From Microthyrium microscopicum (lineage: Eukaryota): a stretch of 64,000 nt of DNA. Shown in pieces: positions 1 through 64,000 of this stretch. The stretch is taken from the NCBI GenBank assembly GCA_010405405.1, contig MU004233.1, positions 1,563,122 to 1,627,121 of the forward strand, given 5' to 3'. Position 1 is the stretch's first letter; each line of letters begins with the position of its first letter. The position numbers and the translations under genes were made by a program. Under the pieces are notes generated by a model. It worked only from the letters and a program-made list of their open reading frames with translations. It had not been told where the DNA came from and did no database searches.

Positions 1-1992
1 CATGATTGTTGCCGGAAATCGTGGACTAGCATGACTGCTCGCAGAGCGAGGAGTTCCAGTTGAAGTTCGAAATCTTGGAGAAGATGCCTGCGACATGTTG
101 TCGCTGTTGCTCGGAGGCTCCGGTCCTCCTGCAACATCTTTAATGTCTTCACGCATAAGAAAATCTTCATGCTCACTGAGCTTTCCAAGAGCAAGGACCA
201 GCAAAACAAGAGCATTGTTGAGAGAGTGCTCTATGGCTCTTTTGGGGTCAGCCGATTCTCCTGGGTCAGAATCTTCCATCTGGGAGTGGGATCTTTTCAT
301 GCCTCCATAGGTTGGAGACATTGCGGATTGCGGCGGCTGTGGAGGAGTATATGGTTTGCTATCAGGAGGGCCGTATCGATGTATAAAAGTCGCAACTTGA
401 GACTTCAACTTTGCAGCGTGGAAGATGGGGTATGTTACCCACACATTCCGCATGTAACTATCATGTAGTCGTTTGACAGTACTCTCATCAAGTCGTAAGG
501 AACCATTTGGGTTTGCACCACCTTTGTTGAATGCGTCTAGTCTCAACAACTTGCTGAAGCCATCGTTGTAGACTTTGTCATGCTCTGCTTGCTCGTAAGT
601 ATCCTGAAATACCTGATCTTGACCAGACCAGCCGAAACCATATAGTCGCGGTACTCCTCGCGCGATTTCCAAGTCGTAAGGATATTTTTCGTCCTTCACT
701 TCAGCCTGGTCAAACCATACTCGGATTCGTGGAATCTGGATTAAATGCTGAGCGCCAGTTATGTGAACTCCCGGTGCTTGTTCTTTAACCTGGCCATCGT
801 CCACCGAAACTGAAGCAAGTCGAGTCTCCAGAGCATGTCGCACAGGAGATGCACTCACTGCTCTCCTGTCAACCGATTGGAGGTTAAGAATTTCTACGAG
901 TGCTGATCTCATCATGTCCGGAAATGATTCTTTGAGAGCCTTGACTTCGTCTTGTAGCGCCTTGATTTCATCTTGTACGACAAGAAAGTTCTTGTCCAAT
1001 CTGAGGAACTTTTAGTCAAGTCACGGAAATGTCTGCATCATACATACTTTGGAGGTGCCACATTCCGATACTCACAAGTAATATTTTCCTGCTGACAATA
1101 GCTACAAGCTGGAAAATTCTCGTCACACTTCTGTTTTCGATGTCTACAATTATTGCACGCCTAAGCCGAGGTTAGCCTCATATCGCTTTCTAAATGATGC
1201 AAAACTGACCACATGCGCCCTCGTGTGCTTCTTCGCCGGATTTCCTCGCGGAGGTCTCCAGTTTGGATCATTTGGATGATACATTCCCGGAGGAGGATAA
1301 CTGGCATGCTGTTGATATCCTGGCGGTGGGGGCTGAACGAATTGCTGTTGTGCTGACTGAACAGGATGGTATCCTGGCGGAGGAACGCCATTTGGACCAC
1401 GCAATGGAGTAGATGATCCATTGACTGGTGCTTCCAACGGTGGTCCATATGCTGATAAAGGAGCTTGTGGCTGCTCCATTCCAGGATGATGTTCCATAAC
1501 TGGAGGTGCGCCGGCAGGCGCAGTCTGCTGTCGTTCAGTTCCAGAGCTTGAAGGCCGGCTATGAGGTGGACCAGATTGGATACCTCGAGAGTGGGATGTT
1601 CCTAACGGTCCATAGCCTGGTCGGGCCTCTCCGGGAGGGAGATAGCCACTAGCAGGAGGAGCGGATGCCGAGTGTCCTGGAGATGGTAGAAGAGGTCCAG
1701 AGGGAGGGGGAAGAGTTGCTGATAGAGGGCCTTGATGGGGGATGGCCACGGATATTGGCGCACCACGCGAGATAGAAGCTTGCTGTGGTGGATAAGAGTC
1801 GGGGTGAGGCTGATATGCGATGGAAGAACCAGATGCAGATACAGGTGCAGGTACAGCAGCAAGCGTTCCAGGCGCTTGGGGCGGAGGGTGAGGTGGGTGA
1901 GCAAGTGAATGAAGTGGAGACGGGCGAGTAGATGTAAGAGGATGGGCGTCCAAGTCCAGGCGGGGACGTTTTGTCTCAAGATCACGGCCCAT
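1..1992 (-). CDS. Zn(II)2Cys6 (GAL4-type) fungal transcription factor, 3' end beyond the left edge. Exons 1992-1210, 1160-1048, 1000-<1
   Basis: Pro/Gln-rich exon 1 starts MGRDLETKRPR. Intron 1209-1161 (GTCAGT..GCTAAC..TTAG) joins it to ACNNCRHRKQKCDENFPACSYCQQENITC, a canonical 6-Cys binuclear cluster. Intron 1047-1001 (GTATGT..CAG) leads to a coiled-coil (QDEIKALQDEVKAL) and an open frame to base 1 containing NNALVLLVLALG. Confidence 0.92.
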
Positions 1993-4900
1993 GGTTACTA
2001 TAGAGCCAGGGCCATGTGTCTTGATTGAATCACGTAGGCCGGATATCTGGATGCTTGATTGAGTGGTGCCGTGGTGGCGATGGGACGCGGGCATCCAGTT
2101 AGCCAAAAGAGACAAGGCTACGGCGAACAGACACTGGCTTCCAGGACCGCGGACAAAACAACAAGCGTCATTGGCGCGCGGAAGTCAAGCCCAGCAGACA
2201 AAAGGTGCCGGAGGAGGCTGGAGACGAGGATGATGGACGTAAAGCAAGTCGTCGTCGAAGGTCGAAGCAAGAACAACAGGTCTGTAGAATATGGGGGTCC
2301 CCGTGGAGCAGCTAGCTAATTGAGCATGGGGATGGGGGAGGGGGCAATGGGAGAGGGGAGTGGGATGCTTTGGAAGGGACGGGATGTGCGTTAAGGGTTC
2401 AGATGACCCTTGAACCCGGGAAGATGAGCAGCAGCAAGCAGCAAGCGCAAGTTCAATGATTAAAACAGAAATGCCAAGAACTAGTCGAGAAGAGAGGTCT
2501 GAGAGACGGGACCAAAGAACGACGGCCAGAAACACAGCCAGCCGGTTGGGACAGGGGGGGATGCGGCCACGCACTGGTCAATTCAGTGCTAGAGTAGTAG
2601 CAGCACGGAATACGGTCGGGTCGACGCAAGAATTGACGATGGCGACTCGCGAGATTTGATGCTGATGACACTATTACAGTAATAATGGGGCAAGTTGAGT
2701 CAAGCTTGAACCTTGAGTTTGGAGGCGAAGAGCTCGGATATGATGGCCCCAATAACAAAGTGGATAATTGCAGCGAGGCGGGACTCTGGAGTGGTTCGCA
2801 AAATGGGGAATGCTCCAATCCAATGTGGATGTGGAGAGAGAGCTTCTGTAAGAGTCTGAGCACTCAGCAAGCGGGCAAGCGGGCAAGCCTGTCGTTGGGT
2901 GATCAAATTCGGAAGTTGATTCAACCTTTGGCGTGCCTGATGATCTCTGGTCAAGAACTTAATCAACAAGCAGAGCGCAAGTCTGGAAGTCAGACTACGG
3001 GTTCTAGTTCAGGAACTAGAGTGAGAGTAAGAGGTCGTCAGGTTCACCGGCAGTGCGCACCGGAGTCGTGATGAGATTGATGAACTGGAGAAGATCGAGT
3101 TAAAGCACACAGAAAGGCTCAAAGAAGCAAGTAAGGTTGTTGAGCAGTTGAAACTACTGCGAAGGATTTATGGAGAGCAGCAGAGTGCAAAGAGGCGTGG
3201 TTGGCTGAATGTGGGATTTTAGTTTTGGTGGGCAATTAATCGGCCATGCGACATTGCAATTTGCAATTCAAAGGTTAAAACTCCAGGTCAAGCACCAAGT
3301 CCAAAGCAAAATTATTCAAGCAACAACACCACAAGATCACGCTTGTACGCTGTATTGTCGACCCCAGCAAACGTCTAAGCTTCTTCCACAGGGCCATCCG
3401 GTCAAAGCACAATCCCAGGTTCAAATTCCCAAAGCGGAGACACCACTGCTTACAGCATGTTCAAAGCTCTGCGCCTCTCCGAAAAAATACGGCGCTTGGT
3501 AAGCTCTTGGTAGAGAGGTCTGACGTGCCTCAGTTCAGTAGAGAGGAATTAAATCATCTCTTGCGGTATTGTGCCACGCTTCCAAGCAATAGTACAGCGC
3601 GGTTGATATCAAGCCTTTAGACGAGCAACGGCCGCGTTCATACTTGCAACTGGCAACCCACAACGCTTGCAAACCACTCAGGTTGGACAGCACAGAGCGC
3701 AATCATTCTATCCATCTCTTTTCAGCTTTACAGGCCATATACCGCACACGCTGCACAAGGCCAACGCCGGCTTGAGAAAGGTACTACTTTAGTGTTTTCT
3801 AGAAAAAGGCCCTGCAGCTGGCAGGTACTGCCGGGATCTCAGAGGTGCCCAGGAGCCGGATCGCAAAGAGGCTTGAGACGGCGGCGAGCTAAATCCCCAG
3901 CGCAAAGTATAGTCCCAACCTCAAATTGTCCACAGCCAGTAAAGCTTCACCATGAGGGTGTGAATCGTATACACTAGCAACTTCTTGGTTGACCCAGCTC
4001 TCTAGCACTCCTTAGCAGCGAGAAAACGGGCGGAAGCTGGCACGGCTGGCAAGCTCAAAGCTGGGTGCGGGACTTGGTTCTCTCATGCTCTGTGCCAGAC
4101 TCTAAATCTCCGGCCCTTTTTACAAGTACGAAATAATACTAGTAACCGGGTAGTAGTTGAGTGCTATGGCTGATCGCCGTCGGCTGGTACGGGTACCTCC
4201 ATCTCCACGATAAAAGTTCAGAAATTGGTGCTAGATGCCGCGTTCAATTCATTTTTACAGGCCTCCAAAACTCTATATTTCCGAATCTAGGATGCGATAT
4301 AGACAAGACTGTTTTTCCCAGGTGCAGCACGGCAGTCCTTTGGGCACAATTTCGTCTGCAACCTCGCAACCTTGCAAAAGAAGGATGCAGAGTTGCAGAC
4401 AGACGATGCAAAACACCTCCGGAGAAAAGACCCAGCAAGATGACAGGTTGAAGTGCGTCCAAAAAGAAGCGTCAAAAAGAAGCAACTTAACGGTCTGCAA
4501 GCTTTAAGGTATTCCACAACCAAGGGACTGGGATACCAAATACGAGCGCGCAGATTCCAATAAAGCCTGGTGGTGTGAATAATGTGCCTGACTTCCGCGG
4601 CCATTTTCTTTTTGACACGAATATACCCCGGCTAGTTTCAAATCCATCTCCAATGCTCCAACAAATTTGCATGTTCGAACCACCAACTCACTCTGAAATA
4701 TTTCGTGTCAACTACGTCAAATAGTAACCTGTTAATTTGACAGCTAGTCTCACCACTAGCCAGTTAACCACGGCATCTTAAGATATGGCAATCTCGTAGA
4801 GAGCTGGCTGAAGACGTTACGTAGGAGGTATCACTACAACCCCCACAAGGTCATTTTGCGGCAAAGACCGGTATAGATACACTTGATAATAGCCCCTCAT

Positions 4901-7900
4901 TGCTGAAACTAGGACACAAGAATATTCTAGATCTCAGCCAGTGATCTCACATTCCAGCATCATGCTATGACCGGTGATGGCGTGTGTGGCGTTGAACTGG
5001 CAGAGCCCGCGGCAGCTGAACAACTTCCTGCAACGCTCGAACAGGTCCAGAGGCAAACCACTTAATAGCAAGATTGCGAACTATCGTAATTGCTTAACCT
5101 TGACCAGTAGCAGTGCTTTCCTTGGATCGTTCTCGAAGCCTTCGCTAAATAGTTCACGATACTGACTCTTGATACACCGGCGTACCCCAAATTCCCAAGC
5201 AATCGTTGAGCCACGACGCCGGAACTCTGCTAGCGCGTGTATGACGATAGTTAATCAAGGGGTACACGATGGTAAATCTACGGCAGCCTCCGCTTGATAT
5301 CCAACTATTCTACGAACGGGGCGCCTGTGGCATACGCCTTGATTCGGCTGGGTCGGCACGCTCAACAGTCTGGAAACCAGTGAAATTGTCGAGCCTTTGC
5401 AGCGGGAACTGGTTTAGCATTGATAGTGCAAACCCGAAGCAGCGGTGAACGTGCGTTCCAAAGCAAAAGCTCTGGAGGAAACTAATCATAACCTCAACAA
5501 AAGCTGAATATGGCGTAGGAGGAGGCAACTGTGGGGCTGGATAGTAACCGAAACTGCAAAACCGCGAAAGAAATTGCCTGGTGGAGGCGGTTACTTGGAA
5601 ATGGAAATGACCTGACGAATAATATGTCGTAGACCTCAAGGTACACGACGGCGATGGCAATTATGGGGGCAATTCTTACCATAGTTACATGAACGGTACC
5701 ACGAACACTTTCACCGGAGTACTTTCCTCACTGATTGTTGGCTGTCTACGCGCATGAAGCATGAAGTTGTGCTGGTACACAGCTGGTAGATTGTCTGAAT
5801 GCGAACATTACATCCTCAAGAAGTGCAACGTTGAAAGTTATGCGACAACGGCTTCGGGACCATCCATGGTCACGAATACATGGGTGCTACTCAAGCGGTG
5901 AGCAAAGATTTGCGGTCAAGCACCTCCGAAGACAAGACAAGTATTACCACCATCGTTACGCAGATTGTTTGGAAGCAATTTGAACAGCTGTTTCACGAAT
6001 AATACTCCAACTTTGATACATTCTGTACAGAAAGGATGAATTGAGTAATTCGCAAACGACATATAGCTCCATCTCTATGTGATGTGATCCGATATACGGT
6101 ACCTGTAAACATCTGAAAGAATTTCGTCTAGATGACACGAGTCGAATTCAATATGCCCCTTGATACACGGTGACAGTTCCATTACCAGATAATGCCTTCC
6201 CAGTTGTAGGTCCCATTTTCAATGAAGTTACGGTCCAGTAGCTCATCCAGCTGTAAACGTTGAACAAAAAGCTTCGTCGTTCCAAGGGGTTGGTTACTGG
6301 GAATGATGGAACCAGATTCGTGGTTGATGTCAACGATTAATCTTCATTGGACGCCTAATAATTGACTTTTGCTTAGTAGTTAGGTGTCGATGCGAGGTGG
6401 CGCCAGGGATATGCTGTCTGGCAAATTGATCTCGCGATTTCACCATGTTTTGCTTCTTTCGTTATTCCCATCACGATGGAGAAACAGACTCTATCCAAGC
6501 AGCCGGTAATCTTACGGCCGAGCCAGTTCAAGCCATCTCAGTCGAAAGCGAGACATCGGAACCAGATACAGACCTCAAATGATAATATGAATGTCACCTA
6601 ATTCCCCGGCAGCTATTGAATATCGAAAGTTTGGACGATGGAGAAAGTTGGTAAATACAGCTGTCGCGTTCCTTCTCACTACGCGAAACGATAAGGTAGG
6701 TACCAGCTTGACATTCAGAAACTCGGAATCTTGCCGTTATCTGCCAAGCTATCTTGACAATCCGTTGACGCAAACAATGTCACTTACGCCGCGCATTCAA
6801 GTGTGTGTGACTTGCAAGGCTCAAAGCACTCACAGCTGACCTCAAATTGACCACTTTCGCAACCTTCCAGATAAAGGACGAATCAGCGCTGGGATTTTGT
6901 GAAAATGCTCCTAGCGCCATTGGCTGCCTGCAAAAATCTAGCGATTATTATTGGCTACGTTTCTCAGACGAGTCAGGCAAATTATCTCTCAGTGCTGAAT
7001 GGACGTGCAAAACAATTTCGTGGTTCCTTTAAGCTTTGATCATATTGCCCGTTTTCTCGTCCGTCGGACAACTCTCGGTACAGGATCAGAGTCAAGATTT
7101 CCAGCGTAAAACTTACAAGAGACGAGATGGTGGACCAAAGTTGTAGGGAGTTCTCTTTGACTCGACGCAACTTGCAAGTGCTCGCGCCGTAGCGAGTCAC
7201 GATATTGATGAATTTCAGTCGCTAAGGTAAATGGCGGGTAAATTCGGGTGATATGTTCAGTCAATGCTAACAAAGACCAGGCGATGACGAGGATTCTAAC
7301 CCACAAATGGTCTCAGGTCTCATTAAGGTTTGTCAATAACTGGTCGAGACTATTGTGAAAACTATTCATGTCTGCTATCGCTACCTATCTGCCACGCAGT
7401 GACTGGAAATTAAGAGCGTTCAGTACCCTCAAATAGTATCTTTTATATTGACTTGAGGCATTGACCAGTCGTCGCATGTCATTGATGTAGCACTCGATAT
7501 AAAATCGTGGACGGCTACGCGTTTGGCCTTCGCCATACATCTAAATTGTGCTAAGCTAAGAGCAGCTCCGCTGGATCTTTAGGCTTGCTACCACAACACA
7601 TAGTATGAAACTAGTTCCACAATGTTCTCCATCTGAAGCTTAATTGCCACGAGTTACCGGATATGAGTGGAAACTAAAGTACCCACCGCTCCGGTATGCT
7701 CACCACGTGCTGTGTTTCCATATTTCTGAGCAGATAGAATTACCAATATGTACTTAATGTTTAGTGTGACGTTTATCCATTATTGGGGCGATAAATATAC
7801 TACTCCACGCTTGGAGACTATCTTCTCTCACCGTGAAACGCTATCCGATGCCTCGTGACTTTAAATCTCCTGCGGAATGCCAGGCTAACAATGCAAGGAC

Positions 7901-8099
7901 ACGGAGATTCAACTGGGGACCGTTAGCAGCTCAGATTCTACTCATATCTTTTACGCGTTTTCTAGCCAGATGTAGATTAGGATGCATTAGCGCTTAGATC
8001 TATAAGTATTAGATAAGGATAATGCGTTATATACAAATTTCCCCTATATAGCTTTTTATACTATAATCTTATAGTATCTTAAACCTATCTCTATTAATT

Positions 8100-9330
8100 C
8101 TAACCTAAAATAGATACTATTAAAGATAATAATATTAAGATAGCTATACTTAGTATTCTAGTAATATTACTTTATAAGCTACTAGAAGAAAAGCAATAAG
8201 AGGGTAAATATAGGCCTATAATTAAGTACTACTACTTTAATTAGAATCTTAAGAATAAATTTAGCTAGATATATAAAGTTAAATATTAGTATACTACTAG
8301 ATTAGCTTAAAATAATACTTATAGTATTAATTAGTATATAATAATTTTAAAAAATATAAAATATAAATATTAGTAAAGAAGCTAGATCTTAATAATATTC
8401 TCTTACTATATTAAATTATACCTCTAAATAAATAGTATTTCCTATTTTATATAGTATACTATAGACTTACTTAAATTTATACCTATATTAATATCTATTA
8501 GTACTTTAGACAAAATATAATATATATAAAGTTCTACTTTAACGTAATATTAATTTACTTATATAATAAATATATAGAGACGCTATTATAATTCTATCTT
8601 CTTCTTATAGTATTAAGATATAAATAATATACTAGGTCTATTAATTATACTAGTAGAGTACCTAAATTTTAGGGCTAGATTAATAGAACCTATATTAATA
8701 TTAGTAGACTAGAAGGCTACTAAATATAGTAGGAGTTTTATAATAGTTATAAAGAAAACTACTATATAAAAATATAAGCTATTACTATACTTAATAAGAT
8801 ATTACTAGTACTTAATTATAGCTACTTTAGATCCTTAAATAACCCTTTAATATTAATAAACTTAAGTCTTAAAGATAGAATTTAATAGATATTTAGTAAT
8901 AGTCTAAAAAAGCTATTATATAGCGACGCTATATATCTATATAATAATATAATTATTTTACTATACTAGGGCACTAAATTACTACTTTAGTAGTAGAATT
9001 TTAACTTTAAATAATCTAGATTCTATATTACTATTAAGTAGATATTTATAATATTAAAGAACTCTTAGTAAAAAAGTACGTTAAACTATTAACGTAATAT
9101 AAAGATAAGTTTAATACTTATTATCTATTATTAAACCATATTAGTATTACTTTAAAACTATTAAATAGCCTTATAGTAAAGAAATCTTATTAAGAGTTAA
9201 TTTATAATTAAACTACTAATAATTAATAAGTATTTAAACCCTAGTAGTATCTTTAATAACTAGATACTATTAGAATTACTTTAATGAGAGAATTTAAACA
9301 ATATAGAATAGTTATATATTTATTAAAAAT
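8100..9330 (+). pseudogene. RIP-inactivated Harbinger-type (DDE_Tnp_4) transposase, boundaries approximate
   Basis: One frame over 8667-8935 reads, after undoing G>A/C>T, FWGWIDGTH..GRP...QQEFYNGHK..H..KY..VTVPDG...G..ND..ML..SGL....LLYGDA.Y, the motif order of Harbinger/ISL2EU nucleases. Confidence 0.8.
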
Positions 9331-9399
9331 ATTAAAGTTATAGAGTAAAGTTAAATATTCTTACTAAAGAAAAGAAATTAATAAGGTAAGGTTAGCTAA

Positions 9400-11000
9400 T
9401 TATTTAACTCTTCTATATACTTTTAAAGCTTTTAGTATCTATTATAACATTTCTATAAAAACTAGATTCTATCTTTACTACTAATTTATATAAGAAACAC
9501 TAGCCTAACCTTTATAACTATAATTAACCTAAAGACTCCTTTAATAACTTCTTTATCTTCGTTATTTCTAAGCGTAATCTATTTACCTCTTCTCTTAGGT
9601 CTATAACTTTATCTCCTTTACTACTACTACTACTACTACTACTACTATTTATAAAATTATTAATAATACTACTACGCCATTTATTACAGTCTCTAAGAAC
9701 TTTAATAATTATATTAAATATTCTTATAATAACGTCTTTAGGTATATAAAATTATTTAAGCTTCTTATACTTTAAATATAGATCTAATTCTTAAGTAGTT
9801 ATTAAAATTAAAGAGCTAGGAATTATTAAAGGGATAGCGCTTATGCCTATAAGATTAGGCTATTTAATTATATTTTATACTCTAGCTAACGTTTCTATAG
9901 ATAATTCTTTAACGTTACTATTACTATCTAAGGAAATATTAATTAATAAAGTGCCTTTCTCTAAGAATTATTTAGTAATATTCTCGCAAGTTATAACGCT
10001 ATTATTTTTCTATATTCTCTTAGTTTTAGTAGTATCCTTTTTAGCTTTAATAATATTATTATAATAAGTCTATATGGGTTTAAATTAATTAAGAGCCTAT
10101 TAAAACTTATTATATAGAATATTATAGCCTAAAGGACTATCTCTCTCTACTATTTACTATAGAAGTACTCTTTCTACTATTACTATAATTAATAATCCTA
10201 AAGGTCCTTAATCCTAACTAAGATTCCTCTTTATTCTAAATAAGATAGAGATACTATACTACTACTACATCTTCTATTCTATTAGCACTTTACTACTAAT
10301 ACTACTATAACTATTAATCTTTTTTAAATAATACTATAATAACGTTATTAATAGTAGCTATCCCTAATTAAAGTTCTACTTTCTTCCTTTAATTAAAAAT
10401 ACTAGCGTTAAAGATATTAGAGTTATAAGAATAAGGAATTTAGGTATTAGCATAATAGAAACTACTTACTATAAAGAGGAGGGTAAATAAGGCTCTAGCT
10501 AGCTCTATAATAATAATATTAATATAAACTAATCTAAAGATAGTAGTATAGTGCTATTTTAGCGTATATCCCTATATTATGGTTAGGGCTAGAGATTCTA
10601 TAGCAGCAGTAGCAATATTTACTAAGAATTAGTCCTCTATAAATTTATAGTAAAGTTAAAGTTAGGATTCTAGCTAAAATATGCCCTACTATAAAGTATT
10701 TATATAAGAGTCATCTTATTAACGTTATAAGCTTTCTTAAATAACTCTAAATACTACGATTTTTATAGTTCTTATAATTCTAGCTATTCTTATAATTCTT
10801 ACTATTATAAAAGACGCTAGATTAACTCTACTAGTAAGGAATTAGTATTATTTAGTAAATATTATAAATTTAAAGACATACTAACGATATAGATAGATTT
10901 ATATAGTATTTTACTACTTATAGCTATACTAAAGATTTATTTAACTTTATTAACTTTAATAGCTTTAACACCTTTAAGACACACCTTCCTAATAATATTC
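9400..11000 (-). pseudogene. Probable second, convergent ORF relic of the PHIS element, unidentified
   Basis: Minus strand reads as long charged/coiled-coil-like sequence with a (TAG)n run at about 9619-9646 (RIPed CAG/GCA repeat). Frame continuity was not rigorously verified. Confidence 0.4.
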
Positions 11001-12438
11001 TTAAACCTATAGATCTATAAATTAATAGAATATTATTTAAATAGACATTAAGCTAGTCCTATCTTAGTGCCGCTAAACTACTTTAAGGAAGTTAGATTAA
11101 GCTCATGGTACCAAACCTTAGCTCTAGCGCCGTAAGCTCGTTCTAACCTACTAACCTATTTAGGTGAAGATCGCTAAACGAAAAGAGCAGAATCTGAGCT
11201 GCTAACGGTCCCCACTACTACCTACTGCAGTGCATAATTGCACCACTTCAGTATACTTCCGACATAGGATCGATCTCTTCCGACTGATTACAGCCCGCTT
11301 TTATATTTGATATCGCGCCATCTCCTGCTTAGGATTGCGCGCAATCTATCATCTGTCCGATTGCAATCACCTCCCTGATCAGTTTCGATAAGGTTTTCAA
11401 TCTTGTAAATCGAGATTGAGCGCCTGCTCATTATCGGAGCATTACTTTATGCAACAATCATTCCACACGTCAAACTTAGCTGAATGTCATTATTGCTTGG
11501 CAATGCTGAAGCAAAGCATTCAACATCACTTGACGCTTGGAACTGCATGAATATTAATGTGATTATTTCCCTTGTCGCTTCTGCATGTAACCGACCCACG
11601 CATATTGCGTTACTTCACATTCATGCTAACAATGCTCATAATCCAAAAAAAATATCGTTACACGCTGTCTTTGTGTTCACCGTTTCGCAAAAGCACCATA
11701 TCACATCTCAATACGGAGCTTTTGGAGCCAAGCAAATTGCCTGTCGTAACGAGTATGAATGCCATATTGATGCAGTTACAACATGCTTGAACGGCGTGAT
11801 AACCTTGCGCTGATCAACCGGGTTCGAGAGTGGTTTGTTGAAGGTTCTGCACCACCGCAGTAGATTTTCCCATGTTTCGTCCCTGTTAGCCAACCGCGTA
11901 AAGTCGGGTCCACACTATATGATCGCTACTTCATATGCGAAATGAACAGAATAGTCGTTGTACATTGCGTATTCTGCTCAACACGAGCTCAAATCGGCCT
12001 TGTCAGAAGCGAGCGCTAATCATCTGCCCTGTAACGAGTTGAGGCCCATACCTTCGGCAGCGGGCCATCCCATTCTTTAGCTTAATTCTCTTTCGGCCCT
12101 TTTATACAAGTCGTGAGTACGTACGACTCTGCTTTTATACTACACCGAATCAATGTATAGTATACTTCTTTAGTTTCAACTTGGGTCTTCGCTTGCCTTG
12201 CTAGTGCTTTGCGTTTGCAGCGGAGCTTGCTCCTGGAAATCCTTGAAGATAGGAAGGCACATCCTGCACGTAGATCTGAGGATTCACCCAGGGACCTGGC
12301 ATAGTTCACTGGCAAGGTCCTCCAAGAACCGGTGTTGCCGAAAAAGAACAATCAATTGAAAATTAGTTGAAGCCGCCAATCAAGTGATAACGATGGTCCA
12401 TAATGCGATGCACCAGCCTAAAAAATGCCGTTGTTATA

Positions 12439-14241
12439 ACGTAGGGGGATAGGATACTGGTAGGCATAGTAACTGGCAGCCCTACTACCTTAAAATTAAA
12501 TAGATCTAGATAACTTTAAACCACTGTAAATTAATTAAATAATGCTTAAATTTGATGATTTAAAATGAAATACTCTCTGGCTGATATAGCTAATGCTGTA
12601 GATTGATTCAAAAATGGAGAATTCGCTTTAGTTGCTACTTGCTCGTGGATTACTAGAATTCCTCGTGGAATGATTTAGAATAGACTAAATAGGGTATTAC
12701 CTTAAAAACTAGCCTATGGATCTTAGTAGAAAATGCTTCCTAATATAGAGAATTATCTTATAGACTAGATACTAGTAAAAGATCGTACTAGACATTTACC
12801 TACCTATGTACGTATCTATATCTTTGCTTAGGAAATACTTAAATCTGCTAGCCTGCTGTTTAATCTTAGTGAGAAATGGCATTAATACTTTATCAATAGA
12901 TATAATGAAGTTAAATTAGTTCTATTACGTAAAATTGATTTAGATCGTGTTAATAGATGTAATTTGACTATAATAAATAAGTTTTTTAATCGCTTAGAAG
13001 TAATTTAAAAGGAATATTATATTATACTAGTAAATGAGTATAATATAGACGAATCTAGCCTCTAAATAGGTGATATTAGTAACGAACGAGTTGTTATAAT
13101 ATTAAAATCTACTATAAAGTAAGTAGTAGTTAAAATGCCTACTAGAGTTAAATAGAATATTGCTTTAGAGATAATTTCTGCCCTTAGGGAATACCTTAAT
13201 CTACTAGTTATCTTTATAAGTAAATCTATATAGAGTACTTAGATTCTGAATTAATTCGATGCTAAGGATTATAAAGATTAGTGATTTACGTATTCTCAAA
13301 ATAGTTGGACTTCTAACGACATAGGCGTTTACTAGCTTTAGGAATGCTTTATACTATAAACTAAACCTTTTCGTCGTAAGACATAGCGTCTTTTAATCCT
13401 TGATAATTACGGATTATATTGTTCCTATCGCTTTATGCGTATTTATCTTGAAAATTAGATTATTTTGCTATATATTCTACTATATACTTCTCATATTTTA
13501 TAGCTACTAGATCTTAGCATATTTGGACTTGTTAAAATATTATATTGTTGCGAACTTAGCAAGTTTACTAGAATCTTTGATGAAGCTTTAATTCCTAAAG
13601 CTAGATTTATTGAAATATATTATAAAATCCGTCCTGAGGCTATCACGAAAGCTAACGCTTTGTTTGGCTTTAAAAAGGTAGGAATTTAGCCTTTAAATCG
13701 CGAAAAATCGCTCTTATCTTACTTTGTTAAGGAATCTAGACTAATAGAGACAACTACTACCCAAATTACTACTAGAGGACCTTTTGTTTCCTAGATTCTA
13801 AAGCTAATTGAGTAATTAGCGAGTAATTGTAATTATAAGGGGCAGATCTATGATTTGCAGGCTAAAAATTAGCGTCTTTAAGCTAAACTTTCCTACGCCA
13901 AAATATTGTTATCTACTACAGAATAAAGGATATCTTTAATGGAAGCTTTAAAGAAGCGTAAGAGGATAGATAAAATAGATTCTACTAAGAAACTACATAC
14001 TATACAGGAGTTTTTAGGTACTTAGGAGTTAGTACGCTTAGAGGCAGAGGAAGAGCGTAAAAGGGCTAAAAGGAGAGCCAAAAAGGTAAAGAAATAAAAG
14101 CCTAGATTTATAGCTATATAATGCATTTAATTTTATAATTATATCTTATGTTTTGGTTGTTTAATTGTGAAGTGAAGTAGTTTAGATTATTTGATTTGGG
14201 GTGCTAGTTACTATGCCTGCCAGTATCCTATCCCCCTACGT
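12439..14241 (+). mobile_element. Fot1/Pot2-like pogo (Tc1/mariner superfamily) DNA transposon, 1803 bp
   Basis: ~42-bp TIRs ACGTAGGGGGATAGGATACTGG(T/C)AGGCATAGTAACT(G/A)GCA. TA TSD at 12437-12438 and 14242-14243. Size is typical of the family. Confidence 0.95.
12565..14121 (+). pseudogene. Fot1-like DDE_1 transposase with RIP stop codons
   Basis: Starts MKYSLADIANAV. Raw motifs YNIDESSL (NMDE.G), WTSNDIG, RLLILDNYGLY (RLLILDGHGSH) and TSHIL*LLDLSIFGLVK (SHILQPLD.GVFGP.K). Confidence 0.9.
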
Positions 14242-16577
14242 TAGTAGAATTCTCATTCAACTCAGTCAGGCGATTGACAAACAACTCACGTGGAAGACTC
14301 AGTTGTCCACGAGCATGTATTTGCAGACAGTGAATGTTTCGTTTCGTTTTTTATCCATGACTTCCTTTCGGTAGACAGTCTCGAGACATCGTTCGGAGAA
14401 ATACCCTACATACTCTAAAACCTCTAAATTGGCTGACCAACGCCATTTTCATATGTAGCTACTTTAGCTATGTAGGCCAGTATCATTGTGATTCTACATG
14501 AAATAGAAAGCGCCAGACTGATTCGTCCTCGGTCGCATACTGCTTCAAAACCATTTCATCAGCACCTAAGCGATCACAACTCCCCGATTAGATTATGCTG
14601 ACCCATGCTAAGGTCAAAGATCCAACTTGAATGGGATCTGGAAATCTAGGTATACTTACCTCTACCTAGGTAACCTTGCGTTCGGTGTCATCTATGAACC
14701 AGCATAGCCGTCGCCCCGATGTTCCGATCCTTGAGGTTTAGCATCACTTGGGAGATCATTCAACGTACGACAAGAAAGTCCAGAAGCAACTTCCTGTGCG
14801 TATTACCCCATTGCCGCTCAAGCTTTTAGAAGCTGTTCACATATTGATAGCCCTGCGTGACCTGGGAACACTCCTGTGACAAGTCAATATATCACAGGCA
14901 CAAATACACTTCGTGTAGAGCTTGCTAACCTGGAGTGACTCAACAACGGAGAATCGCATGCGGCTCATGGCTTCCAGAAGCGAGTCGAGCGTACGTCGCA
15001 ATATCAACTTCCATTATCATAAGATGGAACTTGTCTTCAAACAGGCTAGTGTAGGTAGTCAAACTAACCACCTCATTCTCCAAAGTGCAGGTCGCTTATG
15101 CCTCAAACCATGCGACAGCGACCACTGACAGGCACGTTTAACTGCAAGCAATCTATTCATTTTTGGCGCTTGTCAGAGCGTTGTCAACGTTGCCGTTAAC
15201 CCGTTCCGTTGCGTTTCGACCTGGTTCTCGATGCATGGTCCATTAATCTCAACGGCTGCTAACGAGGTACCATCTCTTCAACAACAGAACTATCGGGCCT
15301 TTAGTTAGCATAGGCCGTTGCTTTGCCAGATATCTGGTCACTGGCTTTACAAGAGCTTATCAACTTTACCCGAATGCCCCACAATGATCCACCTTGTGCG
15401 TGTTCAAAGGATCTCGCTTCAAGACTTCTCAGGCCATTTTCGCAGTAGTCCCAGTAACTTCACGGTTAGTCTAACATATAAAATGAGATCTGCGAGTTCT
15501 AGGCTACGAGAAATAAACTATAAACAGGACTAGTCCTCCCTTCATCCAAAAACTAGACGCTAAATTGTCGGCCATTGAATCTCAGTCGGCCCTTTTTCAA
15601 GAAACAGCCCACTGCTCAGCCATACCTCGTTAGTTGCATTATTTCTTCAACTCCCTGGACGTTTTGAGAGCAGCCCCGCAATATGATCTACGAGAAAGTG
15701 GAAAATATCACCAAATTGACAGGATTCTGTGCACTTCTTTGACCCGGTAACTACATGTCCGGCAGCCACTGGGTCAATGTAACGAAAATCCCAACGTTCG
15801 TCCTCCAACAATGCAACCTGGATACATGAGCATGGTCCGGAACAGATGAAAACGTACAAACAAGCGAAAGGCTTCAAAGTTTTGCAGTAGTTAACCTCCG
15901 TTGATAGAACAGCTAGACTCTCCGCGTGTCGGTCCGACTCTGATGTAGGCGAGCCCCAATTAACGGCTTTGGGAGCGCGGCTCCACCTCCCGTTTCTTGA
16001 TGCAAGTCATTTCTCACTATCCAAGTTACCGATAGACGCTATCCCTTCAAAGGATCAGTCATTTACTGTCAGTTTTGTTGACTCTTTTCCACAGAGCTAT
16101 CGGTAAGGCGCGGGGACAGCGCAGACTGCAGCCGCGCCGTTACAGCTCACTACGCTTCATTTTATGAGAGGCTGGAACGCGCTCGCTTGTATACACTCTC
16201 GGGGAAATCAGGTCACAGCCTGGCTCAGGATTGGCCCAGAGTTCCCATGCTCTGTGGGCCGCGAAAGGGGCCGCATAATATCTGGGGGCGAACCTCATGG
16301 ATATGGAAGAGACATTGGAGTAAAAAGTCATTGCTCTACTCCGTAACCTTGCCGAGAAGGATGACACGTCATGAGGGAGTGGAAGGAATAAAGGTTATGA
16401 CGAAAAAGGATAGATGATATGGCCTATGGCTTGTTCTGTTTGATTGATGCCCATCGAGGGTGGTCCTCGCAATGGGATGCATTTTTCGTTAAGACTGGCC
16501 TATTAACAGATGCCGACTATCAGAACCTCAATGGTAATGTTTTCTTCTGTGCTCAAGGCAGCTTAGGCGCGCCATGT

Positions 16578-18002
16578 TCATCTCGCGCTCTTCAATTCAA
16601 TTTCTGTTCTGGCATGTTGCCTGAGGTTCTCCATCTCCCAGCGGAACTCCTTTAGGCATCTCAACTCCCAGGACATGAACAGGAGCCCAATCAGCCCGTC
16701 TACAGTGCCTGCTGTGAGGCTCAGGGAGCTCAAAAGTATAAGGATGAAGCTAACAAAGTTCCGAGGGCTCCACCATACTGCGACCAGGCAGGCAATAGTG
16801 ATGCCAACTGAAAAGAAAAAGTGTGCTATCCTGCTCCGTCGCTGTCCCCTCTCCCGTAGGATGTATGCCTCAGTGACATCCAGGATTGCATCATAAGTCT
16901 CCAAAGGGAGAAACTCGTCAGCTTTTTGTGATTGAGCAATCACCTGCGCTTCTGCAGGCGGTTTCGTGCGCTCAATGGTTACTTCGACAGAAAAGTGATC
17001 ACTCAAAGATACTTGTATGTCAGGGTGTCTCTCAACCATGCCAACTGTAGCAGCTGTGACCTTCCAATCTGAAGTTTTGCCCCCTATAAAAACATAATCT
17101 AGCCTTTTGGCACGAGAATCCTCTGTGTTCAATGGAATATCGACAGTCTCGCCTTTCTTCAGCCGTTTTCGCTGTTCATCTGTCCATCTCCATGTATTCA
17201 ACACGCTATCACAAGTAGCACCGTTCTCTGTGAGGTTGAATTTTGCATCTGGTATCTCAAGCCCTCTTGCCATTTCTGGCTCGTCAATGGCACTGCCTAT
17301 GGACGAAAAGGGATGTAGAGCTCTCCAAGTATCAATAGCGGGCCCATGTGTAGTAATGAGCTGGTGTGCCAAAGACAGTGGAATCATATTGAAGTCACCC
17401 AGCGCCACAGCCAACCGTCCCTTGGCACGAGCAGAGCTCAGGAGCTTTGACACCTCCCATGCCTGAGACGTCCGGTGGCATAGATATGAATCGTTTGGTT
17501 CGCGCTCATATGGAGCATGCAACTGTCCAAAAAAAGTCAGTACATGAGATCTGTTTGTAACAAGGCGCCCAGCAGGGTACGCAAAGTCGGGACGTACGTG
17601 GGTACAAAAGACCTCGGCCAGCTCTCCATCGTCCATTTTGACAACGGCACATGCAATGCCTTTGCCTACATACCAATCGCCTCGGAAGAAAGCAGTAGGT
17701 CGGCCATTGAGGGTGTATCGTTGCATGGTACTCTCGACGATGGGCCATCGACTTAGGATGGCTAGCCCACCGCCGAAAGCACCACTAAAGTAGAACTTGC
17801 CATGGGGCAGGATATGGGACGTTCGGGTTCGAATTGCTTCATAGTCTTCCTGCGTCCAGCATTCTTGTAAACCGACAATATCCGGTGTTGGAGAGAGGTT
17901 CGCGATGGCAGTTCCGATGTGCGCTAGGCGGGCATTCCGGTGATCGGAAATAAACTTGAGGCCCCAGCAGTTCAAGGTGAGGATGTGGATGTGAGAGGTC
18001 AT
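16578..18002 (-). CDS. ISC1: Inositol phosphosphingolipid phospholipase C / neutral sphingomyelinase (EEP fold). Exons 18002-17598 and 17522-16578, 449 aa
   Basis: Motifs LTLNCWGLK, LQECW, GDWYVGKG, THLHAPY (after splicing), GDFN, KRLDY and SDH, plus two C-terminal TM segments. 75-nt intron GTACGT..CTGAC..CAG at 17597-17523. Confidence 0.95.
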   Translation of the reverse strand: MTSHIHILTLNCWGLKFISDHRNARLAHIGTAIANLSPTPDIVGLQECWTQEDYEAIRTRTSHILPHGKFYFSGAFGGGLAILSRWPIVESTMQRYTLNGRPTAFFRGDWYVGKGIACAVVKMDDGELAEVFCTHVRPDFAYPAGRLVTNRSHVLTFFGQLHAPYEREPNDSYLCHRTSQAWEVSKLLSSARAKGRLAVALGDFNMIPLSLAHQLITTHGPAIDTWRALHPFSSIGSAIDEPEMARGLEIPDAKFNLTENGATCDSVLNTWRWTDEQRKRLKKGETVDIPLNTEDSRAKRLDYVFIGGKTSDWKVTAATVGMVERHPDIQVSLSDHFSVEVTIERTKPPAEAQVIAQSQKADEFLPLETYDAILDVTEAYILRERGQRRSRIAHFFFSVGITIACLVAVWWSPRNFVSFILILLSSLSLTAGTVDGLIGLLFMSWELRCLKEFRWEMENLRQHARTEIELKSAR

Positions 18003-18451
18003 GGCAGAGACTAGGTTACAGGATAGTATAGGAGGTCATGATCAAGAAGACAAGGCCACTCAATTGATTGATGTGGAGTTGTGATGGCGTTGAGTGTAGT
18101 TGCATTTGTGACGTGAGGGCAGGCAGGTACCACACATGGAGCTTTGGAGCTTTCCTTCCGTGCCTTCCCAAGCTGCTGGAGCTAGCGCGTTAGCGCCCCG
18201 CGTGTTTACTTGCAGTTTACTTGCAGTTTACTTACTACACCAAAAAAATGATTCCCGCGGAAAGAAACATCGTGTATGTTTACTACTGCATTCCAGCCCT
18301 TAGCGCATCAACTTCTGTCGAAGCCACGTAAATTCGCCTCTTCCCAACATTCGCGCATCTTCAGCGACCTTCACCCGCCCTCTCTGATTCTCGAGAACCA
18401 AGTTTTGCGCCGCATACTTCAATCACGCCTTGAATAGGCGTTGGTGCAGAC
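18003..18451. promoter_or_regulatory. 449-bp divergent (bidirectional) promoter of ISC1 and the WDR5/SWD3-like gene
   Basis: Head-to-head ATGs at 18002 (-) and 18452 (+). Contains (GTTTACTTGCA)x2+GTTTACTT at 18204-18233, CGCGT motifs near 18186 and 18199, and TGACGT near 18109. Confidence 0.7.
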
Positions 18452-19940
18452 ATGGAGATGGATGGCCCAACGCACCGGTACGGCACAAACGGAGCTCGTC
18501 AACGATCAATGTCCGGATCGCGACAGCTCTCTGCATCACAATCACCCCGCCGCGCAATATCTCGTTCCCCGAGTCGCCTAAGCTTCCAGCATTCACCGTC
18601 ACCACTCCCTGCGTCCCACGAACCCTTTGCGGCAGCGAACGACGAAACCCCAGTACAATTAGACTACAAGCCTCAGTTCACACTAAGAGGGCACAAAAAA
18701 GCTGTGTCAGATGTCAAGATATCCCCGGATGGAGCTAGAATCGCGAGCTGTTGTAAGCTGGACCGGGGTAAAATCAGCTCGCTGACAGAATACTGACCAT
18801 CTGTAGCCGCCGATGGCACAATCAAGATCTGGAATGCCCAAACAGGGCAACATGAACACACATTCGAAGGCCATCTTGCTGGAGTCTCCGTTATCGCGTG
18901 GAGCCCCGATTCTCGTTGGATAGCATCAGGGGCCGACGACAAGGTTATTCGTCTTTGGGATGTGACAATGGTATGGAATACATATTCCCATTGGTGTATC
19001 AAGCGCTGACATTAATCTGTAGGGTAAACCGCATCCTTACCCTTTCCTTGGACACTCAAATTACATATCCTCCCTGGCATTTTCCCCAAAGGGAAATATT
19101 CTGGCTAGTGGGTCTCACGATGAGGCCGTCTTTCTATGGGATGTTCGCGCAGCTCGTCGTATCCGATCTCTACCTGCCCATTCAGATCCTGTTGGTGGGG
19201 TCGACTTTACCCATGATGGCACGTTGATCGTCAGTTGTTCCAGTGACGGTTTGATGTAAGTGCATGAACTCCGCAGCACTGCCTTCATATGGTATATGTT
19301 TCATACAACTGACTCTTGACATATTAGACGAATATGGGATACCTCAACGGGCCAATGTCTTCGAACCATCATCCACGAGGATCATGCTCCTGTCATGAGC
19401 GTAAAGTTTTCACCTAATGGCAAGTATGTCCTAGCTTGGACATTAGACTCATCCATTAGACTTTGGAACTATGTTGAACACCCTGGTCGCTGTGTAAAAA
19501 CATACCAGGGTCATACCAATAAGAAGTTTGGTATCACTGGGACGTTCGGTACTTACAGTCGATACGAAGCCATGTATCAAACCGAAAATGATAAATATAC
19601 CGAAAAGCCATCAGCCCTCATGGTATCTGGTAGCGAGGATGGCTCATTGTGGATCTGGGACGTGGGTAACAAGAAGATCCTGCAAACAATAGAAAATGCG
19701 CATGATGGCGTCGTGTTTGCCGCCGACGCACACCACAAGGCGCGCCAGGTTGTCAGTGGGGGTGCAGACGGCCTGGTCAAGGTCTGGAAACACAACATCC
19801 AAACCGCAGACCGTCGGCAGGTGTTTCCGAAGGACGATCTTGATGATGAACACCAGGCTCGTATGCAAGATCCAACCGATGATGGTTCAAGGATGGAGCT
19901 GGACGATGCTGTGGTTGTCAAGAGGGAGGATTTGCAATAA
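18452..19940 (+). CDS. SWD3: WDR5/Swd3-like WD40 repeat protein (COMPASS subunit homologue). Exons 18452-18752, 18807-18970, 19023-19255, 19328-19940
   Basis: Spliced product contains GHKKAVSDVKISPDG..IASCSADGTIKIW, GHSNY....FSPKGNILASGS.DEAVFLWDV, LPAHSDPV, SDGLIRIWDTSTGQCLRT and VKFSPNGKYVLAWTLDSSIRLWNY, closely following WDR5. Three canonical introns with branch points. Confidence 0.9.
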
Positions 19941-21863
19941 GGTAACTTTGCATACCACAGGTATCGTAATCTTCATGAATTGACTACCAGCTGGGCTTGT
20001 GCATCAAGACTGCAATTTACCACTTGCTTGGGTCAAACGATGTATGGCATGGATCCTCAACAACCAATACCTCAAAAGTTCGTGTTAGAGTTGACATGAT
20101 CATTGGCACGGAACTTACCTCTGTGATCGACTTGGCATACAACCCTGAGTTTATTGCCTGTCACTCTGACGCTACAACTCACATGAAACTATCCTTACCC
20201 ATAGTCAATCCCTCCTATGTCCCGAGGGACTGGTTGTTCTCCATGGAAAGTGATTGATGGCCAGCATTAATTGCCAGGCCTGAACAACCACGGTACCGAC
20301 AGAAGGGAACTGGTAGGAACACGAAACGTTAGCTACCAGTTCTAATTCTTCGGCAGTAAAATGCCGCGGGCAATACGAACTACCCCAAGTTTCCATTGCT
20401 TTTCTGCATATGACTGATCGAGATCGGATGGAAGCAAGATTACCTCCTACCCACATGAGCGTAGGCGTAAATCGAAACACCAGGAATTGACCAGCCTGGT
20501 AGATATTTCACAATGCGCTTCCCTGTCTTGGAAGTTGTTGAGACAGTGCGTTTATTTCCATGAGTTCTTCAGCCCCTGATGCGTCAGGCACTTGTCTGCT
20601 GACTTGTGTCCAGCGGGTGGCCTCATTCAACAACTCCATGTACGTATACAATGCAAGAGCAACGGACGAAGGGGATCGAATCACTGTGATGAATTTGTAT
20701 ATTCGCAGGGCCTGGTCATCTCCGTCAGAGAATCGGGCCGAATAGGCTGAACGTTCATTGTTCAGAATACCATGGCAGCTCACATCGGTCTGGGTATTCC
20801 TTGTAGTGAATACAGTTCTTCTCTATGAGCTGCAAACCACGATGTCGTGCTAAACCAGGTCTCGCCTCTAGCCGCTCCACGTTGCAGAAAGGAACCATTT
20901 TAGCGAAACTCGCTCTCGGCATCAATCACCCTTCCTAGCATGTTCGCTGTTTGAACCTGAGTCCTCATCAAACTAGGCATTGAATCATTTACGCAAGAGG
21001 CCTGACAATTGCCCATTTGAGCCATTTTTCGGAGTCTCCATAAGTAACAAGCATTGACTTCTCGGACTCGGTAGAAGCTGCAACGTTAATCACAAAGTTT
21101 CCGGGGATCCAGATTCTCGGGGCGGGAAAAGCTTGCAAAACTCCTTTCCATCGTGGGGAGGAGGGTTGGATTTCCTGGAAACCTGGTCAAATAAGGCGTC
21201 CAACGGCGAAGTTGAAAATCACCTTTCTAGATATGCATATCGCCCGATGCGGACAACTTCTAGACGCCAACCCCAGATCATTTTGCATCAACTTTGAACC
21301 TCTCAAAGTCGTTCTTCGCGAGAATAATCCTCGTCAGCTGAATGTGATATCACTTTATCTCTGCGACATATTTCATATGCTTTAACTCTACTTTAGCACA
21401 CTTCACCGGCAACTTATCATGTCACCTGCCACGGAACCATCGTCGATTGTGTCGTCCCAGACTTACGGTTCCTGAATGCCCCCTACGCCAATCCGCACTA
21501 AGGAATTATTCTATTGGCCCACTCGCTCTATTTATCGCAGGGCATTCCCTGCCAGCGCTGGACAGTTTCATGTTTCCTCTTTTCTCCAGCCAACCTCACG
21601 GCAGGGCCGGATTTTGTTGATTCGATCCACGAAAAGAATCCTTTTGCGGGACCGCTGAATCAAATACGATAGAACGCGGCCGCGATAGGCGCAGCTATCA
21701 AGATCACAAGATAGGGGGGGCTACGAGGCAACGACGAGGGGTGGTATGGTGTGTGGTACTGGGGGCGCGATATCATACAATTGTGAGCTATCGATCGATT
21801 TGAAATCTTCCTGTTTCTTTTGAGTGTGTGTTGTGCCGTCTTGTCTGAGTCGTGCAGGATCTA

Positions 21864-24800
21864 CCGTAAGATTCTCACAAGATGTCTACTAGCTCACCAA
21901 TCGATTTAGCCAAAATAGCCTATTAAGGAGGATAGCGCGCTAGGGGGCGTCAAAAATGCAAGGCTAGTAAATTAGGTAGTATCCATTTTTACCGCCCTAA
22001 TGTTAGCGCTGAGTAAGCTATTTTAACGTTTTTAGATAGGATCTTAACTACTTTAAGCAGAATGTTATTATTTTAATAGTAGGGGTGTCTATTATAATTA
22101 GGCTAAAGCCTTAGAGGGCACTTTATATATAGATTTTATAGTAGAATTCTATCTTGTACTTTAATCTAATTAATATCGTTAAATATCTATTATCTTAACT
22201 TGTATCTAATTAAATAGTATATAAATTAATATACTAAAGCTACTAAAAGAACTACGCTAATTATAGCAATAAATGCTATTAGGTAAACTAGATCTAAATA
22301 TTATAAGGATGAATTATCTACGCCTTTCTAGGGCTAAACTATATACTAAAAAGAGTAAGGAATTTAATTTCTAGAAGATTATAACTATTAAAGCAAAATT
22401 ATACTCTTTTAATACTACTTTTATTTAACTATAAATAGAGGTTATAAAGTAAATGCTATAATAGTAGCATATGCTTTAACCTAGTAAATAACAATATATT
22501 CTTCTTAAGGAAATAAAGTATTATAAATGTCTAGATATATATTAGTAGTAGCATTAGGCGATAATAAGTAAAGCTACAAAGTACTTTACTATAAATCTAA
22601 GAACTATATAATAGTAGTAGCATTAGCGCTTATTATTATAGTTAATTCTATATATATCCTATTGAGTTAAGTATCTAGATATATAGAGGAAGTACTTCTC
22701 TAGACTTAAAGATTCCCTATACGTATAGTATTATTAAAAGTAAGATAAGAAGAAGTCTATAGGTACTTATTAATTACTTTAGAAAGCTTTAGTATTATAC
22801 TCTTATATTTATACTACTAAAATTAATACTAGAATAATACTAGCAACTTATTAATTCTCTAAGGGCTAGCTTTATAACTATATAAAGCGCTTTAGGATTA
22901 CGTGAAGGAAAGTAACTTATATAGCTTAGAAACTGCCTAATAAGTAGGTTTCTATATATAGTAATCTTATTAGATTTATAAAGCTTATAACCTATAGGGC
23001 TATAGCGCTAGCTAGTAGTATTTAATAGGATATTAATATATTAATGAATAAGTAGTTAATAGTAGTAATAACTTCCTATTAAATTATTAATATAGATAAG
23101 ACGCTAATGCCTTTTTGTAACTTTAATAGTTATACTTTAGCTAACGTAGGGTCTAAAATAGTTACGATTTATACTTATAAAGATAGAGATAATAAATATT
23201 AAATAATAATTATATTAGCTATTACTACTAATAGTACTCTTTAAATTCTACCGCTAATTATCTTCTATAATACTACTAATAAAGATAAAGATTGCATCCT
23301 AAAGACTAAGGGCGCATTCTATAACTAGGAGGTATTTATTAAATATAATAAGATAGCATAGAATAATAAGGATATTATATAGTAGTAGTTAGAATATTAT
23401 TATCTTAGAGGATTAGATATAGCGATAGAGGGGCCTAAAGGGCCTATAGAGAGGTCTAAATGATCTAAAGATGTTCTATTTCCTTCTACCTTAAGTAATT
23501 CTTCTCTCGTACCTTCCTAAAATAGAAATATTTTAGTACTAACTATAGGATCTAGAGTCTAATTTAACGATATCTCTTCTAAAATTGAGCCCTACTAGCA
23601 CCTCTTTAATATCTTTAATATCTTCTACTTCTTTAATATCTATAATATATATATCTAACCCTTCTATTCTTATTATAAACGCCTTCTCTACTTATAAAAT
23701 AGCTGCTATTAAGTAATAGTATAAAGACTATAATATTATTATTACTATTATTCCTCCTAGTTATATATCTAAAATTTAATTACTTAACGTTAGCGTAAAT
23801 AAGCTATTTAAACAACTTATTAAGAACCTTTAGGACCTATGGGTCCCTATATTCTATTAATAAGAGCGCTTTAAAAATATAAATATTAAAGATTTAGACC
23901 TTCTTAACTAGAATATATTTTAATATTAAGTATTTATAACGTACATTATAGTAGAGGCCTAGCGTTAAATCTACTTTAATAATGCTCTAATAATTAGACG
24001 CTTATTTACTACTATAAGGTTAAATACTATGCCTAAAAACGTTATTATAGAAGAGAAAAACAACATTAGTATTAAAGATTTAATAATACTATTAGACCTC
24101 TTAAATTAGCGTATAGTAAAGCAAGAATCTATTAATATTTTAGGTGCTAGTAAAGATAAAGAGTAAGAGAAGATAAACGACCTTAATGTAAAAGCTAAAG
24201 ATATTAGTAATAATAATAATAGGGAATGCTATAATAAAGAAAAAGCTAATAGTTATATTCCTTTACCTATTAACGAAGATAAAGCTATAATTAATTTAAC
24301 CTTTATTAATTTAATAGAAGATATATAGTAAAATCTATATATAAATGACTTAATATCTATATTATTACTAATTATCCTGCCGTACCTTAACCCTTAGCTT
24401 AATCCTTAGCCTAATTACTAGATTTCTTTACTAGAGGATTTTAAATAGTATTACTACTATCTTTATTAAAATTAATAAGTAATTAAGCCGTCTAATAGCC
24501 TCCTCTAAAACGAATTACTTAGTAGATACAAAGAGTCTAATCCTACTATGTTTTAGTATTTAACTACCTCTTTATTACTAATATTAACACTAGTATTTTA
24601 GTATCTAGGGCTTCTTTAATTTGACTCCTATCTCGTTAAAGGACCTAGCTAAAATATTTATCTTTAGTATTTAATAGTAATATTCTATTATTAATAGGAC
24701 TATTTAAATTAGTAGTTAGATAACGAATTAGGTAGTATTCTTAGCTTATAGTAAATATAGATAAGTAGTAGAAATCATAGGTAATATTTACTCCGTATTA

Positions 24801-25064
24801 GCATTAAAATAGGCACTTTAAAATAGTTACTTATATATAATACTATAACTTCCTAATCTTAACATTTTGGATTAATAAGATATTGTTAAGTAGCTTCAAT
24901 TCTACGCATTTAATAGGTTTAGGGATAGGAGCGCCATTATAGCTTTTAGCGTTCCAAAAACGGATTACTACAAAATTACTATAAGGGCTATTTCTACAGA
25001 AACCGCCCTAAAAACGCCTCTCCAGCGCCCCAGAGCTGGCAGACATCTTGTCAGCTTTTTACGG
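21864..25064 (+). mobile_element. RIP-degraded pogo/Tc2-like DNA transposon with CCGT termini, 3201 bp
   Basis: Imperfect TIRs CCGTAAGATTCTCACAAGATGTCTACTAGCTC (left) and CCGTAAAAAGCTGACAAGATGTCTGCCAGCTC (right, reverse complement). TA TSD at 21862-21863 and 25065-25066. Confidence 0.88.
22270..24330 (+). pseudogene. RIP-inactivated pogo-family DDE transposase, boundaries approximate
   Basis: De-RIP reading gives IINMDETPMPF (~23085), ILAVTADG...PPLIIF, TAWND, ILIMDAFS.H (~23670) and IPPG.TSKIQPLDVSVNK.FK (~23750-23815), then an acidic tail. Confidence 0.8.
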
Positions 25065-26476
25065 TAAGGCCGCCGTTTCTTGCTGTTGGTGACTGCTCGT
25101 TGCGGGTTCAATTGTGCTGATCACTGAGGTTGGTTGAGGCGCTTTGTTGTGGTTCGTTGGGTGTTCGTTAGTATTGCAGTGGATGGATGCACAGGTTGCG
25201 TGAGATATGCTGGGAGTGGTGATGTTGCGCTGCGCGTGATGAGCAGGCGTCCCGATCTGAGATGGTTTTCTCCGAATGTTGCGTCAATATGCTGTGGCCA
25301 GCTGCTTTGAGAGTGATACGAAACCCGCTGTGTGTATGAGTGTCGTACAGTGGTCGGAGAATTGAATGGCGAACTGTGAGTAGTCAACTTCGATGGAAAC
25401 TTCAATATCCTTGGAAGTTGGCATCATTTCTCTCATTTAATTGGACTCAAGCAGAAATTAGGAACTGAGCGAGTGGGAGGCTCTCGCGATCCATGGTTAA
25501 GATCGGAATCATTTCATAATTGGATTATACACATGAAAATATATTGACGAATACCCGATTAATGTTGTATATCGTCGTAAGATTATAATACAATGTCTAT
25601 CAAGTCCTTAGTAGGCCTTGGCGGCCTAGGCAACAGTCGAGCGATGGTGGATTAATAGTTATGTAGTAATTAACGTTTATTTTTTTAAATGTATAAAAGA
25701 CGGTTATTTATAACGCTAATAGTTAATTGTAAGAAACGCTAATTAACCTTGTATTTATTAACTAATGGTTAGTATTTAAGTACTAACTGTTAGCTAACGT
25801 TTAGCTAAGTAGGCTAACTAATAATTAACTATTAATTAATAGTTAATTAACAGTTAGTTAAGCTCTAACGCTTAATAAGGCTCTACGCCTAAGACTACTT
25901 CTAGGTTACTAATTAGTTATAATTCTATACGCTAGTACTATACTAGCCTAGTAGTATCTCCTTTAGGATTGCACTATACCTAAAACCCTCTACGCTTTAT
26001 TATACTTACTTATATTTAATACTAGTTATTACTTAGTGTAATTACTATATTTAGTCTAGCTAGCCTACGCGGCTCTTACGTTCTAAGCTACGTTCTAAGC
26101 TATACCTTTAACCTCTATATTCTTATACCTAGCTTTTTTATCTACTTACTTATATAGCTACTTTATATAATTGCTGCTACTTATACCTATTATATACTCG
26201 CTACATCCTCTAATTTTGCCCTAGGGTAAGGATTAATCTATATAAAATATATACGCTTTTTACTACCCTCTAAACCTCTAACTTTAACTAAACCTAGAGG
26301 CCTAAAAAACTACTAGATTAGAGAATCTCTAGGTTCTAGTTTACGTAGAGAAGAAGCATACTCTTATTAATGTTAGCTAGCTTAACTAGGCTAAGCTCAT
26401 TAGTAGTTTAATTAGGGGTAATAGTAATAAGGATAATATAGAGGTAACGAGCTTATAAGGAAGGAAGACTAATAAC

Positions 26477-26678
26477 TATTACGGATCTACTACTATTAAT
26501 CCTATTGTAACATTATTAGCATCCCCTATTACGTAATGCTAAGGGCTTAGCGCCTAAGGATTATTTAGTATAGCTTACCTATAATTATTCCCTACTCTCT
26601 CTCTTAAATTCTTTGTATTAGTTTTCTTAAATTATATCTACTATTAGCTTATACTCTTGCGCCTATAGGTCCTTAATA
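26477..26678 (+). repeat. 5' LTR of element 1
   Basis: Direct repeat of 50097-50298, differing mainly by transitions. Confidence 0.92.
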
Positions 26679-26756
26679 TAAAACTAATACCTTATATTAT
26701 TTAAAAAATAATTCTAATTTTTAGTATATTAAAATCTAAAGATTTAATACGTCTAC

Positions 26757-27024
26757 TGTTAGGAACTAGGACACCTCTAGTTTAAGATAACTACTAATAG
26801 GATACGTCTACGTAGGATGAAGCGTTATTAGTTAGGTTAACTAATAATAACTTATTATAAATATAGATAGCTTAGCAGAGTCTTTATAGCTCTAAGTAAT
26901 AAAGAAGAGGAATTATAGGGGTCTAAGTAACTCCCTAGTAATTACTCTCATCCCTATTTTTATGTATCTACTTAAATCATAATAATTATAGTCTTTACCT
27001 ACTTAGAACGACCTATTTCTAATA
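26757..27024 (+). repeat. 5' LTR of element 2
   Basis: Direct repeat of 42985-43252. Confidence 0.92.
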
Positions 27025-30000
27025 TAGTAATTACTTCCTAACCCTTAAATACCTAAAGAAATTATTTTTATCTTTTATCTAATTAGAAATTATGTCTAAT
27101 AGTAGATATTTAGACCTTAGCGCCCAAATAAGACTTAGGTAGCCTTAACTATTAGGCTAAGGGTTACTAGCACTTATTATGCCCTAAACTAATATATTTA
27201 GAGGTCTATTAGACCTATCTAATATTAAACTAGCTAACTCTAACCTACCTAGGCCTAGGGAGACCTAAAATAACTTTATAATACACTATAAGAAAAAACT
27301 TAACGCGCTTATTAATAAAAAGAAGCTAGAGCTTAAGGTATAAAAGCTAATAGCAAAAGCTAGAGCAATTTAGTTTAGTAAGCTTAAAACTATTTAAGAG
27401 TTAGAGAACTTTAGCTAAGTTAATATAATAAGACCTAATTAGCATCTTTTAAGCTAAGCTCTTGCCCTCTTAGAACCTTTAAACTAAGATAGGCCTAAGA
27501 TAGAGCTTTATAAGGGAAAGAGTCTTTAAGAATATATATCTTAGGTTAATAACGTTAAATAAAAGTTCGTTAAACCCTTTTATTAGGAGAGTATTTATAA
27601 CTAGCAACTTTACTAGTATATTTATAGACGCAATTAGCTTAAGAAAGAGCTATTATAAATAGGATTAGATAATCTTATCCTCTATAAGGAGTCCTAAGAC
27701 TTAGGATTCTAAAAGATATAGTAAGTAGTCTAAGACTATGCGCTAGGCTATCTAAGCTACTCTATAAAGTAAGAATATATTACTTTTAAGAAGTTCTAAA
27801 CGATTAAATTAGGTTAATACTGCCCTTAAGAGCTCTATAATAACCTCCTTAAGTTATAGAAGGAATAAGGATATAACGACTAGAAAGGTTGCCTCTTTTA
27901 GTTCTATAGGGGCCTCCTTAAGAATATATAGAAGAAGATTCTCTTTAATAAGAAGTTTACTACCGCTATAGTTAAAGAGGCCCTTAAAAAGGCTAACTTA
28001 TACTAGACTTCTAGTTCTATAGAGGCTAAGGCCTATTTTACTCCTAAAAAGGCAAACCTAAGATAATCTTTCCTAAAATAATGCTTATACTCCTTAGAAG
28101 ATAAGTATAAGTATAAGAAGGGCTTAAAAGAGCTAAGAATACCTAGAAAGTCTTTCTACTCTTTAAAAGATAATAAAGTAGAATAAGCTATGCCTAAGAT
28201 AACTTAGAATATAGATATTTTACTAGAGTCTAACCTAAAAAAGGTTAAATGCTTTAAATATAGTAGACTTTACTTTAAAACAAAATACCCTAAGCTATAA
28301 GGGAAAAATAAGGCTATAAAGTTATAAACTAGGACTTAGTAGCCTCTCTTATTAATAAGACAATCTAGCCTAGCGCTAAATAGCTTTATAAGACTATTAT
28401 TACGTACGTCCTAGAGACGTTAAGGGCTAAGAATAATAACTTACCTAGCAAGGTAGACTTTATAAGACTAAAGTTAAAGCAAATATGCCTATAAGGGAGT
28501 CTAAGGAACAATAAGGGCTAAGAGGCCCTATCTCTAGATATTATAGTTAATTATAGGTTATGCTTTAACGTTATAGATATTAAGCTAGCTAAAAGACTTT
28601 AGCTCTATATTACTCCCCTCTTTAAGATACTTATAACGTATCTAGATAGTACTCCTATGTAAATTTATAGAGTTATAGAAGCTATAGTAATAGTAATTAA
28701 CTTAAATAGCCTCCCTAAGACTAGGATAGAATTATTTTATATTATAAACTCTCTACATTGCCCTATTATTATAGGAATACTCTAGTTAGAAGAGTAGAAT
28801 CCTTTTCTAGACTTTAAGAATAAGACCCTTACATAAAAGTAACCTTTTAGTAGCTTCTATAGTAAAATAGAGACTATAAATGCTAATAAGTTCTCTAAGT
28901 TAGCTTAGGATAGTTTATCCTAACTATTTAATTATTTAGTTAGGTTACTAGACCTAAATTTATTTATAGAAGAGCTCTTAAGTAAGTATTTATAGTTCGC
29001 TAAAGCCTTTAGTAAATAAGATACGCTTAAACTAGCTTAATATAGTTTATAAGACCTTAAGATTAACTTAGAGCTAAGTGCTATAGTACTATATAAACCT
29101 ATTTATAGCCTCTTAGAGGCTAAGTTAGTTATTCTACGTAAGTACTTAGATACTTACCTTACAAGAGATTAAATCTAGAAGTTAAGATCTCTTACTAGAG
29201 CTCCTATCCTCTTTATAAAGAAGAAAGATAGGATATTATAACTCTATATAGACTACTAAGGCCTAAATAATATTACTATTAAGGATTAGTATATATTGCC
29301 TCTTATTAAGAAGTCTTTAAATAGACTTTAAGGCGCTAAGTTCTTTACTAGCCTTAATTTACGTAAAGCTTACTACTATTTATACATTAAAGATAGTAAT
29401 AAGTAGAAGACTACATTTAAGACTAAATATAGGACATTTAAGTATATAGTAGTCCTATTTAGACTTATGAATACTCTTACAGCCTTCTAAGCGTATATTA
29501 ACTAAGTATTAAGAGGCTTAATAGATATAATATATATTGTTTACCTTAATAATATCCTTATTTACTCTAAAACTAAGAAGTAATATATTAAAAACGTCTA
29601 AGAAGTCCTATAGTAACTTATAGAGTACTATTTATACGCAAAACTATTTAAGTATAAGTTTTATACTAGTAGTATAAAGTATTTAGGTTACGTTATAACC
29701 CTAAATAGTATTACTATAGATTAGTTATAAGTTAATACGTACCTAGATTAGCTAAAACTATATAACGTATACTAAGTAAGGGAATTTATTAGCTTTATAA
29801 ACTACTATCGTTAGTTTATTACTAGATTCTCCTATATTGCTATACTACTAAACGCCTTAACCTAGAAAGAACTAGGTTAGGCCCTAAAAGGCCTAAAGCT
29901 ATAATAGGAGGAGTCTATAGATATTAAATTACTACTAGACGCCTTAGATTCTTTTAATAAACTAAAAGATTCTTTTATAAACGTGTTAATTTTAGCTTAT

Positions 30001-32366
30001 TTTAACTCTACGCTTCCTATATAGTTAGAAACTAATACCTCTAAAAAGGTAATTTATAGGATATTAAGCTAAAGATAGCGTAATAAGGGCTAAGATAGCC
30101 TATAGAAACTTATTATATTCTATTCTTAGAAATTATCTCCGCTAGAGAGCTACTATAAAACTCTATAATAGGAGTTCTTAGCAATTATAGATTCCTTAAA
30201 AGTATTTAGAAAGTACTTATAAGGCTTACTAGACTAATTTTAGGTCTTAATAGACTATATGAACCTTAAATTGCTTAAAACGATACTAAAAATATTATCT
30301 ATATACGCAAGGTAAGTAGATTTGCTCTTAAAATATAATTTTAATATTAAGTACTACCTAAGTAAGATAAATTTAGCTAATAGACCCTTAAGACGTCTAG
30401 ACTACGTTAAAGAAGGCTAAAGAGAATAAAAAAAGACTATAGAAGCGTTACTTAACCTACTCTATAATAAGTTATAGCTTAATAACGCTTCTATAGCTAA
30501 AACTAACGCTATTAGACTTATAGACTTTATTATTATATACATTAGTATTAATACGTAGCATCCTACTATAAACTAACTTAAGAGGGGTTAAGATAAGCCT
30601 ACTAAGACCTAGAAGCATCTAAAAATAAGCTCTAGTAAGATTTTAGCTATTAATAAACTACCTCTAGCTAAGAATAACTTAGACGAAGCTAAATAGATAA
30701 GTAGAAATCTCGTTTTCGTTAAGGAAGAGTTATAAAAGAAGAAAATCCTATAAAGGTTCTATAATAATACTATAGAAGGTAATTATAGAGGGTTAAAGAA
30801 GATACTTAAGAAAATTAAGCGCTACTATACCTAGGATTATGTCTAGAAGGACGTTAAGGACTATTATAAGGCTTATTTTAACTACTAATATAATAAATCT
30901 ATTAAATAAGCTTAAAAAGGGTTGCTAATAGCCTTACTAGTCCTAGAAGCGCTATAAGAAGACATTACTATAAATTTTATTATAAATTTGCTCCTAAGTA
31001 TTTATAATAGTTAAATCTACAACTCTATTATAGTAGTTGTTAATAAATTAACTAAAATAGCCTACTATGTCCTAATAAGAAAGGACATAGACGTAAAAGA
31101 CCTTATTAAGATCTTCTTATAAGAGGTTATATACCTATATAGCGTACCTTATACTATTATATCTAATTAAGGACCTCTCTTTATTTCTAAGTACTAGAAA
31201 ATGTTCTTTTATTATCTTTCTATTCTTAGAAAGCTCTTAATAGTATTCTACCTATAGACTAATAATTAAATAGAGCGCTTAAACTAGGAGGTTAAGTACT
31301 ACTTATAAATTTATAGGTATTAAGAATAGGATAATTAGGCAAGATAGTTTAGTTTAGCTAAGTTTAACTATAATAATAGTATTTACTTATTAACTAGGGT
31401 TACTTCTTTTGTCGTATATACTAAAAGGAACCTCTATGCTCCTAAATTAGCTAAAACGCTATTAAAAAGTATTATACCTAACGCTAAAGGAATAGTAAAC
31501 TATATTCTATTCCTATAATGCGCAATAAGGGACAAATTAGCTAAAGTATAGCTATACTAGGCTAACTAGTATAATAAAGAGAAAAAGGACGTTTATTTAA
31601 ATGTTAGTAACTAAGTCCTACTTAATATAAAGAACATTTAAACTACTTATATTAAGAAGAAGCTTAATATTAAGTATATAGGTCTCTTTAAGATCGTAAA
31701 GGTTATAAACGCTAATACTTACTAGCTTAACTTCCTAAAGAACGTACAAGTCTATAATGTATTCTATATTTCTCTATTAGAGCTATATAAGCTAAACCTC
31801 TACTTTCTATAGAAGTCTATATTACTATAGAATTCTTTAAACCTAGAAGACCTAGATATATATAATATAGAGAGGATAATAAAGCATATAGTAGATAAAA
31901 GGGGTAAATACTACTACCTTATAAAATAGAAAGGTTACTTAGAGTCTAAATTAACCTAGGAGCTTATAGCTAACCTTTCTTTAACTACTTTTAAGCGCTA
32001 TTACGTAAAGTTAGCTAAGAAGGGTATTATACTAGTAATAAGTATAATTAGAGAAGTAATTAAATATAAAATAACGCATTTAGACGATGTTATAGATAGA
32101 TTAACGAATCTTAACCCTATAAGACTAAAAAGACAGCTAAGAAGGCTAAAGAAGACCTAAAAGACTTAAGATGAGCTTTTAAAGAAAAGGGATAGTTATT
32201 TCATAATTTTCTTACTAATTAGAACCTAAATTAACTTCCTTATACGTATATTATAATAAATTAACCTAAAGTAACTTAAAAATAGTACTAAATAATAAGC
32301 ATATAAGAAAACTGCTAAGTTATAAATATATAAAATAACTTAAAATAATACGTAAAATAAGTCTCT

Positions 32367-32428
32367 ATACGTATATAAGGGATACCTCTTTAAGAACCCT
32401 TTGTAACGCAAAATAGAGTTAAAATACG
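32367..32428 (+). repeat. 62-bp direct repeat, copy 1 (copy 2 at 42241-42302), bracketing the antisense gene
   Basis: ATAC(G/A)TATATAAGGGATACC(T/C)CTTTAAGAACCCTTT(G/T)TAACGCAAAA(TA/CG)GAGTTAAAAT(A/G)CG at both positions. Confidence 0.88.
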
Positions 32429-33159
32429 TATTAGAAAATATATAAAAGAATAAGTAATTTCTAACTAAGAGTTAAATTAGCTATATAATAGTTCTATAAG
32501 GGTATCTACTAATAAACCTATCCTTAGGAAGTCCTAAAAGGGTATCTACTAACTAATCTATTCTTAAAGGACGTAAAATAACTTAATATAATAAGAAATA
32601 ACCCTGCTTAGCTAATTAAGGCTAAGTATAGATAATATTAAATTCTAAAAGACTTAAAATAACCTATCTAACTCTATTTTAACTTAAAAAGAAGCTACCT
32701 AGCCTATCTTACGCTTTTTCGTAGCAAAACTTATAACCTTAACCTTAGAATAGTCCTCATTAGTATAACTATCCTTATAGAAGGCCTTAATAGCCTTTTT
32801 AATATAGCCCTTAACCTCTTAGCACTTAGAAGCGCTAAGATAGGCCTTATAGCGCTTAAGAAGTACTTAAGAGCTTATAAGGGTATTAGATAGAGCTCTT
32901 TTAATATTAATAAGTTACTATAGAATAGTTAGATACAAAGTAACCTACTATAGATATAAAAAGACTTACCTAAGATATATTAGGTTCCTAAGGATTAATA
33001 ATACGCATAAAGTCTATACGCTAGGAATATAGCGCATTATAGCGCTTAAAGTACTTAGAAGGATAGAATTAGACATTAGTAGCTAAGAGAGCTAGATAAG
33101 CTATAATACGCTTCTCTAATTCTAAAAGGCCGTTATCTACTAGCTTTTAGGTAGCTTTA

Positions 33160-33381
33160 TGTAAAGAGCTAATGGGCGCGACAGGCGAGCAGAAAGTAGC
33201 TAGTATTGTAGGATCTAAGTACGGAGAGAAGAGATCTAGGAATATAGCTATGAATGCAAAGATATAGGGCCTAGGGGATCCTTAGACATACTAACCCTAA
33301 ACGGGATAAAGAGATCTTATCTACAAGATTAGATCTCTATATCTAAATACTATAATACTAAACCTATAAGGATTCCTTATA
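33160..33381 (-). repeat. 3' LTR of element 3
   Basis: Direct repeat of 40651-40872, adjacent to the PPT complement. Confidence 0.92.
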
Positions 33382-36300
33382 TAACTCCCCTCCTCCAAAA
33401 CAGACCTTATGGGCTATATCCTAATCTAATCCGTTCTAGTCTAGTCTAGGCTAATCTAGGCTAGGCTAGGCTAGTCTATGTGAATACAAAACTCCTTTAT
33501 ATACATTACTACTAAGGGATATAGTAATATACTATCTACTTACCTTAGTACTATCTAAATCTATTTAACAAAGAAGAGGATGTCTATTTAAGCTAGTTCG
33601 TAGTATTCTATAATTCCTTTAGTAGCGTAAATTAAAAACTAAACTAGAGGTATAATGCTTTAGTAAAGATAAATAAATATAACGCTTTTTATGCTATATA
33701 ATCCTAATCTATAGGTAGTCTATTAGCATTATAATCTTCTTCTTTAACTTTATTTACTAGTAGGGACTAAGAAGGGTATAGACTAGGCTTCTAAGGATAA
33801 AGCCTATAGAATTCCAATATAGCATTAGGTACGTTAATAGCATCTTTTTAGGGCTGCTAAGTTTCATTATAAAATCCTATCTATTTAATCTTATATTTAA
33901 GTACTTTATTCTTGCCTTTACTATCTTATTTACTATTAATAATAGCATTAATAAGCTATTCCTCTTTACCTTCTTTTTTACTAATAACTACTAGGGGCAG
34001 GTTTAATTTCTATAATAGGTATACGTTATTATTAATTAGATATAGTAGCTAGGCGTAGAATACTAGGTATATCTTTATTAATTTAGGAAGATCTAATTTA
34101 TAGGTTACTCTATTAATTTTGCACAATACCTTAAAGAGATTAGCGCTTTTACTATTAAGTATTTTTAAAGGGTAAGTTATATTATAATTTTAAACATTAA
34201 GGCGTACCTAGTCCCTAAGATAAAGATCTAGTACTAGACGTTAATACTTATTAGCGTAGAGCTTTTATTAAGCCTAAGCCTAAACCAATTACTCTTTTAA
34301 GAACTTATAAAGCTTCTCTTAACTATCCTATACTTAATTAGTAGCAACGACTTCTTTACGCGTTATAATAAAAGCGTACAATACTTTGAGTAGTAAATAG
34401 TAAGTAGACTTAAGTCCTAATTTTAGTAGAAAACCGTTTTATACTTTAAAAGGTATAAAACTAGTAGTAGCACTTACGATAGAATTTACTATAAATTTAG
34501 TAAATAGTAATAGAGCTACCTAATTATCCTAATCCTAATTAATAAAGGATTTAAGATACTATTTTAAGGTAGTAATAGTTATTTCAATAATGCCATTAGA
34601 CTCTAGATACTATATAGTACTTAATCTCAATATAACGCCTATACGTTCGTATAGGCGACCCTAAAAGGTAGATATAAATTAAGTTCCTTAATCTAAAAGG
34701 ATAGAATCTAGCTAACCATATAGCTTCTATACTTAATTAATAAATGCTATAACTATTATTTCTAGTAAAAGACTTAGAAGGGTAATAAACTATCATAATC
34801 GCGTTAAATAATTAATAATAACTATAATATGTTAATAAACTATACCCTAGTAGGTATAGCGTAGCAGTAAGACAATAAAGTCTATAAAGATATTAGACTA
34901 AGCCTAATCTAGCAGAGAGAACAAGTAAAGGAGCCCTTACTTCTTTTAGTGTACTAGTTTTAAAAAGACGTAGTAATAACCTTTAATATATTTCTTAATA
35001 TATTCTAATATTCTTAGCTATTAATAATCTTATTAAAGGTAGTAGTAGGTTATTATAGTTTCTCTATAATCTATAACTTTATATTAATGCGCTTATTTTA
35101 TTATTTTATTCTATAAATACGTCGTTAGTATAAATAATTTTTATTAATAGAGGATAGTACTATTTAGTAGAGCTTTATAATTTATTAATTTAATTTAATC
35201 CTAATCTAGTATACTAAAAGATAGGAAGTAGTCTTTCTATGCCTTTGCTAGTTAGATCGCAATAAGTAACTTATCTCCCTTACTTACCTTTATTACTTCT
35301 TGCATAAACTGCTTTAAGTTAAAATCTAGAGATTTAGTATTAACTAGTAGCAAATTATCTAAACTAGCTAAAGCTCTATTCCTAAAGCTCCCTACAATAG
35401 GTTCTAAATTAGACTCTCCTACTATAGTAACATCTAGCTTATCTAACGCAAGCGTAGCTATTTGCATAAAGGACAAGGTAATAGAATTGATAAGGATTAT
35501 AGCTAGTTTAATAGCTTATTTAGTGCTAAATTAATATAAGAATAGGAGCAGTCAATGCTATTACTTAACCCATAGGTCTTTATTACTCTAGAGTACGTCT
35601 TATAATCTTTAAGTTAAAGCGTTAGCTTTGCTATTATCTTTACTAGGGTAATACTTAATTAAGAAGTAAAACTATAATAGGAATTTAGCTTAGCGCATTT
35701 AACAACGTATAAGCTTCTTAGTCTTTATAAAGGTTTAAAGATTTTGATAATCTAAGAATACCTTTATAATATCTTTAGTACTAAATAACTTAGGCTCCTA
35801 TTCCTTAAAAGCGTAGACAACAGCGAGTAGTTCCTTATTATAAATATTATAATTACATTCTACTAGTAATATCTTTTTAGAGAGGAAGGCAACTAGTCTT
35901 AGATCGCTATTTATATCTTTCTATAATAATATAGTAGCATAAGCCTAATCTAATGCGTCTATCTCTATCTAAGTTTCCTTAGTATAGTTAAAGTATTAAA
36001 GTATTAGCGTGCTAGTAAAGTCCACTTTTAGCTTCTTAAAAGCTTATTCTTTAGGCCTATTAGGATCCTAGAAGAATATAGCTAAAGTATCCTTCTAAGT
36101 AAGATTTATTAAGGGTGCTACTATAGTAAAGTAATTAAAGATAAACTATTAGTAGAAGTTAGTAAATCTAAGGAACGCCTAAACATCTTTAAGATAGCTT
36201 AGTCGTTCCTAGTTAACTACTATATTAATCTTTAAAAAGTCTATCTTAATGCCTTTTGTAGTAATAATTAGACTAAGGTATTTTACTTCTTAAATAGTAA

Positions 36301-39300
36301 ACTCTAACTTCTTAATATTAAAGAATAGGCCTACACGTTCTAATACGTCTAGTACTAAATATACGTAGGCGTTATGTTCTTCTAGTATCTTACTAAATAC
36401 TAGAATATTATCTAAATAAATAGTTACAAAATCGTCCAAAAATTACATTAGCACATAATTAATATACGCTTAGAATATCCCTAGTCCCCCTATAAGGCTA
36501 AAGGGTAGCACTTTAAACTTAAATAGGCTATAGTATATTAAGAATACTATTTTATATTTATCTCTAGGTTTAATATAGATACGTTTAAAGGTAGTAATAA
36601 CGTTAAACTTAGAGTAATACTTTACCTTTATAAGGCGTATAAGCATCTTACTAATAAGTAGTAGGACATTACTATTTTTAATAGTAATATTATTTAACTT
36701 ATAGTAATTAATATAGACGCAAATACTTTCTCCTAGCTTGCTTATACAAAGTATAGGTATAGTATATTAAGATTTTAAACTTATAGTAAAACTACGCTAA
36801 AGTAGACTCTTAATATATTATTTAATAACTAAGGCTTGTTTTAGCAATATTAATACAGGTTAGCATTTTAGAATTTTAGCATTAAGGATAAAGTCAATAG
36901 CGTAGTCATATTTACTATAGTAAGGCATAAGGATATCTAAACGCTTTAGATTAAAGACTTCAAAATATTAATAGAAACGTTCTAAGATAAGTTTTAAGAT
37001 CTCCTCTTTTAACAAATAAGGGCAATCTTACTTATCTTGCTATTTAAGATAATCTTCCTCTAATATAGTATATATAGCAAGGTTTATAGTAAATCTATTA
37101 TTATTATCTTTATTACTATTAGGAGGTTTCTTTTCTTTTTCGTTATTAAAATCTTTAGGCTAGAATATATTAACTATAGCGTCTTTACGCTTTATTAGTT
37201 TCTTAAACGCTACTATAGATATAAAAGTAATGTCTAATTCTTTAGGTAATTCTAAGTTTGTAGATCATCCTTTTAGGTCTATAATAATTAGGCGTTATAA
37301 TATAATATAATTTATAATATATCTTATACTATAGAAGGTTAATATTCTTAAACCTCTATGTAGATTAACTTTATATTAATCTAGCTAGGGTGCTCCTAGG
37401 ATTAGATTATAAGAGGCTACTTTTATAACGAAATAGCTAATCTGCTTAACGTAGTATTTAATACGTAGGTTAAGGATAGTAGCTTTATTAACTATAGATA
37501 CTAATTTACTATTAGTAAGTGTTACTAAGCGTGGATATACGAGTTAAAAAGTAGGAATATTATATTGCTAAAGATAATAAGGGTTAATAATTCCTATTGT
37601 ACTACTACTAGTATTAATTAAAATACTAGCGTTAGAGTAGGTTAAACGCTATAGTATAAATACTAAGCTAATAGTAGTCTATTATAATCTAATAATAGGA
37701 TCTTTCTTTTTAATATCCTAAAGTTATACTGCTAGTATAATAGAGGCTAGCAAGATATAGATAGTATATAAGTATACTAGTAAGACTCATTCCTTATAAA
37801 TAGTATCTTTATACTTAAGGCGCTAAATATATTAGTAAAGGTAGCTAAGTATTTTCTTAGTCTTCTCTTATGCCTTCTCTTTAATGTTTTTATAGTCTTC
37901 TTTAGCCTAATAGAATATTTCTTTAACTTTTTTAATATTTTAGTATTACTCTTTATTATATTAACAAAATATATCTTTTACGCGCTTAGTATTAGCGTTA
38001 AAAGTACGTTTCTTTCTTTTGTTATATACTTTAGTCTTATTTAGCTCCTCCTTATAGCTTAGCAAAGAAGCATCTAGTTTAAAGACTAATAATTATCCTC
38101 CTTAGTAGTATCCTTTATAGAGGGTTACTATTCTTTTTAAACTTTTATAAATATTATTACTAAAGGTACAATTAAGGCTTTAATCTTATTATTAGATAAG
38201 GGTTCCTAATCTTTACATAGTATAGTCTTATTAAAGTAGTAATAACCCTTTTATTTATAATAGATATAACGTTTATCTATTTTTAAGGCGTTAAAGACGT
38301 CTATAAGACAGTTAACGTTGCTAGTTTTGTTATTTTAGGCCCCTTTATTAGTAGACTAATTATTATTATAACTATAAGAGTTATTATTTATAGTAGCAGG
38401 CTTATAATTAATTTAGCGCGCTACTAAGTAAAGTTAAGCGCAAAATATAGCAAAACTACTAAAATGCTAGCCTATTAATAAGTCTATAAACTTATAATTA
38501 ATAAGATCTTATAATTTAATAATCTTTTTACGCTTAAATAGTTCTATATCTACTAAATTCGTTAAGAAGTAGCTAATAAAGGCTTAAAGACCTTCTATAT
38601 CTTTTATCTTAGCATCTAAGGACTTTAACTATGCCTTAGCATCTTTAAAAACATTCTTAGAGTAGTAATAGCTATCTAGGTCTACCTATATCTCTTCTAT
38701 AGTACTATAAGAGTCCTTTAACTTATAACCTTCGCGTATAACTATAATGCTATAGATAAGGCTAGTATAATAAACGTAAATAAACTTAATCTTCTTCTTT
38801 TTAGTAGAGACGTATAGATATATATTCTTATTAAGAAGTATATCTAATATTTTCTCCTTCTACTATTTATAGTATGTAGGTTTACCTTTAAAATTACTAG
38901 GTTCTTTAAACTTAGCAAGTATTACTAAGGAGGTACTATTAGCTACTAATAATAGTAAAATATAGCGTATTCCTTAGGCTTAAAGCTATAAGTATAAAAC
39001 TACTAGATGCGTTACTTATAGTATAGAACAACCTAAGAAGATATTATTCTCTAAATTATTTAAGTTAATATAGGCTTAGTTTAAATTCGTCTAAAGTCTA
39101 TCCTTAAGTTCTTAGACTTAGTAGTAAAGGTTAATAACTAACTTATAATATTATAGATTAATATTACGCTTCTTTACTAATTTAGTAAGAGCTACTTATT
39201 TATTTAAACAAGTAGTAGTTAGTGCTAACTTATAGTTATAGCGAATTTGGCTAGTAAGCGCTTTAAAATCTATTATTATCTACTAATAGATAGCTACCTC

Positions 39301-40650
39301 TTCCTATAGCACTTCTACTAATTTACCTAGTTAACTTACTTTTGTATTAGCGTCTATAAGTTCTCTTACTAGCTAATCTTAAAGTTTTTAAGTAAACTAA
39401 TAACGTAATGCTATAGTTTAATTAATTACCAACACGATATATAGTTATTTAAAGAATTAATCTTCTTCTATAAACTTAATATATTAGTCTAGATGCTTAC
39501 TATTAGACATTAATACATAATATTTCTAAAGAGTAGTAGAATCATTAGGATTGTCTTAAAGAACTACTAATATCTATTTCCCTACCTTTAGTCTAACTTC
39601 GTACAATACTTATATAAATAAAGGCTTCATGCTAGTAAGTAATATAACTTTACTATTAAGGTCTACTAGTTTTAGGAGCAGATAGAGTAGAAACGACATA
39701 GGAACGTTATGTAGTTCTTTTTTGCGTACTAGTAATTCTAGCTAGTAGTAGATATTAATAGGTAATCTTACTTTTAACGCGCCTTTATTTAGTAGACTAC
39801 TAATAACGACACTAGAGGTTATTACCTCTTTACCTTTTAATCCTAGCTCTTTTATTACGCTTGCTAGCGTAATAGGTATCATAGTTAATAGTCTAGTAAT
39901 AATCTTATAAGGTTATTAAATATTAATACTAACTTAAGTATTTTAACGAAGAAATTCTTCATCTTTATTATCTAAAGCTGCTTTAGGCAATAGAGGTAGC
40001 TTTTTAATAGATTTAACTACTAGGATGCTCTCTTACTATAGCATTAACGTGATAGTAGACTATTAATTAGTTCCTATATCTAGGGCGACTAGCTTCTTAA
40101 CGAAGCGGCCATCTCTACTACGGTAGGGTGAAACTAAGTAGCTTTAAATACTAACGCTACTACGCTTATAAGCAATATAAGAGTCACTTAATACTAGTTT
40201 AAGACTAGGAATAAGTAGCGCCTCACTTATAGTAATACGCAGCTAAATAATGCAGTGTTTTTTAATAAATTAGAACTAATTTAATAGATTTAATAAATAC
40301 GAATTAACAAGGAATAAGGTAAGTGTATTTTATAGTTAGTAGAAAGGAAGTAGTATAAACGCCTTTATGGATTTAAGAAGAATACTACGAGGCAAAGCTT
40401 AGGCCTCTAAGTAGTCTTTATTCTAGTAAATAATACTAAATTTGCGTTACTCTAGTTAGTATTTATAAATTTGCTAGCACCTTTAGCAACGCTAATCCTA
40501 ATTAAGGGTAGTGTCGCTAAATGCTAATTAGTTAGATCTATAGCATAACTATAGTAATTTAATAAGAATTATTAAACGCCTCTACGCGTTTATTAATAAT
40601 ACGCAAAATATACGCAGAGCGTAAAATTTAATATAGAGGTACTTAGATTA

Positions 40651-40872
40651 TATAAGGAGCTAATAGGCGCAATAGGTGAGTAGAAAGTAGCTAGTATTGT
40701 AGGATCTAAGTATAGAGAGAAGAGATCTAGGGATGTAGCTATAGATGCAAAGATATAGGGCTTAGGGGATCCTTAGATACATTAACCCTAAACGGGATAA
40801 AGAGATCTTATCTATAAGATTAGATCTCTACATCCAAACACTACAACACTAAACCTGTAAGGATTCCTTACA
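40651..40872 (-). repeat. 5' LTR of element 3
   Basis: Direct repeat of 33160-33381. Confidence 0.92.
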
Positions 40873-42240
40873 CTTTAATACCTATATAGTAATTAATAAG
40901 CGCGTAGGTCACGTAGAAGCTACCCTTAGTAATACTAGAGTGCAATAAGAAGAAATTAGCTACTAGCTACTTAGACATACGACTATAAACTAATTAGTAT
41001 CTAAATGCGTAGAACTAGACTAGAATTAGTTAAAATAAGTACTTACGACTTATAAAGAGTTACTACGTACTTATAAGTATACTAAATACTACTATAAAGT
41101 ATACGCTTATCCTTATAGGATAATTTGTTCTAAGAATTATTCTTAAGAGTATAAATAACCTTATTAATTATAACGCAAACTAAAATAAGCTTAGCCTTAT
41201 TATAAAGGTCTTTATAAGGAACAACCTACCTATATTAGTATAATATAATGTAAAATAAGCTAGAATAGGATATTACCTCTAAATAATCCTTAGTTAACTT
41301 TGTATTAAGGCATTTAATAAAGTACTTGCTTAAACTAACTTGCTAAGCATAATAATAATCTAAGTTAGGAATAAGGCAGAGTTTAGTAGTTAAAGGAGGA
41401 GAGAAATATACTACATAGACCTCTATATAATACTAATAAGGATTTAGGGTTAAGTAGTACTATAATAAGCTAAGTAAGGCTATAATGCTCTTATTAGCGT
41501 ATTCCTACTCTATCTTATCTTTAGAGACTACTTTAGTAAGGTCTATAATATTAGTAGTTAAGATTTAGTCATTATAGGACGTATTAATATTATTATTAGT
41601 ATTAATAGTTACTATAGTCTTGCTAGAATTAAAGTTGCCCTTAGTAAGGACCTAAGAGCCTTTAATGAAATCTTTAAGTAACTTATTTATATTAATGCCT
41701 ACTTTAAATAAAGATAGGTTTAAAAGTATATAGGTTAGTTAAGATAAGTTATTAAAGGTTAGAAGGGTGTAAAGTATACTAAAATAGGTTAAGAGGACCT
41801 AAGGAGGCGCTAAGTAGCCTAATAACTAAGAAGAGAAAATTTATAGTTACTAGAGAGGAACCTATAACGCAAAATAGGTTAGTAATAGTAATCTTTATAT
41901 ATATTTACAAAACTATAGAATTTCTACTTACCTTAAGATTTAGAGTATAAAAGATAAGAGATAGAGAATTTAGAGTAAGAAGGGTTATTTTATACCTAAA
42001 TCTCTCTACCTTCTTAAAATGGCTAAGTATTAACGTAATAGTACTTAGTAAAGACTTATAAGAGCCTTCTATAGTAAAAGGAAGTTATGCGTAGTATAGT
42101 AAGTACTTAAAGGGATTATAACTTCCTAAATAGAAAGGTACAATCCTAGCCTTAGAGTCTCTAAACTTTTAAGTAAGGATTTAAATACCTTACTATAAAT
42201 AACGTAAAATGACCCTTAATTAGACGCAAGAAGCGTTAAA

Positions 42241-42302
42241 ATACATATATAAGGGATACCCCTTTAAGAACCCTTTTTAACGCAAAACGGAGTTAAAATG
42301 CG
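42241..42302 (+). repeat. 62-bp direct repeat, copy 2
   Basis: Matches 32367-32428. Confidence 0.88.
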
Positions 42303-42984
42303 CCTCTAATCTAGAGCTAAATAAGGCTTATAGAGTAGTTTTACATATAAGTTATAGCTACCTAACCTACTATAAAGCTAATTATACTAAACTAATACAA
42401 ATTTAGTATATCTAATATAGTGTAACTAATTAAGTTAAGCCATATATATTTTAATAACTAGATAACCTATACTATATATAGGATAACTATCTAGTAGTAT
42501 TTTAATAAGATCTAATTAAATATAAATAGTAGCACTACGCTACGTTTATAGATAGCTTAATATAGCTCTAATAAAGCTAGTATTAACTAATCAAAACTCT
42601 AATAGAGCTAGTAATTACTTATTAGATATCTTATAGATATATTAGACCTTAATAACTAGACTCCTTTGAGTTTAAGTTAATATAGTTAATTATAACCTAA
42701 GACTAGTAGAAAATAGAGAGCTATTTATCTAGAGTAGGTAAAAAATAGAAAGCTATCCATCTAGAACGAGTTATATACTAAAGCTAGAGAATAAGAATAT
42801 TACTAAGCTATAGAAGACTCCTTAAGGTATAGGTAGCCTAATCCTATACGTTTAGTTAAGCCTTATCTTCTCCTAAGTCTTAGTATAATAGGGTATAGTT
42901 AAAAGCTATATATAAGTATAAGAAATATCTAATAAAACCTTTAAATATGCTCTTTAGGACGAATAGCCTTAAGAAGGGGGATAA

Positions 42985-43252
42985 TATTAGGAACTAGGAT
43001 ACCTCTAGTTTAAGATAACTACCAATAGGACACGTCTACATAGAATAAAGCGTTATTAGTTAAGTTAACTAATAACGACCTATTATAAACATAGATAGCT
43101 TAGCAGAGTCCTTATAGCTCTAAGTAATAAAGAAGAGGAATTATAAGGGTCTAAGTAACTTCCTAGTAATTACTCTTATCCCTATTTTTATATGTCTACT
43201 TGAACTATAATAATTATAGTCTTTACCTACTTAGAACAACCCATTTCTAACA
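42985..43252 (+). repeat. 3' LTR of element 2
   Basis: Follows the PPT, ends in CA and is followed by TSD TCTAC (43253-43257). Confidence 0.92.
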
Positions 43253-46200
43253 TCTACTTATATAAATATAAAATCCTATTTTTAAATCCTAATAGATTTA
43301 ACCTACTAGTATAGTAAATACGCAAACTCTTAACCTTTAATCTTACTAGAAGCTTAGACTTTTAGCATCTAATTAAAGGGCTTAAAGAACCTTAATTAAC
43401 CTAGAACTTCTATTCTATTAGACTTATAGGTTAATAATCTTCCTTTATTATTACTACTTCTCTCTACTACTATACCTATAATAAGACTTTACTTATTTTA
43501 CTATACTATAATAAGCCCTAAAGACGAACTATAATAAATTAGACCTTTTACTCTTTTCCTTAAATTACTTATTATACCTTTATAATCTATTTATACTTTA
43601 TCTTAAGACTTCTTAGCGCTTACGCTTATTACTTATATTTACTTTATATTAAACCCTTATCTTATTATAAGAGATACTAGTAAGACTTATAGAACTTATT
43701 CTATATCTTATCTTTATAAGTAATAGCAATTAGGGACTTAGAATACTACTTAGTTTATAATTATGCTACCTTATACTTAGATTAATAGTAATAATAATAA
43801 CGCTATAATAAAACTACCTCGTAGCTAAGCTTTATACTATAATTCCTTATACTCTTATTATAGCTCTATAGCTAAGGCACCTCTACTATTTAATGTCTTA
43901 AAAATTGCTAAGAGTAGCTATATCTATAGCTAATTATAATTCTAAAATAAAAATAAAGAGAAGGCATCCTCTACTAATTCTTTAATTACTACTCTCTAAT
44001 TAGTAGACTAGGCTTAGATTAAAGAGTTACTATTAAACTACTAGATATCCTCTTACCTTATTACCTACTAATTAATTACTCTAAATAAGAAGAATTAAGT
44101 ACCCTTAGCATAACTCTTTTATAAAAAAGTTACCTTCTAAGCCTAAGAAACTATTCCTCTAAATAGTACTATTAAAAGCGTTTCTCTAGACCCTATACTT
44201 ATACGTTATACTTAAAGTAACTTATATTTAGAAATTATTAAGACTTATAAAGAATTCCTTTATAATATTACTATATTACTAGAACTTTAGTTTAAATAGC
44301 TACATAATTATATTAAATTAGCCTAAGTAGCTAATCTCTATATTTAAGAAACCTACGCCTAACTAAATAATATAATAGATACTTACTAATACTATAAGTA
44401 AGGTATTAAAGATATAACTAATAAACTTAATAATACTATAGTTATAACTAATAAAGTATATATAAAAGTAGATTAACTTTACTAATAACTTAACTACGTA
44501 ATTAAAGCTAACTATAAAAATAATAAACGCGTCCTTTACTTAGAGAATACCTATAATATAAATTAATAGGAACTTAATAAAGTACTTAATAATATTAAAT
44601 AACTATATACCTCTTATACTAAGAAGCGTAATAAGATTATAGCTCTTTACCTCTAGAATAAAGATCTTAAAGACTAGCTTAGTTAGTTTATATATAAGTC
44701 TAAAGAGACTATCTACTAACTTAATTTTAATAATAAGTAAGTAATGCCTCCCCTTTATTAATAAGTCTTTTATATTTAAACTAATAGTCTAACCCTAGTA
44801 ATATCTAGATTCTTAGTTAGTAATAAAAGTAAGAAATATAAATAAAGTAATCTAAGTAAATACTCTAGTTATAACCCTAAATAATATCTTACGTAAAAGC
44901 TTTACGTTAAAGACTATTTTTATAATAAATAAGCCTCTTTCCCTACGAAATTAGATACTACTATTTAAATACGTAGTAAGACTCTTAATATTACTCTTAA
45001 GTTTATTAAGAATCGCGCGTAATATAAATTACTAAACCTATACTCTAATATAATAGAGTTCTAAAAGAACTTAAATTAATATACCTAGAAGCGCAATACT
45101 TATAAAGATACTATTACTTAGTTATAAAATTCCTTAAACTAAATAAAGAAGACTAAGAAGCTTGCTCTATATATTACTAAGTTTAATAGTAAAATTACTA
45201 ACGCTAGCCTTATAAAAGTAGATAAGGTTACTTATCTTAAATATATAATTATTAAAGAAATTACATAGTGCCTATTCCTTTCTAAGGCTACTACTATTAC
45301 TAAATATATTAATAAGTTATAAATTATTAACTAAAACCTTAAACGCAAAACTAATAATAAGGATAAGCTATCTAGTAATTAAAATAATAATAATAGTAAC
45401 TAAATTAATAACTAAATTAATTACGTACTATACTATAAAGTTACTCTATACTAACGTCTAATATAAGATTATTACTATACTTAATATAACGAACAAGGTT
45501 ATAACTATAAAGATAAAAACTTAAAGTATAAAGATAAGCTAGCCCTCTCTAATTCTAATATCTCTACTAAGCTTACTAGCATTTATCTATAGCAAGATAA
45601 TACCTAACTATAAAACTTAACCCTATAGTATAATTACTTATTAATATATAATAATTATTACTACTAAGACTAAGGAAACTAGACGCTCCTCTATAACGCT
45701 ACGTAGAGAAGCTAAATAAAATAGAAGCGTATAATAAATAATAAAAACGTTAAATAGAGGCTATTATTAACTACCTAAGTAACTCTAAGACTAAAAGTAA
45801 CCCTATAGGCATAGCTATTATCTATATATTAGTAGCCTACGTTCCTATTAACTAATTACTAAAATATTTCATTCTAAAGATAGGCTAATAGTAAAGCATT
45901 ACTAGTAATATTCTTATTAATAATAACGCGTATACTAAAATAAAAGTCCTAATTAATATAGGTAGTAATACTTTTAGTATTATTAATCTTTATTACCTTA
46001 AAATTTATAATATTCTATTAGTAGAAATAACTAGACCTTACTACGCTAAAATAGCTAATAGCTACGCTATTATAAAGATAACCTATATAGTAGCTATTAT
46101 ATTACGCATTAGTATCTACCTTAAGTAGATTCTTTACTTCATAATAGAAGTTACTAACTATAATATAATCCTTAGTAACCTATAAGTAAATAAACATAAA

Positions 46201-48768
46201 GTTACGCTTTAGGGAGGCTAACGTATATTAGGCTTCTACTTTAAGCATTATATAAAGTACTACATAGCTTTTTATTACTTAATTACTATTAACTATAAAG
46301 GTTAAATAGTTATAAATAAATAATAAGAAAATACTCTTAATATCTATATAGTATTACTATAAGTCTTTATAACTATAATATAGCGTAAAAATTACTACTT
46401 TATAGCCCTTTACTAAAAAGACTTTAATGCCTTAGAAGAAGAAGAAGACCCTAACCCTATTCCTTAGCAGAACGTTACTAGCATTGCTACAATCTCTATT
46501 AAAGACTATACTAAATAGCGCAAAAAGCTTAACTATAACTTACTAACGTAAGAAGAGTTACTAAAATTAATACTATTAGAATTTTATCACTATGTCTTTT
46601 TATTTAACCTTTATTAAGTTAATAAGCTACTACTATATTAACTAGGTTTTAACTATACTATTACTACTAACCTAAATATAAAAACACTTATACGTAAATC
46701 CTATAGTATATCTTATTAATAAGTATAGGTCGTTAAGGAATATATTAAGAATATACTTAGAAAAAGCTTTATCTACCTAAGTACTTCTTACTATGCTATA
46801 CTTATATTATGTATTAGTAAACTAGGCAATAGTATTTATATCTACGTTAACTACTATAGACTTAATAAAATTATACTAACTAACTAAAACGTACTACTAC
46901 TTTTAATAAAGACTTTAACAAAGATCTATAAAGCGAAATTCTTCTTATAATTTAACGTTATTACTACCTTTAATAACATTTAAATTCATAAAGAAGATAA
47001 ATATAAGACCGCGTTCTTAACGTAATATAGACTCTTTAAAACCTTAGTAATACTATTTAGTATAATAAGATTACTAAGAAGCTTTTAATTCTATATTAAT
47101 AGCGCTATGCGTAAATACCTTAATAACTTTATTATAGTCTATCTTAATAACGTTCTTATTTAGAGTAAGACTAAAGAGGAGCATATTACCTACATTTACC
47201 TAATCCTTAATAAGCTTAAAAAAGCTAGACTCTACCTTAATATTTCTAAATCTAAGTTTATAATCTAATTAGTTAAATATCTTAATATTATTATTATACC
47301 TAATAGAATCTAAATAGATAAGAAGAAGGTTAATACTATACTTAACTAGTATTACCCTATCTTTCTAAAGGACGTCTAGATATTTTTTAGTTTTATAAAC
47401 TTTTATTATTATTTTATTAAAGGATACTTAAAAATTATTATACTACTTACTATACTAACTAAAAAGGACGCTCCTTTATATTTTCTATAAAGTAAGACTA
47501 AACCTAAAGAATAAGCGTTTAACGCCTTAAAGAAGGCCTTTACTACTACTCTAATCTTTTATTACTTTAACCTTAACGCTAAGACTTAAGTTAAAACTAA
47601 CGCCTTAGACTAGGTAGTAGTAGCTATTCTTTCTTAAAAAGGCGTAGATAGTAAGCTTTATCTAATAGCTTTCTTCTCTAAAAAGATAACCCTAACGAAA
47701 TATAATTATAATATCTATAATAAAGAGCTACTTATAATTATATAAGCGTTTAAAGAATAAGAACCTAAATTATTTTTAACTTTTAACCTTATATAAGTTT
47801 TTACTAACTATCTTAACTTACGTACTTTTATATTAACTAAAAAGCTATTCTACTATTAAGCTTAATAAGTAAAGTTTCTCTCCTAATTCTAGTTTAAGAT
47901 TAAATATTATAATAGTCTTTCTAATATAAAAGTAGATACGCTAACTTAGAGATTATAGAATTTTCTAAAATCTAATAATAATCTATAGATTGCTTAATAA
48001 ATATAACTAATCTTTTCTCCTTATAACTTTAATACCTACTATAAGATATCTTACTCTTATAATACTTAATATACTATTAAGATTACTATCTTTTTTATTA
48101 ATAGCAAACAACCTATAATAATTAAACTTATTATAATTATTATTAATAAAGTTAACGTACTAACTATAGAAGGCGAGCTAATTAATTAACTAACTATAAA
48201 GAGTTCTACCCTAATCCTAAGCAAGCTAATTAATTACCTTAAGATAAATAGTGCGCTAGCTAACCTAGAGACATTATAGAAAGATATTATTAAGGCTAGC
48301 TAATTAGATAAGCTTATCTAAGTAATTTATAACTCTAAGGTAGTATAATTATATTACCTACTATATAGCACTCTAGAGAAGAATTTAATTAAACTTAAAG
48401 ACTACTAAGTACTTACTAATAATACTATTTAATATAGATAATAACTCCTTATCCTCCTTACGAGACGTTTTTAATACTATGCTATTATATATATATATAA
48501 TTATAAGGTTATAAGTTATAATAGTATAGCTTCTACGTACTAGTACCTTTACTAATTTTACTTCTAGCTTTATATAACTAAGGACGTAAAGCACTATATT
48601 AAAGTATATAAGTATACGTTCTCTAAACTAATTAAGTAAAAGAAGTAGGGTTTCCTTTACTTATTCTTATTACTTAACTATACTTAGTTTAATATTTCTA
48701 TTAACTTTATAGTTACCTTACTACTCTATATTTACTTTAGGATTATCTACTACTACATTATAGTTATT

Positions 48769-48781
48769 NNNNNNNNNNNNN
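48769..48781. other. Assembly gap (13 N) inside the integrase of element 1
   Basis: Run of N in the sequence. Confidence 0.99.
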
Positions 48782-50096
48782 TATTCTCTCTAACTATAGT
48801 TTATAATTTATATCTATATTTTAGTAATGTTTCTACGAGCATATTAATATTATTATTTACCTAACTACTACTTAGTACCTATAAGGTAATAATATTATAA
48901 AAATATTAGTTATAGTACTAAAAGCTTACCTTAGATACTTTATTAACTAGTAATAAAACGACTAAGTAGGATTACTACTATTTACTAAATTTAAAGCTAA
49001 CTATACTATCTATACCTTTACTAAAATAAATCCTTTTTACGTACTTAATAGTTATCTTCCCTAATTAGGATTAGAACTAATGCCTCTAAAAGCCCTCTTA
49101 GGAACTAAGCTAACTTAGACTAAGTAATAGCTTACTAACTAGTATCTCTATACTTATATTAACCTTTATAAATACCTTTATAAATAGATCTTATAGTCTA
49201 CTACCCTTATAGAAGAGTAAGCTAATAAGACTTATTAACTAGTACTAAACCTTAAACTAGGCGATTAAGTATAACTTAATACTCGCTATTATAAATCTCT
49301 CTAACTATTAAAGTCCCTTAATAATAAATCTACTAGACCTTTTAAAATTATTAAAAAGATTAATATCCTTACCTATAAGCTAGAATTACTAAAGAAGATA
49401 AAGATTTACTTAATCTTCTACGCTTAGCTACTCTACCTTATCTTTAAATATACTATAGTATTCTAAGAACCTAATAACCCCCCTTTAATTATAAATATAG
49501 ATAACAATATAAAATAAGAATAAGTAGTTAATTATATTATTAATAGTAAGATAGGCATTATAAAGGGCTTTAATAAAAAGAAAGTCTTATAGTATAAAGT
49601 TTAGTTTATAAAATAGAACGACTAGAACTACAACCTTAACTAGTAATTATAATTAGATCTTAACTCTTACCTAGAGCTAGTTGCTAAATATTATAACTAG
49701 AACCCTAATAAACTTAAACTATACTCTATATTTATAAACCCTTAGAAGAAGAAGAAGAAGAAATATAATTTAGATAGAATTCCCTTAGAATAGTAAAAGA
49801 ATACTACTACGCGTACCTTAATACTTAGTCTATAAACTAGAGTATTCTAAAGATATCTTAAGGTTTATTAATACTTCTTAATAGTTACTTTAGTAGGCTA
49901 GAGGGTAGTATAAGAAATAGGTATATATAGTAGTTATATATAAAAGAAGGTTATTATCTTTACTTTTATTACTTTTATATTTTATATTTTATACCCTAAA
50001 AAAGCGTTAGAATTATAGGACTATATAACTTAATTATAAATCTTATCCTTTTATAAGTTTTTAGCTTAGGAGCGCTAATCTTAGAGGAGGGAGTAT

Positions 50097-50298
50097 TATT
50101 ATAGATTTATTACTATTAATCTTATTATAATATTATTAACATCCTTTATTACGTAATACTAAAGGCTTAGCACCTAAGGATTATCTAGTATAGCTTACCT
50201 ACAACCATTCCCTACCCTCTCTCTTAGATTCTTTATATTAGTTTTCTTAAATTATATCTACTATTAGCTTGCACCCTTGCGCCCATAGGTCCCTAATA
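50097..50298 (+). repeat. 3' LTR of element 1
   Basis: Preceded by the purine tract AGAGGAGGGAG and followed by TSD ATAAC. Confidence 0.92.
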
Positions 50299-53200
50299 AT
50301 AACTAATATATTGTCCTTAGCCTTTATTTTAAGTATAGGGAATCCTATAGGCTTATTAATAAAGCTAGTATCCTTAGTAGGGATTACGATAGTAAATAAT
50401 TAGAAGTAAGTAGCTATAATCTTATAGATAAAGAATTAATTAATTTAGCTAGTACGTATCTTACTATCTTAAGTATATTAAATAAAATTACTAAGACTAA
50501 GAGCTATACGACGCTTAGAAACCTTAAAGTAAGTTAGTAATATATAGTAAAATTATAAAGAATTATTAATAAATACTATAGAGAGCTATAGAAAGGAGGA
50601 AGAGTAATAAAGAAAATAATAATATAAAAAGAAGGTTAAAGTTTATAAGGATAAAAAAAGTAAAAGGGTAATAAAAAGGATAAAGGTAATAAAAAAGATA
50701 AAGGTAATAAAAAGAATAAAAGTAATAGATATACTTAGAGGTATATATTACTTCTAATTAGTAGTATGTTACTTTAAGTACTTATAAGTCCTAAAAGGTA
50801 GTTTTCTTATACTATTTAAGTAGTAAGTTTCCTAAGTTAAAAAGGTTTAGACGATTATAGTTATTATTATATACTTTAATAATTATATCTCTTAAGTAGT
50901 AATCTACTTAGTTACCTTTTACTAAGAGATATAGGTTATCTTTAATATAGTAGTTAGTTTAATGGCTTGTAATAGATAGGAATAGATAAGCATTATTACT
51001 ATAGATTAGCTCTTTAATAGTAGTGTTAGCTCTAAGATTCTCTTACTTAGATTATAGTATTAAGGTATAAAAGATAGATAGATATAACTTATAAAGCTTC
51101 TGTAGCTTTTTAGTTAACTTAGGCTCTTTATGCTTATATAAACCTATAAGAATAAATTAAATAGTTTAAAGGAATATTTTATATTTAAGTAGATTATACT
51201 TAGGGTTAATATAATTAGTATAGTAAATAAAGGTCTTATAGAGACTAAAATTAAATATTAGCTAGAGCGTATAGATTAAGTTAAGATTAGAATATACTAA
51301 TACTAATCTTTACCTATTAGGACGTTTACGTTAGATAGTAGGCTAAGCTCCTCTAAGAACTAGTACTAATATAAACTAAGATATACGTTAGGATAAGCTT
51401 TATTATAATACTATATAATAGTATAGATCTTATGCTTTGCTACTTCCTATTAGGCTAGATTTATAATACTAGCTATCTAAGTAGTAGCTTCTAATGGGAC
51501 ATTAGCTATAGTTCCTTCCTTACCTTTATCTTTAGATATTTTATTATTTAGTTTATTAAACTATAGAATACTTAGAGTAGCGATTAATTGACTATAAGAG
51601 GTAGCATAACCTTAACCTTAACTACCTTAACCTCTATTACGACTAGTACTAGTAGATAAGGTAGTTATAGATTTATAAGTAGAGCTATATAAACCTTAAG
51701 TAGTACTAGGAATAAATAAAGCTTAAGTTTTACTAGTCTTACTACGTTTATTAAATTTGCTATAACCTTAAAAGCTAACGTTATAGCTATATAGATTTTG
51801 CTCTATAGATATAATAATAGCCTTAAGAAAAATATAAAGGATTTTGTAAACTTATAAAATATTTTATATAAATATACTACGTACCTCTTAAGCTATAAAC
51901 TTACCTATTAAAAGGATATTAGACTTAGTAAGTCTAGTAGACGTAGTAATAAAGAAATAGGCTAGTATAGTGTAGTTAATTTCATTTTTCTCGTTATTAG
52001 TAACCTTATTAGTAATAATATCTTATAAAGTATTAATATAGTGCTTCTTAATATATTTACTTTAAAGCTAGATATAGAGTAGAATAAGGGTAATAATTAA
52101 CTATTAAGTATATTCTAAGAGGCAATATAATCTAAGATATTAAATTAGAGAAGATAGATAAGGCTAATCTATAAGAAATAAAAATAAACGTAGTATCTTT
52201 ACGTAGTTAGTAAAAGCTACTAATATAAGAATAGCCTTAATTAAGATAGAATATATAAGTAAAGTTATGCTCTTATATTTAGAATAGGCTAAATTTAGTA
52301 AGTAGCTTATAATTAGGTTAAGTATTAGAGTAAGTACCTTAATAGCTAGAGGTTTTTTATAAATACCCTACTTCTTAGAGAATACCTTTTTCTTTATTAT
52401 AATTATAACGTTATCTATAAATTTATATTAATATATAGCCTTAGAATAGAATTAGCTATTATTAAAGATATTATAATTTAGATTAATATATTTAGTTATA
52501 GTAATAAAATATATACGATAAGAGTAGTTTCTACTTAGACTAACTAGGCTATAGTTTAAATTTTATTAAAAGTAGTTACTAATAAAGAATAGAGTAAGTA
52601 CGTAGAGGAAGACGTCCTTACTATTAATCTAAAGCTTAACTTCTTTATTAAGTTAAGTAATAGACTTTAGAGCGTTAAATATCTCTAATAAACTACTACT
52701 ATAGGGTCTTAAGGTAAGTAAAAAGATATTAGATTAATAAGCCTACTCTTTAAATAAAAAGGTAGTAATAATAGTATATATTTCTATTAAAGAGTAATAT
52801 ATATTTATATATAAACTAAACCTATTAATAAATATAAGGATAAGAAATAAGATAACTTTACGCTAGTTAAGATTAAATTAATTAATAAGTACTTAACGCC
52901 TAAAGTGTTTAATTTTAAAGAGACTATAAATTAGTAGGCTCTTAAAGAAGGGCTAAAGTTCTTATTGTTTAGTATTCTAAATCTAATAGATATACTACTA
53001 AGCCTTCTTATTCTTATAGAATTTAATAAGAGCTTTACCTTTAGTAGGATGTAAATTAATAGAGAGAAATAGTTTATAATTAATACTATACTCTTTATTA
53101 ATATAGAACATACTATTACTAAATTAATATAATATAAAGGACTTAAGAACGAAAGTAGTATTATTTTTAATAATAACTATTTCACCTATAACTATAAGAG

Positions 53201-54903
53201 GATTAAACGCTATATTAGTAAATTACTAACTTTTACTAAGGTATATACGCTAGACTTTAAGAATAATATTATTCTTATTATTATTATATTTATAGTTAAT
53301 ATAATAATCTTTACTAAATACTAAGACTTAGCTAGTATAAAGCTTAGTGAGCATTATATTTTTATTATCCTAGATCTAAGTAATAAACTAATAGAAGTAG
53401 TTAAGATTATTATACTTAAATATAATAAAGTCTAAAGAAAATATAAAATTACTCTTTATACTACTATAGTAAGTAAATACTCTATCTAAAGTATAAATAG
53501 AAAATACCTAAGTATTTAACTCTTAAAGCTCCTTAGGAGTATTTATAAATTAAGCTATATCTTTTTAGATTTTATTAGATATAATAGATAATAATAGAAG
53601 GTAAATAAAAAGTTTATAGAGATTAAAAAAGTATAAGAGCTCTATAATTTATATTGCTTCTAATTAATACTTCTTACGTTTATAGCGAGATAGCTATTAC
53701 TTAGTAGTTAAATAAATATCCTTTTTTTAAAGTTAAAGTAAAGATAGTTTTTCTATAACCTACTTTTATAGTATACTTAGTAATAAAGCTATACTATTAA
53801 CTTATATATAGTTAATAAGACTAAGCAGCTCTTATAGTAAAGTATAAGTAGAATAAGAAATATTATTAGTTTTATACTAGATACCTAGACTTAGAGTAAA
53901 TTATATTATAATAGTACTTAAGCAAATATATAGTAATATAATAGAATTATTACTATTATTATTAGGCTAAAAGGTAGTAGTATAAGTTAAGTTAAGTTAA
54001 TTACTTAGATGAACCTTAATAGCTAAGCTAGAAGAGGGAACGACGTAACTAGAAAATAATAGCTCTCTAGGCTAATTATTATTATTAGTAGAGCTAGAAT
54101 TAATAGAGACTATATCTTTATTATTACTATTATTAGATAGGTTAAGACGACGATTATTATAGTCTATAAGCTCTTAAAGTCCCTAAAAGGTATTAAGATT
54201 AATAATATTAGATTATAGAATAGTATCCTAATTATTAAGACCCTTTATAGCTTTGCTTTAAAGAGTATTATAGATTTAATACTATAGGAAAGTAGAATTA
54301 ATCTAATTTATTATTATATTCTATTATACGTTAGAGAAGCTCTTTTAGATTTAGAGATAAGAGTATACGTACCTAAGGATCATTAAGGTTATTAAGGTTA
54401 GAAATAGGAAGATTATTATCTTCGTCACTAGAGGCCTTAGAGCTACTATCTATATAAAGGCATTTAGAAAATAGCTTTATCTTTAGCTCTTTAAGACGCT
54501 CGCTAAACCAACAAGCCTAACTAGCTATAGTTAAGGGCAGAGGTTAACTAGTTATAATAAAGTATAATTTAACTAAAAGTCTAGTATTTTAAGGTAATAT
54601 TATAGTTTTTAATAGAATTTAGGCTAAACCTAAGGCTAAGCTATAAAGTAATAAAGAAACTTAGTAAAGAGGACAAATATTAGCTAGTTAAAGCCTAATT
54701 TTAATAATTTTTTTAAGCAAAGAATAGAAAGTAGAAGATAAAGAGGTCTAAAACATAGTAAAAATCTAAAGTCCTTTAAGTACTAGTAGTAGAGTATTAT
54801 AACGTTATTACTTTTACTATCTAAGTAGGAGTAATTACTTATAAATTATCTATAAGGCTAGCATAAAGGCTACTAGCCTTAGAGTAATTACTAGGGGCTA
54901 ATA

Positions 54904-54972
54904 TAATTAGCTTATTAGATTACTAATTAGCTTATTAGATTATTAACTAGCTTGTTGGATTACTAATTAGCT
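54904..54972. repeat. 20-bp tandem repeat (~3.5 copies) upstream of the CMC transposase
   Basis: TAATTAGCTTATTAGATTAC unit repeated with RIP-type variants (TAACTAGCTTGTTGGATTAC). Confidence 0.8.
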
Positions 54973-55149
54973 TTATCTTTTAGCTCTATAGGGCGCTTTA
55001 ATTAACTCTAAAATCTAGGGTAGCCTTAGCTACTTGCTTGCCTATTACTATGTTAGGTAACTAGCATAATTAAAAAGCTTGCTAGCTTATATAGTAGCAT
55101 AATATTACTAATTATTTAGGGATACTAAGTATTATAATTATTTGAAATT

Positions 55150-58100
55150 ACTATTTTATTTTAGGATCTCTATATACTACATCTATTTATTAGTATATTG
55201 CTTTTATATAATCTTCTAGCTAGAAAGAACTAAAATATTATTATAATTATTACGTCCTTCTTTAGCTCTAGCTTAATTACGTAGACTTTTATCTCCTTAT
55301 TATTATATATTTTTATAGTAGTAGTATATACTTACTTTATTTACTTATAGTAGCTTTATAGATTATTATTTTAATTATAGTAGCATAATATTCTCCTATT
55401 TTAATTATACTAGCTTTATATATTATAGCGTATTAGCCTTAAATAGAGTATATAAGCTTATAATATAATATACTAATATTATTAAGATAACTTAGTTAGT
55501 ATATATTACTATAGTAGTAAAATATATAAACCTAGTCTTATATATAATAATATATCTTTCTTATAAGTAAGTAATAGCTTAATATTAAGGATTAGTAATA
55601 TATATAAGCCTAGTCTAAATTATATATTCTCTATTATACTTATATATCTTATCTTATATAGTAGAACCTAAGTTTTTTAGCCTATATATTATAATCTTAG
55701 CATAATTACTTTTACTATAGTCTATTACTATTAACTAGAATAAGGCTACTATTAGTTAAAGTAATTAGGCTATTAATTAAATAATTTAACTCTTAGCTAA
55801 AGTAATCCTACTATACGATAGAAAGATATAATTATTAGTTAGTATCTTTACTACTAGACGCATAAAAGCGTTACTAAGTCTAAGTGTTTATTACTTTAGG
55901 CTCCCTAATTAAGTCATTTTCTAATATTTAGCATTAAATTATATACTAATTATTAGTTTTGTTATATTTCTTATTCTACCTTATTAGATATTATTTACTA
56001 GTATATATATATAGTAAGAATTAATTTATTATAATACTTACCTTTATCTAAGACTAATACGCCTTAGCGTAGCTTTTAGTATACTTTACTACTATAATAA
56101 TACCCTAATTTAGTATTTAGAATACTTTATATATACTATAGGAAGGTTTTATTTTAACTTCTCTAAACTATAGTCTAAATTAGACCTTCTACGCTTCTAG
56201 ACATATATATAATATCTATAGAAACCTCTATATAGCTCTACTATATATAGAAACTACCTAGATCTCTATATTCCTTTATTATGTATTACTAGCTTATTAA
56301 AATATAAGAAGCTTATACTAAGTAATATTTAACGTAATTAAAATATCCTTATTAGAGTTGCCTAGTATAAAGAAACATTAGCTTTTATAGTTATTAAGTC
56401 TAATAGTATTATATAGTAACGTAATTTGCTATATTATTAGAAGATACGTAAATATATAATTATATAGATTCCTATTAATTAGTCTATAAGTTTATAATAG
56501 TTAACCTAACTAACTTAAGATTAGGTTAGATTTTACTACTATATATAGCTAGAGATTATATAAAAAGGCTTATAAACTTCTATATACGCTATTCCTAGAC
56601 TTTTGCTTATAGATAGAAGGTATAATAATAAGGAATTCTAGTAGGAACTATAGCGTAAGGCTTTACGTAATATAACTTATCTAAAATATAATAATACTCT
56701 ACTCTCTACTCTACTTTTATACCTATAAAAAAATTATTTACGTACTAATTTAATTATAAAATAATAGATATATCCTTATAAGCGTTATTTTTTGTCTCCT
56801 CTTTTCCTTTAAGGTCTTCCCTACTACTATTAAGTATCTAATTAGATAAGTTATTAAGTCCTAGTTATTTAGACTATATAGATCTAGTAGCTACTTTTAA
56901 CTATTTACTACTACTACTACTACTATTACTACTACTAATAAGTAAGTCTTAACTATATTACTATAGTATACGTAATAATTAACTATTCTTATAGTATAAG
57001 AGGCGATTAGGCGTCTAGAAGAGGCGATAAGCTTAATTCTAGGGATAGAATAGTTTTTTAAGACTAAAAACGACATATAGCTAAAAATCTACGCCTTTAA
57101 AGCGCTAGTTAAAGTAAAAGCTACTATTAGTATAGTAGGAGAAGAAGTAGAAGATTTAGAAGCTATTAATATAATAAATAATAATATAATTATTAAATAG
57201 TAAATACTTTAAGCTAAGTAAGGATAGAAAAATTAACTTATATAAATAATAAATACTATCTATATACTATTATATTATAATTATACTTATAATACCTTTA
57301 TCTATCTATTTTAGAGTTAGATCTATTAATATTATACTTCTTATTAGTATAAACTAGACTAATTATAAGTACTAGGATAAGACTATCTAGTTCTAAGATA
57401 TTACTATAGCCCTTAGCTACGTTAAAAGTATTTAAATTATATAGATTAGATATAATATCCTATAGTAGCATTCTATTAAATATAGATATATCTAAAACAT
57501 TTAGCCCTTATAAATAATCTATTAATATTAACGTTTAATAAGTATAGCTACTATAGCTTAAATTAAGCTTAATAGTAACTAAAACTTTAGATAAAACTAG
57601 TACATTATTCTTATTAAATATACTAAAGGAGTTTAATATAATGTCTAATATACTACTTACTTATAGCTATATCCTAGATATTAGGATAATTAATAACTAA
57701 ATATACTTTACTATAGAGAGAAATAATAAGAATTTATAACTAGGATAGTCTAGACTAAGAGTATTATTATATAGTTTTAGTTGCTAATTACTTTAACGTT
57801 TAGGATTACTATTAGACTCTTAAACTATAGACTATAAGGAGTGCTTAGATAGCTATATAGTATAAGATAAGGCCTAAGACTATAACTATCCTAATTCTTA
57901 GAAGATTATTTAATTAGGAGATATACCTATATTAGAACTATACTACTAAGTACTAAGCTAAGACTATTATTTATTTCTATTTATACCTAGGTCTAAGTTA
58001 TCTAAATATAATTAGATAAATACTATCTATGACTTATAATAATCCTAAGGATAAGATCTAAGAAAGAGATAAATAAAAAAAATAAAGAAAGAAGAAAAGA

Positions 58101-59750
58101 AGTAGCGCAAAATAAGTAAATAAAGGTAAAGCTTAAATAAAAGAATAAAAATAAAAATAAAGACTTTAAATACTATACTAAAACTATAAACTATAAAGTA
58201 CTAAAATAAAAATACTAACTTTAACTAAAGGCCCTAAGGCTATCCTCTTTAAAAAGCTTTTTATTATTATTACCTTCTTTATTATTACTTATTTTACTTT
58301 CTCTACTCTTACTTTCTATTAACTCTTTATTTTTATCTTTATCCTTATCTTTATCTTTATCTTTATTATTACCTCCTTTATCCTTAAATAAAGGATCTAG
58401 AGGTTCTAAATTAAATAATATTATTATAAGCTTAGTAGTAATAAGCTCTTTTTAAGCTATATAGGCTTCCTTTAACTTAAGAGCTATAACTTCTATAAAT
58501 AAGGATTTCTTAATATTATAAAAATTTTTATAACTAAGTATTTAGTTAAACTAGGTAATTATCTTTACTTAGTTATCTTTAGACTTTATATTCGTAAGAA
58601 TATTCTTTACTACTAAGTAAAGGTTTATATAAAGATCTATAGTTATATATTAGTATATATAAGTAGACTACTAGTAAAGTTTAAGGATAGTATATAGCTA
58701 TAGCTATCTATTAATAAGTAGATATATAAATAGATAAATAGAGAGTAGTTACTAAAATATAAACCTAAGTTATTAATAAGGAAATATTTAAGATATATAT
58801 ATAATAAAAAGGGATAGAAGAGTAAAAGAAAGAAAAGTAAGAAAAGGTAAGGAAGAAAAAAAAAGGTATATATATGTATACTCTATATAGTAAGGACTAG
58901 TAGTCTTCTTAGTAATTATCTTTTAAGCGTCTAAGTAGCCTACTAAGAAATTATAGTAAAATAAAAAGTTTTTAGTATTAAAAACTTATTTTAAATAACT
59001 TTTCTAGCTATTTATAATTATATTAACTAACTTAGGTTTTACCTTTATAAGAGCTTAAACGTATTTCTATTTATATATATTAATATCTATTATATATAAA
59101 TAATATTATATAGTAAAGTAGTAATATAGAATAGAATAGTAATATAAAATTATATAAAGTATAATAAAACAGAATAGAGTAAAATATAATAAGGTAAAGA
59201 AGTATAGTATTAAGTATATATAAGAATAAAAGGAAAGAAGAAGTATAGTATTAGGTATATATAAGAATAAAAAGAAAGAAGAAGTATAGTATTAGGTATA
59301 TATAAGAATAAAAGGAAAAAAAAAGAAAGGGAATAGTTTACTTACTTAAATAGCTATAACTATAGTATTTTTTATTATTTACGTATGCTATCTATACTTT
59401 AAATAGAAGGCTATAAATCTTAGATTCTCTTTCTAAATTATCTTATCTTACTAAACTACTTAGTATACTTCTAAATCTCTATCTTTAAGTAAGCTATATA
59501 AAAATAGCTCTTACTTAAGCTTATAAAAAGCTTAATCATCTACTAACTTAATAGCTACTACATTAGTAGTAGACTTAGTAGTAGTATAACTAGCTATAAA
59601 CTCTTTAGCCTTCTTTAAAGGTTAAACTCTCTTTATAAGTACTACTAATTTAGTAGCTAGATTAGTATATAGATTAACTTTATTTTCTTCTTTATTATTA
59701 TTATTATTATTATTAAGAGTCTATTTTTATAGTTAGTACTTATTATATAT
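55150..59750 (-). pseudogene. Accessory/cargo gene relics (probably 2-3 spliced genes) of the CMC-like transposon, unidentified
   Basis: Minus-strand donors GTAAGT (~56041, ~59345), an acceptor with branch point (GCTAAT..CTAG ~56362), acidic tracts (~58340-58380, ~59685-59715) and a trinucleotide run (~56906-56938). No family motif recognised. Confidence 0.45.
59201..59316. repeat. 41-bp minisatellite, ~3 copies
   Basis: AGTATAGTATTA(A/G)GTATATATAAGAATAAAA(G/A)GAAAGAAGA starting at 59201, 59242 and 59283. Confidence 0.85.
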
Positions 59751-60881
59751 ATAAGCATACTTTATAATAAAATAGCCTATATAGTAATAATAAGTATATA
59801 AATAATAATAAGTAAAGATATATAAGGTAATTAAGAATTATATAAAGCTAGAGTATAATAAGTATATTAATATTCCTTTAATCTATAATATAAGTAAAGA
59901 ATAAAGTATATAACGCAATAAATAATTATAGTAAAGTATAGAAAAGTATAATAGATATATTTAATTAAGTATATATATATCTAGAGTATCTTATAGGAAG
60001 ATTTTATAACTTTTAAAGTTACTTCTTTAAAGGTTTGCTAGATAAGCTAGTAGCTACTTGCTTTAGTAAAGGAGGAGGCATAGTAAATAAACTTTTTAAA
60101 AAAAAGTACGAAAAATAACGTTATAAAAGCAGGACGTAAAAATAGGATCTAAAAACGGGCTAAACGAACGTAATAGACGCTTAAAACTTTATAAATATAT
60201 TAGCCTAGTCTAAAAAAGAAGAAGCAAGACTTTATATCTTAAGATTAAGATAGGTAAGGTAGGTATATAGCGTCAAGCTCTACTTACTATACTATTAACT
60301 AATAGTTAATCTTTAGTTTACTAATGTCAGACGATTAAAATCTAGGCTAACTACTGATTAATATTTAGTAACTAGGCTAACGCTTATTTAACGGTTATAT
60401 GTTTAATTAACTATTGTTTAACGATTATCTCTTATAAATGTTAGCTAATTCTTTAACTGTTGGCCTACGTTAAGGCTCTACCAATACATAATTATTCCAA
60501 CGGTTAAACGACCATTAAAAATTATTTAACTATGGTTGAATGGTTGATTACTAACTAACCGTAGAGCAACGGTTGCCCATGCCGCCAAGGCCCGCTAAGG
60601 GTGTTTTCATAACTACATATTCAGCGTAGATGTCGCTCCGAAGATATCTGCATGAATGTGACATTGCTTGCCTGGCATAGCACAAATAGTATATTCTTAC
60701 TGATAGCTGGGCCTCATAAGGACTCTAAACAATGCGATTTGTAAGAACGGCATAAGGTGCGATGTTTACATGATGCATATGTCTTGGCTAGCAGTAGAAT
60801 TGAAATTGAGTTTTTTGTCATTTGCCATGGTCGTCTATCATCTATGTAATCATCTGCCATGTTCATAAGTCTAACCGATAT

Positions 60882-62381
60882 CTATTTGATGGCTGCCTTC
60901 CTCAGTCTGTTCATGATCGCAGCAGCAGTATCACCGTCTTCATCATCAATTCCTTCGACAAAGATGGTTGCAACGCCCTTACGATCTAGTTCCCGCAGAG
61001 CTGAAAAGAGCCCGCGTGCTATATCATCATTGCCTGGACCGAGTTCCACGAGCCACACATCACAGTTGGCAATCGGCGATCCTACTAGAGTTGCAACAGG
61101 TACTGGAGCCAGAGACGAGAGAAGTGTGGACATGGGATTGCGCGAAGCTGTGTCTTGCGGAGTGCTCACAATTCCATTGTTGGAGGAAATCACTCGTGAA
61201 GCTTGATCTTCCGTCTGAGTTCTGGCTCCTCGAAAGAGCTCACTGTCTCCCCATGTCTTCGTGGTCACAAAGCCAACTCGTCGCTGCTCACCCATCCAGT
61301 CCTTGACAGTATCCCAAGAAGGGGGTCCGTCTTCTCCATGCTCGTACAAATACACACTAGCTTTGGGCGAGTAATGGCGATACTTCATTCCGGGCGCCCT
61401 CGGCTTCTCATCCTGAGCTTGGTCTTTGTATGCCACCTTCGTATTCTCCCAGCCCTTACACTGTCGCAGTTCCTCGAGGCTCACGCCGCCTGGCCTCAGC
61501 ACCACAGGCGGGACACTAAGACCGTCGACTACGGTGCTCTCTACACCGACAGCACAAGGTCCGCCATCAAGCACGGTGTTGATACGTCCCTTGAGGTCCT
61601 CGACCACGTGATCGGCTGAAGTTGGAGAAGGACGTGTGCTGGCATTGGCAGAGGGCGCAGCAACTGGCGTGCCCGCGAGATGTATCAGCGCCAGCGCGAT
61701 TGGATTGCTCGGAATACGCGCGCCAAAGGTCGGCAGTGTTGCATTGACAGAGGGCGCGAACGGAGAAGGCGTTGGCAGCTGGAGCAGAATAGTTAATGGA
61801 CCAGGCCAGAATTTCGCGATCAAGGGACGATATATCTCTGGAATAGGGTCCACGGTAGAGCCGGACGCTGGCATGAGAATGTCTCGCAGTTGCTGAACGC
61901 TCGAGAAGTGCACAATAAGAGGGTTGTCGGCTGGGCGCCGTTTGGCTGCGAAGATTCCTTTGACGGCAGAGTCGCGAGTCGCGTCTGCGCCTAGACCATA
62001 GACAGTCTCTGTGGGAAATGCGACGGGTATATCCGTCTCGCGAATTTGGCGGGCGGCGTCTTGGAGATGTCGTGCGCTTTTGCTGCCGTTGAGCTTTAAT
62101 GACCAATCCTGAATCCACGCATGCTCTCCCTCTTGCCACGTTGGGGCCGTGATTTCGCCAATGTCTCTTGGGTCTATAACAAGCGTTCTGGTATCTAGCT
62201 GAGGGCTTTCGGAGGCCATTGTGACTGTCAAGGGGACAGCGTCCGCGAAGGTATCAGGCTTTGAGAAGGATGTGGCAGCCGTCGCGAAACTGATGGCGCG
62301 AGCGCAGAGGAGAATCGGTACACAAGTCTTGTCATTGGAGAAGTATTTTTGGAAGGGGGCAATGGATCTGAATCGTAGCAT
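60882..62381 (-). CDS. SUA5: Threonylcarbamoyl-AMP synthase Sua5 (YrdC + SUA5 domains, t6A tRNA modification), intronless
   Basis: Motifs VAFPTETVYGLGADA, AKRRPADNPLIVH, FWPGPLT, AAPSANASTRPSPT, GVESTVVD, RPGG, APGMKYRHYSP and AIMNRLRKAA. Confidence 0.97.
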   Translation of the reverse strand: MLRFRSIAPFQKYFSNDKTCVPILLCARAISFATAATSFSKPDTFADAVPLTVTMASESPQLDTRTLVIDPRDIGEITAPTWQEGEHAWIQDWSLKLNGSKSARHLQDAARQIRETDIPVAFPTETVYGLGADATRDSAVKGIFAAKRRPADNPLIVHFSSVQQLRDILMPASGSTVDPIPEIYRPLIAKFWPGPLTILLQLPTPSPFAPSVNATLPTFGARIPSNPIALALIHLAGTPVAAPSANASTRPSPTSADHVVEDLKGRINTVLDGGPCAVGVESTVVDGLSVPPVVLRPGGVSLEELRQCKGWENTKVAYKDQAQDEKPRAPGMKYRHYSPKASVYLYEHGEDGPPSWDTVKDWMGEQRRVGFVTTKTWGDSELFRGARTQTEDQASRVISSNNGIVSTPQDTASRNPMSTLLSSLAPVPVATLVGSPIANCDVWLVELGPGNDDIARGLFSALRELDRKGVATIFVEGIDDEDGDTAAAIMNRLRKAAIK

Positions 62382-64000
62382 TAACGCATTTGAGTAGTTG
62401 AGGAGTTTAAGTTTTTGGGGATGGATGCGGTTGAGTCACGAAAACTTGCCAAACATTTCATCCTTGCCTGTTTGGGACATTTGACAAGGGTCTGACAACG
62501 ACATCCAAAATCTTGATCTCAACACTCCCATTGTTTGCATCTGAGAGGTCCATCTTTGTCCTTATGAGTTTGGCTAAGACAATGCTCTTGCGAAACCTTC
62601 GAAGCAAATATGAGGCTAGTCTATATTTAAAGCAGCTCGACTTTTAGAACAGCTTTGGACGCACCGAGCAGACAGCGTGCAGCGCAAGCTTACACCAAAT
62701 GCTCGCCTCGCGGGAGAAGCTGTGCTAGATCTTTCTCTTATGCTAGGATTGGACTCAAAGATACGACACTTCGACTGGATGTATCTCAGAGGTGCGATAT
62801 GGGACACGGTCGTCACTTCTGGGAAACAGCTTATTCGATAGACCGCCATATTCTCGAATCTTGAAATCGAGCTCTAGGGAGCCAGAGGAAAGCTCTTGGC
62901 CATGACATGGACATCGTCACTACTACTACTAAGTAAGGTATTCATAAACTCTTCTCGTGAAGTCATCAACTTCGACCTATATTGTTCAAGATGACACTTT
63001 TCTGCTGCCTGCGCCATTAGCCGCAACATACATTCGAGGTCGAAGATTCAGAATCACCTAGCCATATAGCGAGAGCCGAAATGCTGGACATTAGTAAGAA
63101 CTGATATCTTTTATGGTTCAACTCGTCAATCGCGCCCGTCTCATTGGCAATGACAGCGATAGCCATGGAAGCATAAGAGACGACTCATCACACAACAGCG
63201 GAACAATACCTCTTCACAACACGGAATCATTCACGTCCTGCAAATCTCACATCTGGTCAGCAAATAAGTAAGATGAGGCTATTTAGTTGCTAGCGGCTCG
63301 CATATCGACAGAACTTTCTCTCGACACCTATGATGAAAATCTGGGTTCGAAAATAAAACTAGAGGCGAAGAGTGAGCGACATCCCCAGCATTACTTCCTA
63401 GTAGGCGCCGTCGAAAAGAGCAAGATGAATATCGCTGTATATCGCAAGATTCTAGGATCCAGCCTTGCTAGTTTCAATCTGATGCAAGGTCACAAAGACG
63501 CGATTCTGCACTCCACCTCAGAACTTCCCCTGCTATCTCTTGGGCCCAAGATCGCGAGAAGAATTATGAACCTCGCATTAGCAACTTCACTTTCCATATC
63601 TCCGATATGCGAAGTGATGTTCTCGCACCATGAGCTAATCTTGCGCCCTTATATAGAACCAAACTTCTCCCGGAAACCTTTAAGTCTTCTCTTCTCATCA
63701 ACCACCCTCAAAAGACTCTTGTCTTCCCAATCAGCTCAACCAGAGCATCTGACCTTATTCGAATTCATCACTTAGACTTGAATATGGCACTCTCTAACGA
63801 CAATCCCTCTGGAGGGGTACCGGCTCCTAATTCTTTCGGGGTCAATGGAATCACAATAGAGTTTCCTGCTCAGCTCACTGGCATCGGAGATAAGGACAAA
63901 CGAGAGGAATTGCTAAAGTCTCATCCTATAGAGCTTGTGCAGCTCCTGGAGAACGAAGTTCATCCATCATCCTCCTGACTACCTTCAACCACCATCCTCG

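Follow-up and report, generated by a model that had tools for sequence, protein, structure and literature searches.

The LTR retrotransposon referred to as element 2 raises the question of what lies between the end of its pol gene and its PPT, and on which strand that DNA is read. The element was analyzed within a window of 64,000 nt from Microthyrium microscopicum. The evidence places it, with a probability of about three in four, in a fungal chromovirus lineage whose members have, past the end of pol and ahead of the PPT, an accessory gene encoded on the opposite strand.

On the plus strand, element 2 forms a complete Ty3/gypsy chromovirus, degraded by RIP, with paired LTRs, a TSD, a PPT, and pol domains. 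The 5′ LTR (26758–27025, preceded by the TSD TCTAC at 26753–26757) pairs with the 3′ LTR (42986–43253, followed by TCTAC at 43254–43258), and the two differ by 24 transitions and no transversions over 268 nt. With stops read as X, Pfam detected the RIP-damaged pol from RT to chromodomain (29218–31980, plus strand), in the order RVT_1 (E = 3.7e-10), RT_RNaseH (E = 2.3e-14), SH3_Tf2-1 (E = 6.7e-9), and a C-terminal Chromo (E = 1.8e-4), the latter at residues 1721–1760 of the frame from 26701 (31861–31980). Owing to RIP damage, Chromo (21.8 bits) and Integrase_H2C2 both fell under the Pfam cut-offs. The nearest relative by pol among 109 loci, L045, is an intact, un-RIPed metagenomic chromovirus with the domains PR-RT-RH-IN-SH3-Chromo; it was matched in one HSP of 1258 aa (721 bits; next locus, 563) that spans all the pol domains named. 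As a control, a word-based search with RIPed RT-RNase H retrieved 12 proteins (best E = 7.9e-53).

The initial annotation had placed about 3 kb of extra DNA between the chromodomain and the PPT, of which about 2.1 kb was said to lie between two copies of a 62-nt repeat. Both figures were borne out: measured from the PPT copy at the pol end (32194) up to the PPT (42971), the interval is ~3.06 kb net, of which ~2.09 kb separates the repeat copies. The internal copy of the PPT 13-mer (AAGAARRRGGATA; 32182–32194, plus strand) lies in the last codons of pol, and the PPT itself (42971–42983, plus strand) directly precedes the 3′ LTR; these are the only two matches in the window, where 0.05 would be expected. 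L045 carries the 13-mer at the same two sites, one where pol ends and one ahead of the 3′ LTR, and the duplicated PPT flanking the accessory interval is a feature common to the two elements.

The 62-nt repeat is also real, but it is peculiar to element 2 and has no counterpart in L045, where it was looked for and found absent. The left copy (32367–32428) lies ~270 nt past the stop of the antisense gene, and the right copy (42241–42302), which holds TATATAAGGG, lies upstream of that gene. The copies differ by five transitions and one transversion, and weaker similarity, which begins at 32331 on the left, lengthens the pair to ~98–110 nt. A degenerate 57-nt pattern of the repeat occurs at only two places in the window (two matches in 0 of 100 shuffles) and had no matches in the metagenome contigs. 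The proposal that the gene was acquired as a cassette bounded by this repeat is not upheld, as L045 lacks the repeat and shares with element 2 the duplicated PPT 13-mer instead. One contig joint, which runs from 42252 back to 32383, falls within the repeat and is uninformative. Long matches of 57–60% that permissive blastn returned within the window were not confirmed by nhmmer and were taken as noise; a purine/pyrimidine-collapsed blast returned noise except for the LTRs and the 62-nt repeat; and a promoter and terminator scan, which used bacterial models irrelevant here, was empty.

The antisense gene is interrupted in its third coding exon by a nested Ty3/gypsy LTR element on the minus strand (33160–40872), with LTRs at ~33160–33381 and ~40651–40872 that differ by 25 transitions and no transversions. 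Since this element is flanked by the TSD CTTTA (33155–33159 and 40873–40877), the excision of 33160–40877 that had been suggested is the proper one. Contigs of the one DNA sample that contains this stretch join 33154 to 40873, omitting exactly the 7718 nt of the insertion, and copies without it therefore exist. These contigs differ from the window by ~6% and ~12% of letters, and represent at least two copy types. One sequencing run, guessed to be RNA, matched the LTR of the nested element only.

The copies bear on whether the ~2.1 kb between the 62-nt repeats might have another origin, as an unrelated mobile element (a small terminal-repeat element, for instance) or as a host gene that was captured, present in a recent sublineage or in this copy only. 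Such an origin would fit the near-identical direct repeat at the borders, absent from L045, and the third codon positions of the antisense gene, which are T/C-rich, unlike those of pol. It is nonetheless very improbable. Neither a target-site duplication nor TG..CA ends were seen at the repeat borders; other genomic copies hold the same DNA across the nested site, with a summed depth of the site-spanning contigs that resembles that of the 3′ end of pol, depth being a weak guide; and the homologue in L045 occupies the corresponding site with respect to pol and PPT. Annotation of the accessory interval as a captured host gene should be avoided.

Evidence for a spliced gene came from intron signatures. 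Five strict donors were found on the minus strand in 2057 nt (2.43/kb) and none on the plus strand, compared with 14 signatures (0.19/kb) in other RIPed DNA, over a strand length of ~74.6 kb, a roughly 12-fold higher density on the minus strand of the interval. Five minus-strand introns had been proposed; the five donors stand, whereas only four introns are supported. Three of the donors lie within 90 nt of one another and are counted as alternatives. A fifth intron, with donors at 41702, 41229, 41070, or 40980, gave no frame-consistent arrangement. Three of the four supported introns lie in the coding part. On the minus strand, the model begins with an upstream exon or leader (41932–42168), which has few stops in one minus frame and also in a plus frame, followed by a 70-nt intron (41931–41862; GTAAGT ... 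TACTAAC ... TATAG) that belongs either to the 5′ leader or to an extension of the N-terminus. The first coding exon (41277–41615) encodes a Cys-rich domain and is homologous to exon 1 of L045. It ends at a 51-nt, phase 0 intron (41276–41226; GTAATA ... TACTAAT ... TAG, after the residues DYLE), at the position of L045 intron 1 (GTAGGT, after NCLE). The second coding exon (41047–41225) is 179 nt long, versus 164 nt in L045, and precedes a 64-nt, phase 2 intron (41046–40983; GTAAGT ... TACTAAT ... TATAG; alternative acceptor at 41001). The third coding exon is split by the nested element into a 5′ part (40878–40982) and a 3′ part (32970–33159), and a 52-nt, phase 0 intron (32969–32918; GTAAGT ... 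ATCTAAC ... TATAG, after TAG) joins two low-stop frames and leads into the last exon (32699–32917). The three canonical introns connect the lowest-stop frames in the order f1, f2, f0, f1, splice sites having been chosen partly so as to keep frames open. The phases, 0-2-0, are the same in the window gene and in the L045 gene.

Internal stops make up 25 of the 493 codons of the spliced frame (5.1%), each of them TAA or TAG, compared with 7.4% in the true pol frame and 8.5–17.7% in the other five frames of the model. When the two pol genes were sampled in windows of 494 codons, stops were least frequent in the sense frame in 14 of 14 windows and in 10 of 11. The spliced frame also shows codon-position periodicity, with a purine fraction of 0.55/0.47/0.36 at the three positions. 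A RIP-invariant purine/pyrimidine dicodon model scored the minus frame at +21.0 and the codon-aligned plus frame at +19.7, which supports the reading register, not the strand. This near-equality would fit a plus coding strand, with a third sense frame after pol, env-like or other, that has been broken by frameshifts; an open plus frame at 41783–42090 and the purine-rich plus strand of the interval, as in the sense strand of pol, point the same way. Such a frame is extremely unlikely, however, as the aligned plus frame has 42 stops rather than 25, and no intron signatures occur on the plus strand, even though at least two frame changes would be needed. Additionally, the plus frames of the L045 interval match the window no better than background, and the un-RIPed L045 has an ATG-to-stop spliced gene on the minus strand.

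That gene, in the same interval as the window gene, comprises 266 codons and three GT..AG coding introns of 44, 47, and 51 nt. RIP-aware alignment of its exon 1 with the window scored 53.8, compared with 26.9 ± 3.2 for shuffles (n = 60); none of 110 real-protein decoys reached 45, and when the whole window was scanned in six frames the match ranked first among 324 chunks. (An earlier RIP-aware matrix had a positive drift and was discarded.) A longer L045 frame scored 66.8 against the window minus frame, a value reached by 0 of 60 decoys (Gumbel P ~1.4e-4). The alignment has 104 columns, of which 27 are identical and 27 RIP-reachable, and it stops at a frame-preserving intron in both genes. L045 exons 2–4 scored 21.4, 29.4, and 18.7, all within the range of shuffles, so that only exon 1 is significant.

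Could the interval instead be a long non-coding 3′ region, in which intron-like strings, fairly open frames, and the L045 match arose by chance in AT-/TA-rich, RIPed sequence? Pfam found no families in the six frames of the window interval, and HMMER found no homologues of the second-exon frame among 1.84 billion representatives; permissive alignments at such composition also yield many false matches. A second, probably spurious, RIP-aware score of 47.1 at 14041–14223 in the whole-window scan indicates that real sequence has a heavier tail than shuffles. Chance is still quite unlikely, given the strand-specific, twelve-fold excess of intron signatures, a stop rate in the spliced frame lower than that of true pol, the failure of every decoy to reach the observed scores, the agreement of the intron phases with L045, and the fact that the best match in the window sits in the frame that was predicted and stops at a donor site. 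Two further searches of the window sequence were empty: a word-based search with the frame 42168–41782, and tblastn of the spliced model against the 109 loci (E up to 10). RIP-aware protein alignment can retrieve homology that HMMER missed here.

The accessory gene is probably native to the lineage rather than junk, because the intact relative carries a homologue. The earlier view of a stably carried, intron-bearing minus-strand gene is upheld by the copies that span the nested site and by the L045 homologue, with its shared location and phases. In both the window and L045, the coding sequence is encoded opposite to pol, in the stretch that separates pol from the PPT/3′ LTR, the arrangement termed aORF-3R. 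The interval is also present in L001, the second closest element, where the L045 protein scored under the shuffle mean, with no detectable homologue. A scan of viral contigs with L045 exon 1 gave one weak locus, L110 (34% over 41 aa).

The L045 product is 266 residues long; its N-terminus is acidic, and it also has a six-cysteine domain, clusters of basic residues, and a helical tail. Pfam assigned no family to five translations of the L045 gene, and a word-based search with exon 1 returned one unnamed, 100% identical protein and none named BRTN. A comparison with the Atlas gave a best score of 0.77, which is not informative, and AlphaFold predicted exon 1 without an alignment at a pLDDT of 42.8. 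The window copy is a dead pseudogene: its 340 sense codons contain 16 RIP stops, and cysteines have been changed to tyrosines. No start codon was identified in the window antisense gene; the ATG of L045 aligns with 41606–41604, which reads ATT, a triplet not obtainable from ATG by RIP. The initial description of an acidic product agrees with the N-terminus of the L045 protein but not with the window sequence as read (D+E 4.6%, K 10.3%). Acidity of the window product can be inferred by reversing G>A changes. The IIDLT reading at 41549–41535 is present, but its likeness to a SUMO-interaction motif, a hydrophobic core [VIL][VIL]x[VIL] beside acidic residues, does not hold in the one relative compared, as the II falls in an insertion with respect to L045, which reads YQDLEGD. 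The terminal KKRK is likewise present at the 3′ end, where the sequence reads KKRKIG and then a stop. The basic clusters (RKRK and KKRRIG in L045; KKRK in the window) are compatible with a nuclear protein.

LTR retrotransposon accessory genes are few, and we know of none with a known function. Zhao et al. (2011, Virology 417:248) reportedly described an antisense gene, brtn, in Boty-like Ty3/gypsy elements of Botrytis cinerea and Sclerotinia. Boty is a fungal chromodomain Ty3/gypsy element with an extra antisense gene between pol and the 3′ LTR, according to PMC7264820, PMC8365987, and PMC4227169, and a BRTN-like transcript is mentioned for Monilinia in PMC5987419. By description, brtn resembles the window/L045 gene in its fungal chromovirus host, its antisense orientation, and its location; three coding introns and a six-cysteine domain are features of the window/L045 gene. 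In plants, antisense ORFs at this position are described in Retand (TRP28 domain), maize Grande (gene 23), and rice RIRE2; they are described as occurring in most copies of a family, with nuclear or DNA-binding roles proposed, and in Grande the gene has a promoter of its own and a nuclear product (PMC11963269, PMC7264820). As described there, these elements share with element 2 a long pol-to-3′ LTR region that holds an antisense accessory ORF, but they belong to another kingdom and to non-chromovirus lineages. TRP28 (PF04195) had no match in the six frames of the window interval or in the L045 gene translations. Antisense genes at the pol-to-3′ LTR position are already known, from Boty brtn and from Retand, Grande, and RIRE2, and their recurrence behind pol suggests a general advantage.

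Transcription of the window gene presumably began at a promoter of its own in the integrated DNA and ran towards pol. Introns antisense to an element's genomic RNA escape splicing and survive reverse transcription. The introns of the antisense gene would persist in the same way, unseen on the genomic RNA, which is the complementary strand, and each new copy would retain them. To judge from its sequence features, the product may have been a nuclear regulator that bound zinc and nucleic acid and acted on the expression or silencing of the element itself. The window copy has been killed by RIP and bears a second LTR element in its third coding exon. At somewhat less than even odds, the gene may represent an undescribed fungal chromovirus accessory family, defined by an antisense gene of several exons whose intron positions are conserved, a basic protein with six cysteines that is probably nuclear, and an interval between duplicated PPTs; its product might regulate element transcription or host silencing, its antisense introns passing through reverse transcription. 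The L045 protein is a concrete, expressible candidate for studies of localization, zinc and nucleic acid binding, and effects on transposition or silencing.

HTLV-1 HBZ is spliced. HBZ and HTLV-2 APH-2 are deltaretroviral antisense genes that PMC11963269 cites as analogues. Both are read from the provirus in the direction opposite to the genomic RNA and encode a nuclear regulator. No sequence kinship is expected; they start in the 3′ LTR, whereas the window gene lies wholly in the internal region. The word "intron" is absent from PMC11963269 and PMC7264820. In the literature covered, searches turned up no apt example of an antisense gene with introns in a fungal LTR element. The artificial his3AI and neoAI reporters follow the same logic as the window gene: an intron opposed to the element's RNA is carried into new copies. 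That intron interrupts the reading of the marker and is spliced from the element's RNA, whereas the window introns belong to the antisense gene, which offers a natural example of spliceosomal introns kept in a retroelement through antisense orientation. The short introns of the L045 gene resemble one another, a likeness that hints at intron multiplication inside a retroelement.

Blocks of about 49% G+C alternate along the window with blocks of about 25%, and dinucleotide ratios revealed the signature of repeat-induced point mutation (RIP) in the AT-rich blocks. Element 2, the degraded Ty3/gypsy chromovirus of the plus strand, has a TpA/ApT ratio of 1.91 and a (CpA+TpG)/(ApC+GpT) ratio of 0.16; the corresponding values for the G+C-rich blocks are 0.66-0.71 and 1.3. 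With stop codons read as X, a single plus-strand frame of the element matched the Pfam domains RVT_1, RNase H, SH3_Tf2-1, and chromodomain, the last at 31861-31980. Its LTRs (26758-27025 and 42986-43253, plus strand), with TCTAC flanks on each side, differ by 24 transitions and no transversions, indicating that they were identical prior to RIP. A second Ty3/gypsy element is nested within it on the opposite, minus strand (33160-40872), and has LTRs that are 25 transitions, and no transversions, apart. The target duplication of the nested element, CTTTA, agrees with the excision of 33160-40877 proposed in the initial annotation; once this segment is removed, the polypurine tract (PPT) of element 2 lies about 3.06 kb beyond the end of pol.

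The accessory interval exposed in this way was found to carry an antisense gene. Introns were scored by a strict signature, consisting of a GTA[ACT]GT donor, a CTRAY box 8-35 nt before YAG, and a length of 40-110 nt. All five strict donors in the 2057 nt between the two copies of a 62-nt repeat are on the minus strand, and three of them are neighbours and mutually alternative; the window's other RIPed DNA yielded 14 strict signatures in about 74.6 kb of strand length. Canonical introns at 41931-41862, 41046-40983, and 32969-32918 each link a fewest-stop frame to the next fewest-stop frame. The spliced minus-strand reading contains 25 internal stops in 493 codons, exclusively TAA and TAG, both of which RIP yields from CAA, CAG, or TGG. 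For comparison, the true pol frame has 86 stops in 1160 codons, and the other five frames of the spliced model have 42-87; in equal-length windows taken from the two pol genes, stops were rarest in the sense frame in 14 of 14 and 10 of 11. A RIP-immune dicodon model, written in purine/pyrimidine letters, chose the true pol frame in 31/31 and 24/27 control windows. Applied to the long exon of the antisense gene, this model backed the register and scored the two strands nearly equally (+21.0 and +19.7), so that the strand call rests on the stops, the introns, and the related element L045.

Direct searches with the RIPed sequence did not lead to this relative. Pfam returned no family for any frame of the interval, and no match was obtained when the RIPed frame was searched against 1.84 billion representatives or used in a word-based search. 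An equally RIPed RT-RNase H stretch, searched as a control, retrieved 12 proteins (best E 7.9e-53, 38% identity), and an alignment of five of them served as the query with which 30 loci from a viral collection and 79 from a metagenome collection were fetched. Among these, the metagenomic element L045 was closest to the window pol, with a single 1258-residue match (34% identity, 721 bits) reaching the last pol codons; the next-best locus scored 563 bits. L045 is intact and un-RIPed (49% G+C), and encodes a gag-sized frame and a 1342-codon pol with protease, RT, RNase H, integrase, SH3, and chromodomain. Its antisense gene lies on the minus strand between pol and the 3′ end, and comprises four open segments beginning with an ATG at 6844. 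Removal of three GT..AG introns (6550-6507, 6342-6296, and 6153-6103, minus strand), which contain CTGAC or TACTAAT boxes, produces a single 266-codon frame. The encoded protein begins with an acidic stretch and ends in a helical tail; it also contains basic clusters and six cysteines (CxxC, C, CxxC, C). It matched no Pfam family, its sole match in a database search was an identical fragment, and its single-sequence fold (pLDDT 42.8) was unusable.

Homology between the two antisense genes was assessed with a RIP-aware log-odds matrix, in which BLOSUM62 is passed through a RIP channel that mutates C or G with a probability of 0.5 (expected score, -0.59 per position). L045 exon 1 scored 53.8 against the window minus frame; shuffled queries scored 26.9 +/- 3.2 (maximum 35.2, n=60), and 110 segments of 98 residues, drawn at random from real ORFs of the other loci, all stayed below 45 (maximum 44.0). 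When all six frames of the window were scanned, this match, which ends at 41276, ranked first of 324 chunks. The second-ranked score, 47.1 at 14041-14223, falls in a tail rich in lysine and arginine that follows a transposase-like frame, and was taken as spurious, indicating that the null distribution is heavy-tailed. The longer open frame of L045 scored 66.8, a value reached by none of 60 real 235-residue decoys (maximum 53.2; Gumbel P ~1.4e-4). The alignment, in which for example CKMPDPDH is paired with CLIPNLDY, has 104 columns, with 27 identical, 27 reachable via C>T or G>A, and 50 neither. Exons 2-4 of L045 gave no individually significant RIP-aware match to the window.

The gene structures also correspond. 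Exon 1 ends at NCLE/GTAGGT in L045 and at DYLE/GTAATA in the window (41277/41276), where an acceptor at 41226 defines an intron of 51 nt that contains a TACTAAT box and keeps the frame; its removal eliminates two in-frame stops. Both genes have three coding introns, of phases 0, 2, and 0, and their second exons (179 nt in the window, 164 nt in L045) are five codons apart in length. Upstream of the coding part, the 70-nt intron at 41931-41862 interrupts either a leader or an N-terminal extension, and L045 too has a candidate leader intron, at about 7141-6949. The intron-bearing minus-strand gene of the initial annotation thus stands, with its five introns revised to four, three coding and one upstream. 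From the codon aligned to the L045 ATG, the window gene comprises 340 sense codons and 16 stops; that codon is ATT, which RIP cannot make from ATG, and marks a putative start only. The window copy is a pseudogene.

One DNA sample contains the stretch, and some of its contigs join 33154 to 40873, omitting precisely the nested element. The joining pieces number 2, 2, and 3 contigs in the three runs of the sample, in which contig depth is not equivalent to copy number. One record differs from the window at 18 of 310 letters and another piece at 53 of 446, indicating that at least two other copy types hold the interval DNA uninterrupted. No contig linking the two copies of the 62-nt repeat, and so representing a copy without the interval, was present among the best-supported joints listed. 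These uninterrupted copies, together with the homologous L045 gene with the same intron phases, support the earlier proposal that the antisense gene is stably carried. Its introns persist because they are oriented away from the genomic RNA.

It had also been proposed that the gene was acquired as a cassette bounded by the 62-nt repeat. The repeat itself was confirmed at its annotated position, its copies being 5 transitions and 1 transversion apart, with likeness fading across 36-50 further nt. A degenerate pattern of its core matched two sites in the window, both of them the known copies, and none in the metagenome collection, and a counterpart sought in L045 was absent; acquisition between the 62-nt repeats is not supported. 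What the relatives have in common is instead a pair of PPTs. The 13-mer AAGAARRRGGATA occurs at exactly two sites in the window, 32182-32194 (last pol codons) and 42971-42983 (PPT), and at exactly two sites with the same landmarks in L045 (5660-5672 and 7580-7592); L001, the second closest element, has the same pair (6167 and 947). Three related chromoviruses therefore have a second copy of the PPT 13-mer right at the pol end, which places the accessory interval between two PPT copies. This arrangement suggests that the interval arose, or is maintained, between them; the pol-end copy could serve as an internal primer for plus-strand synthesis, or be a scar left when the interval formed.

The IIDLT sequence, initially likened to a SUMO-interacting motif, is unconserved in L045, the sole relative. 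Our best guess, given the pattern of cysteines and the basic clusters that both proteins have, is that the antisense protein is a nuclear, metal-dependent nucleic-acid binder, in agreement with roles proposed for plant antisense ORFs (PMC11963269). Retand, Grande, and RIRE2, as well as Boty of Botrytis and Sclerotinia, are described as having antisense ORFs in the region from pol to the 3′ LTR (PMC7264820, PMC8365987, and PMC4227169); that of Boty is named brtn. In the literature searched, we found no account of a fungal LTR element whose antisense gene contains introns.

Several further observations were made. The three coding introns of L045 are mutually alike, with a TTGGCGCAAAYTGAC-like core, and the minus strand of the L001 interval contains four CCATTYTGGCRCA motifs (177, 603, 6319, and 6961); judged from sequence, these may represent a small family of self-similar introns within retroelements. 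Similarity between the L045 protein and the L001 interval was not detectable. In the nested element, the RT lies about 4.2 kb from the element's own 5′ end, and the upstream part is about 1.7 kb longer than that of element 2. The species may harbour intact relatives of the nested element, since its LTR is matched by a seemingly un-RIPed 7469-nt contig from a sequencing run that is presumably RNA. Just outside element 2, the segments 26475-26695 and 50095-50314, 23.6 kb apart, are 98.6% alike with C/T and G/A collapsed, and could represent the LTR pair of an older element that received the insertions of element 2 and its neighbours. At about 13500-14230 on the plus strand, a translated frame resembles the C-terminal end of a transposase, which we take to be of the pogo/Fot1 DDE type, followed by the lysine/arginine-rich tail. 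Finally, a 41-nt unit is repeated three times in tandem at 59197-59336, in RIPed DNA.
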